A DNA stretch of 64,000 nt. Origin: a phage. Shown piece by piece: positions 1-64,000 of the stretch (positions are counted from its first letter, which is position 1; each line of letters begins with the position of its first letter). The notes under the pieces were generated by a model. The model did not search any database and was not told the origin of the DNA. It saw only the letters and a list, made by a program, of their open reading frames with translations. The translations under genes and the position numbers were made by a program. The stretch is from the NCBI GenBank assembly GCA_024673055.1, contig GCA_024673055.1_4537.1. One strand, written 5' to 3'.

Positions 1-82
1 ATTATTTCCTTGTTAATGGGAAGGAGTATGCTGTAGCAAAGACCTTGGTTGATAAGGGTAAAACGTGGAAAGTGGAGGCACT

Positions 83-289
83 ATGATCCCTGTAGCTGGG
101 TGGGTGGTATTGGCAACACTTAATGGGAATGTTACTGTGGAGACTAAAACCATCTTCAAAGCACCAGAAGATTGCTATAACTCCTTGGTAACTTGGCCTC
201 GTGATGAGGATGATAAGGCAGAGTATCAGTGTTTTTACATTGAGGGTAAGCCTGTAGAATTTGAGGTTAAAGTGAAGGAGGAAAAATGA
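83..289 (+). CDS. hypothetical protein
   Basis: Track ORF 65..289; GGAGG at 74-78 favours ATG 83; stop overlaps next start (ATGA). Confidence 0.4.
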   Translation: MIPVAGWVVLATLNGNVTVETKTIFKAPEDCYNSLVTWPRDEDDKAEYQCFYIEGKPVEFEVKVKEEK

Positions 290-756
290 GAATTAAAGTA
301 ACTAAAGCTTACGATGATAACCCGAAGTTTATCTCTTTGAATAAGAGTTATGGTGTCGAAAACGGCGATGAGTTCGAGGTTATCGATCTTTTTGAGGATC
401 ACGGGTATATTGTCAAAGCCCCAATCACAGAGCAGGCTATTATCATCTTACGCACAGAGGCTGTTGAGGTAGGTTCTGATGAACCTCAATATGACAGCCC
501 ATACATGACAGAGTGGATTGTGGCTGTAGATGTTGGAGGCAGGGTTTCTGTATTGAAAGCTCCTAATCTCCATCCTAGTTTTACAGAGAACGGTTTGACA
601 GCTTTGGATTATGGGTTGCCAGAAGATGTTGAGAATACACCGCCAGGTATGTACCGTTGGATTTGCTCTTTCCATGAAGAGAAGGATTGGGAATCAGGAC
701 TTGTTGATGATTGGCATTTTGAAGTGGAAAGTTCTTTTTTGATCATGCCAGCTTAA
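286..756 (+). CDS. hypothetical protein
   Basis: 156-aa ORF, GGAGGA SD upstream, translationally coupled to neighbours. Confidence 0.55.
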   Translation: MRIKVTKAYDDNPKFISLNKSYGVENGDEFEVIDLFEDHGYIVKAPITEQAIIILRTEAVEVGSDEPQYDSPYMTEWIVAVDVGGRVSVLKAPNLHPSFTENGLTALDYGLPEDVENTPPGMYRWICSFHEEKDWESGLVDDWHFEVESSFLIMPA

Positions 757-766
757 AGGAGGCTAT

Positions 767-1111
767 ATGAAAGTTTGGATAGATGATATGCGGAACCCAG
801 CCGACTATGGACAGGAAGATGCAATTTGGTTTAAAACGTCACAAGAAGCTATGGCCTTTCTCAATGATCCTGCTAAACTGTATCGAAGAGTAACCGAGTG
901 GTCTTTTGACAATGATTTAGGTATGGAGTCAGACCAAGATGGGTATGATGTTTTCCTGCACCTGGAAGAACTTCTGGCGTTTGGTAAACCTTGCTTTGGT
1001 TCACCTACCATTTTCGTGCATACTTCTAATCCCGCCGCTGGGGATAAATTCATGCTTGCAAAAGAATCCATGCTGCGTTATGGTATTAAAATGATTCGTG
1101 TGCACTACTAA
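767..1111 (+). CDS. hypothetical protein
   Basis: 114-aa ORF with AAGGAGG SD 7 nt upstream of ATG. Confidence 0.55.
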   Translation: MKVWIDDMRNPADYGQEDAIWFKTSQEAMAFLNDPAKLYRRVTEWSFDNDLGMESDQDGYDVFLHLEELLAFGKPCFGSPTIFVHTSNPAAGDKFMLAKESMLRYGIKMIRVHY

Positions 1112-1120
1112 GGAGAAAAC

Positions 1121-1264
1121 ATGCATCATTCGGTTTGGTCGGAACAAGAAGAGGACGAAGGTTACTTTATCTACCGAGAAGAAGAGGATTGGCCCGACAC
1201 AAGTAATGATCTTTTACTTCCAGACACTAGTTTTTTCGAGGATAACTTAAGAGAGGAGGATTAG
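1121..1264 (+). CDS. small acidic hypothetical protein (47 aa)
   Basis: ATG 1121 preceded by AAGGAGAAAAC; fills gap between annotated ORFs; below 60-aa track cutoff. Confidence 0.3.
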   Translation: MHHSVWSEQEEDEGYFIYREEEDWPDTSNDLLLPDTSFFEDNLREED

Positions 1265-1270
1265 GAAACA

Positions 1271-1627
1271 ATGAGTGGTATTGAAAACAACATTTGTTAC
1301 CAACCTCTTACCTGGATTGGTGAGGGTCATTATGCGCAACGTGTTATCGTCTGTGCTGCGAATAAGTATATTTTGAATAATGGTGAAGAGTTAATTATTC
1401 CTTGTGTTCGACATGCAAATCCTGTACTATATGCACAGTTAAGCGTGTTGAAAGAAGCAGGTGTAATCAACAAAACTTTGTGCACACCAGATAATCAAGG
1501 CTTTATCGATCAGTATTACAATTGGTGGAGTCGTGCGGATGCTTACATCATCGCGGAAAATGCTGACCAGATCGACCATGAGCGTAATGGTCACGACCAT
1601 GAATTATTTAGCGAGGGATTATACTAA
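1271..1627 (+). CDS. hypothetical protein
   Basis: 118-aa ORF, GAGGAGGA SD, stop overlaps next start. Confidence 0.55.
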   Translation: MSGIENNICYQPLTWIGEGHYAQRVIVCAANKYILNNGEELIIPCVRHANPVLYAQLSVLKEAGVINKTLCTPDNQGFIDQYYNWWSRADAYIIAENADQIDHERNGHDHELFSEGLY

Positions 1628-2178
1628 TGTTTATTACAAGCGATTTGCATTTTATGCATAAACGTATTCGAGAGTTTGCTCCTGAATATCGTCCGTGGGA
1701 AGATATGGACCACATGACAGAAGCCTTGATCGAAGCATGGAACAAATGTGCTACTACTCCTGGTGTTAAGATGTGGCATTTGGGCGACTTCTGTTTCGGA
1801 ACTGAAGAAGATACCCGTAAAATTGCTTCCCGTCTCCAAGGAGATATCACCTACTGTGTTGGGAACCATGACTACAGCAAACACCGAGAAGTGCTTGCAG
1901 AGTATGGAGAAGTGGTGTATTATGACGAAGTGAAATATCAGAAGCTGTTCTTCGTCTTAAGCCATTACCCTATGGCCTCCTGGAATAAACAAGGTCGTGG
2001 ATCAATCATGCTACACGGGCATTCCCACGGATCTTTCCCTGATGAAGCTTATGGTAAAATGTTAGATGTGGGTTGGGATGCACACGGAAAAATCTTGCAT
2101 TTTGATGAGATAATTTCTATGATGAGTAAACGAGATATCGTGACTGTAGACCATCACAAAATAATCAAAGGAGAATAA
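1627..2178 (+). CDS. calcineurin-like metallophosphoesterase (candidate 2',3'/3'-phosphatase of RNA repair cassette)
   Basis: Motifs SDLHFMH (DxH), LGDFCFG, VGNHDY (GNHD), LHGHSHG (GHxH) typical of metallophosphoesterases; immediately upstream of RNA ligase. Confidence 0.7.
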   Translation: MFITSDLHFMHKRIREFAPEYRPWEDMDHMTEALIEAWNKCATTPGVKMWHLGDFCFGTEEDTRKIASRLQGDITYCVGNHDYSKHREVLAEYGEVVYYDEVKYQKLFFVLSHYPMASWNKQGRGSIMLHGHSHGSFPDEAYGKMLDVGWDAHGKILHFDEIISMMSKRDIVTVDHHKIIKGE

Positions 2179-2179
2179 T

Positions 2180-3112
2180 GTGGCTAAATTTAATTGCGAC
2201 GATTTGGTTGAAAAAGGTTTAGTTCATAAGAAAACATATAAAGAAGGAGAGTATTCTGGTCTATCTGTTCTTAAGTATAAGAACAAAGTTTTCTGGGATA
2301 ACTTATGGAGCATTGATTCTCGTCTTCTAGAATGTCGCGGAATCGTTGTTGATGCTGATGACAATGTTGTTATTTGGCCTTTCACTAAGATTTTTAATCG
2401 TTTTGAGAATGGCACAGATCTACCAGCGGATGAACTTGTAGATGTGGTTCGTAAAGTAAATGGTTTTATGGCCTCTGTAGGTGTATATAAAGGTCAACTT
2501 ATTGTATCGACAACAGGAAGCCTTGAATCAGATTTTGCAAGTATTGCAAAGAATCATATTGTTTCAGAGTGTGATGACATAGAACATTTCATCAAATGGA
2601 CAGAGAGTGCAAAAGCAACTTTCCTTTTTGAAATCTGTGATCCTTCTGATCCGCATATTGTCGAAGAAGAACCAGGTGCATACTTAATTGGTGCCAGAAT
2701 TCAAAATCCTGATGGGACAAGTTTTATGTTACCTGAAGGTGCTCTTGATGGAATTGCTTCTGTCACCAAATTTAAGCGTCCTGAAGTTCATCCAATGGTT
2801 AAGTTTTCAGATGTTGTTGAAATGTCTAAACATTGTAAACACGAAGGGTTTGTAGTTCGTGAAACAAACTATCCGTTCAACTTACTTTTAAAAATTAAAT
2901 CACCACACTATCTTACTAAGAAGTTTCTTATGCGCGGTGGAGATAAAAAGTGGGATCTGATTTGGGATAATCCAAAAAATGCCAAACAAATGGTTGACGA
3001 AGAATATTACGCTTTGTTAGAATGGATTCGAAATAATTTTACGAAGATTCAATGGGCTGCTTTAAATCAGCAAGAGCGACGTGAAAAAATCGAAAACTTT
3101 TTTGGAGGATAA
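2180..3112 (+). CDS. rnlA: RNA ligase 1 (T4 gp63/Rnl1 family)
   Basis: GTG start after AAGGAG; LECRGIVVD and KVNGFMASV (nucleotidyltransferase motif I lysine) and STTGSLESDFASIAKNHI align with recalled T4 Rnl1 LECRGIMFE / KEDGSLVST / KSKGSIKSEQALMANGIL. Confidence 0.7.
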   Translation: MAKFNCDDLVEKGLVHKKTYKEGEYSGLSVLKYKNKVFWDNLWSIDSRLLECRGIVVDADDNVVIWPFTKIFNRFENGTDLPADELVDVVRKVNGFMASVGVYKGQLIVSTTGSLESDFASIAKNHIVSECDDIEHFIKWTESAKATFLFEICDPSDPHIVEEEPGAYLIGARIQNPDGTSFMLPEGALDGIASVTKFKRPEVHPMVKFSDVVEMSKHCKHEGFVVRETNYPFNLLLKIKSPHYLTKKFLMRGGDKKWDLIWDNPKNAKQMVDEEYYALLEWIRNNFTKIQWAALNQQERREKIENFFGG

Positions 3113-3517
3113 ATGAAACAACTTATCATTTTACGTGGTGTTTCAGGTGCTGGTAAATCTACAGTAGCAGAAATTATTTCTGAAGGTTATTGGCCTATCT
3201 GTGAGGCAGATCAATATCATTACACAGAGAGTGGTGTTTACGATTGGAAGCCAGAAAATGTAGGTAAAGCACACGCATGGTGTCAGGGTATTGTTCGTGA
3301 TGCTATGGCATCTAATCTTAACAAGATTATTGTTTCTAATACTTCAACCACAGAGAAAGAACTTAAACCTTATCTAGCTCTTGCTGAAGAGTTTGGTTAT
3401 CAAGTTATCTCTTTAGTTGTTGAAAATAGGCACGGTAATGATTCAATTCACGAGGTTCCACAATATATCCGTGATCAGCAAGAGAAACGTCTTCGTGGTT
3501 CACTTAAACTTCAATAA
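3113..3517 (+). CDS. P-loop polynucleotide-kinase-like protein
   Basis: Walker A GVSGAGKST at N-terminus; 134 aa; resembles kinase domain of T4 Pnk; adjacent to Rnl1. Confidence 0.55.
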   Translation: MKQLIILRGVSGAGKSTVAEIISEGYWPICEADQYHYTESGVYDWKPENVGKAHAWCQGIVRDAMASNLNKIIVSNTSTTEKELKPYLALAEEFGYQVISLVVENRHGNDSIHEVPQYIRDQQEKRLRGSLKLQ

Positions 3518-3526
3518 GGAGAAATA

Positions 3527-3853
3527 ATGCAGATTTATACAGATGATCGTAAATATGAGACAATTTTAGATGAAGATACTGGACGAATTACCGTTCTCCG
3601 TCACGGTGAAGAGTGGCGTGATGAAACGGGAGACAATTATATCTTGTCTCTGATTCATCTTATTGAACAAATGCGTGATGATTACGCTGAACTGCATTAT
3701 GAAAATGAGGCTAATAAAGTAAAATTTGAAAATGAATTAGAAGAGAAAGAATCCGAAATGGTATATCTAAAAGAAGAGATCTCCCGTTTGGAGGAAGAGA
3801 TTGATGCTCTTCAAGAAGAGATTTACGAACTCAACAACGAACTTAACGCTTAA
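3527..3853 (+). CDS. hypothetical coiled-coil acidic protein
   Basis: 108-aa ORF, AAGGAG SD; C-terminal heptad-like EEEI repeats. Confidence 0.5.
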   Translation: MQIYTDDRKYETILDEDTGRITVLRHGEEWRDETGDNYILSLIHLIEQMRDDYAELHYENEANKVKFENELEEKESEMVYLKEEISRLEEEIDALQEEIYELNNELNA

Positions 3854-3862
3854 GGAGGGATT

Positions 3863-4054
3863 ATGAAAAAAGATATCGTTGTTGTTGGTTGGCTGACTTG
3901 CCCTTGTGGTAGTAATGACATAACTGTAAACACAGAGGGTGATAAAAATTATTTATTCTACGGGGATAAAATCACTTGCAATACCTGCGGACGTGTTGGT
4001 ATTATAGAAACCGATGATTGTTGTGCTTTTGAATCTTGGGATGAAGAAGAATGA
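3863..4054 (+). CDS. small zinc-ribbon protein
   Basis: CPCG...CNTCG paired Cys motifs; AAGGAGG SD. Confidence 0.45.
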   Translation: MKKDIVVVGWLTCPCGSNDITVNTEGDKNYLFYGDKITCNTCGRVGIIETDDCCAFESWDEEE

Positions 4055-4272
4055 GTACTGCATTTTATGTTCGTAGCGGAGACGAGGATTTTTTAGCTAC
4101 TTTTGATGACGGTGATCTTGAAGATATGTATGAAGATATGCTTGACTATGCCAAAGGGCAAGGTTTCACAAGCATTGATTACATGTTGGCAACATCTACA
4201 ACGTTACTCGACGCAGATTTGGATGAAGTGTGTAACAGATTGAAAATTTCAGTTTTTAAATGGGAGGACTAA
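4051..4272 (+). CDS. hypothetical acidic protein
   Basis: 73-aa ORF overlapping stop/start with neighbours. Confidence 0.4.
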   Translation: MSTAFYVRSGDEDFLATFDDGDLEDMYEDMLDYAKGQGFTSIDYMLATSTTLLDADLDEVCNRLKISVFKWED

Positions 4273-5387
4273 TGCAACAAACAAATCAAACGCTGTATGG
4301 TAAAGATTCAAAAGGAAAACTTAAACAGTGGACAGTGTATACAGATGGTGCAGTTGTTACTGTAGCTCATGGAAGAGTAGGTGGAAAAATCACAGAAAAA
4401 TCTTATACAGCAGAAGCAAAAAACATTGGTCGCTCCAATGAAACAACACCGGAAGAACAAGCTGAACTTGAAGCTTTTGCCAAATGGACAAAACAGTTAA
4501 AGAATGGTTATTATAAAACAAAAGAAGAAGCTGAAAACCATGTTCCTTCCACACCAATGAAATGCCAGGATTATAAAGATTATCCTGAAAGGGTTGTGTT
4601 CCCTGGTTATGCACAATACAAACTGAACGGGTTACGTTCTATGATTAACATGAAAGGAGAGTGTTTATCAAAAGCTGGGGAAGTGTATAACCTGCCACCT
4701 CATTGGAAAGGTATTCCAAACTTTATTAGTGAAGTTGTTGGTCATCCTCTTGATGGTGAAGTGTTTGCTGGGTTAGGTGTCCTTAGTCTGCAACAAATTA
4801 ACAGCGCCTGGAAGAAGCATAATGCAAATACACCTTTGCTGAATTATTACGTATACGATATTCCAGTTCCAGATCTACCGTTTGAAAAACGTGTTGATGT
4901 TCTTGCTGCTCTTAAGGCAGTAGTTGAAGATTATGGTCTTAATGAGCTTATTTGTGTAGTTCATACAGAGTATATTGAAAACCAAGAACAGTTTGATGCT
5001 TTCTATGAAAAAGCTTTACTTGAGAAAGCTGAAGGTGTAGTATATCGTAATGCTCACGGAGTTTACGAATTTGATAAACGTTCTTATGACGTTATTAAAC
5101 GTAAGCCTCGCCATACCCTTGAAGTTAAAGTAACAAATTCAAAAAGTGATAAAAATGGCGATGGAGTGTTGACAGGTGAGATGGAAAATGGTAAAGTAGT
5201 CGAATTCTTAATGCGTAAAGATGCTCATGAGACTATCAATTATCGTAAAGCAGAGAATGCTTCTACCTTGATTAATCAGTTTGTTGAAATAGAGTATGAA
5301 GAATTTTCAGATGAAGGTATTCCAACAAAACCTGTTGGTGTTCGTATTCGAGAAATGATCCCAGGCACTTGGGAACCAGCAGAATAA
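4272..5387 (+). CDS. ATP-dependent ligase-family nucleotidyltransferase (probable DNA ligase)
   Basis: Start ATG 4272 after GGGAGGA; motif I variant KLNGLR (KxDG-type), LDGEV, EGVVYR, DVIKRK spaced as in covalent nucleotidyltransferases. Confidence 0.5.
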   Translation: MQQTNQTLYGKDSKGKLKQWTVYTDGAVVTVAHGRVGGKITEKSYTAEAKNIGRSNETTPEEQAELEAFAKWTKQLKNGYYKTKEEAENHVPSTPMKCQDYKDYPERVVFPGYAQYKLNGLRSMINMKGECLSKAGEVYNLPPHWKGIPNFISEVVGHPLDGEVFAGLGVLSLQQINSAWKKHNANTPLLNYYVYDIPVPDLPFEKRVDVLAALKAVVEDYGLNELICVVHTEYIENQEQFDAFYEKALLEKAEGVVYRNAHGVYEFDKRSYDVIKRKPRHTLEVKVTNSKSDKNGDGVLTGEMENGKVVEFLMRKDAHETINYRKAENASTLINQFVEIEYEEFSDEGIPTKPVGVRIREMIPGTWEPAE

Positions 5388-5396
5388 GGAGGAAAA

Positions 5397-5591
5397 ATGT
5401 TCTTAGCCATTTTAATCGTTTTCAGTGTGCTTTCTTTTTATTGTATGAATGCTTCGGAAAGCTTTCCTAAGAATTCAAAGAAAAGAACCGTATGTATTGC
5501 GATTGATTCATGTATGTCTGGAGTTGGGTATGCGGTAGTTTCTTGTTTCTTAGCTTATCATTGTGCAAAATACCTGGAGGCATTTTTATGA
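5397..5591 (+). CDS. small hydrophobic protein
   Basis: 64-aa ORF with N-terminal hydrophobic segment; SD AGGAGG. Confidence 0.35.
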   Translation: MFLAILIVFSVLSFYCMNASESFPKNSKKRTVCIAIDSCMSGVGYAVVSCFLAYHCAKYLEAFL

Positions 5592-5770
5592 TAATTTTAG
5601 CAACAATTCTTATGATGTTGATAGCCATTGCTATTGTAATTCTGGCATCTTTTCCGGCGGATAAATGGTATTTCAATATTCCACGTATGCTTGTTTTCGG
5701 TTTCGCAGGAATTTACATGGGTGAGACTGTAGTAAATATTAGCAACTTTCTAGAAAGCTATTTTAAATAA
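5588..5770 (+). CDS. small membrane protein
   Basis: GGAGG SD then ATG 5588; two predicted TM helices (IILATILMMLIAIAIVILA, MLVFGFAGIYM). Confidence 0.4.
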   Translation: MIILATILMMLIAIAIVILASFPADKWYFNIPRMLVFGFAGIYMGETVVNISNFLESYFK

Positions 5771-5779
5771 GGAGTTATA

Positions 5780-6505
5780 ATGATCGAGAATTTTTTTAAA
5801 GATATTAAATTCGATACTGAATTTTTCAAAAATGCAGCAAAGCACGTAATTGATTGGAATGCCAAAGCACGAGGTGGTGAACAACCTGAATTCACTCAAG
5901 AGTTATTTATGTCCCAAATCGGGTTCGTTCGTGAAGAGCTTAAAGAGTATGAAACAGCCGCGAAAGTAAACGATCATGTAGAACTCTTGGATGCAGCAGC
6001 GGATATTTTTGTAGTATCTAGTTATCTTACTTACATGTTCTTTGGTGAAGAACATACGCTGAATTTCTTGGACTATGCTGTAGGCGATGTTTTTACTCCA
6101 ACTGTGTATACCGATTTCGATGCTTTGGAACAAACATTTACAGAGCCAGTTCAAATGGCGCTAATGGCTGCTGGTATTATGCGTATGTCTCGTGACACTC
6201 TGATCCGTTCAAAATATCCAGAAAAGAAAGTTATTAAAGAGGTATTGAAAAGTAATGATTCCAAGTATCCAACTAAACAACAGTTGCTGAAAACTTGGAA
6301 AACTTCAGATATCGATTCAGCCATTGCACAAGAATGCGCTGCAATTGAAGAACGAAATGCCAATCGTCCAGAAGGGGCATACACTGGTGTTCATGCCGTT
6401 TATAATGAAAAACAGAAAGTGTATGTGTTCTTTGATGATAAAGGTAAGATCATGAAGTGGTCAGGTTTCATTAAACCTAATATCGCAGGTATTATTAACA
6501 AGTAA
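5780..6505 (+). CDS. hypothetical protein (possible all-alpha MazG-like NTP pyrophosphohydrolase fold)
   Basis: 241-aa ORF; segment REELKEYETAAKVNDHVELLDAAADIFVV resembles MazG/HisE EExxE...D motif; weak. Confidence 0.45.
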   Translation: MIENFFKDIKFDTEFFKNAAKHVIDWNAKARGGEQPEFTQELFMSQIGFVREELKEYETAAKVNDHVELLDAAADIFVVSSYLTYMFFGEEHTLNFLDYAVGDVFTPTVYTDFDALEQTFTEPVQMALMAAGIMRMSRDTLIRSKYPEKKVIKEVLKSNDSKYPTKQQLLKTWKTSDIDSAIAQECAAIEERNANRPEGAYTGVHAVYNEKQKVYVFFDDKGKIMKWSGFIKPNIAGIINK

Positions 6506-6561
6506 TGTTGTAAGCAGCCCTTTACGGGCGGTAATGTGAGATGTATTAAATAGGAGGAAAC

Positions 6562-7440
6562 ATGTTTGTAAAATCTTTTAAATCTGCTCTGCCTATGGTT
6601 GTTGGTGACGATGCTTCTGTAGCATCCCTTAACAGCATTACAGATATTCCTCTGGAATTTGTAACAGCAGAAGGCTCCCAGTCACACACTATCGGTCTTG
6701 TTCGTTTCGAAGATGACTCTAAATTTGTAAAAGAGTTTTCAGATCTTGAACTGCTTAATGTAGGTCAATCTGTGAAGAAGGTAGATAAAAAGAAAGTTAA
6801 ACGTATTCTGAATGAACGTCTAGAAGAAATGCGTCAGGACATGGAGAGCGAAGGTAAAGAGTTTTATGTCGATAAAGAAGTAGTCAAAGCAATGAAGGAA
6901 GATATTGAATTTGCACTATTGCCTGAAACAGAACCTGAAGATTTCTTTAACTATGTTGTCTTGGATAAAACTACGAATCTTCTTTATGTTCTTAATGGAA
7001 GTAAAAAGGTCGCAGAAGAGATTACTTCTTTCCTCCGTTCCGTTCTGGGGACTTTCCCTTCGGTAGGTTTTAGTGTGCACGAAGAAGCTATTGTAAAAGG
7101 TTTTGGTGAATTGCTGGAGAATCATGAAGCAGATCGTATTACTCTCGGAAATTATATCAAAATGGAGGATAGCGAGGGCGTTGTTGTTTGGAGTAAAGAA
7201 TCCCTATACGAGTCTAAAGCTGTCGAACTAAAAGAGGATGGTAAAGATGTGGTTGCAATCGGTCTTGAATATGACGGTGTTGTAGATTTTGTAGTGGATA
7301 AAGAGTTTAAACTTTCTAAACTACGTTTTCCGAAATATTTTGCAGACGAAGAAGGTAGTATTGAAGCTTCAGTCCTTCTGTGCTTCAATGAGATTCGAGG
7401 TCTGATGGAAGATTTAACCAAAGCAACAATCCTTAAATAA
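6562..7440 (+). CDS. hypothetical acidic protein
   Basis: 292-aa ORF with AGGAGGA SD; no confident family assignment. Confidence 0.5.
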   Translation: MFVKSFKSALPMVVGDDASVASLNSITDIPLEFVTAEGSQSHTIGLVRFEDDSKFVKEFSDLELLNVGQSVKKVDKKKVKRILNERLEEMRQDMESEGKEFYVDKEVVKAMKEDIEFALLPETEPEDFFNYVVLDKTTNLLYVLNGSKKVAEEITSFLRSVLGTFPSVGFSVHEEAIVKGFGELLENHEADRITLGNYIKMEDSEGVVVWSKESLYESKAVELKEDGKDVVAIGLEYDGVVDFVVDKEFKLSKLRFPKYFADEEGSIEASVLLCFNEIRGLMEDLTKATILK

Positions 7441-7444
7441 GTTC

Positions 7445-7473
7445 TTGACTTGCGGGATTAGTTATGATATTAT
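7445..7473 (+). promoter_or_regulatory. sigma70-like early promoter (TTGACT-17-TATTAT)
   Basis: -35 TTGACT 7445-7450, 17-nt spacer, -10 TATTAT 7468-7473. Confidence 0.5.
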
Positions 7474-7502
7474 GCCTACCTACTTAATGAGGTAGGCTTT
7501 TT
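7474..7502 (+). terminator. stem-loop with U-tract overlapping promoter
   Basis: GCCTACC...GGTAGGC stem followed by TTTTT, directly after the -10 element. Confidence 0.45.
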
Positions 7503-7512
7503 AGGAGGCGTT

Positions 7513-7722
7513 ATGAAAAAGATTCTGACAGTCGTTCTTTTAGCTTTTAGTTTCACAGTAGCAGCAGGTCAAATTACTTTAATCTTGTCTGATTCTGAAG
7601 TTAATGGCAACACAAAATATTGCTACTATTCTAACGCTAACCAAGATGAAGTTATAGCAATCCCGAAAAGTCGTCAATGTCCGTATACTAAAACATTCTC
7701 AACAGAGGATGACGATGAATAA
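7513..7722 (+). CDS. small secreted protein (signal peptide)
   Basis: MKKILTVVLLAFSFTVAAG N-terminal signal-like sequence; AGGAGG SD. Confidence 0.5.
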   Translation: MKKILTVVLLAFSFTVAAGQITLILSDSEVNGNTKYCYYSNANQDEVIAIPKSRQCPYTKTFSTEDDDE

Positions 7723-8163
7723 TTAGGGGGAAATATTAGCGGTTATATTTTAATTAAACCTGAAGATCTTCATTTATATGTCAACGAAGAAACAATAGCT
7801 GCAATTGATTATGATCAGATCGCTTTCCAAGCAGCGTCTGCATTAGAGAAAAGAACAATCATTGCGAAGCACATCCCTTCAGGTGCTCAAAAGGAATTTA
7901 AAAATAAGACAGAGTTTTGGGGTAAAAGTAAGACTAAAATTGGAGGTTGGCTAGGAGATACAAATGCAGAAAGAGCCTCCAAAAACAAACGTCCCTTCAC
8001 AAAGGAAGAGTTCGAAATTATTGATAAGCAATACCCGCCAGAAGATATCGGACACACCTTCCAAGCAGCTAAAACAAAAGTCTTAGGTATTCTAAAACAT
8101 CTACGTTTAGAAAAATATTGCGGAGTTATTGGCGTAGGAAAAACTTTCAGACACGCCTTCAAA

Positions 8164-8853
8164 ATGCCTGTAGAATATAAGTCTGAACGATTAGATATCA
8201 AACCACTTCAGCTTTCAGAAACCAAAGATTATCTTGTGGAGTTCCACAATGGTGATGTTGTTACTGTAATAGAGGCTGACGATGAGTTAGAGAAGTATGG
8301 TTTCCAAGGTTATAAAGATTATAAAAGGACGGGTAAATTTTCTTATATCGTAGTGTCTATAGATAAAGATAGTTTACATACTCCTAGTATCCTTTTTAAT
8401 TTCTACAAAGAGGATGGAGTATTTAAAAATCCAGATATAATTCTTATTGACGAGTCTATTGGCGACATATGGATCGTAGATAAAGGTAAAAAGAAAGAAG
8501 TTAAAGGTTGGGGAAGTTATTGGTTAGCCTATCAGATGCTAATGGGAGATAAAACAGATAGTATCCGACCTTATCAAGATTTTGATATTAAGTTCGGAGA
8601 TATTACTTGTTTTAATCTTCTTTCAGCTTGTAAAACTCAAGCAGAACTTTTCCAAACAGTTAAAGATACTTACTACTCGTGGTTCCCAGATGGTGTTAAT
8701 TTTACTTCTTGGGATGGAGAAGAAGTCCATATGACAACAGATGAATGGATAGAAACAATTTTCCAGTTGGTATACATGAAACGCTGGGATAATGACGATA
8801 CAACATTTGAGAGTATGCTTCAGTCATACATCTCACAACAGGAGGCAGAGTGA
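8164..8853 (+). CDS. hypothetical protein; 5' end uncertain (open frame continues upstream to 7723 without ATG/GTG/TTG)
   Basis: Track ORF; ATG 8164 lacks SD; same frame stays open for 147 codons upstream. Confidence 0.45.
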   Translation: MPVEYKSERLDIKPLQLSETKDYLVEFHNGDVVTVIEADDELEKYGFQGYKDYKRTGKFSYIVVSIDKDSLHTPSILFNFYKEDGVFKNPDIILIDESIGDIWIVDKGKKKEVKGWGSYWLAYQMLMGDKTDSIRPYQDFDIKFGDITCFNLLSACKTQAELFQTVKDTYYSWFPDGVNFTSWDGEEVHMTTDEWIETIFQLVYMKRWDNDDTTFESMLQSYISQQEAE

Positions 8854-9809
8854 GCAGATTAACAGAAGAGCAGAAAGCAGATATCCTTAGTATGAGTGCA
8901 GAGGGTATGTCTTCTCGCAATATTGCAGCAATTGTTTTAGGTAGTCCAACAAGAAAAAGCACAGTAAATGATTTCCTTGCACGTTTCGGTGCAAGTAAAC
9001 AAGAGCCAGTTAAAAAGAAACAACCAGTTATTAAAATTATTGATGTTGAAACTGCACCAGAGATTGCATATACTTTCCGTCGATTCAAAGCCTTCATTTC
9101 TCCAGACCAGGTAATTCGTAGGGGTTATTTGTTATCTTACTCTTCTGCTGATTTGTATACAGGTGAAGTAGAAGGTAAGAACTTATCTTCTTATCCTCTT
9201 TTCGATATCGATCATACAGATGATTGGGAACTTTGCCAAGATCTTTGGAATCTTCTGAATGAAGCTGATGTTGTTGTGGCTCATAATGGATACAAGTTTG
9301 ACCGTGCATACATTAACCAACGCTTCGCATATCATGATATGGCTCCACCTTCTAACTATGTAGTTGTTGATACCTTGAAGGCAGCTAAGAAACAGTTTGC
9401 ACTTCCTTCCAATTCTCTTAAAGAAATGGGAGCGTATTTTGAAACAGAAAGTGAAAAACTGGATAACGAGGGGTTCCCTTTATGGAAAGCATGTTGTGAA
9501 GGTGATCGTGATGCTTTTGAACGTATGCAGATTTACAATGATGGTGATGTTGTTTCACTTCGTGATTTGTATATGAAAATCCTTCCGTGGATTCCACAGC
9601 ATCCTAACTTATCCGCTTATTACCCAGATGAGAAAGTCCGTTGTTCTCGTTGCGGCAGTGATCATGTTCACGTTGTTACTGGTAAGCAATACCACACTGC
9701 GGTAAGTTCTTTCGATATCATTCGTTGTGAATCTTGTGGAGGTTTGTCACGTAGTAGAGCAAACACCAGATCCAAAGATAAACGAGCAGCAACTATTATT
9801 GGAATCTAA
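8850..9809 (+). CDS. DnaQ/DEDD-family 3'-5' exonuclease with N-terminal HTH and C-terminal zinc ribbon
   Basis: Exo motifs IIDVETAP (DxE), VVVAHNGYKFDRAYIN, YNDGDVV; CSRCG...CESCGG Cys pairs. Confidence 0.6.
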   Translation: MSRLTEEQKADILSMSAEGMSSRNIAAIVLGSPTRKSTVNDFLARFGASKQEPVKKKQPVIKIIDVETAPEIAYTFRRFKAFISPDQVIRRGYLLSYSSADLYTGEVEGKNLSSYPLFDIDHTDDWELCQDLWNLLNEADVVVAHNGYKFDRAYINQRFAYHDMAPPSNYVVVDTLKAAKKQFALPSNSLKEMGAYFETESEKLDNEGFPLWKACCEGDRDAFERMQIYNDGDVVSLRDLYMKILPWIPQHPNLSAYYPDEKVRCSRCGSDHVHVVTGKQYHTAVSSFDIIRCESCGGLSRSRANTRSKDKRAATIIGI

Positions 9810-9815
9810 TAATCA

Positions 9816-9838
9816 GGGAGCTTATTGCTCCCTTTTTT
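9816..9838 (+). terminator. intrinsic terminator
   Basis: GGGAGC-TTAT-GCTCCC hairpin followed by TTTTTT. Confidence 0.6.
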
Positions 9839-9839
9839 A

Positions 9840-9868
9840 TTGACAAAAATTTGATATTAGTGTATACT
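9840..9868 (+). promoter_or_regulatory. sigma70-like promoter (TTGACA-17-TATACT)
   Basis: -35 TTGACA 9840-9845, spacer 17, -10 TATACT 9863-9868. Confidence 0.55.
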
Positions 9869-9895
9869 CTGCTAACCACAATAAAAGGAGGAAAT

Positions 9896-10123
9896 ATGAG
9901 CATTACATTAACAGGTAACGAAATTTTCGAACTGTTTGAAATGTTAGGTTTAAACTATACCATCGAGAAAGACCCAGATTTACTTGACGTTGAAATAACA
10001 ATTCAAGAAGATACAGCAATCTACAATGATGATGGTGATGTTATCTATCAAGGTAGGGTAGCTTATTATACAGATTACCCAGAAGAAGGCGCAGTAGGAA
10101 TTCAGGAGGAAAATTATGTCTAA
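9896..10123 (+). CDS. hypothetical protein
   Basis: ATG 9896 after AAGGAGGA; downstream of promoter. Confidence 0.5.
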   Translation: MSITLTGNEIFELFEMLGLNYTIEKDPDLLDVEITIQEDTAIYNDDGDVIYQGRVAYYTDYPEEGAVGIQEENYV

Positions 10124-10517
10124 TGCTTTTGATAATCAGGTTGACGGTGATCACTACACAAAAATGGCAATGCAACCTATTGAACTAGCTTATTTGGTTG
10201 GTGGCACACCTTGTTTTTGCAAATTGGCAAAATACGCAACACGTATTAAAGGTGAACGTCAGATTAACCTAGATAAAGCTATTCATTGTATTGAACTAGA
10301 AAGAACCCTTATGCAAAATAACACGTATATGGTTCGTGAAAATTATCCATCTATGACAAATGCAGCTAAACATGATCAAGCTATGCTTCTTATTGATTTC
10401 TTCACAAAAGATCCTTTAGTACGAGTAGCACTGAAACACATGTATAACTCTTCTTATGTAGATGCAGTTGAAGCTATTAAACAACTTAAGGAACGTATTA
10501 GTGGCGAGCAATACTAA
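10116..10517 (+). CDS. hypothetical protein
   Basis: 133-aa ORF, GGAGGA SD. Confidence 0.5.
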   Translation: MSNAFDNQVDGDHYTKMAMQPIELAYLVGGTPCFCKLAKYATRIKGERQINLDKAIHCIELERTLMQNNTYMVRENYPSMTNAAKHDQAMLLIDFFTKDPLVRVALKHMYNSSYVDAVEAIKQLKERISGEQY

Positions 10518-10605
10518 ACAATATGGAGCAGGAGAAGTTTATAAAATATTCAACCGAAAAGGTGATAAACTTTTACTAACTTTGACTATTCCAGAAACAA
10601 TGTGC

Positions 10606-10635
10606 AAGGCGGGGTTAGACCGCCTTTTGTTTTTT
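10606..10635 (+). terminator. intrinsic terminator
   Basis: AAGGCGG-GGTTAGA-CCGCCTT hairpin followed by TTTTGTTTTTT. Confidence 0.55.
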
Positions 10636-10705
10636 AAACACAATATCCCACCAGGGGAATATACAGCTAAAAAGGTGAGCAATATTGGCAGGTGAACCAA
10701 AAATA

Positions 10706-11260
10706 ATGTGGGGTGAAGGAACACCCTGGAAAACACAAGCTGAATTTTATACTTATCTTAGGGGATGTTTTAGAAAAGCATGGATGAGACACCCTAATAA
10801 AATTAAGGTTATCAATGCAAGGCGTTTTAAAGTTGATCGAGTAGATAAAGACGGCAATGTGATGATAGACAAGAAAACTGGAAAACCAAAACAAGTTTGG
10901 AATTGTGAGTGCGAAATATGTGGACATAGAGGAGGAATGAAAGACTTCCAAGTGGATCATATTCACGCAGCAAAACAACTTCAATGTTTTGATGATATTC
11001 CTCTTTTTGTTTTCCGTTTAATCTATGTGAAAGAAGAAGATTTGCGAATGGTTTGTAAATTGTGCAACTCTATTCTTGCTTATGCAGACAAGCAAGGCAT
11101 ATCTTTTGAAGAAGCAAAAGCTGAAAAAGAAGCGATAGCTTTGTGTAGAGCTAAGAAAGATAAAGCGTGGCTGAAGAAGCGTAAAATAGAACCTGAAAGC
11201 ACAGTAGCAAAACGCCGTAAACAAATAGTCAAAATCCTATTGCAGGAAATTGAAAGTTAG
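10706..11260 (+). CDS. HNH-family endonuclease
   Basis: CECEICGH...FQVDHIHAAKQ...CKLCNS His-Me finger/HNH-like Cys/His pattern. Confidence 0.5.
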   Translation: MWGEGTPWKTQAEFYTYLRGCFRKAWMRHPNKIKVINARRFKVDRVDKDGNVMIDKKTGKPKQVWNCECEICGHRGGMKDFQVDHIHAAKQLQCFDDIPLFVFRLIYVKEEDLRMVCKLCNSILAYADKQGISFEEAKAEKEAIALCRAKKDKAWLKKRKIEPESTVAKRRKQIVKILLQEIES

Positions 11261-11296
11261 TATAAGATAACTATACTGAAAGAGAGAGGAGGTTTT

Positions 11297-11905
11297 ATGC
11301 AGATAGTATGTGATTGGGATTTAGTTGTGGCTCCATTAGATGTTGCTTGGTTAGAATGGTTGAATAAGATTAGTGGACTTGGTGTTAAGATAGATACATT
11401 CACAAAAAATGCAGACTATGATCTTACCAACTACTTTCCTGGTTTCAGGGAGGAGTTCAATATAGATCCTTACGGATTTCTGGATAATCCTCATCTCTAT
11501 GATACAATGGGTTTTGTTTCAGGTATGCCAGATTTCTTAAAGTATGTTTCAAGGAAAGGTAGCAATCTTTTGATCGCAAGTGTGACAAAAGGTGGTCACT
11601 TAAGTTCTAAACATAAGCATGTTTTAAGAACGTTAGATACGATTGATTTTAGCAAAGGATCTGGTAACGGCTTTTTTGCTACGAAAGAAAAATACTTATT
11701 GCCTTGTGATATAGCAATAGATGACAGGGCTGATAACCTACTATATTTTCCAGATGAAGTGGTTAAAATATATTTTAATACGCCTTATAAAGATAACCAT
11801 CTAGAAGAACTAAAGAAAAAACCAAATGTTGTGATCACAGGTTTAGAAGATCAGTGGCTAACATGTTTGGATGTTTTTAACACTTTGAACAATTTTAAAA
11901 ACTAA
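11297..11905 (+). CDS. hypothetical protein (possible HAD-like nucleotidase)
   Basis: 202-aa ORF; N-terminal IVCDWDLV (DxD-like) and distal IDDRADN are weakly HAD-like. Confidence 0.4.
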   Translation: MQIVCDWDLVVAPLDVAWLEWLNKISGLGVKIDTFTKNADYDLTNYFPGFREEFNIDPYGFLDNPHLYDTMGFVSGMPDFLKYVSRKGSNLLIASVTKGGHLSSKHKHVLRTLDTIDFSKGSGNGFFATKEKYLLPCDIAIDDRADNLLYFPDEVVKIYFNTPYKDNHLEELKKKPNVVITGLEDQWLTCLDVFNTLNNFKN

Positions 11906-11914
11906 GGAGAAAAA

Positions 11915-12913
11915 ATGACAAAACAGATTTCGGCTAGTATTATTGCGCATTCCATCACTGAAGACGGAAAAGAGATTGTAACTTTTGAACTAGAATATCC
12001 ACGTATTATTCATTCAGAATTGATGACTCACCGCCTGTTCAGTCGTAATGCTGCTTCTAGCCGTGCTATACCTGTTAAAACACTGATTGAAATGGTGCGA
12101 AATCAACCTGCTCGTCCTTATCGTTTTGGGGCTAACCAACCTGGTATGCAGGATAAAGGTGTTGATCACGATGCTCTTATTGATGCAGGTTATACTGCTC
12201 AAGAGTGGTGGGATCTTGCCGCGCTTAGTGCAGCACGTTTTGCAGAAGAATTCTCTTTGGCAGGGTACCACAAACAAGTTGCAAACCGTCTTCTGGAACC
12301 TTTCCAACGAATTAAAACAGTTCTGACAGCAACAGAATATGAAAATTTCTGGTGGCTGCGTGATGACAAAGAAGCCGATCCTACTATCGAAGCTTTGGCT
12401 AAAGAGATGCACAAAGAGTATGAAGGATCTACACCAGAAGTGCTGAAACCAGGGCAATGGCACACACCTTATGTAGACCATTTCTATGATACTATTGGCA
12501 CAGAAGGTGACGATCATTTTGTTTTTGGTGGATACTACGTTCAAGATGAATCTGGAGAAGTTGTTGTGCTTACTTTGGAAGAAGCCAAAGCTATTTCAGC
12601 TTCGTGTTGTGCACAGGTTAGCTATCGTCGTTTGAATGCAACTAAAGATAAAGCTTTAGATATCTATGGTCGTTTGCTGACTGGGCGCAAGGTTCATGCT
12701 TCTCCGTTTGAACATCAAGCCACTCCAATGCAAGAAACATACGAACAATATGGAGAGAACTGTTTTGAAGATTTGTTTATCAATGCTCCTTGGGATTTTA
12801 ACTCTTGGGAGCCAGGCATTACCCATGTAGATCGTAATGGTAAGTTTTGGTCTGGCAATTTCAAAGGCTGGATTCAACATCGTCAACTTTTAACAAATCA
12901 TACTAAATGGTGA
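11915..12913 (+). CDS. thyX: ThyX-like flavin-dependent thymidylate synthase (divergent motif)
   Basis: THRLFSRNAASSR matches the ThyX RHRxxSxxxxSxR signature except R->T; occupies td position upstream of nrdA. Confidence 0.5.
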   Translation: MTKQISASIIAHSITEDGKEIVTFELEYPRIIHSELMTHRLFSRNAASSRAIPVKTLIEMVRNQPARPYRFGANQPGMQDKGVDHDALIDAGYTAQEWWDLAALSAARFAEEFSLAGYHKQVANRLLEPFQRIKTVLTATEYENFWWLRDDKEADPTIEALAKEMHKEYEGSTPEVLKPGQWHTPYVDHFYDTIGTEGDDHFVFGGYYVQDESGEVVVLTLEEAKAISASCCAQVSYRRLNATKDKALDIYGRLLTGRKVHASPFEHQATPMQETYEQYGENCFEDLFINAPWDFNSWEPGITHVDRNGKFWSGNFKGWIQHRQLLTNHTKW

Positions 12914-12929
12914 TCTGTTTAAATAGTTA

Positions 12930-12957
12930 TTGACTTTAGTATTAGTTTTAGTATAAT
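12930..12957 (+). promoter_or_regulatory. sigma70-like promoter (TTGACT-16-TATAAT)
   Basis: -35 TTGACT 12930-12935; -10 TATAAT 12952-12957. Confidence 0.55.
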
Positions 12958-12970
12958 ATAGCACAATACT

Positions 12971-12990
12971 GGGAGGAGGTGAGTCCTCCC
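12971..12990 (+). promoter_or_regulatory. leader stem-loop after promoter
   Basis: GGGAGGA-ggtgag-TCCTCCC perfect 7-bp stem immediately downstream of promoter. Confidence 0.45.
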
Positions 12991-13011
12991 ATTCAAAATG
13001 AAGGAGAAAAT

Positions 13012-13422
13012 ATGTCATTAGTAAATACTACAACTTGGGCTACCGTAAGCATGTCTACTGTAATGTCTACCCCTATCTGGAAACTAGAATCAAATAAACA
13101 CAATGGTAATATCCCACACGAGAAACAAAATGCTGTTATTAGAGCGTCGCTTGTAATGCTGGGTATGGCTGAAGATTCACACTATTCTGTTGAGCGTAAT
13201 GTGAATATCCGAAGCAATAACGATAAGCGAGTAGTGTTTGCAAATACAACGCTTTTCACTTTCCCTGTTTCACCTAATTGTGGTTTTAAACGAATCTACC
13301 AAGAAAATGATATTTTTCATTTTGGTGATGAAGAATTTACAGGTTGGGGTGCGTCACATATTAAGATGGATGATTTCGGTAACTCTTATGATCCTGCGAA
13401 AGCAGATGATACTAATCAATGA
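13012..13422 (+). CDS. hypothetical protein
   Basis: ATG 13012 after AAGGAG; track ORF 12979..13422 trimmed to SD-supported start. Confidence 0.5.
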   Translation: MSLVNTTTWATVSMSTVMSTPIWKLESNKHNGNIPHEKQNAVIRASLVMLGMAEDSHYSVERNVNIRSNNDKRVVFANTTLFTFPVSPNCGFKRIYQENDIFHFGDEEFTGWGASHIKMDDFGNSYDPAKADDTNQ

Positions 13423-13430
13423 GAGGGACA

Positions 13431-13673
13431 ATGACTGATAATAAATATGAAGGCTGTGAAATCGAAGTCTATTTTGATGAAACTGTTGGTTGTAATGTAA
13501 CTGTAATTCTAGACACTTCAAAACGTTTATCTCCTAAAAGACAAGAAGCAGACCGTCGAGCAAAAGCAAAAGGGTTTGATGACATAACTCATTTTGAAGG
13601 TTTTCTATATGCTAATGGACTTTTTAATGAAATGAAGTTCGGTTATGATGTAGATGTTTTGAATATGCATTAA
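13431..13673 (+). CDS. hypothetical protein
   Basis: ATG 13431 after GAGAGGGACA. Confidence 0.45.
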   Translation: MTDNKYEGCEIEVYFDETVGCNVTVILDTSKRLSPKRQEADRRAKAKGFDDITHFEGFLYANGLFNEMKFGYDVDVLNMH

Positions 13674-13689
13674 TAATAGGGAGGAGAAG

Positions 13690-15933
13690 TTGATTCGTTT
13701 TGTAACTAAATCTAACGGTAAGACAGAGGAGTTTAATCCAGAAAAACTTCGCAAGTGGTCTGAATTTGCAGCAGGTAAACTAAACTGGTCTGAAATTGAA
13801 TTAGAAGCTGTGAAGCGGTGTTATGACGGTGTGTCTACACGTGATCTGCATAAAGCAATGATTGCAGCGTGTATTGACAAGAAAACACAAGCTTACAGTG
13901 ATATGGCAGGAAGACTTCTTCTGGGTATGATTTACAAACAGGCTCATGGGGGATACCACAGTATCCCTTCACTGAATACCTTTTATCATGATATGGTAGA
14001 ACGTGGACATTGGGCTAAAATGGATTATACTGATGAAGAGATCAAAGAAATCGGTAAGATTGTAAAGCATAATAAAAATCTAACTTATGGTTATTCTGTT
14101 TTACGTCAGATGGTAGATAAATATCTTATTCGAGATGCAGTAAACGATGTTGTGCATGAGTCCCCACAGTTTCTTTTCATTGGTATCGCAATGAAGGTTA
14201 TGGAGATCCAACCAAAAGAACGCCGTATAGAAGATATTAAAAAACTTTATACTTATGTTAGCGATCTTAAGATTAATCTGCCATCGCCGTATCTGACAAC
14301 TCTACGAACTCCAATCAAAGGAAGTGCGTCTTGTTGTTTATTCCGTGCAGACGATACGGCAGAGTCTTTAGCCATTGCTAACTACTTAGCTCATGAGTAT
14401 ACGTTGAATAACGCAGGTATTGGTGTTAATCTTCAAACTCGTGCCACAGGTCAAGGTGTTAAGAATAATCGTATTATTCATGGTGGTCTTCTTCCGTATC
14501 TGAAATGGATGGAAGATAGTGTTGGAGCTTCGAAGCAAGCAAGCCGTGGAGGTAGTGCTACAGTTACCTTTACCATACTTGAACCAGATTTCGACGATCT
14601 GATTCGACTGAAGAATCCAACAACACCTATAGATAAACGAGTAGACAAACTGGATTATTCTATTGTTGTTAACCGTTCATTCTTGCGTCGAGCAGCAAAA
14701 AACGAAGATTGGATGTTAGTTAGTTGTGATGATGCTCCTGAACTTTATGAAGCTTTGTATAAAAGTGAAGAAGAGTTTGATGCAGTTTATGGCAAAGTAA
14801 GCCGTCGTCGCATTAAGAAAAAATTTGTTAAGGCTCGTGATCTTCTGACAGAGATTATTGTTCAACGTGCAGAAACAGGACGTATTTACATGTTCTTTGC
14901 TGACAACGTTAACAACCATACACCTTTCCTGGATACGGTGTATCAATCAAACCTGTGTCAAGAGATTTTCTTACCGACTAAAGCTTTCCACAATATGCCG
15001 GATCTCTTTACTGGTGAGAATACTGAAGATCAAGAATTGGCTTTATGTTTCTTATCTTCTATTGTTGCTGGTCGTGTATTACCTGAAGAATATGAAGATG
15101 TTGCATACTACACTGTATTGACAATTGACAACGTTATTGAAACAATGGATTATCCATTTAAACATAACGAAATAACTGCTAAAGCACGTAGATCTATTGG
15201 TGTAGGCATTACAAACTTAGCGCATTACTTGGCAAGTAATTTTGTAAATTATTCAGATGCTTATGCTAAAAAATTAATGCATGAACTTGCAGAACGTCAT
15301 TACTTTTGGTTGGCAAAAGCCTCTCTGCGTCTGGCTAAGGAAAAAGGTAATGCGGAGTGGATCGATAAGACCAAATGGCCTCAAGGTTGGCTACCAATTG
15401 ACACTTATGCTAAAACAGTAGATAGTATCGGTAATTTTGATCTTAAAATGGACTGGGAAGGCTTACGTGCTGAAATCATTGAACAAGGTGGTATCCGTAA
15501 CAGTGTCTTGGCTGCTATTGCACCCAATGAGTCCAGCAGTTTGGTAAGCAATACTACTAACTCTCTGTATCCTGTTCGTGATACCATTATGTATAAACAA
15601 AGTCAGAAAGGCAGTGTATTATTTATTGTTCCAGACTATGAAAAACTGAAAATGTTCTACCAATCTGCCTGGGATACTCCGGCTAAAGATCTTGCAGAAA
15701 TGTATGGTATCTTTACCAAGTTTACGGACCAAGGAATTTCTTGTGATTCTTGGTTAGATTATTCTAAATTGGTAGGGGGACGTTTATCAGTTAAAGAAGA
15801 GATGAAATTTATTTTGAACTTTGCTAGACTGGGTGGTAAGTCATTGTATTACCTTAATAGTAGAACAAAATCAGCAGACTCTTTAGCACAAGAAGATTCT
15901 GAAGACGAAGGATGTAGTGCCTGTAAAATGTAG
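13690..15933 (+). CDS. nrdA: ribonucleoside-diphosphate reductase large subunit (class Ia)
   Basis: 747 aa; N-terminal ATP-cone-like region; C-terminal CSAC tail; TTG start after GGGAGGAG. Confidence 0.9.
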   Translation: MIRFVTKSNGKTEEFNPEKLRKWSEFAAGKLNWSEIELEAVKRCYDGVSTRDLHKAMIAACIDKKTQAYSDMAGRLLLGMIYKQAHGGYHSIPSLNTFYHDMVERGHWAKMDYTDEEIKEIGKIVKHNKNLTYGYSVLRQMVDKYLIRDAVNDVVHESPQFLFIGIAMKVMEIQPKERRIEDIKKLYTYVSDLKINLPSPYLTTLRTPIKGSASCCLFRADDTAESLAIANYLAHEYTLNNAGIGVNLQTRATGQGVKNNRIIHGGLLPYLKWMEDSVGASKQASRGGSATVTFTILEPDFDDLIRLKNPTTPIDKRVDKLDYSIVVNRSFLRRAAKNEDWMLVSCDDAPELYEALYKSEEEFDAVYGKVSRRRIKKKFVKARDLLTEIIVQRAETGRIYMFFADNVNNHTPFLDTVYQSNLCQEIFLPTKAFHNMPDLFTGENTEDQELALCFLSSIVAGRVLPEEYEDVAYYTVLTIDNVIETMDYPFKHNEITAKARRSIGVGITNLAHYLASNFVNYSDAYAKKLMHELAERHYFWLAKASLRLAKEKGNAEWIDKTKWPQGWLPIDTYAKTVDSIGNFDLKMDWEGLRAEIIEQGGIRNSVLAAIAPNESSSLVSNTTNSLYPVRDTIMYKQSQKGSVLFIVPDYEKLKMFYQSAWDTPAKDLAEMYGIFTKFTDQGISCDSWLDYSKLVGGRLSVKEEMKFILNFARLGGKSLYYLNSRTKSADSLAQEDSEDEGCSACKM

Positions 15934-15944
15934 TAGGAGAACAG

Positions 15945-16601
15945 ATGAAGAAGGGTAAACGTAAAGTTACCGTTCTCACAGAGAGGGGAGAAATCCCCTT
16001 GATTGTGGATGTTGAACGTAGATTGTGGGAAGGTGGTGTTATCAATGGGAAAAGGGTTAATACATTCATAGACCCTTCCTATGCAGCTTGGAAAGGCATG
16101 TTTAATCGTGCATATCGTATGGAAAACATTAGACCAGGTTATAAAGATGTTACTGTGTGTGATGCTTGGTTCACCTTTTCAAACTTTGATAACTGGTATC
16201 AAGAACACAATGTGGAAGGCTTTGTTTTAGATAAAGATCTTGTTCTTGAAGGAAATACTGTTTATTGTCCTGAATATTGTAGGTTTGTTCCTCCTTATAT
16301 AAATACACTCTTAAATTATGCTAAGAGGTATGAAAGAAAATACTTACTAGGAGCACATGTTAGGAAAGATGGTAAGATTTATGCCAAAGCTTCTGGGAGT
16401 AAAGGAAAGCATTTAGGCTACTTCGCTACAGAGGAAGAGGCACACTTCGCTTGGCTAAAAGATAAAGCTAAGTCAATCAGGGAAACAGCGGATCGTTACA
16501 AAGAGGAAGAACATTTTTATCCAGAGGTGTACAACACTCTTGTAAACAAGGCGGATTTCTATTGGCACCTGGCGGAAACAAAAACAGTATTTCGAGGCTA
16601 A
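15945..16601 (+). CDS. HNH/AP2-type homing endonuclease inserted between nrdA and nrdB
   Basis: Position identical to T4 mobE; AP2-like GYFATEEEAHFAW segment; LDKDL...GN...PEYCRFV HNH-like core. Confidence 0.5.
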   Translation: MKKGKRKVTVLTERGEIPLIVDVERRLWEGGVINGKRVNTFIDPSYAAWKGMFNRAYRMENIRPGYKDVTVCDAWFTFSNFDNWYQEHNVEGFVLDKDLVLEGNTVYCPEYCRFVPPYINTLLNYAKRYERKYLLGAHVRKDGKIYAKASGSKGKHLGYFATEEEAHFAWLKDKAKSIRETADRYKEEEHFYPEVYNTLVNKADFYWHLAETKTVFRG

Positions 16602-16605
16602 ATAT

Positions 16606-16629
16606 AAAGGGGCTTCGGCCCCCTTTTAT
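16606..16629 (+). terminator. intrinsic terminator (UUCG tetraloop)
   Basis: GGGGC-TTCG-GCCCC followed by TTTTATT. Confidence 0.65.
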
Positions 16630-16644
16630 TGAGGAGAATTTTAA

Positions 16645-17730
16645 ATGGCAGCAATTAATTTACACAATGAAGTTTACAAAACAGGAAAATATCCAGTATT
16701 TTTGGGGGAGCAATTAGGGATCTTTGATTCTGTTAACGTAACTTATCCAGAAATGCACAAACTCTACAAACTTCAAAAAGCACAAGATTGGGATGAAAAC
16801 GAAGTTAATCTGGATCAGACACGTAAAGATTTCGTAGCTTGTTCTAAAAACAACTATGATGTTATGATTAAAAACTTATCGTTCCAATGGGAAAATGATT
16901 CTCTTGCAAAATCAATCATCACTTTGTTCTCTCCATTCTTGAGTAACAATGAAGCCTGTGCTATGATGATGAAGCAGAGTGAAATGGAAGTTCTCCATGC
17001 GTTAACGTATTCTGAAATAATCCGTCAATGTACTCCAGATCCAATTGAAGTCATCAATCAGATTATGATTAATGATAAAATTTTCAATCGTATGGGTATC
17101 ATTGCTGATATCATGGGTCAGTTGGAAGAAGCTGGTCATAAGTATGCTCTAGGATTGATTGAAGCTAACGATGAACTTCGATTACTGATTCTTAAAGGGA
17201 TGGTAGCCCTGATTGGATTAGAAGGTATTCAGTTTATATCTTCCTTCTCTGCTACTTTTGCTATGGCAGAACAACAACTGTTTGTTGGGGCTTGTAAACT
17301 GATCCAGAAAATTATGCTAGATGAAATCTTGCATGTTAAGATGGATTATGCTGTAATTGATGCATTGATGCATGACCCAATTTGGCGTAAAATTTACGAA
17401 GATAATATTGAAGAGTTGACTTTGATCCTCGACACTGTTGTTGAACAAGAGGAACAGTGGTGTGACTACCTGTTTAGTGAAGGTCGTTTTATTGTAGGTC
17501 TTAACGCCGAATTGTCTAAACAGTGGGTTTATTTCAATGCTGCTCCTATTTATCGTCGATTGAAAATGAAAGCCAAGTTTAAAGCACCTAAACATAGTCC
17601 TTTAGCTTGGATGGAAAAATGGTTGAATCCTGATTTGATTCAGTCAGCAGCCCAAGAGATTCAGTTAACTAATTACAAATTGAATTCAGCTAACAAAGAT
17701 CTCTCTGATGATGAGGAGCTTGACTTCTAA
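16645..17730 (+). CDS. nrdB: ribonucleoside-diphosphate reductase small subunit
   Basis: 361 aa; acidic C-terminal tail (LSDDEELDF); immediately downstream of nrdA/homing endonuclease. Confidence 0.85.
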   Translation: MAAINLHNEVYKTGKYPVFLGEQLGIFDSVNVTYPEMHKLYKLQKAQDWDENEVNLDQTRKDFVACSKNNYDVMIKNLSFQWENDSLAKSIITLFSPFLSNNEACAMMMKQSEMEVLHALTYSEIIRQCTPDPIEVINQIMINDKIFNRMGIIADIMGQLEEAGHKYALGLIEANDELRLLILKGMVALIGLEGIQFISSFSATFAMAEQQLFVGACKLIQKIMLDEILHVKMDYAVIDALMHDPIWRKIYEDNIEELTLILDTVVEQEEQWCDYLFSEGRFIVGLNAELSKQWVYFNAAPIYRRLKMKAKFKAPKHSPLAWMEKWLNPDLIQSAAQEIQLTNYKLNSANKDLSDDEELDF

Positions 17731-17939
17731 TGATTTTGAGATGTGTTGGTATAATCGACACATTCAAAGACGTTTTTGACAAAGAGGCTTCTTATGAAGC
17801 CTCCGAAATGAAGAATGGTTTTTGTGATGTATTCGGTAAACGCCTGAAGAAAAACGGCGATCCTTGGCTAGGAGTTATGTCTTGTGGTCATATTATTGTA
17901 AATGGTGTTGCCAAGTTTGAAATAATTAAGGAGGAATAA
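17730..17939 (+). CDS. hypothetical protein
   Basis: 69-aa ORF coupled to nrdB stop. Confidence 0.4.
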   Translation: MILRCVGIIDTFKDVFDKEASYEASEMKNGFCDVFGKRLKKNGDPWLGVMSCGHIIVNGVAKFEIIKEE

Positions 17940-18091
17940 TGGCTGAAAAACTTATTTTTTGTCCTGTGTGTGGTGGGACTGGACAGATGGAAGTGGAAAT
18001 TATGGTAACATTTCCTTGCCTGAATTGTCATGGTGAAGGACGAGTAGTAGTCTTTGAAAAAGAAGGGTTGGAGGTAGAAGATGGAGAGTGA
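17939..18091 (+). CDS. small zinc-ribbon protein (50 aa)
   Basis: AAGGAGGA SD; CPVCGG...CLNCHG; below track cutoff. Confidence 0.35.
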   Translation: MAEKLIFCPVCGGTGQMEVEIMVTFPCLNCHGEGRVVVFEKEGLEVEDGE

Positions 18092-18245
18092 AAAAGAGTA
18101 TGTCCGAATTCCACGAGAATTAACAGATCACATTGCAGAAGCAATAGCTTTCGAAGCTAGATGTTGTGGAGGCATTGCTTACGATATTTATGAAGCAATT
18201 ATTAAAGCTGCTCAAGAAGAGGAGGAGATGAAAAATGGGTATTGA
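18081..18245 (+). CDS. small hypothetical protein (54 aa)
   Basis: GGAGG SD then ATG 18081; fills otherwise empty coding gap. Confidence 0.3.
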   Translation: MESEKEYVRIPRELTDHIAEAIAFEARCCGGIAYDIYEAIIKAAQEEEEMKNGY

Positions 18246-18561
18246 TATCGAATGGCGTATGTTACAGGGTGCACCTTTTAATAAGTGGGAAGAGGTTGTA
18301 GGAGAAGATCCTAGAATTGAAGAAGAATTTGATGGAGATTTTAACTGGTTCTTACAAGAAGGTCTTGACTTAAGTCGCATCTCTCCTTTCTACGATGCTG
18401 ATGAGTCTTATTGCATATATGGTATTTATTTAGAAGGCGGAGAAGGAAGCGTAGCTGTAGATCTTGAGCAAGTAAATGAGAATGCAAAAGAAGCCTATGC
18501 AGAGCTACTTGAAAAATATAACATTAAAACGGAAACTATTATTTCTCAACATGTCTGGTAA
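18235..18561 (+). CDS. hypothetical acidic protein
   Basis: 108-aa ORF, GAGGAGGAG SD. Confidence 0.5.
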   Translation: MGIDIEWRMLQGAPFNKWEEVVGEDPRIEEEFDGDFNWFLQEGLDLSRISPFYDADESYCIYGIYLEGGEGSVAVDLEQVNENAKEAYAELLEKYNIKTETIISQHVW

Positions 18562-18570
18562 GGAGAGAAA

Positions 18571-19137
18571 ATGAAAGTAGAAAAAACAAAAATTGAAGGT
18601 GCGGTAATTATCAAACCAGACGTTTATAAAGATGATCGTGGTTTCTTTTTAGAAACATACAATGAACAAAAATACGAAGATATCATTGGTAAACAAACTT
18701 TCGTTCAAGATAATATGTCTAAATCAAACTTCGGTGTTTTGCGAGGAATGCACTTTCAAACAAATAACCCGCAAGGTAAGCTTGTTCGTTGTGTAAGTGG
18801 AGAAGTATTGGATTTCGCTGTAGATTTACGTAAAGATAGTCCAACTTACGGTGCTTGGGACGGTGTTGTTCTTCGTGCACGACACCATACGCAGTTTTGG
18901 CTTCCCCCTGGTTTGGCACATGGTTTTATAGTTTTGAGTATGGACGCTATCTTTGAATACAAATGCACAACTCCATACGACCCTTCTAGCGAACAAAGTT
19001 TACGTTGGGATGATCCTGACATAGGGATCGATTGGGGCTTCGATATGATTTTTGACGAAGGTTTTAAACCTATCTTATCAACAAAAGATGCAATGGCTAA
19101 ATCTTTTCAACAGTTGCGTAGTGAGGGTGTATGCTAA
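18571..19137 (+). CDS. rmlC: dTDP-4-dehydrorhamnose 3,5-epimerase
   Basis: Cupin-fold RmlC signature DDRGFFLET and GMHFQ; 188 aa. Confidence 0.8.
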   Translation: MKVEKTKIEGAVIIKPDVYKDDRGFFLETYNEQKYEDIIGKQTFVQDNMSKSNFGVLRGMHFQTNNPQGKLVRCVSGEVLDFAVDLRKDSPTYGAWDGVVLRARHHTQFWLPPGLAHGFIVLSMDAIFEYKCTTPYDPSSEQSLRWDDPDIGIDWGFDMIFDEGFKPILSTKDAMAKSFQQLRSEGVC

Positions 19138-19973
19138 CATATCTGGTATTGGGTGGTAATGGACAACTGGGACAAGCTTTACGTAAAGTGGTTCCTTCTA
19201 ATGTATCTTTAATTTATCCTAAAGAACGTGTAGATATTACAAATTTTGAAGCTGTGCGAAACGCTATTGTTGAAGATTATGTAGACGGTGTTATTAACTG
19301 CGCTGCTTATACGGCTGTAGATAAAGCAGAACATGATTTTGCTACTGCTTTGGCTGTTAATGCGTATGGACCTGCAAATATTGCGGCAGTGTGCAGCAAA
19401 CTTAAAATTGATTTTGTGCATATTTCTACAGACTATATTTTTAATTACTCTCACCCTATTTTTGAAGATACTACACCTAACCCAATAAACAATTATGGGT
19501 ATACGAAAGAACTTGGTGAAAAAATGGTGCGAGGAGTTAACCCAAATGCATATATTATTCGAACAGCCTCGGTATATAGCGAATTTGGAAATAACTTTCT
19601 AAAAACGATGTTGTCTCGCTATAATGATGGACAACGTGATTTTATTATTGTTGCTGATCAGTTCTCTTGTCCAACATATGCTCCAGATTTAGCAGAAGCT
19701 ATTTTTGAAGTATTAAAGACAGGTTGGTCAAGGTCTGTTAAGACTTACCATTTTGCAGGAAGCCATTTTATTTCTTGGGCGGAGTTTGCGGAAAAGATCT
19801 TGACACAGATGCCAGAACCTGTTAAGATATCGGCGGTATCAGCTTCAACCTATAATGCTCCAGCAGCACGTCCGGTGAAGTCACAACTAGTAACCAGTCA
19901 CTACCTTACAAAATCAGATTTAAATAAAGGTATTGAACAGTCTTTAGCAGTATTACTTAATAAGGAGAGGTAA
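19131..19973 (+). CDS. rmlD: dTDP-4-dehydrorhamnose reductase
   Basis: N-terminal GGNGQLG Rossmann motif; YTAVDKAE and STDYIF motifs characteristic of RmlD. Confidence 0.75.
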   Translation: MLTYLVLGGNGQLGQALRKVVPSNVSLIYPKERVDITNFEAVRNAIVEDYVDGVINCAAYTAVDKAEHDFATALAVNAYGPANIAAVCSKLKIDFVHISTDYIFNYSHPIFEDTTPNPINNYGYTKELGEKMVRGVNPNAYIIRTASVYSEFGNNFLKTMLSRYNDGQRDFIIVADQFSCPTYAPDLAEAIFEVLKTGWSRSVKTYHFAGSHFISWAEFAEKILTQMPEPVKISAVSASTYNAPAARPVKSQLVTSHYLTKSDLNKGIEQSLAVLLNKER

Positions 19974-20233
19974 TGGAATTTGTAATTTTTGGTAAACCTA
20001 ACTGTCAATTTTGCGAAATGTCAAAACAACTATTAACCATGCGCAATAAACAGTTTGAATATTTAAGTCTTGATCAAGACTATGATTTAGAATCAATGAC
20101 TAAAACAGTTGTTGATCTTACCGGAGTTCCTCCACGCACATTTCCACAAATTCTATCTGAAGTGAACGGGGAGGTAACATACGTAGGCGGTTTTACCGAA
20201 CTGCGTGATCTCATGGCTCAAATTGCGGAGTAA
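19973..20233 (+). CDS. nrdC: glutaredoxin-like protein (T4 NrdC-type)
   Basis: 86 aa; CQFC redox motif near N-terminus; size and layout as T4 NrdC. Confidence 0.7.
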   Translation: MEFVIFGKPNCQFCEMSKQLLTMRNKQFEYLSLDQDYDLESMTKTVVDLTGVPPRTFPQILSEVNGEVTYVGGFTELRDLMAQIAE

Positions 20234-20238
20234 CAATT

Positions 20239-20388
20239 ATGAAAAGTAAACAGAAACGTAAGATCTTTTCTCGTGCTTTGGCAAATGAGCTGAAGTCCAA
20301 CATAAAGAAAACGAAACCAAAACGTGAGACTTCTCCAGAACATCTGTTGTTTAACGAGTTGGATCACGGAGTAGGAGACGATGAATAG
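20239..20388 (+). CDS. small basic hypothetical protein (49 aa)
   Basis: ATG 20239 after GGAG; fills gap before lysozyme. Confidence 0.3.
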   Translation: MKSKQKRKIFSRALANELKSNIKKTKPKRETSPEHLLFNELDHGVGDDE

Positions 20389-20395
20389 GAAGTAA

Positions 20396-20896
20396 ATGGC
20401 TAAAGTAGTAGATGAGTTTGATATGCTACGAGTCGATGAAGGACTGAAGCTTACTGTTTACCAAGATCATCTTGGTTATTGGACAGTTGGCATAGGACAC
20501 CTTCTGACTAAAATAAAAGATAAAGCAAAGGCTATTCAAATCTTAGATAATCTTCTTGGTCGTAAGACTAATGGAGTTATCACAGAAAAAGAAGCCCGTC
20601 AAATCTTTGCTGACGATGTTGCAAAAGTGAAGAGAGACATAAAAAACAGTACTATCTTATCACCAATCTATGATAAGGTTAGTGATACTCGTAAATTGGG
20701 AATAATCAACATGGTTTTCCAGTTGGGGTTAAAAGGTGCTGAAGGGTTTCAAAATAGCTTGACTTTAATCAGCAATGCATATTATACTCAAGCAGGTAAA
20801 AACATGCGTAAAAGCCGATGGTATAGCCAGACGCCAAACCGTGCTGAACGAGTAATTAAAGTTCTGACTTCTGGAACTTTAGATGCTTACAACTAA
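20396..20896 (+). CDS. e: T4-type lysozyme (endolysin)
   Basis: MLRVDEGLKLTVYQD...GYWTVGIGHLLTK...NMVFQLG...KSRWYSQTPNRAERVI closely parallels T4 lysozyme including the catalytic Glu/Asp/Thr region. Confidence 0.9.
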   Translation: MAKVVDEFDMLRVDEGLKLTVYQDHLGYWTVGIGHLLTKIKDKAKAIQILDNLLGRKTNGVITEKEARQIFADDVAKVKRDIKNSTILSPIYDKVSDTRKLGIINMVFQLGLKGAEGFQNSLTLISNAYYTQAGKNMRKSRWYSQTPNRAERVIKVLTSGTLDAYN

Positions 20897-20898
20897 TA

Positions 20899-20920
20899 AA
20901 GGGGCTTCGGCCCCTTCTAA
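20899..20920 (+). terminator. stem-loop (UUCG tetraloop), weak U-tract
   Basis: GGGGC-TTCG-GCCCC followed by TTCTAAAA. Confidence 0.45.
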
Positions 20921-20933
20921 AAGGAGTGCTACT

Positions 20934-21692
20934 ATGGGAAATAAAACCGCAGCTAAAACACAACGGCAGAAACTGGCTAATTCAGCAAAGATTGAAAGCC
21001 GTTATGCAGCAAAAGCGGTAGGTAATGACGATTACCGTTTAGATGAATTTATGCCTGAAGGGGACCAAAATAAGATTGTTCAAAGCATGATTTGGAATGA
21101 TCTGACTGTTGTAAATGCTCCGGCAGGGACTGGTAAAACCTCTGTTGCTTTATGGAAAGCTTTGCAGATGCTTCGTTCAGGAGACTTCCGTAAACTACTT
21201 TTTATCAAGAACCCTACTGAAGTCGGAGATGATCAGATTGGTTTCTTGTCGGGGGATAAAACAGATAAACTAGCAGCACACTATGAATCTACAAAACGTA
21301 TTTTCCAGCAATTCATGACAGCCAACAAATTGGAAAACGATATTGGATCAGGTAAGATCGAATTGAATATTCCTAACTATTTGTTAGGGGCTACCCTGGA
21401 TAATACAATCGTCATTATTGACGAAGCACAACTTATGTCAACAGAAACACTTAAACTTCTTATTGAACGTGCAGGTATTAATACGCATGTTATTGTATTA
21501 GGCGATGTTCGCCAGACATATGCAATTAAAAAACGTAGCAATGGTCTGCATCAAATTTTGGAACTTTTATATCCAGAAAATGAAGAAGGTGTTCGTGAGC
21601 CAATTGTAGATTTTATTGGATACGTTGAACTGACAACGGACGATAATAAACGTGGACGTTTGTCTAAACTGATTACTGAAGTGTTTATTTAA
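20934..21692 (+). CDS. phoH: PhoH-like ATPase
   Basis: Walker A APAGTGKTS, Walker B IIDEAQ; start ATG 20934 after AAGGAG (track start 20883 overlaps lysozyme and terminator). Confidence 0.75.
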   Translation: MGNKTAAKTQRQKLANSAKIESRYAAKAVGNDDYRLDEFMPEGDQNKIVQSMIWNDLTVVNAPAGTGKTSVALWKALQMLRSGDFRKLLFIKNPTEVGDDQIGFLSGDKTDKLAAHYESTKRIFQQFMTANKLENDIGSGKIELNIPNYLLGATLDNTIVIIDEAQLMSTETLKLLIERAGINTHVIVLGDVRQTYAIKKRSNGLHQILELLYPENEEGVREPIVDFIGYVELTTDDNKRGRLSKLITEVFI

Positions 21693-21727
21693 TAACATGG
21701 CAGGGAAGCCATTTATAAGGAGGATTG

Positions 21728-22228
21728 ATGGGTGTAGCAACAATAGCTATCGGAAGAAGCGGTATAGATGAGTGCTATCAAACGGGACTCGTAAAACCTA
21801 ACGAATTTCGTCAAATTTGTGTAAACCATATTGAAAAAGAGATTGCTCTTACTTTAGAGAATATGACCCTCCGAGATAAACTGGAAATGTTTAAATGTTG
21901 GTGTCTAGGAGAAGATTGGCTTTTAAACCATTTTCAAGAACTTTCTGATAGTAAAGAAAGCTTGTTTGATTGTATAATAGGAATAGCTGGCTCCGATCCT
22001 AGCCTTCTGCACATAACAGAAGAAGAGGCGAAGTTACTGTTCTTAAGTAATTTGTTTAATAAGAAAGCACTGCTTGTTCGTGATTGCAGTGATCTTCTTA
22101 ATAACCCGCTCGCAACGTCTGATCAAATTTTTGTTGACAAAGAGACACTACGTGCGATAGAATACATCTGCAAATATGTGAATGGCGGGAAAGCGGTTCT
22201 TAAAACATTAACAGAGGAGGAAGAATAG
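21728..22228 (+). CDS. hypothetical protein
   Basis: AAGGAGGA SD then ATG 21728. Confidence 0.5.
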   Translation: MGVATIAIGRSGIDECYQTGLVKPNEFRQICVNHIEKEIALTLENMTLRDKLEMFKCWCLGEDWLLNHFQELSDSKESLFDCIIGIAGSDPSLLHITEEEAKLLFLSNLFNKKALLVRDCSDLLNNPLATSDQIFVDKETLRAIEYICKYVNGGKAVLKTLTEEEE

Positions 22229-22920
22229 TGACGACAATTATTGCAACCAAAAATAAGATTTTGAGTGACGGTAAGGTAACTTTTGGTGGACGTGTAGATT
22301 CTATTAATTTCAAAAAGGTCCGAAAAATTGGAGATTACCTTGTAGGTGGTGCTGGTCGTCTGACCTCCGTGCTTTCTTTCTTTCAATGGTTTGAACAAAA
22401 TCTACAGTGCGAAGCAGCACGTGATGCTGTCCCTGGTTTGATGATTCACTCTGATCCAGATAAAGAAGATGAAGAGTTTATTGCACTTGTTGTTCATCCA
22501 GACGGACGTATTTTCCTGCACGAAGGTAACAACCCAACACGTGCATATCCGATTGATGAAGAATATTATGCAGTAGGGAGTGGGTCAGATTTTGCTTTAG
22601 CTGCTCTTGATGCAGGGGCAACACCAGAACAGGCTATGGAAGTAGCTAAAAAGCGAGATGCTTTTTCTGGTGGTGAAACATTTATTGAAGAACAAGACGA
22701 GATTATTGAATTAACAGATGATGATTTAGAAAACTTCTCCAAAGAAGAATTGATCAATCTTTTGAAATTCGGTAATCCCTACGGTGAAGAAGAACCTCGT
22801 AACGTGGCAGGTAACGAGGCGGATACTGAAGAAAAATCTGTTGCAGAAAACAACTTGACTTCTAAATCTGAAAATATTAATCTCGTAAATGTGGCGGATT
22901 TCGAAGGAACCGCTATTTAA
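22228..22920 (+). CDS. HslV/proteasome-beta-like Ntn peptidase with acidic C-terminal extension
   Basis: N-terminal M-TTIIATK (Thr1 nucleophile after Met removal), GGAGRL, YYAVGSGSDFALAALDAG matches HslV GSGG/active-site region. Confidence 0.55.
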   Translation: MTTIIATKNKILSDGKVTFGGRVDSINFKKVRKIGDYLVGGAGRLTSVLSFFQWFEQNLQCEAARDAVPGLMIHSDPDKEDEEFIALVVHPDGRIFLHEGNNPTRAYPIDEEYYAVGSGSDFALAALDAGATPEQAMEVAKKRDAFSGGETFIEEQDEIIELTDDDLENFSKEELINLLKFGNPYGEEEPRNVAGNEADTEEKSVAENNLTSKSENINLVNVADFEGTAI

Positions 22921-22925
22921 CAAAC

Positions 22926-22945
22926 TGCCCCTTCGGGGGCATTTC
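22926..22945 (+). terminator. intrinsic terminator
   Basis: GCCCC-TTCG-GGGGC followed by ATTTCTT. Confidence 0.5.
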
Positions 22946-22965
22946 TTAAACATAGGAGATTAATA

Positions 22966-23400
22966 ATGTTACAAGTTCCTGCTAAGTTTGTTGAAGGCGC
23001 TATCCACTCTTACCGTCAAACATGTAAGAGGGCAAGAAACTGTTTAGATGGTCTGGTGGCAAAAACCTATACTGTTGAAAAGAAGAAACGTTGGTTTGGC
23101 AAAGATGTTTATGAAGTTAATATTTTTGGTGAACATAAACTAAACCATGACACTCCTGAAAACATGTTAGAAATATTTCTAAGAGATGACAAAATATCTC
23201 CTATGGATTACCAACTTTTAAAATTTTATGATTCTTCTTTGGCTATTGATAAGTTTGTTGAAGATATTCTGTCTAGAAAAACAGATAAAAACACTTATCC
23301 TCTAGAAGCTGATCAAATAGGATTATTAAACGAGATTTCATCCTTTAAAGAGTTGGATAATATTACAAAAGAGGAGATTTTAGATGGCATTAGATTATGA
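22966..23400 (+). CDS. hypothetical protein
   Basis: 144-aa ORF, AGGAGA SD. Confidence 0.5.
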   Translation: MLQVPAKFVEGAIHSYRQTCKRARNCLDGLVAKTYTVEKKKRWFGKDVYEVNIFGEHKLNHDTPENMLEIFLRDDKISPMDYQLLKFYDSSLAIDKFVEDILSRKTDKNTYPLEADQIGLLNEISSFKELDNITKEEILDGIRL

Positions 23401-23893
23401 TCGCCCAACGAGCGATTATTATCCGACACCGCAAAAAGCAATCAATAGTTTGTTTAGTGTTATAGATTTCAAAAATCTAAAGGAAGAAGGTTGGGTTTTT
23501 GCAGAACCTTGCAGAGGTGAAGCTGAAGCGATTTATCGCCATTTTCCTGAAGGTTCAGAATATTGCGAACTTGAAGAAGGTAAAGATTATTTTAGTCATG
23601 AATGGGAAAATCGTCCCGACATTATAATCACAAATCCTCCATTTAAGTTAGCAATGGAGTTCTTGGAAAAGAGCTTAAAAGAGGCGGATGTTTGTATTTA
23701 TCTTCTTCGGTTGGGTTTCTTGGAGTCAAAGAAACGACGAGAGTTCCATCAAAAGAATCCACCAACAAACCTTATAGTCCTTTCAGAACGGCCTTCGTTT
23801 GTTGCAGGTGGAACAGATAAGACAGCATACGCTTGGTATGTATACGACCCAAAGAATCGTTTGGGCCTCTCTCAACCATTTTATTTTGTTTAA
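23384..23893 (+). CDS. small amino-methyltransferase-like protein (phage Dam-like, NPPF motif)
   Basis: IIITNPPF (motif IV of N6A/N4C MTases) and FAEPCRGEAEA (SAM-binding-like); 169 aa. Confidence 0.5.
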   Translation: MALDYDRPTSDYYPTPQKAINSLFSVIDFKNLKEEGWVFAEPCRGEAEAIYRHFPEGSEYCELEEGKDYFSHEWENRPDIIITNPPFKLAMEFLEKSLKEADVCIYLLRLGFLESKKRREFHQKNPPTNLIVLSERPSFVAGGTDKTAYAWYVYDPKNRLGLSQPFYFV

Positions 23894-23905
23894 GGAGTGT
23901 GAACT

Positions 23906-24142
23906 ATGGGTAAACTAATTATGACAGTGGCTATTGATTTTGATGAAGTAGATGAAAGCCTCAACCTTTCACTTTCTACTGACGTAGATGGCGAAATGGA
24001 TAATATTGAAGCAGCTACTGCTCTTTTCTTCAAAAAAGCCATTGAAGTTTATGCCGAACATGCTGCAAATCAGGCAGTAGATTACGGTGGTATCGTGCGA
24101 GCTTTAGTTCACTCTACCGAGGGCAATGACTGGGAAGATTAA
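23906..24142 (+). CDS. hypothetical protein
   Basis: 78-aa ORF. Confidence 0.4.
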   Translation: MGKLIMTVAIDFDEVDESLNLSLSTDVDGEMDNIEAATALFFKKAIEVYAEHAANQAVDYGGIVRALVHSTEGNDWED

Positions 24143-24345
24143 TGGCTTACAATTATTACTGCATTTATGCACATGAAAAGAAAAAAGGTGACACTGGGAC
24201 TAACGTTTATGCAGAGTCCGAATCTCATGCAAAAGAGATTGGTGCTATCCTTTTATCACGCTGGACTGGAAATAATTACAGTGCAGAAGATATGTTTGCA
24301 GAAGTGGATTCTAGTATCCAAGAAGACAACATAACAACTACGTGA
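24142..24345 (+). CDS. hypothetical protein
   Basis: 67-aa ORF coupled to upstream stop. Confidence 0.4.
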   Translation: MAYNYYCIYAHEKKKGDTGTNVYAESESHAKEIGAILLSRWTGNNYSAEDMFAEVDSSIQEDNITTT

Positions 24346-24390
24346 TATACTTATACTCCCTTTTCGGAGGGAGTATTTTAAGGAGGGATT

Positions 24391-24585
24391 ATGCAGAGCG
24401 GAGAAGAACTTTTAGAGAAACAATTCTCAACGCGTCAACAAGCTTTAAGTTATATGGTTTTTCTAAGCAATCTTGATGTGAATGAGATACTTTTACGGCG
24501 CGAAGGTAATTTCTGGAGCGTTAAATATCATGCAACAAGGTCTGTAATCTACCTGGAAGAGGCGGAATTCTCTTTGGTAGAATGA
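24391..24585 (+). CDS. hypothetical protein
   Basis: AAGGAGGGA SD; preceded by stem-loop CTCCC-TTTTCG-GAGGGAG. Confidence 0.4.
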   Translation: MQSGEELLEKQFSTRQQALSYMVFLSNLDVNEILLRREGNFWSVKYHATRSVIYLEEAEFSLVE

Positions 24586-24599
24586 TCCGAGGAGTAGTT

Positions 24600-25172
24600 A
24601 TGCGTTCAACTTTCACTGGCAAAATAAATGCTGGTTTGATTTTTACAGCAGTAAGCATTCTTAGCAAAAAGTTTAAAGTTGTTAACTTACCTGTGTGTGT
24701 CGATTTCGATCATGTTTTTGATCCTTCGAACCCCACTCGTTGCATAGTAAGGAGCAATGTTGAAAACCCAACAGAAAATCTTTTTTATGTAACAAAACCA
24801 TCTCAAAGCATACTTAACCAGGTTGAGGCGAAATTGATACCTAACGGTAAATATTACTCCTTTTTACCTTGTAAGTCGGTTGAAGTAGAGAATAGCAGTA
24901 CTTTCGCTAACAACTTGTCTGTATTCGTTTTCTTTGTTTCACAGGAAGACGAAACAGATGAAATGGTAGCAACAGTGAGATCACTTTATGACTCTTTAGG
25001 GGTTGTTTATAGTCAACAAGTGTGCGAAAATAATAAAGCCTGTGTAGATTTCATTATCAACGGTATTTGTGTTTGTAGAGTAGAATCTTTTTGGCTGCAC
25101 GATACATATGTGACTGTAGCAGAGGTTATATCTGAACCAAGATTTAGTCATGCGGTTTCGTTAATAATTTGA
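24600..25172 (+). CDS. hypothetical protein
   Basis: GAGGAG SD then ATG 24600 (track start 24582 lacks SD). Confidence 0.5.
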   Translation: MRSTFTGKINAGLIFTAVSILSKKFKVVNLPVCVDFDHVFDPSNPTRCIVRSNVENPTENLFYVTKPSQSILNQVEAKLIPNGKYYSFLPCKSVEVENSSTFANNLSVFVFFVSQEDETDEMVATVRSLYDSLGVVYSQQVCENNKACVDFIINGICVCRVESFWLHDTYVTVAEVISEPRFSHAVSLII

Positions 25173-25182
25173 GGAGGAAGGA

Positions 25183-25512
25183 ATGGAAATTACTACAGAA
25201 CAAGCCCTTATCGACGAGGGTCGTAAAATCTTAGAAAAGTATTTAGGGGAGATTCATAAAACCCCTGGCTATTTGGGTTGGAGAATTGTTGAAGCTGTAG
25301 ATTTCCTTCCTCGTAACAGTAAAAACGTCGAAATGCGATCTCTTTTCTTATTAGTAAAGGTGGATGGGGATACACCTTTTAAAGATGCCGCAGAACATAT
25401 TGAAAAAGTTGAAGAGAAAGCTTATGCAGAATTTGCCGATCTTGTTTTAGAACAAGAGATTGAAGGAAAGGTGAATATTTTTATTTTCTTAGATTTTGAG
25501 GAGGATAAGTGA
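25183..25512 (+). CDS. hypothetical protein
   Basis: 109-aa ORF, GAGGAGGAAGG SD. Confidence 0.5.
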   Translation: MEITTEQALIDEGRKILEKYLGEIHKTPGYLGWRIVEAVDFLPRNSKNVEMRSLFLLVKVDGDTPFKDAAEHIEKVEEKAYAEFADLVLEQEIEGKVNIFIFLDFEEDK

Positions 25513-26252
25513 TCATACACAGAGAAATTACTGTTGAAAGCGATCAAGATCTTTTTATAATTGGAGATCTACACGGTTGTTATAATTTGTATGAAAAAGG
25601 AAAGGCAAAGTTAGGTATCCGAGATACAGATGTGGTTGTATCTCTAGGAGATCTTACTGACCGTGGAAAGCAAAACTTTCGTTGTGTTTTAGAATTTACT
25701 CGTAAACACAATCGCTACGCTATTCGTGGAAATCATGAAGACATGATGATTAAAGGTATGCTGGAAGGAGATCGTAGCTACTACGAGTGTTGGTATCAAA
25801 ATGGAGGATATACGGTCTTTGAAGAATGTGGTGAAGAAGGAGCTACAGCCTTAGCAATGATGACAGAAGATTTACCTGTTGTTCTCATTGTTAACTACAG
25901 AGGCATGAAACTTGCGTTTATTCATGGTGGGTATCCATCTTCTTTGGAATATCTCCCTGTAACAGATATTCCAGAATACATTTCGAAGATGACAAAAACA
26001 CAGGAAAACCGTTTTGCTGAAGCACTTATGTGGGACAGAGATATGGTAGACTGTGCTAAAGAGGGAATGAAACTTCCTGTTGTGATGGGTGTGGATTATG
26101 TGTTTCATGGACACTCTTATGTAAAAACACCTATTATCAATGCGAATCGTGTTTATATGGATACTGGATCTGTGTTCAATAATAACTTAACATTTGCTTA
26201 TTTCGATATGGACGGTGGTCTTCAATTTTATTCAACTCTTGAGGAGGATTAA
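25509..26252 (+). CDS. Ser/Thr protein phosphatase (lambda PPase-like metallophosphatase)
   Basis: GDLHG, GDLTDRG, RGNHE motifs in canonical order; GTG start after GAGGAGGA. Confidence 0.75.
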   Translation: MIIHREITVESDQDLFIIGDLHGCYNLYEKGKAKLGIRDTDVVVSLGDLTDRGKQNFRCVLEFTRKHNRYAIRGNHEDMMIKGMLEGDRSYYECWYQNGGYTVFEECGEEGATALAMMTEDLPVVLIVNYRGMKLAFIHGGYPSSLEYLPVTDIPEYISKMTKTQENRFAEALMWDRDMVDCAKEGMKLPVVMGVDYVFHGHSYVKTPIINANRVYMDTGSVFNNNLTFAYFDMDGGLQFYSTLEED

Positions 26253-26560
26253 TGTATAAGATTACAATTATTCAAAGTGTAGGTAATATCCGTAAAGAAG
26301 TTATCTTAGAAACAGAAGATGTTAATCTTGTTCGTGAGATTGTTCTTAAGGAAGATAACCTGCAAGCTGTAGAATCAGATGCACCGAATCTTATGGTGGA
26401 TCAAGAATATTCTGAACTTCGTCGTATTTTTGAAGAGATTCAGAAGAAAGAAACACAACCGACCATAAAACCTTTTGGTCCTTATGATCCGAGCAATCCT
26501 AGCAGTCCTTGGATCATGAGAAATACGGAACCGTATACACCTTTTGAAATTACTTGTTGA
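26252..26560 (+). CDS. hypothetical protein
   Basis: 102-aa ORF. Confidence 0.45.
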   Translation: MYKITIIQSVGNIRKEVILETEDVNLVREIVLKEDNLQAVESDAPNLMVDQEYSELRRIFEEIQKKETQPTIKPFGPYDPSNPSSPWIMRNTEPYTPFEITC

Positions 26561-26567
26561 GGTGATT

Positions 26568-27149
26568 ATGGCAGAACTGTTCTATACGGGAGTTGGAAGT
26601 AGAGACATATCCGAAGAAGAGTGGGCTTTGATGGTAGGCATAGGGAAATGGCTTTCAAACCTTGGGTTTAAATTAAGGTCTGGGAAGGCAGAGGGTAGTG
26701 ATTCTGCTTTTGAAACAGGTGTCCAAGAGTCTGAAAATCCTACTAACAAGGAGATTTATGTTCCTTGGGAAAATTTCAAAGGTAATCAGATTCCAGGGGA
26801 TGTTATTGTTCTTGCAAAACCAGATACAATGAACTATGCTATCTCTGTGCAATGGATCAAAGATGTTCACCCAGCCTATGAAAAGCTTAAGCAGGGTGCT
26901 AGAAAATTGCACCAACGTAATGTGCATCAAGTGTTAGGTAGAGATTTGGAAAATCCTGCTCCATCATGTTTCTTGTTGGCTTGTGCTAATACTGATAAAC
27001 ATGGAGATGCAAAAGGTGGAACAGCTACGGCTTGGAAGATAGCTAAAGCCAATAATGTTCCTTGTTTAAACATTCGTGGGAAAACAAAACAAGAGATTTA
27101 CGATTTTCTACGACCTTTGGTAATGAGGGCAATAACAAGTGATTCCTAA
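26568..27149 (+). CDS. SLOG/DprA-like Rossmann-fold protein
   Basis: GVGSRD and RSGKAEGSDSAFETG resemble DprA/SLOG SGxAxGxD nucleotide-binding motif; weak. Confidence 0.35.
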   Translation: MAELFYTGVGSRDISEEEWALMVGIGKWLSNLGFKLRSGKAEGSDSAFETGVQESENPTNKEIYVPWENFKGNQIPGDVIVLAKPDTMNYAISVQWIKDVHPAYEKLKQGARKLHQRNVHQVLGRDLENPAPSCFLLACANTDKHGDAKGGTATAWKIAKANNVPCLNIRGKTKQEIYDFLRPLVMRAITSDS

Positions 27150-27651
27150 ACGTAAACGTGGTGAACAAAGAACAAACTTGGCAGAAATCTTAGATTACAA
27201 CATGGTTAATGATGTGACAAAAGAAATTCTGCCTGTTGTAGAAGATATTCTTCAAAGAGGGTTACGATTCTGCTCGGATCGGGTGCATTTCATGTGGACA
27301 CATAAAAGTGACTCCGCTTTGAATTTCTATCCTTTGGATTATACTCTGAACAATACAGAGATGAAAGATATCAACAAATACTTAATGGGATATAAAGATA
27401 TAACCGAAACTGTTCTTGGAGAATTGGCAGAAATCTTGGCTAACGATATTCTTAGAAATATTAATAAGGCTCTTGACAGAAGCCCAGCAGGAGTAGTAGT
27501 ATCTTTTGCTGTGCCAGATATGGTTAAATATGAGTCTACAATACCTAATAAAGCTTATGCCTTTCTTCGGAGAGACGTTCGTGGAAATGTGTTGGAGATG
27601 GAGTCAAACTACAAGATTGAGGAGGTTTTATGGCAGAGTTCGGATCAGTAA
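27139..27651 (+). CDS. hypothetical protein
   Basis: 170-aa ORF; start uncertain (GTG 27139 or ATG 27199). Confidence 0.4.
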   Translation: MIPKRKRGEQRTNLAEILDYNMVNDVTKEILPVVEDILQRGLRFCSDRVHFMWTHKSDSALNFYPLDYTLNNTEMKDINKYLMGYKDITETVLGELAEILANDILRNINKALDRSPAGVVVSFAVPDMVKYESTIPNKAYAFLRRDVRGNVLEMESNYKIEEVLWQSSDQ

Positions 27652-27920
27652 CAAGTTTTGAAAGTAACTTCGTTACCGCTTGGGAAGCTTGGGATGAAAT
27701 GGGTGTTGGGGAACTTTATTTTTACAATGTAACACTACGTCCAGAGTATGCTTACCTGGTACCAGAAGGAACAGTTCAAATTGGCATGTATCTGTCTTCT
27801 CAAGATGGTGTTGTTCAATTTGAGTTTTATTCAAACACAACGGACAACGAATTTACATATCGTGCATTTCATGTCAACATGTCTTTAGGAGAGGAGAAAT
27901 TTTATGACGACCAAGTTTAA
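27630..27920 (+). CDS. hypothetical protein
   Basis: 96-aa ORF, GAGGAGG SD. Confidence 0.45.
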   Translation: MAEFGSVTSFESNFVTAWEAWDEMGVGELYFYNVTLRPEYAYLVPEGTVQIGMYLSSQDGVVQFEFYSNTTDNEFTYRAFHVNMSLGEEKFYDDQV

Positions 27921-28101
27921 AACAGTAGAAGAAGCCGTAAAAGCAGCTTATGAGGCTTTAGCGGAAGCAGAGCAGTTAGCAGATGAGACTGGTAAAGGTT
28001 TCCGTTTCTCCCCTGAATATGGGATGGGTGGCTATTATGATCCAGAAGATGAAAATGAGAATACTGGAACAAATTGGCATCCATCTTCTTTAAGTTGTTA
28101 A
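27904..28101 (+). CDS. hypothetical protein
   Basis: 65-aa ORF, GGAGAGGAG SD. Confidence 0.4.
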   Translation: MTTKFKTVEEAVKAAYEALAEAEQLADETGKGFRFSPEYGMGGYYDPEDENENTGTNWHPSSLSC

Positions 28102-28112
28102 TAGGAGGTAAA

Positions 28113-28388
28113 GTGGGAATCGAAGATATCAAAGGTTATAAGGCGCATACTGACGATAAGATTGGCAAGGTTAACGCTATTAAAGATGCAGAAGAGCGTT
28201 TAGGTTTAATCTTCAAAGCTTTAGAGGAAGAGTATTGTGAAGCATATCATGGGTCTTTTGACGGCACAGAAAAAGAATTAGATCTTGCATACGAACGTAT
28301 TGATCAAATCCGTTGTGCTATTAAACATTTAAAAGAAGCTAGTATGTGGGCTTGTCGTTCAGTTTTCCAACCAGAGGAGAAATACTAA
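28113..28388 (+). CDS. hypothetical protein
   Basis: AGGAGG then GTG 28113. Confidence 0.4.
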   Translation: MGIEDIKGYKAHTDDKIGKVNAIKDAEERLGLIFKALEEEYCEAYHGSFDGTEKELDLAYERIDQIRCAIKHLKEASMWACRSVFQPEEKY

Positions 28389-28606
28389 TGAGTGATCGTA
28401 ATGTTGAAGAATTAACTGAAAAAGCCCAAGCTATTATGGCTTTAGTGGACGAACTTACAAAAGAAGCTGAAGATGCTGGTTTTGGTCTTAGTTTAGAAAA
28501 TGACGCAATCTGTTTTGAAGATTGGCAATCCTCTTCTTGTTATGGTGAAGGTGATGATGGTTTCGTCGTTAATTCTCAAGGCGTTTGGCACAGTAGTAGC
28601 TGTTAA
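28388..28606 (+). CDS. hypothetical protein
   Basis: GAGGAGAAATACTA then ATG 28388. Confidence 0.4.
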   Translation: MSDRNVEELTEKAQAIMALVDELTKEAEDAGFGLSLENDAICFEDWQSSSCYGEGDDGFVVNSQGVWHSSSC

Positions 28607-28615
28607 GGAGAGATT

Positions 28616-28888
28616 GTGGAGTCTGAAGGCGAACTGCTGATAAAAAAGAAAGTTAAAGAGATGGAACAAGCACAAAGAAAGTTTCGTAAGGAGATTGAAG
28701 AACTTTGTGAACAGTTTCAGGAACAAGCTTGGATAGGTGACTACGGTAACGGAGAAACTTATTACCCTACAGGAACGCCAGCCGCAGATCACTATATTGA
28801 TTTCATTTGTGAAGATTATGGTGTAGAGTTGGATGAAAATGGTTTAACCACAAGAGGTGTTTGGATCTCTTCTTCCTTAATGTGTTAG
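28616..28888 (+). CDS. hypothetical protein
   Basis: GGAGAGATT then GTG 28616. Confidence 0.4.
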   Translation: MESEGELLIKKKVKEMEQAQRKFRKEIEELCEQFQEQAWIGDYGNGETYYPTGTPAADHYIDFICEDYGVELDENGLTTRGVWISSSLMC

Positions 28889-28897
28889 TAAATAATA

Positions 28898-28919
28898 ACC
28901 CGCTTCGGCGGGTTTTTTA
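28898..28919 (+). terminator. intrinsic terminator (UUCG tetraloop)
   Basis: ACCCGC-TTCG-GCGGGT followed by TTTTTT. Confidence 0.65.
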
Positions 28920-28922
28920 TTG

Positions 28923-28951
28923 ACAGGAATCTGGAAGCTTGATAAACTTAA
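28923..28951 (+). promoter_or_regulatory. sigma70-like promoter (TTGACA-17-TAAACT)
   Basis: -35 TTGACA 28923-28928 immediately after terminator; -10 TAAACT. Confidence 0.45.
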
Positions 28952-28978
28952 CCTATCAACCAATAGAGGAGAAATATT

Positions 28979-29920
28979 ATGGTGTTAATTGGTAGCCGTG
29001 CATTGCAAATTCATGCTATGGACATGGGAAAAGACTTGTATCGCCCTTGTGTAGATTTAGATTACCTGTGTACAGAACAAGAGTGGGAAGAATTATTAAA
29101 AATGTTCTCTCAAGAGGAGTTTGTTGAACTTGTAGAACGTAAAGGAAACAAAGGCCATGTCAAAATGATAGCTGGTGCACATTTGGAATACGATATTGCT
29201 TCTCAAGGAGATAGCACAGAAGCTTTGATTAGTTATTGTGAAGATTCTGATGATGTTCGTCGAACTTACGCTGGACATGTTGTTGCTCCTTTAGATGTGC
29301 TCTACCTTCTTAAAATGAGTCATCGTTTTAAAAAGGATAGTCCTCACTTCTTTAAAACTATGAAAGATATTCATTTCATGCGGTCACTGGGCGCAAAGAT
29401 CCCAGAAAATCTTAAGAGTATTTATGAGTTGCGTGAGAAAGAAACATACACTTACTCTCATCCGAACTTAAACGTAAAAAGTAAAGACTTCTTTAAAGGT
29501 GATGAGGTTCCGTATGTTTATGATCATGATTCTATCCATGAAGCAATCTCGGTAATGGATGCTCCAGCATATAAATCTTATATGAAAGATGGAAGTGAAG
29601 TTATGACCAGCAAAGAAAAGTTTTTTGCTCAACCAAAACATGTGCGCCTGTTAGGTGTTTATGAAGAAGCGTGTGTTTTGGCTTTGGAACGTTCACAAAT
29701 CCCTTTCGGTGAAGAGATCGGAGGTCCAACCCCTAAGCAAAGTTTTATAATGGCTTTATCTAAAGTCTGCACATCCATCACTAGTGGTTGGTTTAGGGAA
29801 TATGCTTGGGAAAACTTTTATGTTGTTACTAAGCTATATGAAAACATGGGCGAAAACGATTATGTTGAACGTTTTAAAGCTAATCAACATGTAGTTAAGC
29901 CTTTTGAAGGAGGTTATTAA
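28979..29920 (+). CDS. hypothetical protein (possible minimal nucleotidyltransferase fold)
   Basis: 313-aa ORF; N-terminal LIGSRAL...DLD loosely resembles pol-beta-type NTase GS...DxD; weak. Confidence 0.45.
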   Translation: MVLIGSRALQIHAMDMGKDLYRPCVDLDYLCTEQEWEELLKMFSQEEFVELVERKGNKGHVKMIAGAHLEYDIASQGDSTEALISYCEDSDDVRRTYAGHVVAPLDVLYLLKMSHRFKKDSPHFFKTMKDIHFMRSLGAKIPENLKSIYELREKETYTYSHPNLNVKSKDFFKGDEVPYVYDHDSIHEAISVMDAPAYKSYMKDGSEVMTSKEKFFAQPKHVRLLGVYEEACVLALERSQIPFGEEIGGPTPKQSFIMALSKVCTSITSGWFREYAWENFYVVTKLYENMGENDYVERFKANQHVVKPFEGGY

Positions 29921-29921
29921 T

Positions 29922-30317
29922 ATGTGTGGATATCTTTCAGAAAGTTATTTCAAAGTGACCCATGAGGATTTAGAAAAAGCACGATTGAAACTGACAGCTA
30001 TTATTGAATACTCTAATACTGTTGATCACAGATTAAAGACTACTAAAGTATCTGTTCCTTGTTGGTTAGGTTTACGGCATAAAACAATGTCTCAGCATGA
30101 CCATGTTGTTCGAGAGATGCATGGTTGGTGTTGGTTTCACGATGTGGCTCTGCATTTTGGTTATATTACAGAAGAAGAGCATAGATTCTGTGAACTAACA
30201 TATCGTATTCCAACCCTTCACGATTTAGATTTGTGGAAGAAAGCAAACGAGATTTTTCTTACAGAAAGTGATTGGCGTAAAGTTATGGCTTGTCTTGAAT
30301 GGAGGGGTAATGAGTAA
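29922..30317 (+). CDS. hypothetical protein
   Basis: AAGGAGG then ATG 29922. Confidence 0.45.
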   Translation: MCGYLSESYFKVTHEDLEKARLKLTAIIEYSNTVDHRLKTTKVSVPCWLGLRHKTMSQHDHVVREMHGWCWFHDVALHFGYITEEEHRFCELTYRIPTLHDLDLWKKANEIFLTESDWRKVMACLEWRGNE

Positions 30318-30993
30318 AACAGTTTTGTCTATGTTTGACGGATCTGGGATCATGGTGTTACGTTATGCCGAAGCAGGTCACAAGTGTTTTTGTGTAAACG
30401 CTGATGAAGGGGATCACGGTAAATACGAGGTTAGGATGGAGCACCCAAACATAACCTATGTGAATGCCTGGATAGATTCTACATTCAACCCTGAAGATCA
30501 TGGGATACCTAAACCCGATATTATTTTTGGATTTCCACCCTGCACTATGTTAGCAGGTAGTGGTAGCAAACACGAACGTAGCACAGAGGAATTAGATGAA
30601 GCTTTAGCTAATATTCGTGTAGTGGAAGCTTTGGGTAACAAATATAATGTTCCTTGGATGATTGAGAACCCAGTAGGTAAACTTTCAACCTTATGGCGTA
30701 AACCCGATTTTTACTTTGATCCTTATGAGTATGGTGGGTATTTGTTTGAAGAGGAAGGAAGCTTTCATCCTAAAATGCCTACCCGTGATGGGTATACAAA
30801 GAAAACTTGTATTTGGCACGGCAATGGTTTTGTTCAACCAGTGAAGAAACCAGTAGATCATATAGGCTGCTTCTGGGGTTGGAAAAGCTTAGGTGGAGCT
30901 AGTGCAAAAACAAAACAACTTAGATCACTAACCGCACGTGGTTTTGCTCGTGCAGTGTTTTTGTCTAACAATCTTCTAGATAAGGAGAAATAA
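30310..30993 (+). CDS. cytosine-C5 methyltransferase-like protein (minimal, PCT variant)
   Basis: Start ATG 30310 after GGAGG; FDGSG (motif I-like), FGFPPCTMLAG (motif IV PC(Q)-like), IENPVGKL (motif VI ENV-like); no obvious target-recognition domain. Confidence 0.45.
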   Translation: MSKTVLSMFDGSGIMVLRYAEAGHKCFCVNADEGDHGKYEVRMEHPNITYVNAWIDSTFNPEDHGIPKPDIIFGFPPCTMLAGSGSKHERSTEELDEALANIRVVEALGNKYNVPWMIENPVGKLSTLWRKPDFYFDPYEYGGYLFEEEGSFHPKMPTRDGYTKKTCIWHGNGFVQPVKKPVDHIGCFWGWKSLGGASAKTKQLRSLTARGFARAVFLSNNLLDKEK

Positions 30994-31646
30994 TGTCAAA
31001 TTCAAAACCAGTGGTTGCTTATCAAGTAGATCGTAATGATGGTGAAGGAAGTGTTGTTATTTTCAGTACACACGGTCTTGAGGCTCGTCGAAAAGGTGCA
31101 TATCGTTTAGAATGTGAGTTTGAAGACTGCACAAGCCACCGTGTCAAACAATTCGATCAATATGCTGATAAAGGCTTCGTCCCTATCAAAGCGTTACTGG
31201 AAGATGGTTGGTGGGTATATTCTGCTTTTGATTACTCAAAACTGGAGGAGTCAGCTTCGTGCGCCTCCGAGATCGAATATGATGATTACTATGACACTCT
31301 ATACCTTCCAGAATGGCTTGTCTTTTCTCCTGATGAGAGAAGTGTCTGGAAAACGTGGGAAGAAATGGAGAGACATGCGTATAGCATCAATGAAGCTTTA
31401 GATCGTAAAGCTTGGTTTATTGAGGCAGTAAAGGCGGCATACCCCCAATTCTCATTCTGTGATTTCACTGGTGGCCCAGGATACATTACACATACAGCCT
31501 CTTTTGAGTTTCCTGGTTCACGTTATAAGGGTAATGTTTATTGGGACTGGGATGAAAATAAACAACCTTCGGCTCAAGACTTCCGTTGCTATGTTTGTCA
31601 AGGTGATCAAGAAGCCCTTGACAAATACCTTGAAAGTCTGGTATAG
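30993..31646 (+). CDS. hypothetical protein
   Basis: 217-aa ORF, AAGGAGAAATA SD. Confidence 0.5.
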   Translation: MSNSKPVVAYQVDRNDGEGSVVIFSTHGLEARRKGAYRLECEFEDCTSHRVKQFDQYADKGFVPIKALLEDGWWVYSAFDYSKLEESASCASEIEYDDYYDTLYLPEWLVFSPDERSVWKTWEEMERHAYSINEALDRKAWFIEAVKAAYPQFSFCDFTGGPGYITHTASFEFPGSRYKGNVYWDWDENKQPSAQDFRCYVCQGDQEALDKYLESLV

Positions 31647-31654
31647 TGCCGATA

Positions 31655-31690
31655 TCTGAACAAAGCCTCCTGTTTCAGGGGGCTTTTCTT
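31655..31690 (+). terminator. probable intrinsic terminator
   Basis: GCCTCC-tgtttca-GGGGGC stem-loop followed by TTTTCTTTT. Confidence 0.45.
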
Positions 31691-31704
31691 TTATAGGAGG
31701 GAAT

Positions 31705-32190
31705 ATGTTTCAAGTAAATGTCAATGTGCATAATAGTTACTCTGATTGTGAAACGTGTGGCTATAATTCATCTAATGTTATTCGTATTAGTGGCGATTTA
31801 GGAGAAGCTTCTTTTGGAGAAGAAGCAAGTTGCTTTAGTGGTATGGATGCAGAATGGAATGATATTGCACATTGGTTAGTGAGCAAACTAAAAGAAAAAG
31901 AGAAACCATTTCCTACTCTGCTTGATCGTTCTCTTGTGGAAGATGCAGGTAAAGCATATGCAGACTATGCGTATGCAGACGGGAAATATTTGGAAGATGA
32001 TAAGGCTAACCATTTGCTTTATGTTTACTATGAAGCTGAATCTGCCTACGATAATTATTACAGCATGTCTAACATCCTACGTCTGTTTGCAGAGTTTGAT
32101 ATTTATTTCGAAGTAGAATTTTCAGAAGATGATACTTACGAGTACAATTCTTATGATCCATTTGAGGAGGAAGAATGCCAAGACGAGTGA
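31705..32190 (+). CDS. hypothetical acidic protein
   Basis: 161-aa ORF, AGGAGGGAATATG. Confidence 0.5.
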   Translation: MFQVNVNVHNSYSDCETCGYNSSNVIRISGDLGEASFGEEASCFSGMDAEWNDIAHWLVSKLKEKEKPFPTLLDRSLVEDAGKAYADYAYADGKYLEDDKANHLLYVYYEAESAYDNYYSMSNILRLFAEFDIYFEVEFSEDDTYEYNSYDPFEEEECQDE

Positions 32191-32990
32191 TTTTTGTAAG
32201 TGGTGCAGGTTTAAGTGCAGACAGTGGGATTCGAACATTTAGAACAGACACAGATAGTGGTCGTGCTTTATGGGAAGAATATGATTTAGAAGAGGTCTGC
32301 GATATTGGAGCTTTCCAAGCAGGTTATCGTGTTAGAACATCTCCAGATCTTCCAGTGGTCGGTGGTGTAGACGAGAACGGTATGGATTTGTATGCCAAAA
32401 CACACGAATTTTATAACAAAAGACGTGTTGAGCTTAAAGATGTACAACCTAATGCTGCACATATTCAAATAGCAAAGTGGTTTAAGGAATATCCTAACCA
32501 AATAGTAAACTTGACAACAAACGTTGATGATCTACTAGAGCGAGCAGGTGTAGACAGAGATTCTGTTATTCACGTACACGGATATCTTCCTGAAGTAGTT
32601 TACCGTATGCATCCTGGAGATTACAAAACACTGGTAGATATTGGTTACAATAGTATAAACATAGATGATTATAACTGGGTGAAGCCTAATGTTGTATTTT
32701 TTGGTGAGGCTGCACCTTTGTATGCAGATATGGCTCACTTGTTCGATACTTTGACCATGCAAGATTTGGTTGTAGTAGTAGGATGTTCAAACCAAGTTAT
32801 CAATTTTAATTGGGAATTATTTCCTGCACTTAGTATGGGTACAAAAATGGTTGTAGTTAACCCTGGAGTTAATTACGAAGAAACACTTCTCTATGAAGAT
32901 CGTGGAGTTTTTGTTTACCGAGAAAAAGCTGCAACAGCCTTCAGCAATGAAGGTTTCATTAAAATGGTCGAAGACCACTTAAACAAATAA
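32175..32990 (+). CDS. SIR2-family (sirtuin-like) NAD-binding protein lacking zinc module
   Basis: FVSGAGLSADSGIRTFR matches sirtuin GAGxSxxSGIPxFR; NVDDLLERAG and HVHG motifs present; no CxxC zinc ribbon. Confidence 0.65.
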   Translation: MPRRVIFVSGAGLSADSGIRTFRTDTDSGRALWEEYDLEEVCDIGAFQAGYRVRTSPDLPVVGGVDENGMDLYAKTHEFYNKRRVELKDVQPNAAHIQIAKWFKEYPNQIVNLTTNVDDLLERAGVDRDSVIHVHGYLPEVVYRMHPGDYKTLVDIGYNSINIDDYNWVKPNVVFFGEAAPLYADMAHLFDTLTMQDLVVVVGCSNQVINFNWELFPALSMGTKMVVVNPGVNYEETLLYEDRGVFVYREKAATAFSNEGFIKMVEDHLNK

Positions 32991-32998
32991 ACCACTCA

Positions 32999-33024
32999 AG
33001 GGGGCTTCGGCCCCTTTCTTATTA
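32999..33024 (+). terminator. intrinsic terminator (UUCG tetraloop)
   Basis: GGGGC-TTCG-GCCCC followed by TTTCTTATT. Confidence 0.6.
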
Positions 33025-33034
33025 GGAGAATAAA

Positions 33035-33307
33035 ATGACTGAAGAAATCCGTGATTACTACCTTGCACATTACGTTTACTACTTTGCCAATGCTACACAA
33101 AAAGGGGAAGGTAATCTTTACTTGGCAACAGGACATGGAACAGGCGTTAGGAAATCAAATATTGATAATGCCTTGGCTCAAGTGGCTGCGGGGCTAGAAG
33201 ATAAACTTCAAACACCTGTAGTTGTAGTGATGCAAAATATAAGTTACCTAGCAAGTTGTACTGAAACCGAATTTAACGCGTCTGAGACGCAATCTAACGA
33301 AGAATAA
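33035..33307 (+). CDS. hypothetical protein
   Basis: 90-aa ORF, AGGAGAATAAA SD; last + strand gene before strand switch. Confidence 0.45.
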   Translation: MTEEIRDYYLAHYVYYFANATQKGEGNLYLATGHGTGVRKSNIDNALAQVAAGLEDKLQTPVVVVMQNISYLASCTETEFNASETQSNEE

Positions 33308-33310
33308 AAC

Positions 33311-33337
33311 AAAGGCACCCAAGTGGGTGCCTTTTCT
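33311..33337. terminator. bidirectional terminator at convergence point
   Basis: GGCACCC-AAGT-GGGTGCC hairpin flanked by T-tracts on both strands between converging gene blocks. Confidence 0.6.
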
Positions 33338-33376
33338 ATTTTAGAGCGTCTCTGTTCGATTTAGGTGGGTTCTAGC

Positions 33377-33607
33377 TTACTTGTGTAGTGCTCTCTCGTA
33401 TAACTCAATGATCAATTCATCCTCTACTGTAATACGCGCCATTTGATCCGTCTTAAGTATTGTTGGTTGGTAGTGGTGCATTTCACTATTGATACTACAA
33501 TCCCATTCGTCATAACCTAAATACTCTCCTACATGGACCTTAACCATAAAGGGAAACGGGTTATCTACCAAAAATGCCATACAACCTTCTTCGATTTTAT
33601 TTAACAC
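33377..33607 (-). CDS. hypothetical protein
   Basis: Track ORF; start ambiguous. Confidence 0.35.
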   Translation of the reverse strand: MLNKIEEGCMAFLVDNPFPFMVKVHVGEYLGYDEWDCSINSEMHHYQPTILKTDQMARITVEDELIIELYERALHK

Positions 33608-33698
33608 ACGACCTCCTATTGCTACAGATATGAAAAAACCCGCCGAAGCGGGTTCTATTGCTACGATAGGATCACTATCCTATAGTATTGTTTCTGTG

Positions 33699-33980
33699 TC
33701 AAGCCTTAGCGTAGAAAAACTTCTCATATTCAGATTTTGTTACGATTGTGGGGCAATCTTTTGTTCCATCCTCGATAACAGGGGCTTCTACCATTCTGGT
33801 GTTGAATAAGCAATAAGTTCCACGCATGTAAATACCCAGTTTTGTTTCTACGATGTGCTCTTTACTTACACTTGAAAACTTAATCTCACCATCGGAGTCT
33901 CTTATAGCAATAAGCGCATGTTCAGGCCAATCTTTTCCTTTTGCTCCTAAAGCATTATACAATTCTTGAACGAGTTCCAT
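33699..33980 (-). CDS. hypothetical protein
   Basis: 93-aa track ORF in same-strand array. Confidence 0.45.
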   Translation of the reverse strand: MELVQELYNALGAKGKDWPEHALIAIRDSDGEIKFSSVSKEHIVETKLGIYMRGTYCLFNTRMVEAPVIEDGTKDCPTIVTKSEYEKFFYAKA

Positions 33981-33992
33981 ATGACCTCCTTA

Positions 33993-34166
33993 TTAAATAA
34001 CAAATTTTTCTTCTTCTGGCTTATCGTAATCTGGAGAATAAACATGTGCGGGATTAAAACCTTTAAAATTTCCGCGACCTTTACGTGGACAGTTGAATGT
34101 GCGAGCTTGATGATCCCCAAAAGATTTCCCACAATGCATACATTTAAAATCAGTGCGTTTAGTCAT
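33993..34166 (-). CDS. small zinc-ribbon protein
   Basis: AAGGAGA SD then ATG 34166; CMHCG...CPRKG Cys pairs. Confidence 0.4.
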   Translation of the reverse strand: MTKRTDFKCMHCGKSFGDHQARTFNCPRKGRGNFKGFNPAHVYSPDYDKPEEEKFVI

Positions 34167-34218
34167 GCCATATCTCCTTTTAAAAGGCTGCACCTATTGA
34201 AGATGCAGCTTTGATAGA

Positions 34219-34320
34219 TTATTTAGATGAGTCTAAAATGTCTTTTACTTTTGCCGTGATAACGTCTTGATATTTGTTAATAAGATAGCCTACAACTACA
34301 CCTACGATAAATGAAACCAT
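34219..34320 (-). CDS. small membrane protein (33 aa)
   Basis: AAGGAGAAATA then ATG; single hydrophobic helix; below track cutoff. Confidence 0.3.
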   Translation of the reverse strand: MVSFIVGVVVGYLINKYQDVITAKVKDILDSSK

Positions 34321-34329
34321 TATTTCTCC

Positions 34330-34938
34330 TTATTTAAGTGGTGAGAGAACAATCTCTCGGTTTTTTAAGAACCAAAGCACGTCATCTTGATCATAGTCTG
34401 ATCCCTCTGTAGTAGAATTTTTGATAGAATCAAAAAACCAACGAGGTATACCAAAACAACTTCCAGATGACTGCATGTCTTTCTGCGACATTTTAAATGT
34501 GATTGGAAAATCACAATTATCAATCTCTCGGATATCTGCTGAAGATAAGATTGTAACTTCGACCAGTTCGTCGTTAGATGTAGTATCGTTGTCTTCCTGA
34601 ATAATGTCAAATGCTTTTTGCACATCTTTTGCATCTAATGTTAAACCTGTGGCTTTCTGAAAAGCCGAAACAAAAATTAGAGCTTCTTCAGAGCAAGGGG
34701 CTTCCAGCAAATGAGCCATAATAGGTGACAAGCAAATGTTAAGATCTTTGTCATACCAACGAACAATCCACACAGGCGTTGCTCCGTTTTGTTTGTCACG
34801 AGCCAAAATTGTAACGTGCTGACCTTCTTCTGGTATATGATACAAACCAGAAAAACCAGGACCCGTAGTAGATTTTTTGACACGCGCTACGTGTCCAACT
34901 TCTAAAGGATCTTTACCATCCCAAATCTTCTCTTCCAT
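34330..34938 (-). CDS. hypothetical protein
   Basis: 202-aa ORF with AGGAGG SD. Confidence 0.55.
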   Translation of the reverse strand: MEEKIWDGKDPLEVGHVARVKKSTTGPGFSGLYHIPEEGQHVTILARDKQNGATPVWIVRWYDKDLNICLSPIMAHLLEAPCSEEALIFVSAFQKATGLTLDAKDVQKAFDIIQEDNDTTSNDELVEVTILSSADIREIDNCDFPITFKMSQKDMQSSGSCFGIPRWFFDSIKNSTTEGSDYDQDDVLWFLKNREIVLSPLK

Positions 34939-34946
34939 ATAACCTC

Positions 34947-35210
34947 CTAAATAACATCTTTGAAATAGTGAATCACTTCAATATTATGGTACAAAGTGCT
35001 TCGCTCTTTTGTGTACTCTGTTTTAGTAACAAACACTTTTGCAATACCGTACTTATGCGCTGGTAGGCTTGGATTGGTTTGCATAATTTCTTTCACTACA
35101 CTTATAGTTTCGTGCTCGGATTCCCAATAAGTGAAGTAACCCTCACTATCAACGATTAAAGACTCGTTTTCAAGATCTACAAAACAGAAAAATATTGACG
35201 GATGGCTCAT
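34947..35210 (-). CDS. hypothetical protein
   Basis: 87-aa track ORF. Confidence 0.45.
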   Translation of the reverse strand: MSHPSIFFCFVDLENESLIVDSEGYFTYWESEHETISVVKEIMQTNPSLPAHKYGIAKVFVTKTEYTKERSTLYHNIEVIHYFKDVI

Positions 35211-35374
35211 TCTTTTTCTTCAACCTTCCTCAAAGCTTTTTGATCGAATATAGCGTGTTGCAACTCCCCGTTTTCATCAAACCAAGTTACTTTACAAGAT
35301 TCACCATAACTTTCTATTACTGTCATTTGTTTGTTTGCACCTTTAAGACAAACAACATCACCTACTTGCATCAT
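35207..35374 (-). CDS. small hypothetical protein (55 aa)
   Basis: AAGGAAC then ATG 35374; fills gap between ORFs. Confidence 0.3.
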   Translation of the reverse strand: MMQVGDVVCLKGANKQMTVIESYGESCKVTWFDENGELQHAIFDQKALRKVEEKE

Positions 35375-35820
35375 GATTGAGTTCCTTTTTGTTTTTCAAT
35401 AGCTGCACGAATTTCTGCTAAAGGCTCTGCTACCAGATCTTCAACTTCTTGGATTTGTTCATTCATTACGTCACGAACCATTTGAATCCGCTCTTCAAGG
35501 GAAACAGCAAGTTCATCTGCATAAGCCATATTAAGAACGTGGTAGAAATTTTCTTGTGCACTTAAAGCACCAGATAACAAATAATCCTGATCTTCCTCTG
35601 GTAAAAGCATGTGTTGCTCATATTCAGCAAAAGTGTTTTTGTTAATCTCAAGTAAAGCACCCATCATAACATCATACTGATAATCTTTATGACCAGGGTT
35701 GTTTAAAATAACATCTTCAAAGATATTAAGAAGAATCTTAGTAACAAAAGCATTGTTTTCGGCACCTTCCATCTGACGGATTACCGTGATTACTTCTTTT
35801 TCTTTAGCGTTTTGGCTCAT
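35371..35820 (-). CDS. hypothetical protein
   Basis: 149-aa track ORF. Confidence 0.5.
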   Translation of the reverse strand: MSQNAKEKEVITVIRQMEGAENNAFVTKILLNIFEDVILNNPGHKDYQYDVMMGALLEINKNTFAEYEQHMLLPEEDQDYLLSGALSAQENFYHVLNMAYADELAVSLEERIQMVRDVMNEQIQEVEDLVAEPLAEIRAAIEKQKGTQS

Positions 35821-36010
35821 AGTGTTTCTCCTCTGATTCTATTTGGATATAACCTGTGGTTTTGCACGGGTTACACTCGTAAATTTGACCTACGTCCGCC
35901 ATAACATATCCTGCACCACCACAATAGGGGCAAGGCATAGGAGGACAAGGTATGGACGTAGTGATTGTTACGACATTATCAATTTCCAACATTTTCGCCA
36001 TTACTACCAT
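35804..36010 (-). CDS. small zinc-ribbon protein
   Basis: CPPMPCPYCGG...CNPCKTTG. Confidence 0.45.
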   Translation of the reverse strand: MVVMAKMLEIDNVVTITTSIPCPPMPCPYCGGAGYVMADVGQIYECNPCKTTGYIQIESEEKHYEPKR

Positions 36011-36252
36011 TCCGCTATTAACGTCAAACCAAGTGCATCGTTAAAACGCTCAACATTTGAGTATAGGTATGGAGGGGTTATTTGCTCTAAAATTTGTGCT
36101 GCTTCCACTTGGTGTTCTATGTTTTGAGAAGTTCGGGCATAAACTAAGACACCCATTTTATTCAAAATAAAAACAGAATCAGACCCATCCAGCTTATCAA
36201 CGGCTGCATACATTTTAGTCATATTTTCTCCTGGATTACCATTCAGCAACAA
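36004..36252 (-). CDS. hypothetical protein
   Basis: 82-aa track ORF; C-terminal ...LIAEW shared with next ORF. Confidence 0.4.
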   Translation of the reverse strand: MLLNGNPGENMTKMYAAVDKLDGSDSVFILNKMGVLVYARTSQNIEHQVEAAQILEQITPPYLYSNVERFNDALGLTLIAEW

Positions 36253-36451
36253 GATTAGGATTCATAGCAAAAGCTTTGAAAGTTGTTATGTCATGACTAA
36301 CATTAAAACTAACACCTTTTACTTTCTCTAATATTTGAACTTTCGTCTCTCCGTCCCACGGTAGGATGATAACACCATCTTCTGTGATCAACCACCAATG
36401 GTTCTCTCCATCTCGTGAATCTTTTGCTTTGTATAGAAAATTGGAACTCAT
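36236..36451 (-). CDS. hypothetical protein
   Basis: 71-aa track ORF; C-terminal ...LVAEW. Confidence 0.4.
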   Translation of the reverse strand: MSSNFLYKAKDSRDGENHWWLITEDGVIILPWDGETKVQILEKVKGVSFNVSHDITTFKAFAMNPNLVAEW

Positions 36452-36811
36452 TCTTCCTCCTGTTCGGTATTATTCACCTGTGAGACACAATGTAACACAA
36501 GCTTTGTGAGTTTGTCAAGGATCTAATTACATTCTATAGAAGAAGAGGGTTAATAACTATAGGAATAGTCTGACTATACGTGCAATACTAGTTAAGAGTT
36601 AGATTGATAGGTAAGACTTATCTTAAACGGATAATTGATAGGTGAGTCAGCATTGACTTTTTCAAAAAAATATGGTACCCTAAACATATGTTTACGAGCG
36701 ATAGCGAGTAGTAGATTTCTATATAATAATGTTTCATGTTACTCACGATAGTGAGGTATGAAACGTAAGTGAAGGTAGATAAACTATGATCATCTATCTA
36801 CCATCTATTAA

Positions 36812-37021
36812 TCAATATAGATCTAATGTTAGACTAACAGTTATCCAACAAACAATAGCAGTCCATATAACAAGTAATGATCTACAAACTACATCCCATT
36901 CAAATACATTGTATGTTAACCATTCTCCCATCACAACAGAAGAACCCAACCAACATCCAACAACAACTATAATCCAATAAAAGAATCCTACAGTAGAGTA
37001 TACAGCAAAAGCTTTTAACAT
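36812..37021 (-). CDS. small membrane protein
   Basis: GGAGGA SD; two hydrophobic helices. Confidence 0.35.
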   Translation of the reverse strand: MLKAFAVYSTVGFFYWIIVVVGCWLGSSVVMGEWLTYNVFEWDVVCRSLLVIWTAIVCWITVSLTLDLY

Positions 37022-37434
37022 CTTTCCTCCAGAAGTTGTTCAACAGTTTGACGAGTATGATTGTCCCAGTAAACCTTAGTGAAGTCAAGAGTTCCTTGTT
37101 CGTTTCTCTTAGTTTCGAAGAAGTATCCGCCTTCTCTTTCTACTCTGTCTCTAATGTGCTCTATGAGGTGCTTTTTACAAGATGCTGATAAACAATAGTC
37201 ATATTCCCCACGAAGCAATGCTATAGCTGCAAGTCTGTTATCACCAACTTGAGATATTGTCCAAGAAAGCATACTACCTTTTATACCTAAAGGTGTTTGT
37301 CGAATGGAATATCCACCATGCCGACTGATAGAAATTATGGCAAGTGGTTCTCCTGTTAGAGATCTTCCTAATGCACCTTCTGTTGGACTTCCTTCAACAA
37401 TACGTTTGAAAAAAGCTTTGATCTTACCTAACAT
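37015..37434 (-). CDS. hypothetical protein
   Basis: 139-aa track ORF. Confidence 0.5.
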   Translation of the reverse strand: MLGKIKAFFKRIVEGSPTEGALGRSLTGEPLAIISISRHGGYSIRQTPLGIKGSMLSWTISQVGDNRLAAIALLRGEYDYCLSASCKKHLIEHIRDRVEREGGYFFETKRNEQGTLDFTKVYWDNHTRQTVEQLLEERC

Positions 37435-37453
37435 AAGTCCCCCTTAAAACTTA

Positions 37454-37585
37454 CTTGTTTAAAGTATCTCTTACTTGTTCTGCTTGACGTTTAGTAATAA
37501 AAGTCCCAACCGAAACGTTAAATTCATTGACTACAGAGAACGATCCATCACGATTCTCACGAATATTAAACAATTTCTTACTCAT
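37454..37585 (-). CDS. small hypothetical protein (43 aa)
   Basis: GAAGGAGG SD then ATG 37585. Confidence 0.3.
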
Positions 37586-37781
37586 TTCTACCTCCTTCGA
37601 TGCTTTGTGCCGTACCATCCCAAGCCATTAGAATATTTGCCAATAGTTCACGAGGCTCTTTAAACCAAACTTCCATTTCATCAAGAATCTCGTCCGTGTC
37701 GTAAGTATAACCTGGAACACCAAGTTCGCATTTCTTAAGATAGCTTTCTAACCAGCGGTGATAATTCTTAACCCCATTCAT
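37578..37781 (-). CDS. hypothetical protein
   Basis: 67-aa track ORF. Confidence 0.4.
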   Translation of the reverse strand: MNGVKNYHRWLESYLKKCELGVPGYTYDTDEILDEMEVWFKEPRELLANILMAWDGTAQSIEGGRNE

Positions 37782-38154
37782 ACTGTGCTACCTTTTCTTT
37801 TACCCAATCTACACGATCTTTATCATAATGTTGAGTGCCAAGGAAAAGACCATTGTGGAAACTTTCCTCACCGAAAGGATAAATCGGATCTAAACCATCT
37901 TCTTCAAATAACATTTTTAGTCTCTGTGATGTAGATTTCTTAGTTTCTGAGTTGTAGTTTGTGGTTATAAGCCAATCTTCCAAACAACGACACAAACCTT
38001 GACGAGAATCCCAAGGAAAAACACAATCTCCAACAGGAGCTTTTTCCGCCCATTCTAACCAACCTTTAAAAAAGTTATACAATATGTAGTCTTCAGTGTA
38101 ATACATTAGCGCCTCCTTTACATATACAATAACACCCCGCAGAACGGGGTGCAA
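37768..38154 (-). CDS. paralog family A (GLC...YPF...WVK family)
   Basis: Shares GLCRCL, IYPFG, RVDWVKEKV motifs with six other ORFs. Confidence 0.5.
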   Translation of the reverse strand: MHPVLRGVIVYVKEALMYYTEDYILYNFFKGWLEWAEKAPVGDCVFPWDSRQGLCRCLEDWLITTNYNSETKKSTSQRLKMLFEEDGLDPIYPFGEESFHNGLFLGTQHYDKDRVDWVKEKVAQYEWG

Positions 38155-38157
38155 CTG

Positions 38158-38769
38158 TTATTTAATCTGTTTAAAAATTTCGTTTGGAACGGTACCGTTT
38201 AAAATACCTTCTACGATCTCTTGTGCAGACGTGTAAGAGAGTCCAAAAGAAGCTACGCCTAAAATTGCCTCCTTTAAAGGATCTGGCAGGGGTTCAAAAT
38301 TACCTGCAACAAAGCCACCTGCACAAGCAGCACCTTCATCATCCCAGAAAACAACTGCTACGTCGTTACCATGCGAAGTTGTGCGATGTGCAATAACTTC
38401 AACTTCTGTTCCTTCTTTAGGAACAGAATAAGAACTGTCCCAAGAATATCTTTCCAAATCAGGAACAAAGATAACCTTTTCACCTACTGGCGGCAGTTCA
38501 CAACGATAATACCAAGAATTTTTTTCGTTCATTGTTTTATTTTCCTCCGCGTCTTCAAAAGTAACGATCCAATCGTAGCCGTAAGAAAACGGATATTTTA
38601 GATCTAAAGAATAAGTTTGACCTAGATCGTCCTCAACAAGAACCATCCTGTCAAAGTTTGCGATGTTAGGATTATGTTTAATGATAGGGTATGTTTCCCC
38701 TACAGTAAATTGCCCCAAATGGTAAAGTTCATCTCTCCAAGTAATTTGGATATGAGTGCATTGAATCAT
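38158..38769 (-). CDS. hypothetical protein
   Basis: 203-aa track ORF. Confidence 0.55.
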   Translation of the reverse strand: MIQCTHIQITWRDELYHLGQFTVGETYPIIKHNPNIANFDRMVLVEDDLGQTYSLDLKYPFSYGYDWIVTFEDAEENKTMNEKNSWYYRCELPPVGEKVIFVPDLERYSWDSSYSVPKEGTEVEVIAHRTTSHGNDVAVVFWDDEGAACAGGFVAGNFEPLPDPLKEAILGVASFGLSYTSAQEIVEGILNGTVPNEIFKQIK

Positions 38770-38773
38770 AAAA

Positions 38774-39046
38774 TCACCCCCAAGAAATATTTATATATCT
38801 TACAATGTTTGCACTGTCTAAAGCCATGTTTGCACCACACCCACGCTCGCGCCAGTAACTAACAATACCTTCACAGATACTCTCTTGTATCTTCTTATCA
38901 CTTGGCATTTCTAGTATAAGACTTGGGTTGTGGATGTTTATGTTATAATATCCTTCCTCTGCGGCTTGAGCTACCAATTTACTTACTTTTTCAAAGTACG
39001 GGGAATTAGTGGCATCTGCCATTGTTTTTAAGGTTTGTCTATCCAT
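38774..39046 (-). CDS. hypothetical protein
   Basis: 90-aa track ORF. Confidence 0.45.
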   Translation of the reverse strand: MDRQTLKTMADATNSPYFEKVSKLVAQAAEEGYYNINIHNPSLILEMPSDKKIQESICEGIVSYWRERGCGANMALDSANIVRYINISWG

Positions 39047-39444
39047 TATTCTGCCTCATCGTAGAAGAAATCCAACTCTTGTTCCAGTTGTTTAACTTGA
39101 TCCTTAACCCACTGTACACGTTTTTCATTAAACATGCAACGTTTTTCCTTACACTCTTGCTCAAAAGATTTTGCTGTGTTAAATGGGAAAGTTGTATCTA
39201 AACCAGCGTTTTCAAAACTGGCTAATTGCATACCATAAACAGAATATGCTAAAGAATGCTCTGCCCGAAATTCATCACTTATATACATACGCAGACCTCG
39301 GCATAAGCCAACATCAGCGTAACCACTTTCTCTTGGAAAGAGACGGAGGTGTTCTAACCAATTATTATAGAAATCTAAAAGAATCCTTTTACACTTCAAA
39401 TCGATTGTCATAAAAAGTTTCTCCTTCATCAAACAAGTTGGCAA
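39046..39444 (-). CDS. paralog family B (GLC...PF...WVK family)
   Basis: VGLCRGL, TFPFN, RVQWVKDQV motifs; start uncertain. Confidence 0.45.
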   Translation of the reverse strand: MPTCLMKEKLFMTIDLKCKRILLDFYNNWLEHLRLFPRESGYADVGLCRGLRMYISDEFRAEHSLAYSVYGMQLASFENAGLDTTFPFNTAKSFEQECKEKRCMFNEKRVQWVKDQVKQLEQELDFFYDEAE

Positions 39445-39811
39445 GATTGTTCACGGCAATCTGGGTGGAAAGAAGACAACTGTTTGCAGACACATAAGCA
39501 CGAGCTATTTTGTAAACATAGGCTTTCGTATTACAATTGTCTAGGATCGGAAGACTTTCGTCGATAGCATCTATAACACTAAACATCACATCTAAAACTT
39601 TAATGGTGAGTGTTGTATTTGTATCTTCGTAACCTTTTTCAATCAGACCTGAATAGAAAGTATAGTCCTCAACAGTTCGTCGTTTAAATTGGCGCATAAA
39701 ATCGGAACCATCTGTAGCAGAATTGAACAAATTTTCAAAAAATACGTCCCATCCGGCAAAAAGTGCTGACAGCATGATTAAGTGATCTACAGATTCATTT
39801 TCTTGTTTCAT
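39389..39811 (-). CDS. hypothetical protein
   Basis: 140-aa track ORF. Confidence 0.45.
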   Translation of the reverse strand: MKQENESVDHLIMLSALFAGWDVFFENLFNSATDGSDFMRQFKRRTVEDYTFYSGLIEKGYEDTNTTLTIKVLDVMFSVIDAIDESLPILDNCNTKAYVYKIARAYVSANSCLLSTQIAVNNLANLFDEGETFYDNRFEV

Positions 39812-39819
39812 ATCCTCTC

Positions 39820-40497
39820 CTATTTAATGTTCAGTCTGGCACACAAACGAGAAACAGTTTTAGCATCCCATTTACCACCACGTGCTGTTGCTATTTTCTT
39901 ACTATTGAATTTTTCAGCAATAGTTTTGTAAGGTGTATTTAAATCTCTAAGGATCTCCAAACGTTCACGGAATGTCTCTGCAAAAGCGTCTGCTTTAACA
40001 GAGTTGTATTCCATTTTTCCTTTTCTACGTGCAGCGGCAGTTTTAGGATTAGCACTGCCTAATAAAACACCTTTGCTTTTTGCTACAGCAAGACCCTTTT
40101 TAATACGATCAGCAATACCTCTAACTTCTTGTTCAGCCAGAACAGACAGAAGCTGTATAACCATTTTATCTGCGTCTGGCATGATGGCTATCTTAACATC
40201 GATCATTTCTAGAAGAGTTGCTACGGAGGCGTTGTTACGACCCAAGCGGTCAACTTTAGCTACCAATAAAGTTGCTCCGGTAGCTTTACACATTTCAACC
40301 GCTTTAACCAGTTCCTTACGTTGCTTCCAATCGCCCTTACCCGAATAGTATTCAGAAAATTGACCAATAACTTCCGCATCAGGCACAGAGTCTAAGAAGT
40401 AACGGATATCGTTCTCCTGGCTCTGCATACCATACTGGGCTTCACCTTTCTTCTGTTTAGACAAACGGCTGTAAACAACAAACTTTTTCATGATCAA
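39820..40497 (-). CDS. serine recombinase (resolvase/invertase family)
   Basis: VYSRLSKQ (catalytic Ser region), LLVAKVDRLGRN, LLSVLAEQEVRGIADRIKKGLAVAKSKG align with Hin/Gin/resolvase core; C-terminal HTH-like tail. Confidence 0.7.
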   Translation of the reverse strand: MIMKKFVVYSRLSKQKKGEAQYGMQSQENDIRYFLDSVPDAEVIGQFSEYYSGKGDWKQRKELVKAVEMCKATGATLLVAKVDRLGRNNASVATLLEMIDVKIAIMPDADKMVIQLLSVLAEQEVRGIADRIKKGLAVAKSKGVLLGSANPKTAAARRKGKMEYNSVKADAFAETFRERLEILRDLNTPYKTIAEKFNSKKIATARGGKWDAKTVSRLCARLNIK

Positions 40498-40501
40498 CTC
40501 C

Positions 40502-40729
40502 TCAATCGTTATCAGGATTCCATTTTACAAACTTGAAGCAGTTATTGTCAAGGAATTTATTGGCATCTTTTTCCTGTTTCCAAACGGTGCATTGTTCTTT
40601 AAGGGCTATCTGCTCATTCTGCACGTCTGATACCGCATTAGCAAAGAGGATCAGAAATCCCAAAAAGACCAACATCAATAACAGATTAAAGAAAGTTTGA
40701 AAACTCATGCATCCTCCCATTTGATCCAC
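40502..40729 (-). CDS. small membrane protein (paralog of 46911..47147)
   Basis: TM helix; WKQEKDANKFLDNNC matches LKHERNAEKFLDLEC in the paralog. Confidence 0.4.
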   Translation of the reverse strand: MDQMGGCMSFQTFFNLLLMLVFLGFLILFANAVSDVQNEQIALKEQCTVWKQEKDANKFLDNNCFKFVKWNPDND

Positions 40730-40956
40730 AGAATCATTTCTTCAACGTAAACCTCTTTACCTTTGTTATTGATGAAAGTGTATTCTATGAACTCCGCTGT
40801 ATACTTTTTGTTGTATTGCTCCGCTGCTGGGATCGGACACTTTGTCATACGTGTCTCAACCCATTGACGATGAATCGTTGCCTTGTTTTTGGGGTCAAAC
40901 GGGTGTAAATAGTGCGGTTCTCCCTCTTGACTATGCCCCATTTTATTCTTCTTCGC
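40705..40956 (-). CDS. hypothetical protein
   Basis: Track ORF trimmed to ATG with GGAGGAGG SD (40956). Confidence 0.4.
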   Translation of the reverse strand, partial: AKKNKMGHSQEGEPHYLHPFDPKNKATIHRQWVETRMTKCPIPAAEQYNKKYTAEFIEYTFINNKGKEVYVEEMILWIKWEDA

Positions 40957-41287
40957 CATGCTGCACCTCCTCCAGACGGTCATACACCCAAGCAAGACGA
41001 TCGAAGTTTTTGTGTTGGGTGCCGGACTTCTTCTCAATCCAATAACAAGGAATCCAACCTGACAGATCCCACTCGCCATCGAACGGATAGTTCCATTCTA
41101 AACCTTCCGCTTCAAACTGCTCTACCATTTCATCAGAGAGGGAAAGATACAAATCTTGGTCTTCCCCGCAATACACTTCCACTGCATGACACAAACCGCA
41201 AGCTTTGATGTTTTCGGGTGGATTTTGACTCATAGCTTGATCCAACCACCACTCATAGAATTCCAACAACATGATACTTGATTTCAT
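40943..41287 (-). CDS. paralog family C (GLC...YPF family)
   Basis: LLEFYEWWL, CGLCHAV, NYPFDG motifs. Confidence 0.5.
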   Translation of the reverse strand: MKSSIMLLEFYEWWLDQAMSQNPPENIKACGLCHAVEVYCGEDQDLYLSLSDEMVEQFEAEGLEWNYPFDGEWDLSGWIPCYWIEKKSGTQHKNFDRLAWVYDRLEEVQHGEEE

Positions 41288-41655
41288 TTGTCTTCCCCTT
41301 TCTCCATAAGCGGCGAAGCCGCGATCATCGACTTATAGACAACTTCGGCTGTTCGGGTTAGCCCCGTCCAGTCCTTCGCTGCCTCCAACATTTCTGAGGT
41401 AGGCTCTTTCGGGACCAAGACATACCCTTCTGGGATACACATTCCACTCTCTTTCTTTTCAGCTTCTTCCGACATAACTTGCCACACTCCGTAGCTGCAA
41501 TTCTCGAACAAACAATAGAGTTCAGATCCTTCATCATCCACGACAATGAAACAGTTCTCATCTGCTACTTTGGCGTTGTAAATCCGACCTATGGTCAAAT
41601 AGTCTCGGACATTAATAAACTTAGAGGCAAGAAACTTCACACGAATGTTTTTCAT
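41284..41655 (-). CDS. hypothetical protein
   Basis: 123-aa track ORF. Confidence 0.5.
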   Translation of the reverse strand: MKNIRVKFLASKFINVRDYLTIGRIYNAKVADENCFIVVDDEGSELYCLFENCSYGVWQVMSEEAEKKESGMCIPEGYVLVPKEPTSEMLEAAKDWTGLTRTAEVVYKSMIAASPLMEKGEDK

Positions 41656-41891
41656 TTCTTAAACTCCGAAAAGCAACCCAAAGAGATGACCCCGCCATTA
41701 TAGACGATAGCAAACTGGCACCCTGTTTTTGTGTCTGTGATGATGTAATCTAAAGCCCCAGTCATGCCAGTTTGAACAAAGCGATCCTTGGTTACAACTT
41801 TTGAGTCCGAGAAGCCGTTAACTTTCGGCACAGTGTCTGCCATAACAGCAGGAGTCACCAGAAACAATGCAATCAGTAATGCCTTTTTCAT
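41652..41891 (-). CDS. small secreted protein (signal peptide)
   Basis: MKKALLIALFLVTPAVMA signal-like N-terminus. Confidence 0.5.
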   Translation of the reverse strand: MKKALLIALFLVTPAVMADTVPKVNGFSDSKVVTKDRFVQTGMTGALDYIITDTKTGCQFAIVYNGGVISLGCFSEFKK

Positions 41892-41902
41892 AAATCCTCC
41901 AG

Positions 41903-42217
41903 TTAGCCTTGAAATGAATTGCGACGACCAATACGGGCACAGCGATCACCTTCATAAGAGGTGAAATCCAAACTCACTCGGAAGCCAGGGTGGGTATCAG
42001 AGATCCCCACATTCTTCACCCACATCTCGAAACTGCCGATATGTAAGGTCATAATGTTTACATACCATTCCAGCGTCACTTCTGTGCCGTCTACACCTGT
42101 GATGTAAAACTCACGAGCGAAATGGGTGTCGTGCTTCTCTTTCTGACGCTCATACTTAGCGATTGCACCTTTCTCAACAGCCGCTTTCAGGATCACTTCT
42201 AATTCTTCTATTTGCAT
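41903..42217 (-). CDS. hypothetical protein
   Basis: 104-aa track ORF. Confidence 0.5.
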   Translation of the reverse strand: MQIEELEVILKAAVEKGAIAKYERQKEKHDTHFAREFYITGVDGTEVTLEWYVNIMTLHIGSFEMWVKNVGISDTHPGFRVSLDFTSYEGDRCARIGRRNSFQG

Positions 42218-42272
42218 GTTCTCTCTCCTCTTGTTGTTGATGCAATCACTATAATATGTCTGACACTCTCTG

Positions 42273-42488
42273 TCAAATGTTTTCTGCTTCCAGTACTACT
42301 CTCTGGATCTGCACATCGTCAATGTTTGCAAGACAAGTCCCTAAGATAAGCCCTGCTCGGAAAGGGGCTTGGAATTTGGAGGAAGCCCCCACTCGAATAG
42401 AATACTCCACACCGCACATAACATAATCTACACGGTACATATTCAAGCCCATGAACATGAGTTCTTCTTCCGACTCTTCGATTTGCAT
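42273..42488 (-). CDS. hypothetical protein
   Basis: 71-aa track ORF (preferred over overlapping 42319..42510). Confidence 0.4.
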   Translation of the reverse strand: MQIEESEEELMFMGLNMYRVDYVMCGVEYSIRVGASSKFQAPFRAGLILGTCLANIDDVQIQRVVLEAENI

Positions 42489-42500
42489 TTTTATCTCCTC

Positions 42501-43055
42501 TTAGTTCCAACTAACGATGATGTGTTTGATAACCCCAAAAACGCTATATTCCGCTGTTGTCAACGTTACATCTAAACCTTTTGCACGCAACATTGTGGCT
42601 ACTACATTCACCCCTTCTTTCTGTTTATCCATCTCTTCGTAAGAAGAAGGGCTGTTACACAAACCAAAACTCGAAGGTTCAAAATATTTTTGGAATTTCC
42701 CCTGTTCTGCATAATCTTCAATCTCCGGCAGAATACAGTCTACCATTTCAGTAAAATGGGAATTTGCTTGCAGTGCTTTACTACGTAGTTTATCACGTAA
42801 ACTTCCCACAAACCCTTCCTGATCTTCTGTTTGCTCTTCTTCACAGAAAGGATGAAGTTCAGCCCAGTCCCAAACGTCTCCCTCTAAAGCAAACGTTGTG
42901 TTGTAGTTGAAGAAGGTGCAACGTGGAAGTTCCCCGTTGAAAGAGTCCTTCAGCAAAATGTATTTCTTACCATTTGCGTGGAAGAGTTCCCCTTTGATAA
43001 CCTTGCCTTTCTCGATATCGCTGTTGGTGGAACGGGTGCAGATAAACTGTTTCAT
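42501..43055 (-). CDS. hypothetical protein
   Basis: 184-aa track ORF. Confidence 0.55.
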   Translation of the reverse strand: MKQFICTRSTNSDIEKGKVIKGELFHANGKKYILLKDSFNGELPRCTFFNYNTTFALEGDVWDWAELHPFCEEEQTEDQEGFVGSLRDKLRSKALQANSHFTEMVDCILPEIEDYAEQGKFQKYFEPSSFGLCNSPSSYEEMDKQKEGVNVVATMLRAKGLDVTLTTAEYSVFGVIKHIIVSWN

Positions 43056-43109
43056 GATTTTCTCCTCTCTGTTTCGATGAGATGATTATGACAAAGACAG
43101 ATCCCTCTG

Positions 43110-43436
43110 TCAACCAATTATTTCTTCTGCTACACGTTCTTTTACCCAGTTCACGCGATCCACATTCAAATGACAACGGCTTCTTTCTGCTTCTAAGGTG
43201 TACTTTCCAAAATTACTGTTGAAAGGCAGCACCATAACCAAACCTTTGTGGTAGAACTGCTCATGCATTTCATCCAGTACAGGTTCGTATCGTTCGCTTT
43301 CTCCCATATCGTAAAAATCATAGAGGTTCGTGCACAAACCTGTGCAACGGGTGAACGGTTCGCCTTCAGGAGCACCAGCTTCCAACCATGCCAAATACGT
43401 GCGGTAAAATGTTAATAGTTCTTCGCTCATTTCCAC
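43110..43436 (-). CDS. paralog family D
   Basis: LTFYRTYLAWLEAGAP, TGLCTNL, VLPFN, RVNWVKERV. Confidence 0.5.
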   Translation of the reverse strand: MEMSEELLTFYRTYLAWLEAGAPEGEPFTRCTGLCTNLYDFYDMGESERYEPVLDEMHEQFYHKGLVMVLPFNSNFGKYTLEAERSRCHLNVDRVNWVKERVAEEIIG

Positions 43437-43639
43437 TCTCCTTCATGATAGTAAACCTCAAAAGAATAGTAAGTGAACATGCTCATTGTAACACCTGCCA
43501 TTTCTGGATCAAAGGGAGTGTTGTTATACATGTCAACCACTGCCTGACCCGCTGCTTTGGCATGTGCTGCCGAATCACAGGCACAAACATCTTTCTCCCA
43601 CGGAAACTTGCCATCGTACTTAAGACGGACAATCCACAT
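43427..43639 (-). CDS. hypothetical protein
   Basis: 70-aa track ORF. Confidence 0.45.
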   Translation of the reverse strand: MWIVRLKYDGKFPWEKDVCACDSAAHAKAAGQAVVDMYNNTPFDPEMAGVTMSMFTYYSFEVYYHEGEWK

Positions 43640-43641
43640 GC

Positions 43642-43869
43642 TTATTCCTCCATCTCAAACCATTCAGGGAACACTTTACGGAAGACACGGGTTGTTTCCA
43701 AAAGGAATTCCAATTCTTTTTCCAGATCTGCGTTCCAATCGTGCACTTTAACATTGATTGCCAATGCACTTGCACGGCGACTTAATTCTTGACAGATTGG
43801 ATCACGCAGAACTATTGAGTCGTAAAACTGACAAACGGCCTCAAGTTCATACCAGTTATAATCCGACAT
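43642..43869 (-). CDS. hypothetical protein
   Basis: 75-aa track ORF. Confidence 0.45.
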   Translation of the reverse strand: MSDYNWYELEAVCQFYDSIVLRDPICQELSRRASALAINVKVHDWNADLEKELEFLLETTRVFRKVFPEWFEMEE

Positions 43870-44195
43870 TATTCATCCTCCTCTGCAATACGATCTCTTA
43901 CCCAATTAATCCTGTCCACGTTCAGGTGACATACCTCTGCATCTGATTCTAAGACATATGCATCGTAGTTCTCATTGAAAGGGAGTTCTTGACTCAACCC
44001 TTTGTAGTAAAACTGTGAGTGCATTTCGTCTGACAAGGTTGTTATAAGGAGATTGTAGCCATCTGCGTGCACATAATCGAACAAGTTGGCACACAAACCG
44101 CAATCTCGCCGAAAAGGTTTACCATCAGGAGCACCAACATCAATCCATGCTAGATAAATTTTATAAAACTCCATCAACCCTGCGCTTGTTTTCAT
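43869..44195 (-). CDS. paralog family E
   Basis: MEFYKIYLAWIDVGAP, CGLCANL, LPFN, RINWVRDRI. Confidence 0.5.
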   Translation of the reverse strand: MKTSAGLMEFYKIYLAWIDVGAPDGKPFRRDCGLCANLFDYVHADGYNLLITTLSDEMHSQFYYKGLSQELPFNENYDAYVLESDAEVCHLNVDRINWVRDRIAEEDE

Positions 44196-44433
44196 TTAGC
44201 CACCTCGTTAGTTTTTCTTGCTCTTTGTTTGCGCGTTCTAAGCTTCTAAACTTTAAACAAAGGGAACGAGAATCCCTACCCATGCACAAGCTTTCATCTA
44301 AGCTGTGCTCCCCAACCAACCAAAGAGAATATGTTTGAACATCTAACCCATAGTTTCTGTCTTTCCATAATCTCACCCCAAGAACATCAAAAGGCGCTTC
44401 CGCGACTAAAGAAAGAAACCGATCTTTATTCAT
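44161..44433 (-). CDS. hypothetical protein
   Basis: 90-aa track ORF. Confidence 0.4.
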   Translation of the reverse strand: MNKDRFLSLVAEAPFDVLGVRLWKDRNYGLDVQTYSLWLVGEHSLDESLCMGRDSRSLCLKFRSLERANKEQEKLTRWLNENKRRVDGVL

Positions 44434-44495
44434 ATTACACCACCTTTCTCACGTTGATAATGTATGTATACCATACATAAAATAAATGTCAAGGC

Positions 44496-44696
44496 TTATC
44501 GACACAGATAGTTGTAACGATCTGCTTTATCCTCTGCTTCAGCAAAGTCAGCAATCAAGGAAGTTTTGAGTTCTTCCAACTCTTTCACCCAAGAGTCGTA
44601 ATCGTTCTGTGTTTCTCCAATAGTTTGGAGAAAACAATCGTCGTAGCCAATAGACATGGCTAACTCGATAATACGTTCCAGTTTTTCTTCCATCAC
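44496..44696 (-). CDS. hypothetical protein
   Basis: 66-aa track ORF. Confidence 0.4.
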   Translation of the reverse strand: MMEEKLERIIELAMSIGYDDCFLQTIGETQNDYDSWVKELEELKTSLIADFAEAEDKADRYNYLCR

Positions 44697-45055
44697 TTCT
44701 CTCCTTCTACAGACTTCTGTTTAACATAGAAGTAAGCACCACGAGCAAGATACAAATCATGTTCAATATCGCTCACAGGAAAACCATCTGGATTTTTAAA
44801 ACCATCTTCTACAGCCAAAATGAGAGATCGTAAACTGATAGCTAACAACTCCATTTGATCTTGTAGTTTTCTATTTTCTGCGTAAAGGTTTTTGCATTTT
44901 TGTTCTGCATTTTTCCATTGTTCTAATGCATGATCATAGCGGTGCATAAGAATAGCTTTTTCTTGTTCACGCTTAAAAGTTTCTTCACAAATGAAATCCG
45001 TGCCTAAACCAGTTTCTTCATCTTTGACAAATACTTCAACAAAATCTTTAGACAT
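44693..45055 (-). CDS. hypothetical protein
   Basis: Track ORF trimmed to ATG 45055 with AGGAGA SD. Confidence 0.45.
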   Translation of the reverse strand: MSKDFVEVFVKDEETGLGTDFICEETFKREQEKAILMHRYDHALEQWKNAEQKCKNLYAENRKLQDQMELLAISLRSLILAVEDGFKNPDGFPVSDIEHDLYLARGAYFYVKQKSVEGEK

Positions 45056-45056
45056 A

Positions 45057-45320
45057 TTATCTCCTATTTGCTTTTGGATACTCCCAACCCTCTGGGAGAT
45101 CTTCTTTACACATCCACTCAAAAGGCCAGCGACAATAACTGTGCCACTTCCCATCGAGATACAAGCAATCTTCATCTACTGGTCCACAAGGGTTGATAAC
45201 TACAACACACCCTTTCGCTCGCCAATATTGAACTATTTCAGGGTAAAAACAAGAAACGTCGGTCCACTCCCAAATACGCTCATCATTCAAACGATATGCT
45301 GCTGGCAATGTTTCTTCCAT
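45057..45320 (-). CDS. hypothetical protein
   Basis: 87-aa track ORF. Confidence 0.45.
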   Translation of the reverse strand: MEETLPAAYRLNDERIWEWTDVSCFYPEIVQYWRAKGCVVVINPCGPVDEDCLYLDGKWHSYCRWPFEWMCKEDLPEGWEYPKANRR

Positions 45321-45324
45321 ATTA

Positions 45325-45771
45325 TTAAACCTCTGTCAAAGAGAACCGCCAATCCTTACTACTACCTACACCAAGGAAGATATAGTCTCCGGTACTAACG
45401 GAATATCTCCAAGCGGGAATCCAATCAGGAATCTCTGGCTTATGGCTGTAGCCATAACGCTCGCCACTCGAATCTGTTGCAATATAATTAACAAATTCAG
45501 GAACCTCTAAAATTTCACCTTGATACTCTACACGCTTGAAGCCATCTTCCACTTCTTTCTCACCTTCTACCAGACAAGCAAGAAGTTTGATGTGAGGGCA
45601 AGTGAAATCTTGTCCTGGATAACGTGAACGGATATCAGTTAACAATGCGATCACAGCATCCGATAACTCTTTATAATCCTCATATCTTACAAATGTGCCT
45701 TCTGTCGGATCATCAGGACATAAACGCCAAACATCGTTGCAGTTTACAGCATAATGTCGCATTTTAGTCAT
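45325..45771 (-). CDS. hypothetical protein
   Basis: 148-aa track ORF. Confidence 0.5.
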   Translation of the reverse strand: MTKMRHYAVNCNDVWRLCPDDPTEGTFVRYEDYKELSDAVIALLTDIRSRYPGQDFTCPHIKLLACLVEGEKEVEDGFKRVEYQGEILEVPEFVNYIATDSSGERYGYSHKPEIPDWIPAWRYSVSTGDYIFLGVGSSKDWRFSLTEV

Positions 45772-45781
45772 AAATACCCCC

Positions 45782-46180
45782 TTATCGTTGCGTACAATCA
45801 GCTTCTAGAGTAAGAACATTCGTTATTGTTTTATCATTTTTTAGAAATGCAAACCAAGCCAAAGTGTCTCGATACTCTGTGCGCATCATTACTACTTCAG
45901 TAGTGCCAATAAACTGTTGTGAACCGTACATAGCACTACCATCTTTACTTTTTTCTCCTGTGTATTGCAGAATGCCACTCATCAAAGCACCACCTGAATT
46001 TTTAAGGATAAAGGAGTTATCTTTATTAATGACAACAGAAGCCATTTTCTTAGGACCAGAAATCACTTCACCTTTCAGATTTTTAACAACCACATCTGAC
46101 ACACACTCATAAACTTGAGACGCATTTGCTGTTCCAAGTGATGCAATGAGTAACAATAAACCTACAATGATCTTTTTCAT
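45782..46180 (-). CDS. secreted protein (signal peptide)
   Basis: MKKIIVGLLLLIASLGTANA signal peptide. Confidence 0.5.
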   Translation of the reverse strand: MKKIIVGLLLLIASLGTANASQVYECVSDVVVKNLKGEVISGPKKMASVVINKDNSFILKNSGGALMSGILQYTGEKSKDGSAMYGSQQFIGTTEVVMMRTEYRDTLAWFAFLKNDKTITNVLTLEADCTQR

Positions 46181-46275
46181 ATAAACTCTCCTCTTTATTT
46201 ACCCGACGCGCCCCTGTTGGGCGGAAAGGGTTGTACGCAAAATTTTTAGCTCCAATCGTCGGGTGTCCCGACTCC

Positions 46276-46482
46276 TTACGCTTTTAATGTTTTAACAGAA
46301 TGACAAGCTTTGCAAACCATAACCGGAACAAGTTCATCTCCATTATCCGCATAAATCACTGTTTTCTTCATTCTGCCACCACATGAACAATACTCCGTAT
46401 GATCCACTGGAATATTAAATATTCCGTAATCACTTTCATACTGTTTCTTACATATGGACACTGCTTTTGTAAAACAAGACAT
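46276..46482 (-). CDS. small zinc-ribbon protein
   Basis: CKKQ...CSCGG...CKAC. Confidence 0.45.
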   Translation of the reverse strand: MSCFTKAVSICKKQYESDYGIFNIPVDHTEYCSCGGRMKKTVIYADNGDELVPVMVCKACHSVKTLKA

Positions 46483-46484
46483 AC

Positions 46485-46706
46485 CTACTCCGAAAGAACA
46501 TTCACTTCATCAGAGAAAAATACGTAATCACAACCTTCCCAAACATCTTCTTCAAACCACTCCCATCCCTCAACTTTGGACATTTCTTCTATCGTAACAA
46601 AGAATGTTGTCATATCATCGCTAACAAGATGTGCTTCAACAACAAAAGGAATCTGAACATTCTCAAAACCAACATAACCCAATACATCGCAAACTCTAAT
46701 TTTCAT
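46485..46706 (-). CDS. DYVFF-family small protein (paralog of 49962..50192)
   Basis: Shares W-rich acidic C-terminus ...EGCDYVFFSDE with ...EGEDYVFFPHE. Confidence 0.45.
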   Translation of the reverse strand: MKIRVCDVLGYVGFENVQIPFVVEAHLVSDDMTTFFVTIEEMSKVEGWEWFEEDVWEGCDYVFFSDEVNVLSE

Positions 46707-46707
46707 A

Positions 46708-46908
46708 TTATGCTCCTTTGTAGATTATGTTGGTGCGTTCACACTCTGCCACCAGCAAGCGATTAGCGATGTTGTCCATAGGAACATCAATCTCTACGCT
46801 CCAGGCATTGATATACACTTCTTCAATCTTTGCTCCAAGCGTTTGTGCGATCAGGGCAACAGCCCCAGCATATTCAAGTTTAATCTCTATTACCATTTTG
46901 CACCTCAA
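46708..46908 (-). CDS. hypothetical protein
   Basis: 66-aa track ORF. Confidence 0.4.
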   Translation of the reverse strand: MRCKMVIEIKLEYAGAVALIAQTLGAKIEEVYINAWSVEIDVPMDNIANRLLVAECERTNIIYKGA

Positions 46909-46910
46909 GG

Positions 46911-47147
46911 TTATTTATCTTGCTTGTATCTTACAAGGCGATCACACTCTAGGTCAAGAAATTTCTCCGCATTTCGTTCATGTTTGAGCACAATACATTG
47001 TTCTTTCCAGTCTGTAGCTCTTTGCTGCGCTGCTCCTGGGTCAAAATCCCAAAGCCATGCCGCGAAAAGAACAACCATAACAATTATCAAGAAACTAAAC
47101 ACTATTGGCATTGCACATCCTCCTGTGTAGCATGATCTTTTACCCAT
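46911..47147 (-). CDS. small membrane protein (paralog of 40502..40729)
   Basis: TM helix plus conserved KEQC...AEKFLDLEC segment. Confidence 0.4.
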   Translation of the reverse strand: MGKRSCYTGGCAMPIVFSFLIIVMVVLFAAWLWDFDPGAAQQRATDWKEQCIVLKHERNAEKFLDLECDRLVRYKQDK

Positions 47148-47416
47148 TTTATACGGGCAGCATTCAAATGTAATAGCCCGTTTCTTTGTGCAAAATCATA
47201 TTTAAACCAGTCTCCGTCATCAAACGGGTATTCTTCAGACAACCCTGCTTCTCGAAATTGCATTTGCATTTCATAATTTAGATCATCGTAACCACCAGTC
47301 CAAAGGTAGAGGCAACTACATAATCCTTTATCGTGCCAGAAAGGATTATTATCTGGAGCACCAGCTAATAGCCAGTTATGATATGCCTGATAAAATTCTT
47401 TAAGTTCTTCTGACAT
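47102..47416 (-). CDS. paralog family F
   Basis: LKEFYQAYHNWLLAGAP, KGLCSCL, EYPFD, RIKWVKDH. Confidence 0.5.
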   Translation of the reverse strand: MSEELKEFYQAYHNWLLAGAPDNNPFWHDKGLCSCLYLWTGGYDDLNYEMQMQFREAGLSEEYPFDDGDWFKYDFAQRNGLLHLNAARIKWVKDHATQEDVQCQ

Positions 47417-47614
47417 TTAACCTCCTGTATACAGTGTTGAAAGATACACAGCAAAAGCATTCTCGGCTGTTTTCACCTCCTCTTCAAGATCTTCACGCTC
47501 TGCTGGCGTTAATGCATTCCGCACAGCAGCGTCTGCTTCTCGGATTTTTCTTACTAAACGTGAAACATCTTTCAATTGTTGAAAAGTAGCCATAATCTTT
47601 CTCCTTTTAGTCAA
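47417..47614 (-). CDS. hypothetical protein
   Basis: 65-aa track ORF. Confidence 0.4.
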   Translation of the reverse strand: MTKRRKIMATFQQLKDVSRLVRKIREADAAVRNALTPAEREDLEEEVKTAENAFAVYLSTLYTGG

Positions 47615-47858
47615 ACCAGTTGTATTCAGAAGGGTAACGAGCGTAGTTTGGCTTGTACCCCAGCCTTTTCATCTTGACAGACATACGAGTGAAGCCAAAG
47701 GTTGTTTTGCCCTTAGACATAAACTTCTTCCCACTCTTCATTGGCTTCTTAGGGTCTTTGATCGTCTGGTGTAACGCTCGCGCAAGCCATAAAGTGTATG
47801 CGCTCGGCACTTGATTAACTTTCATCTTGTTACCTTTCATCATTTCACCTCGGACCAA
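47607..47858 (-). CDS. hypothetical basic protein
   Basis: 83-aa track ORF; lysine-rich. Confidence 0.4.
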   Translation of the reverse strand: MVRGEMMKGNKMKVNQVPSAYTLWLARALHQTIKDPKKPMKSGKKFMSKGKTTFGFTRMSVKMKRLGYKPNYARYPSEYNWFD

Positions 47859-48139
47859 TCAATAGTGATCCACTCGTATGCCCCGTTCAGATCCATTTCT
47901 TTATAAACAATAAGCCCACGCTCACGAAGAATTGCTACTGCTTCATCCATCCATTTCACCTGATTGTAGATTTCCCCTGGGTGAGTAGGAGAATTATCCA
48001 AACCAAAATCGGATGGCGTGAAATTCCTTGAAGAGTTTCCCGCTCGTGCTTCAGCAAAACAAGTCTCGATCACTTCTTCAACAGGGAAGTTGAAGGAAGC
48101 TTCTTTTGCAATACGGCGTAACTGTTCGGTCAGATTCAT
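47840..48139 (-). CDS. hypothetical protein
   Basis: 99-aa track ORF. Confidence 0.45.
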   Translation of the reverse strand: MNLTEQLRRIAKEASFNFPVEEVIETCFAEARAGNSSRNFTPSDFGLDNSPTHPGEIYNQVKWMDEAVAILRERGLIVYKEMDLNGAYEWITIDWSEVK

Positions 48140-48166
48140 CTTATTCTCCTTTCGTTGTGCGAAACA

Positions 48167-48604
48167 TTATAACAGATCTAATGCTTTCAACTCTTCTTTC
48201 AATGATTCAGGCAGGTCACATTCAATGTCAATCAGAGATAACAAGTGACCAACAATGCCTTCCAGATGTTGATACTCACTATAACTTATAAATTCAGAAT
48301 TGTAAACAGAAACATCCTTAGTTTCTTTCACAACTTCCCCCGCAGACACGCACATAAAAAAGTTACGCTCTCCGCGAGCTAACAATATCTCCCAACTTCT
48401 GAACGGATACTGTCCAGCTTCAATAATATCCCCGCTGTCCAATAAAGTCAATGAGCAAACAGACCCTGATTCACTAACATCTTCGACGCGGAAACAAGAC
48501 CCTTCAATCAAAGCTGCCATTTTGAAATTTTCATCCGAGATCACAGAGAAAGCTTCACAGGCAGCTTTACTTTTGAAACAGTAAACAGCATTAACTTTAA
48601 ACAT
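48167..48604 (-). CDS. hypothetical protein
   Basis: 145-aa track ORF. Confidence 0.5.
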   Translation of the reverse strand: MFKVNAVYCFKSKAACEAFSVISDENFKMAALIEGSCFRVEDVSESGSVCSLTLLDSGDIIEAGQYPFRSWEILLARGERNFFMCVSAGEVVKETKDVSVYNSEFISYSEYQHLEGIVGHLLSLIDIECDLPESLKEELKALDLL

Positions 48605-48616
48605 AACATTCCCCTT

Positions 48617-49153
48617 TTAAACAAAAGATACTCCGATGGTAGCAACAACCAAACGTTTATAAACTTCAACCTCTTCTGTAGGATTAGCCATTTTATGCTC
48701 TGCTGCTTCTTTCAAAGCTTCTTCATAACTTTCAAATCCAGAAATACAGGTGTCATCAGTCATTACAACATACCACTCTTCTTTTGTTGTATCAACAGGT
48801 TCTTCTTGGGGTTTTCCACGACCACCACGAATACCACCGTCAACAAAATAATCTATATGAGCAGAATTGATTATGTAACGATCCCCATCACTAGCAGTGA
48901 TAATACCGTCTCTCCCTATCACAACAATTGACAAGATATTACCATTTGCATCAGTGCTCAACACCTCGAAAAAATTCTCTCCGATGATAGCCGCAATACT
49001 GTTATCAAAGGTAGAATATAGTCGCATATAATCCTCATCCTGGAAACGGTAGACATGACCTTCTTTAAACATTGTATGCTCCTTCTTGTTCAAGAGTGAA
49101 AGGAATGATTTCACCATAGCTGTATCGCATAGCATCAACTTCTGCTTCTGCAC
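48617..49153 (-). CDS. hypothetical protein
   Basis: 178-aa track ORF. Confidence 0.5.
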   Translation of the reverse strand: MQKQKLMLCDTAMVKSFLSLLNKKEHTMFKEGHVYRFQDEDYMRLYSTFDNSIAAIIGENFFEVLSTDANGNILSIVVIGRDGIITASDGDRYIINSAHIDYFVDGGIRGGRGKPQEEPVDTTKEEWYVVMTDDTCISGFESYEEALKEAAEHKMANPTEEVEVYKRLVVATIGVSFV

Positions 49154-49259
49154 GTTGTGCTAGTTCTAATGTTGCACAGATCTTGTAAGGGACAGTGCTG
49201 CATTGGCTCCAGCCTGGGGTATTCTTTGTTACTAAATATACAGTAGTTCCTTTATTCAT
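49065..49259 (-). CDS. hypothetical protein
   Basis: 64-aa track ORF; overlaps upstream gene by 89 nt, uncertain. Confidence 0.3.
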   Translation of the reverse strand: MNKGTTVYLVTKNTPGWSQCSTVPYKICATLELAQRAEAEVDAMRYSYGEIIPFTLEQEGAYNV

Positions 49260-49713
49260 AACTTTCTCCTCCTAGTTCATCATACCATTTCAAAGCGTCT
49301 TTTGGAAGCATACCAAAATCTTCTTTCAGTTCTTTTTCAATCTCTTCTTGCATTTCCATCAGCGTTTTCAGTTGACGGACTTTTTTGTGCATAGCCACAT
49401 TCCTTTCATTAAGGTTTGTCACTACATTATTTGCACGACTCGGTGGGAATGACAAAGGTTTCACGGGAAGATAATCTTCAATATTATCTAATGCATTACG
49501 AAAATTATGATCCAAGAAACGCACATCTACACGATTGTAATCGGCAGCTACAACAGTGAACACTTTAAACGGCACATTGGATAAAGTATGTTGCACACAG
49601 ACAGTACCCATATTGCCTTCAATTTTACTATTAACTTCCAGCAAACCTGTATGAGCACTAACATAATCGTGAACACATTGCACATAAGCTGCCAGTATAG
49701 TGAATTGTCTCAT
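49252..49713 (-). CDS. hypothetical protein
   Basis: 153-aa track ORF. Confidence 0.5.
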   Translation of the reverse strand: MRQFTILAAYVQCVHDYVSAHTGLLEVNSKIEGNMGTVCVQHTLSNVPFKVFTVVAADYNRVDVRFLDHNFRNALDNIEDYLPVKPLSFPPSRANNVVTNLNERNVAMHKKVRQLKTLMEMQEEIEKELKEDFGMLPKDALKWYDELGGESYE

Positions 49714-49958
49714 TTTCTACCTCCCCATAATGCTAACATTTTATTGAAAATGGAAACGCGTCGTGCGCGAGATGCCATATCATAATTCATTCTTTCCGTC
49801 TCTGCAAGAAATTGATCTACTGTAATCAACGCTTCCGTCTTCTCTTTCAGAGTTTGCACATTCATCCATTCACATTCAGAGTACCAGTTATCGAAATACA
49901 AACTATCAAGAAGATCCATTGCTGCTTCATTCTGTTGTGGTGTGATCATTGCACACAA
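49710..49958 (-). CDS. hypothetical protein
   Basis: 82-aa track ORF. Confidence 0.45.
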   Translation of the reverse strand: MCAMITPQQNEAAMDLLDSLYFDNWYSECEWMNVQTLKEKTEALITVDQFLAETERMNYDMASRARRVSIFNKMLALWGGRK

Positions 49959-49961
49959 CCT

Positions 49962-50192
49962 TTAATAGACAATTTCATATTCGTGAGGAAAGAAAACATA
50001 ATCTTCCCCTTCTCGTGCATCTATCTCGTCCCAAAACCATTCCTGCACTTCCATCATCTTCGAGAATCGCACATGAGCAAGCCCACTGTATTCCACTGTA
50101 GCTTCCAACACAAGTGGAAATTTTGCATGTGCCAATCCTTTATAACCACCATCATTCTCAATACGAATTTTCATGCGTTTCATGTTATGCAT
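49962..50192 (-). CDS. DYVFF-family small protein
   Basis: Paralog of 46485..46706. Confidence 0.45.
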   Translation of the reverse strand: MHNMKRMKIRIENDGGYKGLAHAKFPLVLEATVEYSGLAHVRFSKMMEVQEWFWDEIDAREGEDYVFFPHEYEIVY

Positions 50193-50394
50193 CCTTCAGA
50201 CCCTTAATGAAGTAACGACTAACCGGATTCCCTCGGAAGTATTCGTTAATGAAATCGATAACACACGTTTCACTGCCTGTCACAACGGACGGCTTACAGT
50301 TTTGGAATTCTACAGCTACACGGCTGGCTTTAGCCAGTGCTTGCACACGTGTAGGATCAGTCAAGAACATTGTGACAGTTTTCAAATTCTTCAT
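50185..50394 (-). CDS. hypothetical protein
   Basis: 69-aa track ORF. Confidence 0.4.
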   Translation of the reverse strand: MKNLKTVTMFLTDPTRVQALAKASRVAVEFQNCKPSVVTGSETCVIDFINEYFRGNPVSRYFIKGLKDA

Positions 50395-50443
50395 TTCATC
50401 TCCTCATTGGCTATCTGTTATGTCATCCATTATACAAACATCT

Positions 50444-50818
50444 TTATTCAATGCAAGCATTATTTGCATCTTCAATTCTGTCTTTCACCCACTGAAGACG
50501 TAACGTGTTGGTATGACACGCCAAGTTTATACACTCTGAAAGGTAATCCATGCAATCTGCATTGAACGGAAGATTGTAGTCCAACCCTGCACATGTAAAT
50601 TGTTTCCTCATTTCATATTTCAAACGGTCCAACAAACTATCCCGCCATCTTCTATCTTCTTCTCTAGTTGTCTCACCAACAAAATCATCTACATAATCTA
50701 CCAGACAACCGCATAAGCCACTCGTTGTGCGATTCATTGCAGGATAGTTGGCAATCCATGCTTTATAGAAGCGAAGTAATGTTGCACTACTCAACGGAAC
50801 ATTTTTACTCTCTTGCAT
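50444..50818 (-). CDS. paralog family G (first gene of the minus-strand block)
   Basis: LLRFYKAWI, SGLCGCL, NLPFN, RLQWVKDRI. Confidence 0.5.
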   Translation of the reverse strand: MQESKNVPLSSATLLRFYKAWIANYPAMNRTTSGLCGCLVDYVDDFVGETTREEDRRWRDSLLDRLKYEMRKQFTCAGLDYNLPFNADCMDYLSECINLACHTNTLRLQWVKDRIEDANNACIE

Positions 50819-51157
50819 GATAATCTCCTCTCATCGTTAGCCATCTTTCATGGCAATCATCAATCACCAACATCATACGATCAATCTTAAGGAATTACAA
50901 TCGAATTATCATAGGGGATTCCTATCAATTATCCTATATATACCGATTATTTTTGACACCCCACTCTTGTATAAAAAGTAACCCAAAATATCTACGGGGA
51001 GAGATTATTTCGACACACCCTGTTTCATGGCAATCATGGCAAGAATATCTAATAGAATCAATATGATATGGCAAAAATCATGGCGCATACGTAAGAAGTG
51101 CTTAACGCGAATTTTCGGGCCGTCAGGTCCACGCAGCGACAATTCCCAAATATCATG

Positions 51158-51181
51158 CGAATGAGAATAATTATCATTCGT
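51158..51181. repeat. palindromic operator-like box (Fur-box-like)
   Basis: GCGAATGAGAATAATTATCATTCG near-perfect inverted repeat. Confidence 0.45.
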
Positions 51182-51336
51182 ATTCAATGACTTATGCAAG
51201 GCTCATGCCAACATAGCGACAAGGTGGGCCACTTGATTATAAATCACACAAACACTTATTTATCAATGGTTTGGCAACTTCATCATATGACGGAACAATG
51301 TCAACTAATCCCGCCCATGACAGACGGACTATTATT

Positions 51337-51358
51337 TATATGAGAATGATTATTATTT
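51337..51358. repeat. palindromic operator-like box
   Basis: ATATGAGAATGATTATTATTTA, same core as 63829 repeats. Confidence 0.4.
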
Positions 51359-52247
51359 AAACGTTTATTAACATAAAAACCAGAATAAATCAAGAATTTT
51401 CTGATTTTATTTACGTTTAAGAGAACGTGCTCAACATCCTACCGGATCGCCGTTGGCAATCCTCGGGTATTTACGCCCCCATAATTATTGCCATGCTAAT
51501 TATTTCCTTATGTAATTACCACAATGATTATTGTTATTGCGCTAATGTTATGATCTTGGTAATTACATATAATGCTAATAATAAGCCAGCGCAATAAGTG
51601 TAAGCGTCATTACGCTTGCAATTATTGCAAGCTACGCAGTAACAAGAAATAACCATCACCGATGGTTATGATTGTTGGGGTGTAGTTGGCTTATTATTAG
51701 CTCGCTATGTGTCCGGCATAGCGTGCTAATGATAATCCTGGGAATGATTCGTTTTGTAATGATTTCATTCAGTCACTATTATGGCAATAGTTATTATTTT
51801 AATGGTTTCGTTTGTTATTGTTCGTTAGTTGGTTGTTTTGTCGTGTTATCGTTATCTTGCTTAGTATTCATCATGGTTTGATTGTTTGTCGTTATCAATC
51901 ATCTTGCTATTATTCCTTTGATTATGATTAGTTTGCTTATTGTTTTAGGTTGTTGGTTAGTTAGTTGTTGCGAACTATTATCAACATTATAGTTATGCAC
52001 TTATATTGCATAGATAAACATGGATAGATGATAATGGTTATCATTGCACTAGAAAGGAGGTAAAAGGGTGTTTTTGATGGTTTGTTGTTGGTTGTTGATC
52101 GATTTTAACCGCTATAAATGGCTCTCTAACAGCCTGTTACCCTGGGAGGTATGGTTATTCGTTTAATGGTTGATTAGCTCGATACCGCGATTTATTCAAT
52201 TTTGTTCTGTGTCGGTTTTTCATAGGCGAAAGCTATCAACATTGTTC

Positions 52248-52277
52248 GGGCAAAAAGAAAGGGCGCTTGGTGCGCCC
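52248..52277 (-). terminator. intrinsic terminator ending the small-gene array
   Basis: GGGCGC-ACCAA-GCGCCC hairpin (read on - strand) followed by TTTCTTTTT; same hairpin recurs at 52826 and 58301. Confidence 0.55.
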
Positions 52278-52293
52278 CTTGTTTTGTTGTCGC

Positions 52294-52713
52294 TTATAAC
52301 GCTTCATAGATTGAGTAGATCCGGTTTGCAAGGTCATTACGAAAGCGGAATTTTTCATCACGTTTGATCATCAGATCCTTAAAACCGCATTCTTTCAGTG
52401 CTTCATTAACTTTATGGCGGCAAACGTTCATATTATCCTGCGCGTCACCAATAAACTTATTACTGTGATGCATTGCTTTGATCTCTTCCTCCAATACCAG
52501 GGCAACTACACGGATCGGATCAAGCTGATATGCGGTAACATCCATGCGGCATTGTAAACGGCTTTTAACATCGTTTACCGGATACACTGCAACCTCTTCC
52601 CCGTCAACGTTCACGATAACCAATTTACCATCGATTTCGAAGCCTTTGGCGGCGCTACCGTGACAAAAAGCGTTATCGAAGGAGTAAGCTGGATTATTTG
52701 ATTTAATGTTCAT
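52294..52713 (-). CDS. hypothetical protein
   Basis: 139-aa track ORF. Confidence 0.5.
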   Translation of the reverse strand: MNIKSNNPAYSFDNAFCHGSAAKGFEIDGKLVIVNVDGEEVAVYPVNDVKSRLQCRMDVTAYQLDPIRVVALVLEEEIKAMHHSNKFIGDAQDNMNVCRHKVNEALKECGFKDLMIKRDEKFRFRNDLANRIYSIYEAL

Positions 52714-52825
52714 GGTGTTGTCCTTTGTTTCGTTTCGTTGTTTGCTGCCAGTGAGTTAAATATAATATAACGCCGATCCCCTGTCAATAGGGGATAGCGC
52801 ATTATTTACATTTCTTTACGTTAAA

Positions 52826-52842
52826 GGGCGCTTGGTGCGCCC
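52826..52842 (-). terminator. stem-loop (copy of GGGCGCTTGGTGCGCCC)
   Basis: Identical 17-bp hairpin downstream of 52853..53221. Confidence 0.4.
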
Positions 52843-52852
52843 TTGTATAATC

Positions 52853-53221
52853 TTACTTTGTGCTGTTGTAAACGTTATCGCGTTCAACCATCACGGCAAG
52901 GCGGATCAGTTGATCAGTTGTATCGCGTAAATTGTCGGGCCATGTTTTACTGTTCCAGCTATCCAGGTTTGACTGTATATAGGTTTCAATGGCTTGATCC
53001 ATATTATCAAACAAGTTTTCCTCCAGGCTCTCGGCTGTTTCACACTGGAAAGCATTAGCGACACTATTAATCAATAAGCAAGCCAGTAAATCAGCATTAC
53101 GCCAATTTTTACGGATAGTTTCATCTGTCAGATAACCAACGAGATTAACCTTTGCGCCAGTGGTTGACGTTGCGATCACTTCTTGTGCTTTTTCAAGTGC
53201 TTTAATTGCTGATTTGCTCAT
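52853..53221 (-). CDS. hypothetical protein
   Basis: 122-aa track ORF. Confidence 0.5.
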   Translation of the reverse strand: MSKSAIKALEKAQEVIATSTTGAKVNLVGYLTDETIRKNWRNADLLACLLINSVANAFQCETAESLEENLFDNMDQAIETYIQSNLDSWNSKTWPDNLRDTTDQLIRLAVMVERDNVYNSTK

Positions 53222-53299
53222 CTTCTTTTCCTCTTTGTGGGCTTGCTGTATTGCTCGCCCTACGCAATAACTATAAGTTAACAGGAGAAATAAAGCAAG

Positions 53300-53533
53300 C
53301 TATTTTTTATAAAATTTTTCTGCTGTGATATTCTTCCCAGTAGGCTTAACCACTTGCAAGATCTTATCATGTGCCGAACGTCCAAAAGAGTAAGATCCGT
53401 ACACGGTAAACCAATAATCCCCGTTCGGTTGAACGGTTACGGCGGCGTACGGTGTACCTCTTTCATTATCCCCGATAAAGTGAGAAACATTACCGTTAAC
53501 ATTTGGTTTAGTGCTTTTAATTTGTTCGATCAT
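53300..53533 (-). CDS. hypothetical protein
   Basis: 77-aa track ORF. Confidence 0.45.
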   Translation of the reverse strand: MIEQIKSTKPNVNGNVSHFIGDNERGTPYAAVTVQPNGDYWFTVYGSYSFGRSAHDKILQVVKPTGKNITAEKFYKK

Positions 53534-53551
53534 GATATAACTCCTAAATCA

Positions 53552-53610
53552 GGCGGGAAACATTCCCGCCCTACGTGATAAATGATAATGTAAGCGTGAT
53601 CCGGTGTCAA
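53552..53610 (-). promoter_or_regulatory. promoter + stem-loop cassette (PeSL-like)
   Basis: On - strand: TTGACA (53605-53610) ... -10 ... hairpin GGCGGGAA-tgt-TTCCCGCC (53552-53570) in leader. Confidence 0.5.
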
Positions 53611-53785
53611 TAGGTAGGATTGTAAAGATTTGATAGTTTATCTCTTTGATGTTTTGTTGTTTGATAGATGTTAGCTATCAATATATAGCGGGGTCGTCCG
53701 GTGATTATCTTCCCCTGCTCCCAGGTGCCGCCCGTTCAATAAGTATAACAAAAAACAGGACAAAAACAAGCCCTGTTTATTTATC

Positions 53786-53920
53786 TTAAAACCAGTTGCC
53801 AACCGTTTCCAATAGGTCACTGACTACCAGGACAACATTAATCAGCACATGTTCAACCATGAAAGGGATAAGCGCCAGCGTTGCTACTACGATCCCCATT
53901 GTGATGATTACCTTTCTCAT
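53786..53920 (-). CDS. small membrane protein (44 aa)
   Basis: ATG 53920; hydrophobic helix; below track cutoff. Confidence 0.3.
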   Translation of the reverse strand: MRKVIITMGIVVATLALIPFMVEHVLINVVLVVSDLLETVGNWF

Positions 53921-53922
53921 GG

Positions 53923-54207
53923 TTAGCGGCTTACGTAAGCTTTACCGTTTACGGTCATCGGTATGGCCTCAAGGTCTGGATCTTCCTTAAGGTCGCGTGC
54001 AAGCTCACCGCAGCGGATACCCTCGAATCCGTAGTACTCTGTTGTGCCGTCCTGGAAAGTTTTAGCGGCAAGGCATAGGCGATAATTAACGCCGATCCGG
54101 TTCACTGCGTTAATATCGGTTAACGTGATGGATTCTGGCAACTCTTTCGCCATTACAGGCGCGTTAATACCAACAACCAGGGCAACTACTGCGATCATCT
54201 TTTTCAT
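53923..54207 (-). CDS. secreted protein (signal peptide)
   Basis: MKKMIAVVALVVGINAPVMA signal peptide. Confidence 0.5.
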   Translation of the reverse strand: MKKMIAVVALVVGINAPVMAKELPESITLTDINAVNRIGVNYRLCLAAKTFQDGTTEYYGFEGIRCGELARDLKEDPDLEAIPMTVNGKAYVSR

Positions 54208-54262
54208 GCTTTCTAGCCTCTTCCTATTGCGTTTAATGGGGCGTTACCGCCGCGCTTATGGT

Positions 54263-54499
54263 TTATTGATTGATGTTATAATGAAAATTATTTTCTTCAA
54301 TAGCTTTTAAAATAAAAGCCGTGATCGCTTTCGTGTCTACTTGTTCGAACGTATCGGAATAGCACCAATAATGATCATCCCCTACTTTCGGCGGGTAAAC
54401 CTGGACAAGGAGATCGCCACCTGGTTGATCTATAAGCTCAACATGCAAGCCGGATGATTCAGCGGTTTTAACGGCGGTTAATACTGTTGCAATACTCAT
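54263..54499 (-). CDS. hypothetical protein
   Basis: 78-aa track ORF. Confidence 0.45.
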   Translation of the reverse strand: MSIATVLTAVKTAESSGLHVELIDQPGGDLLVQVYPPKVGDDHYWCYSDTFEQVDTKAITAFILKAIEENNFHYNINQ

Positions 54500-54543
54500 A
54501 ATCTTTTCCTTTCTGATGTGGGGCGTTGCCGCCCCTTTGTTGA

Positions 54544-54843
54544 TTAGATCGCTGTTTCCAGTAGTTCGGCTAACGTCTTACCGCCTGATAGTTGGTCTAA
54601 CGTTTGCTCTTCTGGCAAGAAATTAGCTGATATTAATCCGACTTGATTTCCTTTGTGCCAATTAGCTTGACGGATGATTCCATCCTTTAAAGATTTTACC
54701 GCCATTGTGCAACCGTCGCCAAATGATTCATTTTTATGATCCATCACTTCATAAGCGCCCAGCTTGCTACTGTTAGGCACCATTAACGCGAATACATCAC
54801 CAACAACCAGTTTTTCTACGGTAATAATAGCGATAGTTTCCAT
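54544..54843 (-). CDS. hypothetical protein
   Basis: 99-aa track ORF. Confidence 0.45.
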   Translation of the reverse strand: METIAIITVEKLVVGDVFALMVPNSSKLGAYEVMDHKNESFGDGCTMAVKSLKDGIIRQANWHKGNQVGLISANFLPEEQTLDQLSGGKTLAELLETAI

Positions 54844-54921
54844 TTTACTTTCCTCATTATCGGCGGCACCATTGCCGCCCTACGCATTAAATATAAGTTA
54901 TCTAAGAGATTAGATCAAGGA

Positions 54922-55113
54922 TTATTTTGTAAAGATTACAGCTTCATCAAAATTTTCAACATAGTAAGCAAGCTCTTCATTTGCTGCAACCATTCCTAAA
55001 AGTTGGCTATAAGATAAACCTTTGATCCCTTCCTCGTTGTTTAATGCTTCGATGATTTCATCAACGGGCGCAAAAAACATGTTATTCGATTCCAGATAGG
55101 TGATAGTTTTCAT
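54922..55113 (-). CDS. hypothetical protein
   Basis: 63-aa track ORF. Confidence 0.4.
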   Translation of the reverse strand: MKTITYLESNNMFFAPVDEIIEALNNEEGIKGLSYSQLLGMVAANEELAYYVENFDEAVIFTK

Positions 55114-55134
55114 AATGTTTACCTTTTACAGTGA

Positions 55135-55190
55135 GCGGCACCATTGCCGCCCTACGTGGTAAATATTAGCACACTGGCGATCTGTGTCAA
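55135..55190 (-). promoter_or_regulatory. promoter + stem-loop cassette (PeSL-like)
   Basis: - strand TTGACA (55185-55190), -10 near 55162-55167, hairpin GCGGCA-ATGG-TGCCGC (55135-55150). Confidence 0.55.
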
Positions 55191-55196
55191 TACTTT

Positions 55197-55583
55197 TTAT
55201 TCAATATAAATCAAATTATCTTCACCAATGTAAGCCGACACGTCCGGCATGAATTTAGCGGCATTTGTTAGGCGGTTCGCCGTGTTAGTGGTGTATATTT
55301 CAGGTCGATCCCAAAAGCCTACGCCGTGACTGTTACGGGTAAAATGTAAATCATTTCCGATCTGGTTGGCTGTTGCGCCGTCGCTCATTGCCTCAGAGAT
55401 AGCGGCAAGATTAGCATTAATAAAGGCTGTTACATCCTGGGCGATCCGTTTGTCCGCGCTAGGAGAAAAATCATAATCGTCTAAGTTATCAATAAAATTA
55501 CCTTCATGATCCCTTGCTGATTCAGCAAAAATAAAGGCTTCTTTATAGCCGTTGATGACTTCGTTAATGATTTCTGTTTTCAT
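55197..55583 (-). CDS. hypothetical protein
   Basis: 128-aa track ORF. Confidence 0.5.
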   Translation of the reverse strand: MKTEIINEVINGYKEAFIFAESARDHEGNFIDNLDDYDFSPSADKRIAQDVTAFINANLAAISEAMSDGATANQIGNDLHFTRNSHGVGFWDRPEIYTTNTANRLTNAAKFMPDVSAYIGEDNLIYIE

Positions 55584-55804
55584 GCTGTACGCTCGACAAT
55601 AATAATGGTTTGCGGGATCTCGTTTTCTGCAACTATCAAGGCTTTTTTCTGCGTAATAGATATTTTAACACGTTGTAAACTAGCGGTAAAGTCTTTCATT
55701 TCATTGTGTGCGGACTTCGTGCAATGCCAGATCTCAGGCTTACCAATTTGTAAGCCGCGTAAAAATTCCGTTTTTCCTATTTTGTTCGTGATCATTTGTT
55801 TCAC
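55580..55804 (-). CDS. hypothetical protein
   Basis: 74-aa track ORF. Confidence 0.45.
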   Translation of the reverse strand: MKQMITNKIGKTEFLRGLQIGKPEIWHCTKSAHNEMKDFTASLQRVKISITQKKALIVAENEIPQTIIIVERTA

Positions 55805-55805
55805 C

Positions 55806-55910
55806 TTAACCGATACCGTGGGAAGATAGGATCATGTTAGCCATAGTTGCAACCACTCCAACCGATAACGCCAGGCCCACTATTACAACCGTGAAAATTT
55901 TCTCTAACAT
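55806..55910 (-). CDS. small membrane protein (34 aa)
   Basis: ATG 55910; hydrophobic; below cutoff. Confidence 0.3.
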   Translation of the reverse strand: MLEKIFTVVIVGLALSVGVVATMANMILSSHGIG

Positions 55911-55928
55911 GATTCTACCCTCATTAAT

Positions 55929-55990
55929 GGGCGTTGCCTTATTGCCCCGCCCTACGAAATACATTCTACCCGATTTATAATTGTTGTCAA
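55929..55990 (-). promoter_or_regulatory. promoter + stem-loop cassette (degenerate)
   Basis: TTGACA at 55985-55990 (- strand); imperfect GC-rich hairpin. Confidence 0.4.
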
Positions 55991-55991
55991 A

Positions 55992-56261
55992 TTATTTTTT
56001 CAAGCTTGACCACTCAAAACACGGGGCGATCTCGTTAAAACTTGCACCCTGTAAAGCACATAATTTTTTAGCAATAGCCGCCGTAACCTGGCGTTGTACG
56101 CGCGGATCTGCTACTGATTGGAGAAAGTAGGCGGCTTTATATGTGATCATGCTTTCGCCTGTTTCCTTGTTAACATGATGCACTATTTTAGCCTTATCAT
56201 CTTTTACCAGGATGTAACCGGATTCGATGGCCTTGATTGCAACGTCCAATGATATTTTCAT
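55992..56261 (-). CDS. hypothetical protein
   Basis: 89-aa track ORF. Confidence 0.45.
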   Translation of the reverse strand: MKISLDVAIKAIESGYILVKDDKAKIVHHVNKETGESMITYKAAYFLQSVADPRVQRQVTAAIAKKLCALQGASFNEIAPCFEWSSLKK

Positions 56262-56308
56262 GATTTACCTCTTTATTGACGGCGGGGAATACTCCCCCGC
56301 CTCATTAA

Positions 56309-56479
56309 TTATTCTTCATCGTCGCTGTTATAGTATTCAATGCCATTTTCATCGGTTACGGTGATGTTAACGCCACCGATAGCAACACGATCACGGGCAA
56401 ACGTCATAGCTTCATTTAAATCTTCAGACCAAAAAATATTGTGACCTTTGCGCGATACATAAAACATAGTCGGGATCAT
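56309..56479 (-). CDS. hypothetical protein (56 aa)
   Basis: Track ORF 56309..56563 trimmed: N-terminal 28 codons are translation of the conserved cassette hairpin (YHIGRRNGP). Confidence 0.4.
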   Translation of the reverse strand: MIPTMFYVSRKGHNIFWSEDLNEAMTFARDRVAIGGVNITVTDENGIEYYNSDDEE

Positions 56480-56498
56480 GATTTGTTTCTCTTCTGTT

Positions 56499-56563
56499 GT
56501 GAGCGGTGGACCATTCCGCCGCCCTATGTGGTAAACTTTACTACGTTGTTTGCGTGCTGTCAA
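56499..56563 (-). promoter_or_regulatory. promoter + stem-loop cassette
   Basis: TTGACA 56558-56563 (- strand); hairpin GGCGGTGGACCATTCCGCCGCC. Confidence 0.5.
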
Positions 56564-56564
56564 A

Positions 56565-56849
56565 TTATTTTTTAATGTTTTGCCCTACAAAATTAATCAT
56601 TTCCTTAAGCTGTCTCTCTGTCATGATCGTACCTGGTAACTCTTCTTTAATTTCTTCCGGTAAATAGATATTACCGCGCCAGGTTAACAAACAACCGTTT
56701 TGATCTTCGCAGATAGAATAAGAAAACATCCACTCGCAATCATTTTCAAGCTCCCAAAAACACAAAAAGTCTTCTTTCCCTAAGTTTTCAACGGTTAAAC
56801 ATAATCCGCGACGTGCTGCATAATTAGTTAGGCTTTTTGTAATTTTCAT
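56565..56849 (-). CDS. hypothetical protein
   Basis: 94-aa track ORF. Confidence 0.45.
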   Translation of the reverse strand: MKITKSLTNYAARRGLCLTVENLGKEDFLCFWELENDCEWMFSYSICEDQNGCLLTWRGNIYLPEEIKEELPGTIMTERQLKEMINFVGQNIKK

Positions 56850-56870
56850 GATTTTTCTCTCTTCTTGTGA

Positions 56871-56926
56871 GCGGCACCATTGCCGCCCTACAAGATATAT
56901 ATTATCAGACTAGGCGGACTTGTCAA
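56871..56926 (-). promoter_or_regulatory. promoter + stem-loop cassette
   Basis: Hairpin GCGGCA-CCAT-TGCCGC 56871-56886; TTGACA 56921-56926 (- strand). Confidence 0.55.
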
Positions 56927-56927
56927 A

Positions 56928-57038
56928 CTATTTTTTCTTTTTCTTTGCTTCCAACCGTCTAAAGTTACGGCTTGACTTATTGCGCAAGGCGCTTAGATCG
57001 TCGTACCCTTTCCATGCTTGCATATCTTTCGGATTCAT
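56928..57038 (-). CDS. small basic protein (36 aa)
   Basis: AAGGGGATAAC then ATG 57038; lysine-rich C-terminus. Confidence 0.3.
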   Translation of the reverse strand: MNPKDMQAWKGYDDLSALRNKSSRNFRRLEAKKKKK

Positions 57039-57047
57039 GTTATCCCC

Positions 57048-57209
57048 TTACTTGTTAGCCGGATCATATACCAGGACCGCGCCGCTTGCTTTCACGCTTT
57101 CCGCTTCATAGTTGCGCAGATCGTTTTCTGTAAGATTGAGCGCGATCACTTCCTCGATCTCAACGCCAGCGGCAAGGGCGATCTCTTTGATAATATCTGT
57201 TGTTTTCAT
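57048..57209 (-). CDS. small hypothetical protein (53 aa)
   Basis: ATG 57209; no internal stops. Confidence 0.3.
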   Translation of the reverse strand: MKTTDIIKEIALAAGVEIEEVIALNLTENDLRNYEAESVKASGAVLVYDPANK

Positions 57210-57219
57210 GGTGTGCACC

Positions 57220-57339
57220 TTATAAGATGATTAATAAGATAGTGACAACGAAAGCGATTATACTGATGGCAAATGTCATCTTTTTACCTTCGGATACTGC
57301 CGGATTCTCTACCGTGTATTCTACTGTGTACTTGCTCAT
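57220..57339 (-). CDS. small membrane protein (39 aa)
   Basis: GAGGATTACACG then ATG 57339; C-terminal TM helix. Confidence 0.3.
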   Translation of the reverse strand: MSKYTVEYTVENPAVSEGKKMTFAISIIAFVVTILLIIL

Positions 57340-57362
57340 CGTGTAATCCTCTCGTTTGCTTT

Positions 57363-57420
57363 GGGAACTATTCCCGCCGCCCTATGAATTAAATATACAC
57401 TATCTCAAAATGATTGCAAG
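57363..57420 (-). promoter_or_regulatory. promoter + stem-loop cassette (TTGCAA -35 variant)
   Basis: Hairpin GGGAACTATTCCC; TTGCAA at 57415-57420 (- strand). Confidence 0.4.
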
Positions 57421-57436
57421 CCTTTTTCTAAATTAT

Positions 57437-57721
57437 TTATGCAGTAAACAAACCATCATTTACAACGGCGGCGATGATCTCCCGTGCCATTGATTCAGGG
57501 AAAGGGGCGCTATAATCCTGGCTTGTCTCATCGGTATCGGTGATCCAATGATAAGCTAACGAGTAAAAGCCTTTACTAACTGTTTTCAGTGAGATGATGA
57601 TCACTCGGTCAAGCTTATTGGTGAATGTTGCCGTTAATGTGTTACCCTCCTGCGTCATGTTGGACAAGTAAGCTGGATCATTAATCAGGGAAAACATTAG
57701 CACGGTGTTAGCTTTACTCAT
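57437..57721 (-). CDS. hypothetical protein
   Basis: Track ORF trimmed to second ATG (57721) downstream of cassette hairpin. Confidence 0.45.
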   Translation of the reverse strand: MSKANTVLMFSLINDPAYLSNMTQEGNTLTATFTNKLDRVIIISLKTVSKGFYSLAYHWITDTDETSQDYSAPFPESMAREIIAAVVNDGLFTA

Positions 57722-57741
57722 GATTGCATCCTCAAAGGGGC

Positions 57742-57795
57742 GCGGCACCATTGCCGCCCTACACGATAACTATAACACAATGTAAAACAGGATCA
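57742..57795 (-). promoter_or_regulatory. promoter + stem-loop cassette (TTGATC -35 variant)
   Basis: Hairpin GCGGCA-CCAT-TGCCGC 57742-57757. Confidence 0.4.
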
Positions 57796-57999
57796 ACCTT
57801 TATTTTTCCACGGTGTTAGTTTGTTAATCATTGGTGATAAATAGCGTTTACCAACGTAAAACAGCACGCCAACTGATGCAACGGCGGCGACCTCATGCAT
57901 AGCCGACGGGAAACGGGTATCATAATAAGATCCAATAATAGCAATAGCGGCAACGGCTGCAACGTCGATAATGATTTTCTCTTGTTTTGCGGTGATCAT
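57793..57999 (-). CDS. small membrane protein
   Basis: 68 aa; two hydrophobic helices. Confidence 0.45.
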   Translation of the reverse strand: MITAKQEKIIIDVAAVAAIAIIGSYYDTRFPSAMHEVAAVASVGVLFYVGKRYLSPMINKLTPWKNKG

Positions 58000-58021
58000 A
58001 ATATTTACCTTTTTGTATGGT

Positions 58022-58078
58022 GGGGAACTATTCCCCGCCTGATGTAATACAGTTTAACAGGTCCGGTTATGGTGTCAA
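58022..58078 (-). promoter_or_regulatory. promoter + stem-loop cassette
   Basis: Hairpin GGGGAACTATTCCCC; TTGACA 58073-58078 (- strand). Confidence 0.5.
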
Positions 58079-58084
58079 CCACTT

Positions 58085-58270
58085 TTAAAGATATTTTATG
58101 CTAATGACGTTTTCAGGTTTTACCTTGTTATGATGTGCATCAACATAGATTAAACCATCGTCAGAAAAGCCCAGGATCACGCCCTGCGCGATAAAACCGT
58201 ACTCGTCACGGTAACGCACGGCTATTTTTAATGTTGCGTTGTAGGCTGTTTTAAGCTCGTTTAAAGTCAT
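58085..58270 (-). CDS. hypothetical protein
   Basis: 61-aa track ORF. Confidence 0.4.
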   Translation of the reverse strand: MTLNELKTAYNATLKIAVRYRDEYGFIAQGVILGFSDDGLIYVDAHHNKVKPENVISIKYL

Positions 58271-58300
58271 TTTTGTTTATCCTCTACATGTAAAAAGAAA

Positions 58301-58317
58301 GGGCGCTTGATGCGCCC
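58301..58317 (-). terminator. stem-loop (third copy of GGGCGCTTGATGCGCCC) with U-tract
   Basis: Hairpin followed on - strand by TTTCTTTTT. Confidence 0.45.
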
Positions 58318-58325
58318 TTGTTATG

Positions 58326-58472
58326 TTAATCCTCTAAATCCATCCAATTATATTTGTCACTCTTCCCGCGCTTTGTTTTATTGCGCTTGTCGCCTTTGCG
58401 GATCACTTCCTCGTTCCAGGCCTTGCGGATCTTGGAAGATTGGATTTTTTCTGCGCGATTAGATGTATTCAT
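58326..58472 (-). CDS. small basic protein (48 aa)
   Basis: ATG 58472 downstream of cassette; lysine/arginine-rich. Confidence 0.3.
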   Translation of the reverse strand: MNTSNRAEKIQSSKIRKAWNEEVIRKGDKRNKTKRGKSDKYNWMDLED

Positions 58473-58492
58473 TTTGTTTCCTCTTTATATGA

Positions 58493-58545
58493 GCGGCACC
58501 ATTGCCGCTATATTATTAATTTAAACTTTTTTGTAAAATTGTCAA
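58493..58545 (-). promoter_or_regulatory. promoter + stem-loop cassette
   Basis: Hairpin GCGGCA-CCAT-TGCCGC 58493-58508; TTGACA 58540-58545. Confidence 0.5.
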
Positions 58546-58551
58546 GGTTTA

Positions 58552-58905
58552 TCATTCATAAGAGCAAGCAAGGATCACGCCTGCAATATAAAGCCAATAA
58601 TTTTCCCTTTCTCGTTGGATTTTATCATCGCTGCTATTCTCTTTAATGTATCCCCAGGATGTTAACAAGCGATCAATTTCCCAATATTCGAAAGCGATAT
58701 TAATATCTGATGGCAAACCTTGTAACCATGATGCAAGTGCTTTAACAATACTATAATTAAAACGTGATTGGTTATCAGGGTACCAGTACTCGGAATTAAA
58801 ACGGCGCATCAATTCCGCGATCTTCTCTTTTTCGGTTGTAATACCGTAATCATTAAAATCGATAGCGGCAAGGATGTACTCTTTAATTGCATTTTGTGCT
58901 TTCAT
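58552..58905 (-). CDS. hypothetical protein
   Basis: 117-aa track ORF. Confidence 0.5.
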   Translation of the reverse strand: MKAQNAIKEYILAAIDFNDYGITTEKEKIAELMRRFNSEYWYPDNQSRFNYSIVKALASWLQGLPSDINIAFEYWEIDRLLTSWGYIKENSSDDKIQRERENYWLYIAGVILACSYE

Positions 58906-58923
58906 GGTTTTTCTCTCTTTTTA

Positions 58924-58980
58924 GCGGGAACTATTCCCGCCCTACGTGTAACAGTTTACTGAAAATTAAATCCGTGTCAA
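58924..58980 (-). promoter_or_regulatory. promoter + stem-loop cassette
   Basis: Hairpin GCGGGAA-CTA-TTCCCGC; TTGACA 58975-58980. Confidence 0.5.
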
Positions 58981-58983
58981 GCT

Positions 58984-59205
58984 TTATTTTGTTACTACCA
59001 TTTGGTACCCTGTCTCAATGTTAGTAAACACTGTTATCCCGTCCTGGCGTTCACTCATTAACATACAAGGCGCTAACATCCTTTCTACTGCCTTGCACTC
59101 GTTGTAAACGGCGGTTATATCTCCTGCGGCCTTGTCTTCTGTGGTGAATGTATCGTTTACGTAAACTTGACCAGCAACAACGGTGACAATAGCGAAAGTG
59201 ATCAT
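58984..59205 (-). CDS. hypothetical protein
   Basis: 73-aa track ORF; shares first 5 codons (MITFA) and upstream 20 nt with next gene. Confidence 0.45.
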   Translation of the reverse strand: MITFAIVTVVAGQVYVNDTFTTEDKAAGDITAVYNECKAVERMLAPCMLMSERQDGITVFTNIETGYQMVVTK

Positions 59206-59279
59206 GGTGTTTCCTTGTCAGTAGTGGTTTCTCTTCTCTATAGCGCCCATTATAAGGCGCTATAACGAAAAGTCAACGA

Positions 59280-59447
59280 TTATTTTTTAAGGCTTAAAGT
59301 GCCTAGCTTATCAGCGTGACGCAGACCAGGGAAGATCCATTTTCCTGATTCATCTTTTACAGGTGCTTTAAACGTAGCGCCCAGGTTGGCGGCGTTAACT
59401 TTACGGGCAACGTTGCGAGCGGCTTCACGGGTAGCGAAAGTGATCAT
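59280..59447 (-). CDS. small hypothetical protein (55 aa)
   Basis: ATG 59447; N-terminus MITFA duplicated from 58984..59205. Confidence 0.35.
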   Translation of the reverse strand: MITFATREAARNVARKVNAANLGATFKAPVKDESGKWIFPGLRHADKLGTLSLKK

Positions 59448-59472
59448 GGTGTTTTCCTCTTCTCTTTGTTAG

Positions 59473-59558
59473 GCGGTGGACCATTCCGCCGCCTTGATGT
59501 AATACAGTTTACTTTATTTTATTAAGATTGCAAGCGGTTTTATGAAATAATTGTCAAA
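59473..59558 (-). promoter_or_regulatory. promoter + stem-loop cassette
   Basis: Hairpin GGCGGTGGACCATTCCGCCGCC; TTGACA 59553-59558. Confidence 0.5.
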
Positions 59559-59755
59559 GTAAAATCATAAGACTGATTTAATTTATATTGTACTTTATTG
59601 CCGTAGTAGTCACCTTTACGTAAAGATCCGCGAATACCTATCACATCCTTTACATCTTTAAGATTTTTTACGCCTGTAATGTCTTTATTGAAATACTCGT
59701 CATCTGAAAATAAAACTTGACTTGCATTTTTTAACAGTGTGCGGATATTGGCCAT
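59540..59755 (-). CDS. hypothetical protein
   Basis: 71-aa track ORF. Confidence 0.4.
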   Translation of the reverse strand: MANIRTLLKNASQVLFSDDEYFNKDITGVKNLKDVKDVIGIRGSLRKGDYYGNKVQYKLNQSYDFTLTIIS

Positions 59756-59780
59756 CGTAATAATCTCTCTTCTGTTGTGA

Positions 59781-59836
59781 GCGGCACCATTGCCGCCCTA
59801 CGTAATACAGTTTACTCTTTTTCTTTCCGGTGTCAA
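59781..59836 (-). promoter_or_regulatory. promoter + stem-loop cassette
   Basis: Hairpin GCGGCA-CCAT-TGCCGC 59781-59796; TTGACA 59831-59836. Confidence 0.55.
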
Positions 59837-59845
59837 CAATCTTTT

Positions 59846-60073
59846 TCAGATTAATTCGTCCAGGCATAACAGGCGATCAACGTTGAGATCGGTTAGGCTG
59901 ATGGTTGGCACCTGGTAGGATTCGATGTACTCAACGCTTGCATATTCCCCAAAATTAGCAACAGCCCACTTATTCAAGATCTCACATACATCATTAATCT
60001 TTTTGTTTGTTACAACGGCAATGACCTGGGAAGTGCCAACGGTGCCAGATACGCGAACAATATTGATAGCCAT
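59846..60073 (-). CDS. hypothetical protein
   Basis: 75-aa track ORF. Confidence 0.45.
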   Translation of the reverse strand: MAINIVRVSGTVGTSQVIAVVTNKKINDVCEILNKWAVANFGEYASVEYIESYQVPTISLTDLNVDRLLCLDELI

Positions 60074-60085
60074 AATCTTTAATCT

Positions 60086-60154
60086 CTCTGTTTTGGCGGG
60101 AAACCACTTCCCGCCCTATGTGATACATCTTACACTAATTTTAAACGTTGTCAA
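60086..60154 (-). promoter_or_regulatory. promoter + stem-loop cassette
   Basis: Hairpin GGCGGGAA-ACCAC-TTCCCGCC 60086-60106; TTGACA 60149-60154. Confidence 0.55.
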
Positions 60155-60163
60155 CTGTTTTTA

Positions 60164-60403
60164 TTACATTCCAACCATCGCGGCACGGATCGCAGTAGTG
60201 CTATATTTGAAACCGTCTGGCGTTTTATCTTGTCCAGTTTGTTCCAGAAAAAGCATCATATCCCGCGCCGCATCATTACGATTAGCATTAGCGTTAATAA
60301 AATCTTGGGCCAACCGGTATAACGATTCATCGTTATTAATCCAAAGGCTTACATTCCAATGATTTTTGTTTTTGTGACCGTTGTACATTTTAGATTTAGC
60401 CAT
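60164..60403 (-). CDS. hypothetical protein
   Basis: 79-aa track ORF. Confidence 0.45.
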   Translation of the reverse strand: MAKSKMYNGHKNKNHWNVSLWINNDESLYRLAQDFINANANRNDAARDMMLFLEQTGQDKTPDGFKYSTTAIRAAMVGM

Positions 60404-60427
60404 GATTTTTCTCTCTTTTTCAGTGAG

Positions 60428-60486
60428 GCGGGAAGTGTTCCCGCTCTCTATGTAATATAGTTTACTCTTTCTATTCGTGCTGTCAA
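60428..60486 (-). promoter_or_regulatory. promoter + stem-loop cassette
   Basis: Hairpin GCGGGAAGTGTTCCCGC; TTGACA 60481-60486. Confidence 0.5.
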
Positions 60487-60492
60487 TGCTTT

Positions 60493-60876
60493 TTATAAAT
60501 CTTTTTTACGTTTTACATCGCTCGCATGACTGTATACAGTGATCCCATTGTCACGGCAAAAACGGGAAAGGTAGGCATAATTTGAAAACTCTTTACCTTC
60601 CAGGTTGATAACCTTGCTAAACTCTTCTAGGGCAACGGTATCAAAATGATCACCATAGCCATATTGAAACGGAACGTTAACCACCTCGATCAGTTTACCG
60701 CCGATCTCAACGTCAACCATTAAAGAAAAATATGTGTTACCGTAGGACCGTTGAAACCAGCGACGGGCGCTAATATGCACCGCCTCAATGCTGGATAATT
60801 CAATTTTAGCCGTGTTAGCCATGGTAGCATAAGCGGAAACATTAATATTAATAGCCATGATGATAACCTTTTTCAT
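60493..60876 (-). CDS. hypothetical protein
   Basis: 127-aa track ORF. Confidence 0.5.
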   Translation of the reverse strand: MKKVIIMAININVSAYATMANTAKIELSSIEAVHISARRWFQRSYGNTYFSLMVDVEIGGKLIEVVNVPFQYGYGDHFDTVALEEFSKVINLEGKEFSNYAYLSRFCRDNGITVYSHASDVKRKKDL

Positions 60877-60880
60877 TGTT

Positions 60881-60940
60881 GGCGGGAAACCACTTCCCGC
60901 CTTATGTGGTAAACTATACCAGAAGTTTAAACAGTGTCAA
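60881..60940 (-). promoter_or_regulatory. promoter + stem-loop cassette
   Basis: Hairpin GGCGGGAAACCACTTCCCGCC; TTGACA 60935-60940. Confidence 0.5.
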
Positions 60941-60946
60941 CCGTTT

Positions 60947-61309
60947 TTATTCGTAAATTTTACCGCTTTCGGCCCATACCATAACGCGGCGCATACTATC
61001 CCAAGTGTTTTGATCCAAGTTTAAGCCGTGCAACTCTTCGGTACTTCCCAGACCAGGTACCGCCTTGTTGTAAGTTGCATATAAGCGCCCTTGATACTCA
61101 TACGCCAGGGTGAGATCCGTTTGAATCATCTTTTTAAGCATAGCATTAAGCATCATATTAGCGGCATGTTGATCACGTTTTAGCGGTAACATATCAATAA
61201 GGGCGCGATAAGCTGAAACATGAATATCAACCGTTTCACGTGGTAAATTTTTCATATCATCGCGGAAAGATACCAGATTAAACATGATAGTATTGATTTG
61301 CTTGCTCAT
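60947..61309 (-). CDS. hypothetical protein
   Basis: 120-aa track ORF. Confidence 0.5.
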   Translation of the reverse strand: MSKQINTIMFNLVSFRDDMKNLPRETVDIHVSAYRALIDMLPLKRDQHAANMMLNAMLKKMIQTDLTLAYEYQGRLYATYNKAVPGLGSTEELHGLNLDQNTWDSMRRVMVWAESGKIYE

Positions 61310-61330
61310 TGTGTTACCCTTTTTTGTTTT

Positions 61331-61391
61331 GGCGGTGGACCATTCCGCCGCCCTATGTGATACATCTTATCAGATTAAAAAACGTTGTCAA
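61331..61391 (-). promoter_or_regulatory. promoter + stem-loop cassette
   Basis: Hairpin GGCGGTGGACCATTCCGCCGCC; TTGACA 61386-61391. Confidence 0.5.
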
Positions 61392-61400
61392 GAATATTTT

Positions 61401-61496
61401 TTAGAAAATAATAGCCGCTACTACAACCCAAAATGGAACGGCGAAAATGATAGCGTTAATCGTTCCAACCGTCAAGCTATTTTCTTTATTAATCAT
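61401..61496 (-). CDS. small membrane protein (31 aa)
   Basis: ATG 61496; hydrophobic C-terminal half. Confidence 0.3.
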   Translation of the reverse strand: MINKENSLTVGTINAIIFAVPFWVVVAAIIF

Positions 61497-61525
61497 TGCA
61501 AACCTCTTGCATAATTTCACTATGA

Positions 61526-61582
61526 GCGGCACCATTGCCGCCCTACGTGGTAAATATTATGCCAGTGGCGGCGATATGTCAA
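61526..61582 (-). promoter_or_regulatory. promoter + stem-loop cassette
   Basis: Hairpin GCGGCA-CCAT-TGCCGC 61526-61541; TTGACA 61577-61582. Confidence 0.55.
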
Positions 61583-62145
61583 AGACTATTTTCAAAGTTT
61601 TCTAGCGCGATCCTTTTTTCTTCCTCTGTCGGCTGATAATCAGGAAAAGCATCAACACACAACAACGGCGGGATCTCTTCGTACTCTTCCTCTTCCGTTG
61701 TCTCCTCGTCTTCCTCCTGGGCTATGGCTGCAATTTTGGCTAATTTTCTTTCAGCTTGAATCAATTTACCATCAAGTACGTTTTTTGCCATGTTGTAAGC
61801 GGTCCAGGTGATGCGCTTACTTTCCAGGGCTTGATCGAGCGCCGCTATCTTGCTGGGGTATTCATCCAGGACACGAAAAGCCGGATCAATTTTGTACAAA
61901 GGATTATCTTTCGCGCCGTCGCTCGCATCTTCCGCACTGGATAAATCAGCGTTACCATTTGCCAGCCAACCAGGGCGCACATAACGCGCTTTTACGTTGC
62001 CGTTACTACGTGCTAATCTGTTACCTATTTGCTCACCGCTATATCCCGTGGATTCATCGATAAGATGATCGGGAATGATGCGCGGATCATCTGCTTCATG
62101 TTTTACCCAAGACTGGATCACATATTCGCGGCCCATATTAACCAC
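61579..62145 (-). CDS. hypothetical protein with acidic C-terminal region
   Basis: 188-aa track ORF. Confidence 0.5.
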   Translation of the reverse strand: MVNMGREYVIQSWVKHEADDPRIIPDHLIDESTGYSGEQIGNRLARSNGNVKARYVRPGWLANGNADLSSAEDASDGAKDNPLYKIDPAFRVLDEYPSKIAALDQALESKRITWTAYNMAKNVLDGKLIQAERKLAKIAAIAQEEDEETTEEEEYEEIPPLLCVDAFPDYQPTEEEKRIALENFENSL

Positions 62146-62395
62146 CTTTTTTCAACAATTGGCATACTTTAAAAAGACTTGCTGAATCCTTGCAAGGGTA
62201 GAAAGATGTACGATAATCACGTACGCCAACCTTGCGGATCTCGATGTTTTCGCATGTTGTTTGATCAAAGATATTTATTTCATCCCGCCCCCTTATATAA
62301 ACATAGTGGGGATGTATTAACGCATATTTTGCTAATCTGTAAAAAGCGTTATCTTTGAACGCGATCACGTGACCTTTTAATTTGATGTAAAACAT
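62138..62395 (-). CDS. hypothetical protein
   Basis: 85-aa track ORF. Confidence 0.45.
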   Translation of the reverse strand: MFYIKLKGHVIAFKDNAFYRLAKYALIHPHYVYIRGRDEINIFDQTTCENIEIRKVGVRDYRTSFYPCKDSASLFKVCQLLKKGG

Positions 62396-62413
62396 TCTAC
62401 CACCTTACAAATA

Positions 62414-62468
62414 GCGGGAACTATTCCCGCTTTATGTAACATATTAACAAATTAGTCGTTAATGTCAA
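62414..62468 (-). promoter_or_regulatory. promoter + stem-loop cassette
   Basis: Hairpin GCGGGAA-CTA-TTCCCGC; TTGACA 62463-62468. Confidence 0.5.
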
Positions 62469-62471
62469 ACC

Positions 62472-62744
62472 TTAAAGCAAAAACGCTACATCTTGCGCTT
62501 TTAGTGTAGTGTCGATCATTTTCGGGCTTTTATAATCCACAAAGCGCGCGGTTTTTTCAATAGCAAAACCGAGATAATCTTGCTTGTTGAAATTACATTC
62601 TTTCTTAAATGTTTCCCGTGCAATGGCAATCGCTGCGTCCAGGGATAAACGCCCGTCAATATTGATATTAGCGAAAGATCCGCCACCGCTCATAGGTTTA
62701 CCAGTTGTGCCAGCTACGATCATTGTTGCGCTATATGATGCCAT
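62472..62744 (-). CDS. hypothetical protein
   Basis: Track ORF 62472..62801 trimmed: first 19 codons (MYHIGRRNGP...) are the translated cassette hairpin. Confidence 0.45.
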   Translation of the reverse strand: MASYSATMIVAGTTGKPMSGGGSFANINIDGRLSLDAAIAIARETFKKECNFNKQDYLGFAIEKTARFVDYKSPKMIDTTLKAQDVAFLL

Positions 62745-62766
62745 GATGATAATCTCTCTGTTGTGA

Positions 62767-62827
62767 GCGGCTGGACCATTCCGCCGCCCTATGTGATACA
62801 TCTTATCAGGTTGTTGTTTGTTGTCAA
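62767..62827 (-). promoter_or_regulatory. promoter + stem-loop cassette
   Basis: Hairpin GGCTGGACCATTCCGCCGCC; TTGACA 62822-62827. Confidence 0.5.
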
Positions 62828-62833
62828 TACTTT

Positions 62834-63031
62834 TTATTCTATCCCTGCAATTTGATTAACGCGCTTGCATTTTGTAGCGTGCTGGTCTTCTGTAATGACT
62901 CCCATTTCTAACAAGGAATCAATAAAAGATAAAACCGTTTCATGATCATCCTGGGGATGACTGAACTCAGTAAAACCATTTACCACGACGCTGATTTGTC
63001 CTGCTTTCGCTACTATGTGCAATGTTGCCAT
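62834..63031 (-). CDS. hypothetical protein
   Basis: 65-aa track ORF; first (most upstream) gene of the array. Confidence 0.4.
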   Translation of the reverse strand: MATLHIVAKAGQISVVVNGFTEFSHPQDDHETVLSFIDSLLEMGVITEDQHATKCKRVNQIAGIE

Positions 63032-63304
63032 GATTTTAACTCCAGGTGATGAATGATGTTTTTTGTTGGTGGACGGTGGATTATGGAGATCCTCACCTTT
63101 GCCCGTCCTGCATTGCGCCCGCCTGTTGTTTATTGTCGTTGTGCCGCGCCCCCCTCGACAAGATGAATACTACGCTACCAGGTGAGGAACGTCAACCACT
63201 TTTTCAATCTTTTTTATTTTCTTTTTGCTTGCTATGTATAAAGGAAAAGGCTATCATCTTTCTACCGCGCCAACCAGGGCGCACAACAAAGAAAGGGCGA
63301 CACC

Positions 63305-63571
63305 ATGACAAATACTACATTACACCTTATGCACTCATTGGGCTGGCAAGGCGGCACGGTGCACCAGGTCGCAAGCGCAACGGGCTTAAAGGTTGAAACC
63401 GTTCTCAACCTGGGCGATCATAAGGTGGAAGAAATAGAAAACTTTGATCCGTTCGCTGATGGTTATTTATGGGCTTGCAGTGGCGGCGGGGAAAGCAAGA
63501 TCCCACCAGGGGCGCGGGGCGATATGCATTTTTGGTTAGGTGTCCTATCCTGGCAAGAAAACAAAAAATAA
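63305..63571 (+). CDS. hypothetical protein (GC-rich ORF)
   Basis: 88-aa ORF; upstream AAAGGGCG weak SD; noticeably more GC-rich than the early module. Confidence 0.35.
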   Translation: MTNTTLHLMHSLGWQGGTVHQVASATGLKVETVLNLGDHKVEEIENFDPFADGYLWACSGGGESKIPPGARGDMHFWLGVLSWQENKK

Positions 63572-63575
63572 TCTT

Positions 63576-63605
63576 GACAAGCCCAGGGATCGGGCTTATA
63601 CTGTT
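63576..63605 (+). promoter_or_regulatory. sigma70-like promoter (TTGACA-17-TATACT)
   Basis: -35 TTGACA 63576-63581; -10 TATACT 63599-63604. Confidence 0.45.
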
Positions 63606-63828
63606 TTACATACAGAAGAGGAAGCGCCACCCCACGGCGTAAAGGCGGGGCTAACATACCAGGGCGCTGGTTGGAAGGTTGATCGCCGGTAGGCTGGGCG
63701 CTATATATTTGTAAAGAAATGTAAAGATAAAATAATCGCTTGCTTTCCTGGCTGGATCTGTTATTCTTATTACATGGCGAGGGGACACGGGAGCGCGAGA
63801 CAAACACCGCCCCTGCGCGTCATTCTCT

Positions 63829-63937
63829 AAATGAGAATGATTATCATTTACCTTATCAAATAAGAATCAATCTCATTTATAAACCTAAATGCGAATCATT
63901 ATCATTTGCATTTCCACATGAGAACTCTTCTCATTCT
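63829..63937. repeat. four tandem palindromic 22-bp boxes at 29-bp periodicity (iteron/operator-like, Fur-box-like)
   Basis: AAATGAGAATGATTATCATTTA (63829), AAATAAGAATCAATCTCATTTA (63858), AAATGCGAATCATTATCATTTG (63887), ACATGAGAACTCTTCTCATTCT (63916). Confidence 0.55.
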
Positions 63938-64000
63938 CACCTGCATAAAAATTTTTGTAAACTTTAAATTTTGGTTTTGTACTTTCATTTTTGTAAAAGC

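Follow-up and report, generated by a model that had tools for sequence, protein, structure and literature searches.

The window analysed here, a 64,000-nucleotide stretch of phage DNA, carries near its right-hand end four inverted repeats of 19–22 bp each, which start at 63829, 63858, 63887 and 63916 with a period of exactly 29 bp. The array raises the question of what these boxes are binding sites for, and what a bound protein might do at this locus. A sequence-only reading of the window had likened the repeats to the enterobacterial Fur box, had pointed to two related boxes some 12 kb to the left, and had offered iron-responsive control of a phage gene block, binding of a dimeric phage regulator, or the iterons of a replication origin as explanations. 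The four sequences and their periodicity were recovered letter for letter, and both related boxes, at 51158–51181 and 51337–51358, were found.

Every box is built as an inverted repeat of 19 bp in a 9-1-9 arrangement, AATGAGAAT-S-ATTCTCATT, with a 7-1-7 Fur core inside. The 19-mer cores begin at 63830, 63859, 63888 and 63917, within box 1 (AAATGAGAATGATTATCATTTA, 63829–63850), box 2 (AAATAAGAATCAATCTCATTTA, 63858–63879), box 3 (AAATGCGAATCATTATCATTTG, 63887–63908) and box 4 (ACATGAGAACTCTTCTCATTCT, 63916–63937), respectively. A single position separates the 15-bp core TGAGAATNATTATCA from the 7-1-7 Fur core TGATAATNATTATCA. Allowing up to three mismatches, the 15-bp core was counted 39 times in the window, shuffled sequences giving 15.3 ± 4.7, a 2.5-fold over-representation. 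Zur was considered as another candidate binding protein; its box has the AAATG/CATTT flanks in common with such Fur-like boxes, and is set apart from them by its inner half-site (TTATA versus AGAAT).

The window was scored with a Fur matrix trained de novo on Escherichia coli only, with no phage sequence included. A palindromic 19-bp motif search with 60 random starts over 13 classical Fur-repressed promoter regions of E. coli K-12 MG1655 (fepA-fes, fepD-entS, fepB-entC, fhuA, cirA, exbB, fecA, fecI, feoA, ryhB, tonB, fhuF and fiu) converged on AATGATAATnATTATCATT, the accepted Fur motif. The six highest-scoring matches in the 64-kb window were the left-hand box A (51160, 28.3 bits; core AATGAGAATAATTATCATT), box 1 (63830, 28.0 bits, the strongest of the array), box 3 (63888, 24.5 bits), the left-hand box B (51339, 24.1 bits; core TATGAGAATGATTATTATT), a further site at 52027–52045 (21.3 bits) that the sequence-only reading had not listed, and box 2 (63859, 20.0 bits); the best match outside these boxes reached 15.7 bits. 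Box 4 is weak in the window (11.9 bits), and its equivalents score 16.5 bits in phage ESCO5 and 28.0 bits, the highest of the array, in the diverged relative L043. With the same 13-site matrix, the host training sites scored 14.4–25.8 bits, or 11.6–24.9 bits under leave-one-out, and the phage boxes score as well as real E. coli Fur sites or better; box 1 and the ryhB site have 18 of 19 positions in common. In 300 dinucleotide-preserving shuffles of the window, matches of at least 20 bits averaged 0.07 per shuffle (5 observed), none reached 24 bits (4 observed) and the maximum was 23.7 bits. The outcome did not change when the shuffling was confined to the two AT-rich non-coding regions. The matrix scan that had been proposed as a check thus places the boxes far above background rather than below it.

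Two further properties strengthen this resemblance. Overlapping secondary sites lie 6 bp from the main match at box 1 (63836, 13.9 bits), box 3 (63894, 18.0 bits) and box A (51166, 16.7 bits), matching the cluster structure of real Fur sites, in which secondary sites overlap the main one at a shift of 3 or 6 bp (Chen et al., 2007, PMC2189734). A motif built from phage sequences only (41 boxes, 37 of them distinct, from 12 phage arrays; consensus AATGAGAATSATTCTCATT) correlates with the E. coli Fur motif at r = 0.94, against 0.68 for the best column-permuted control. Taken with the scores of the training sites, these results strongly support the likeness to the Fur box. Among the 37 distinct boxes, half-site complementarity is no higher than predicted from independent halves: position ±4 is complementary in 16 of 37 boxes (19.6 expected), and the non-pairing combination of G opposite A is the second commonest there (12/37). 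A consensus RNA fold of the box region likewise has essentially no covariation support. Because the half-sites lack compensatory covariation, the boxes are better read as DNA sites of a dimeric protein than as hairpins; the palindromes are kept half-site by half-site, which fits a dimeric DNA-binding protein.

The last 700 bases of the window match about 70 complete Phapecoctavirus genomes (phAPEC8, ESCO5 and relatives; Stephanstirmvirinae) at 97–99% identity over their full length, and gave no match in the E. coli genomes searched with the same query. These relatives are virulent myoviruses of ~150 kb. In one of them, Mt1B1_P17, positions 1–328 are 100% identical to positions 150875–151202 and map to 51104–51431 of the window, and the records of Mt1B1_P17, BI-EHEC and WPEC6 each begin or end at the base equivalent to window position 51104. 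This segment is thus equivalent to a direct terminal repeat of 328 bp, at which the genomes of phAPEC8-like phages physically end. Terminal repeats of 328 bp and 342 bp have been described for the phAPEC8-like phage Schickermooser (PMC6563267) and the related phage BME3 (PMC12210895), respectively. Boxes A and B both sit inside it, and box A is conserved at 28.3 bits in Justusliebigvirus muut. The 52027 site, also present in Mt1B1_P17, occupies the gene-free stretch that separates the last early gene from the terminal repeat; muut also has strong sites in its equivalent terminus-adjacent region (e.g., 25.8 bits at L009 3520).

Between the terminal repeat and the array lie ~35 small minus-strand genes (52294–63031), putatively early according to the open reading frame list and to the annotation of ESCO5 and phAPEC8, which includes predicted host-type promoters. 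That a single operator type brackets this block, as the sequence-only reading had it, is correct and at the same time incomplete: with its left-hand boxes falling within the direct terminal repeat, the block turns out to be the early-gene module at the left genome end. The array occupies positions 13,303–13,379 of the 151,202 bp of Mt1B1_P17, 8.8% (~13.3 kb) from the left end, and in BME3 (147,371 bp) its position is ~11.9 kb, or 8.1% if that record starts at the terminal repeat. Across the ~151 kb of Mt1B1_P17, sites of at least 20 bits are confined to two non-coding regions, which indicates that the boxes are not scattered operators. The remaining ~90 kb of that genome contain no further site of at least 18 bits, a single match of 17.2 bits falling within coding sequence, and no Fur operator was found upstream of its ribonucleotide reductase, replication or structural genes. 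A virion genome carries 8–9 strong sites.

The array itself is located in a ~1.26-kb gap that holds no convincing genes in ESCO5 or phAPEC8, delimited by the small minus-strand genes (~52.3–63.0 kb) and by a minus-strand GTP cyclohydrolase II/YbiA-like gene just beyond the window end; the equivalent ~1.2-kb gap is non-coding in all lineages. Directly upstream, a small conserved plus-strand open reading frame of 88 aa (63305–63571) is followed on the same strand by a series of predicted elements. The promoter-like sequence P1 (63574–63602, TTGACA-17-TATACT) has 11 of 12 consensus matches and is kept in seven lineages. It precedes RNA1 (63609–63706), a GC-rich candidate structured RNA of which ~60 nt are nearly invariant across two subfamilies, and whose consensus fold, predicted to be pseudoknot-like, contains 16 pairs, 2 of them with compensatory changes. 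A second promoter-like sequence read from the DNA, P2 (63750–63777, TTGCTT-16-TATTCT), has equivalents in PVP-SE1, phiTE, PBES02, Klebsiella, Serratia and FFH2 phages, and is followed by RNA2 (63780–63825), GC-rich with a GAGACAAnCACC core, which ends 4–10 nt before box 1. Alignment shows the RNA2-to-box 1 distance to be fixed in ten sequences, and box 1 lies directly 3' of RNA2 in all ten RNA2-anchored sequences and in FFH2. Past the boxes, an AT-rich repeat region starts within the window (63940–64000) and runs ~400 bp beyond its end. At the ESCO5 locus (L001 6640–7080) this region contains AAACTTTAAAT three times, inside longer repeated units, and in the Vequintavirinae the array is followed by five to seven AT-rich CGATCGAGAcCC units.

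Rfam scans of the whole window at gathering thresholds and of 63560–64000 under permissive settings returned no credible family, and none for RNA1 or RNA2, only chance matches caused by the palindromes; a miRNA-like match is spurious, as neighbouring boxes can pair into long hairpins. A tRNA scan found nothing. The 20-bp ‘PHIRE promoters’ of phAPEC8, considered as a possible related element, are an unrelated GC-rich stem-loop. The sole promoter-like site within the array, TTTATA-18-TATCAT, is weak (9/12 matches), is not kept in other lineages and has no protein gene downstream; no conserved promoter was found inside the array across lineages. In several lineages, a plus-strand promoter-like element occurs 15–30 bp past the last box.

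Equivalent arrays, which the sequence-only reading had suggested looking for in related genomes, turned out to be conserved in layout across Stephanstirmvirinae and Vequintavirinae. The left-to-right plus-strand order of P1, RNA1, P2 and RNA2, with box 1 a few bases on, is found in Phapecoctavirus, Justusliebigvirus, L043 (an IMG/VR sequence), Certrevirus (phiTE, PBES02), Klebsiella Mydovirus, a Serratia phage and PVP-SE1, and in modified form in the rV5-like phage FFH2, which has two promoter-RNA units with one box after each. The number of boxes ranges from one to five (PVP-SE1, 1; Mydovirus, the Serratia phage and FFH2, 2; Phapecoctavirus and Certrevirus, 4; Justusliebigvirus, 5), their position being kept in Phapecoctavirus, L043, Certrevirus, Mydovirus, the Serratia phage and Vequintavirus. 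The 29-bp centre-to-centre spacing recurs in seven of the arrays examined, with diverged inter-box spacers, and in L043 the strengths are reshuffled (18.3, 22.2, 27.3 and 28.0 bits) with number and spacing kept. This spacing is not universal, ranging across lineages from 17 to 38 bp (Justusliebigvirus, 17/24/29/23 bp; T5, ~35 bp). A sensitive DNA search with the array alone retrieved 596 phage records, mostly T5-like Demerecviridae of Salmonella, Escherichia and Klebsiella. Anchoring with a 15-mer in IMG/VR produced mostly chance matches and only five true homologues; no informative PHROG match was obtained for the proteins on either side of an IMG/VR array in an unrelated context (L174).

We consider it likely, judging from the sequence of the boxes, that host Fur binds them. 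On balance we also favour the fuller reading that they are high-affinity sites for host Fe2+-Fur placed in gene-free DNA, where the bound protein would have a local, architectural or roadblock role. This reading is computational, with a matrix built from 13 host sites and with promoters and RNAs that are predicted. Since the same boxes occur in unrelated phage families infecting Enterobacterales, the shared factor is most simply a host protein. The array lends itself less well to the iron-responsive control of a phage block first suggested for it. Nothing supports a classical operator role, given that the boxes lack both an overlapping conserved promoter and a downstream protein gene; no box overlaps a convincing protein-gene promoter, and the ~151-kb relative has no other strong Fur site.

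Under the favoured reading, Fur dimers would bind each box, with an overlapping second site 6 bp off at some of them. Published Fur footprints have a lower bound of roughly 30 bp (PMC2189734); as the 29-bp spacing is close to one such footprint, full occupancy of the array would produce a continuous Fur coat of ~116 bp. A local role is suggested by the position of this tract, which begins a few bases after two predicted tandem sigma-70-type promoters with conserved structured RNAs, and which could accordingly be an iron-dependent roadblock or insulator. In iron-replete cells, the Fe2+-Fur coat would limit rightward transcription from P1 and P2 into the AT-rich repeat region, and Fur without iron would release it. 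The array and the sites in or next to the 328-bp terminal repeat would mark both borders of the left-terminal early module, the terminal sites adding a further boundary occupied by Fur where the genome ends. If Fur binds, replication of the genome would inevitably titrate it, as a side effect and probably not as the selected function.

The boxes might instead be operators of a phage-encoded dimeric protein with Fur-like specificity that controls an early-to-middle switch at the module borders. The phage consensus does depart from that of the host, the sole systematic differences being G instead of T at ±4 (G in 65% of phage boxes versus 20% of E. coli sites) and C/G at the centre, as might be seen if another protein of Fur-like specificity were involved. 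The early block also encodes ~35 uncharacterised small proteins, and the 88-aa open reading frame lies directly upstream of the array. Against this, the TGAGAA half-site of the phage boxes is also present in the real E. coli Fur sites of fhuA, fecI, ryhB and exbB, and the boxes recur in T5-like Demerecviridae, in two myovirus subfamilies and in many unrelated IMG/VR contigs. The 88-aa product, considered as cognate regulator, has no DNA-binding Pfam match and is not co-distributed with the boxes: few if any of its 152 matching records are T5-like (two Salmonella records aside). The case for a phage dimeric regulator made by the sequence-only reading is weakened accordingly, and we regard it as unlikely.

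We judge it quite unlikely that the array forms part of a replication origin, in which tandem promoters would produce GC-rich primer or R-loop RNAs ahead of iterons and an AT-rich unwinding region. Its attraction lies in a layout that recalls the T7 primary origin or T4 oriF/oriG: within the non-coding gap shared by all lineages, strong tandem promoters with no downstream gene are followed by AT-rich DNA with the AAACTTTAAAT repeats or, in Vequintavirinae, the CGATCGAGAcCC repeats. The boxes, however, are palindromes and not direct repeats, and their 29-bp spacing (~2.8 helical turns) is out of helical phase. Their sequence is common to unrelated phage families and does not track a lineage-specific initiator, there are no DnaA boxes, and no initiator is annotated in the flanks, part of whose open reading frames were searched. 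GC skew was dismissed as evidence for an origin, for it follows transcription direction only and shows no turn here. These points tell against the boxes as iterons, and Fur could bind to them even if the region served as an origin.

Equally improbable, in our assessment, is a Fur sponge, whose selected role would be to titrate host Fur, de-repress iron uptake and RyhB, and feed the iron-dependent ribonucleotide reductases of the phage. An E. coli cell contains roughly 5,000–10,000 Fur molecules. In the Fur titration assay of Stojiljkovic and colleagues from 1994, multicopy Fur boxes reportedly de-repress the regulon. The 8–9 strong sites per virion genome and the phage-encoded aerobic and anaerobic ribonucleotide reductases are in keeping with such a role. 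A sponge, on the other hand, would work without any fixed position 3' of RNA2, without the 29-bp spacing and without sites in the terminal repeat, and PVP-SE1, which keeps a single box at that position, would be a poor one. De-repression would moreover be pointless in T5, since that phage is reported to degrade host DNA early (Davison, bioRxiv 10.1101/866236).

Finally, it is very improbable that the palindromes work as RNA or single-stranded DNA hairpins, either as intrinsic terminators of RNA2 or as cruciforms: a terminator scan does pick CATTCTC-N5-GAGAATG, formed by an upstream half-copy and the left half of box 1 and followed by a U-rich stretch, and adjacent boxes can pair as described above, but the absence of covariation speaks against it, the stems are AU-rich and often broken by a G/A mismatch, and the upstream half-copy is missing from FFH2 unit 1.

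Host Fur sites with a local role thus being the reading we prefer, what is new here is not the Fur box, a known textbook element, but the way a virulent phage deploys it: as arrays, in DNA free of genes and also in the terminal repeat, on both sides of the early module, with a conserved 29-bp spacing and in common with the T5 stop signal. A literature search, incomplete in coverage, returned nothing linking Fur with phAPEC8-like phages, T5 first-step transfer, arrays in virulent phages or decoys. If Fur binds, host iron status would be wired into the earliest stage of infection in a large, therapeutically used group of coliphages (phAPEC8-, rV5- and PVP-SE1-like).

Compared with known systems, the array resembles the lambda OR/OL operators and ori-lambda iterons in that a control region holds a series of similar palindromes suited to a dimeric protein. 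Unlike those, it has no adjacent cognate repressor or initiator gene, and its box sequence is common to unrelated phages and matches a host regulator. With the Fur clusters of E. coli (ryhB, fecI, fhuA, fhuF; PMC2189734) it shares the 19-bp inverted repeat, the 7-1-7 core and the 6-bp secondary sites. The E. coli sites differ in forming overlapping clusters, where the phage sites are discrete at ~29 bp and prefer G at ±4; the phage boxes, moreover, overlap no convincing -35/-10 elements of a regulated gene and are found in gene-free DNA and in the terminal repeat.

The closest parallel is with phage T5, where the match falls within a feature annotated as ‘injection stop signal’ (AY587007.1, annotation of Wang et al., 2005). 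The same boxes are the T5 direct repeat C (DRC) and palindromes E, G and I, and lie immediately to the left of ‘major nick 1, 7.9%’ (9661–9668); T5 sites score 22–28 bits, with AATGAGAATCATTATCATT at 9577–9595 reaching 28.0 bits, and the T5-like phages phiR2-01 and EC122 have seven and three boxes, respectively. The shear point of T5 first-step transfer is at ~9618, and a review of T5 describes the function of the repeats as impossible to guess and the responsible host protein as unsolved, never mentioning Fur (Davison, bioRxiv 10.1101/866236). In both phages, the same box sequence forms a multi-box array in a large untranslated region, ~8–9% from the left end and at the inner border of the first early-gene block. 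They differ in that the T5 array is inside a 10-kb terminal repeat, with ~35-bp spacing, and is accompanied by flanking DnaA boxes, a LexA-like palindrome and nine DRD repeats, all absent from the present phage. Neither of its two non-coding regions contains DnaA or LexA-type boxes, and the DnaA box pair, IRD'/IRC' inverted repeats and DRD repeats of the T5 stop signal have no counterpart in it. An A1-sized protein is also absent from the early block, which has no open reading frame longer than 188 aa in the open reading frame list, and two-step DNA transfer has been demonstrated for T5 only.

The parallel would be most far-reaching if unrelated virulent enterobacterial phages (T5-like, phAPEC8-like and rV5-like) recruited Fur to mark the inner border of the early module that enters first, if Fur at DRC and palindromes E, G and I were the missing host factor of the T5 injection stop signal, and if DNA entry or early transcription in phAPEC8- and rV5-like phages paused at, or were bounded by, a Fur-dependent, iron-sensitive point ~8–9% from the end. 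As a joint proposal we hold this to be a long shot. The T5 stop-signal repeats nevertheless gain a concrete candidate identity as putative Fur boxes, and a question more than 50 years old can now be put to a simple experimental test.

Upstream of the array of four predicted host-Fur boxes, sequence and conservation identify two tandem units on the plus strand (window 63574-63825), each comprising a promoter-like site and the conserved GC-rich element that it is predicted to drive, RNA1 (63609-63706) and RNA2 (63780-63825). RNA1 reads GCCACCCCACGGCG...GGCGGGGCUAAC...GGAAGGUGGAUCGCCGG, with ~60 nt almost unchanged between Stephanstirmvirinae and Vequintavirinae and two compensatory pairs, and the core of RNA2 is GAGACAAnCACC. 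Equivalent promoter-RNA units occur in loci L007 (1460-1700), L070 (905-1160), L073 (640-900), L071 (870-1125), L072 (860-1100) and L008 (1365-1600). Neither element matched any Rfam family, and RNA1 and RNA2 may represent an undescribed phage non-coding RNA or riboswitch-like element. The first promoter-like site, P1, abuts the 3' end of a conserved 88-aa open reading frame (63305-63571, plus strand), oriented opposite to all its neighbours, distributed mainly within Stephanstirmvirinae and matching no Pfam family.

The 20-bp elements annotated as 'PHIRE promoters' in phAPEC8 (L002, minus strand: 177-196, 609-628, 1463-1482, 2479-2498, 3368-3387 and 4007-4026), which have a window counterpart at ~63138-63157, correspond to a repeated GC-rich stem-loop, TAGGGCGGCAATGGTGCCGCTCA, upstream of early genes. 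Since every copy lies immediately 3' of a -10-like hexamer, a role as a conserved hairpin in the 5' leader of early transcripts is more plausible for this element than one as a promoter.

The DNA to the right of the array (window 63940-64000; 6640-6860 in the ESCO5 locus, L001) is AT-rich and includes ~40-bp repeated units, AAACTTTAAATTTTGsTTTTsnACTTTCAyTTTTGTAAA. Its Vequintavirinae equivalent (L070 1330-1590, L071 1270-1430 and L073 1070-1240) carries 5-7 copies of CGATCGAGA(C/A)CC beside AAAAATTTTTT tracts. At the far side of the early block, window 51104-51431 corresponds to the direct terminal repeat, 328 bp long, that phAPEC8-like phages carry, so the window sequence is circularly permuted and spans the physical genome ends. 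Between this repeat and the last early gene lies ~0.86 kb without genes (51432-52290), containing many short GTT/ATT-type repeats, a Fur-like site at 52027 and, at its right end, a bidirectional terminator-like hairpin (~52250-52285).

The exact sequence AATGAGAATSATTATCATT is present in more than 120 IMG/VR viral contigs. The 119 analysed for Fur-like arrays (loci L075-L193) include, for example, L174 (8432-8620), L097 (5780-5906) and L113 (255-362); in 54 of them at least two strong Fur-like sites fall within 60 bp, a number that rises to three or more in 24. The carriers include GC-rich contigs such as L174 (54% GC), where 3-4 boxes spaced 39-43 bp apart sit inside a 630-bp intergenic gap. 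Judging from sequence, such arrays may be common across phages.

In the injection stop signal region of T5 (AY587007.1, L074), 'palindrome D' (TACTGTATAAATATACAGTA, 9330-9349; likewise noted for L003 and L004) fits the LexA-box pattern CTGT-N8-ACAG. Because this LexA-like palindrome adjoins DnaA boxes and Fur-like boxes, predicted sites for several host DNA-binding proteins seem to be gathered in the stop-signal region of T5.
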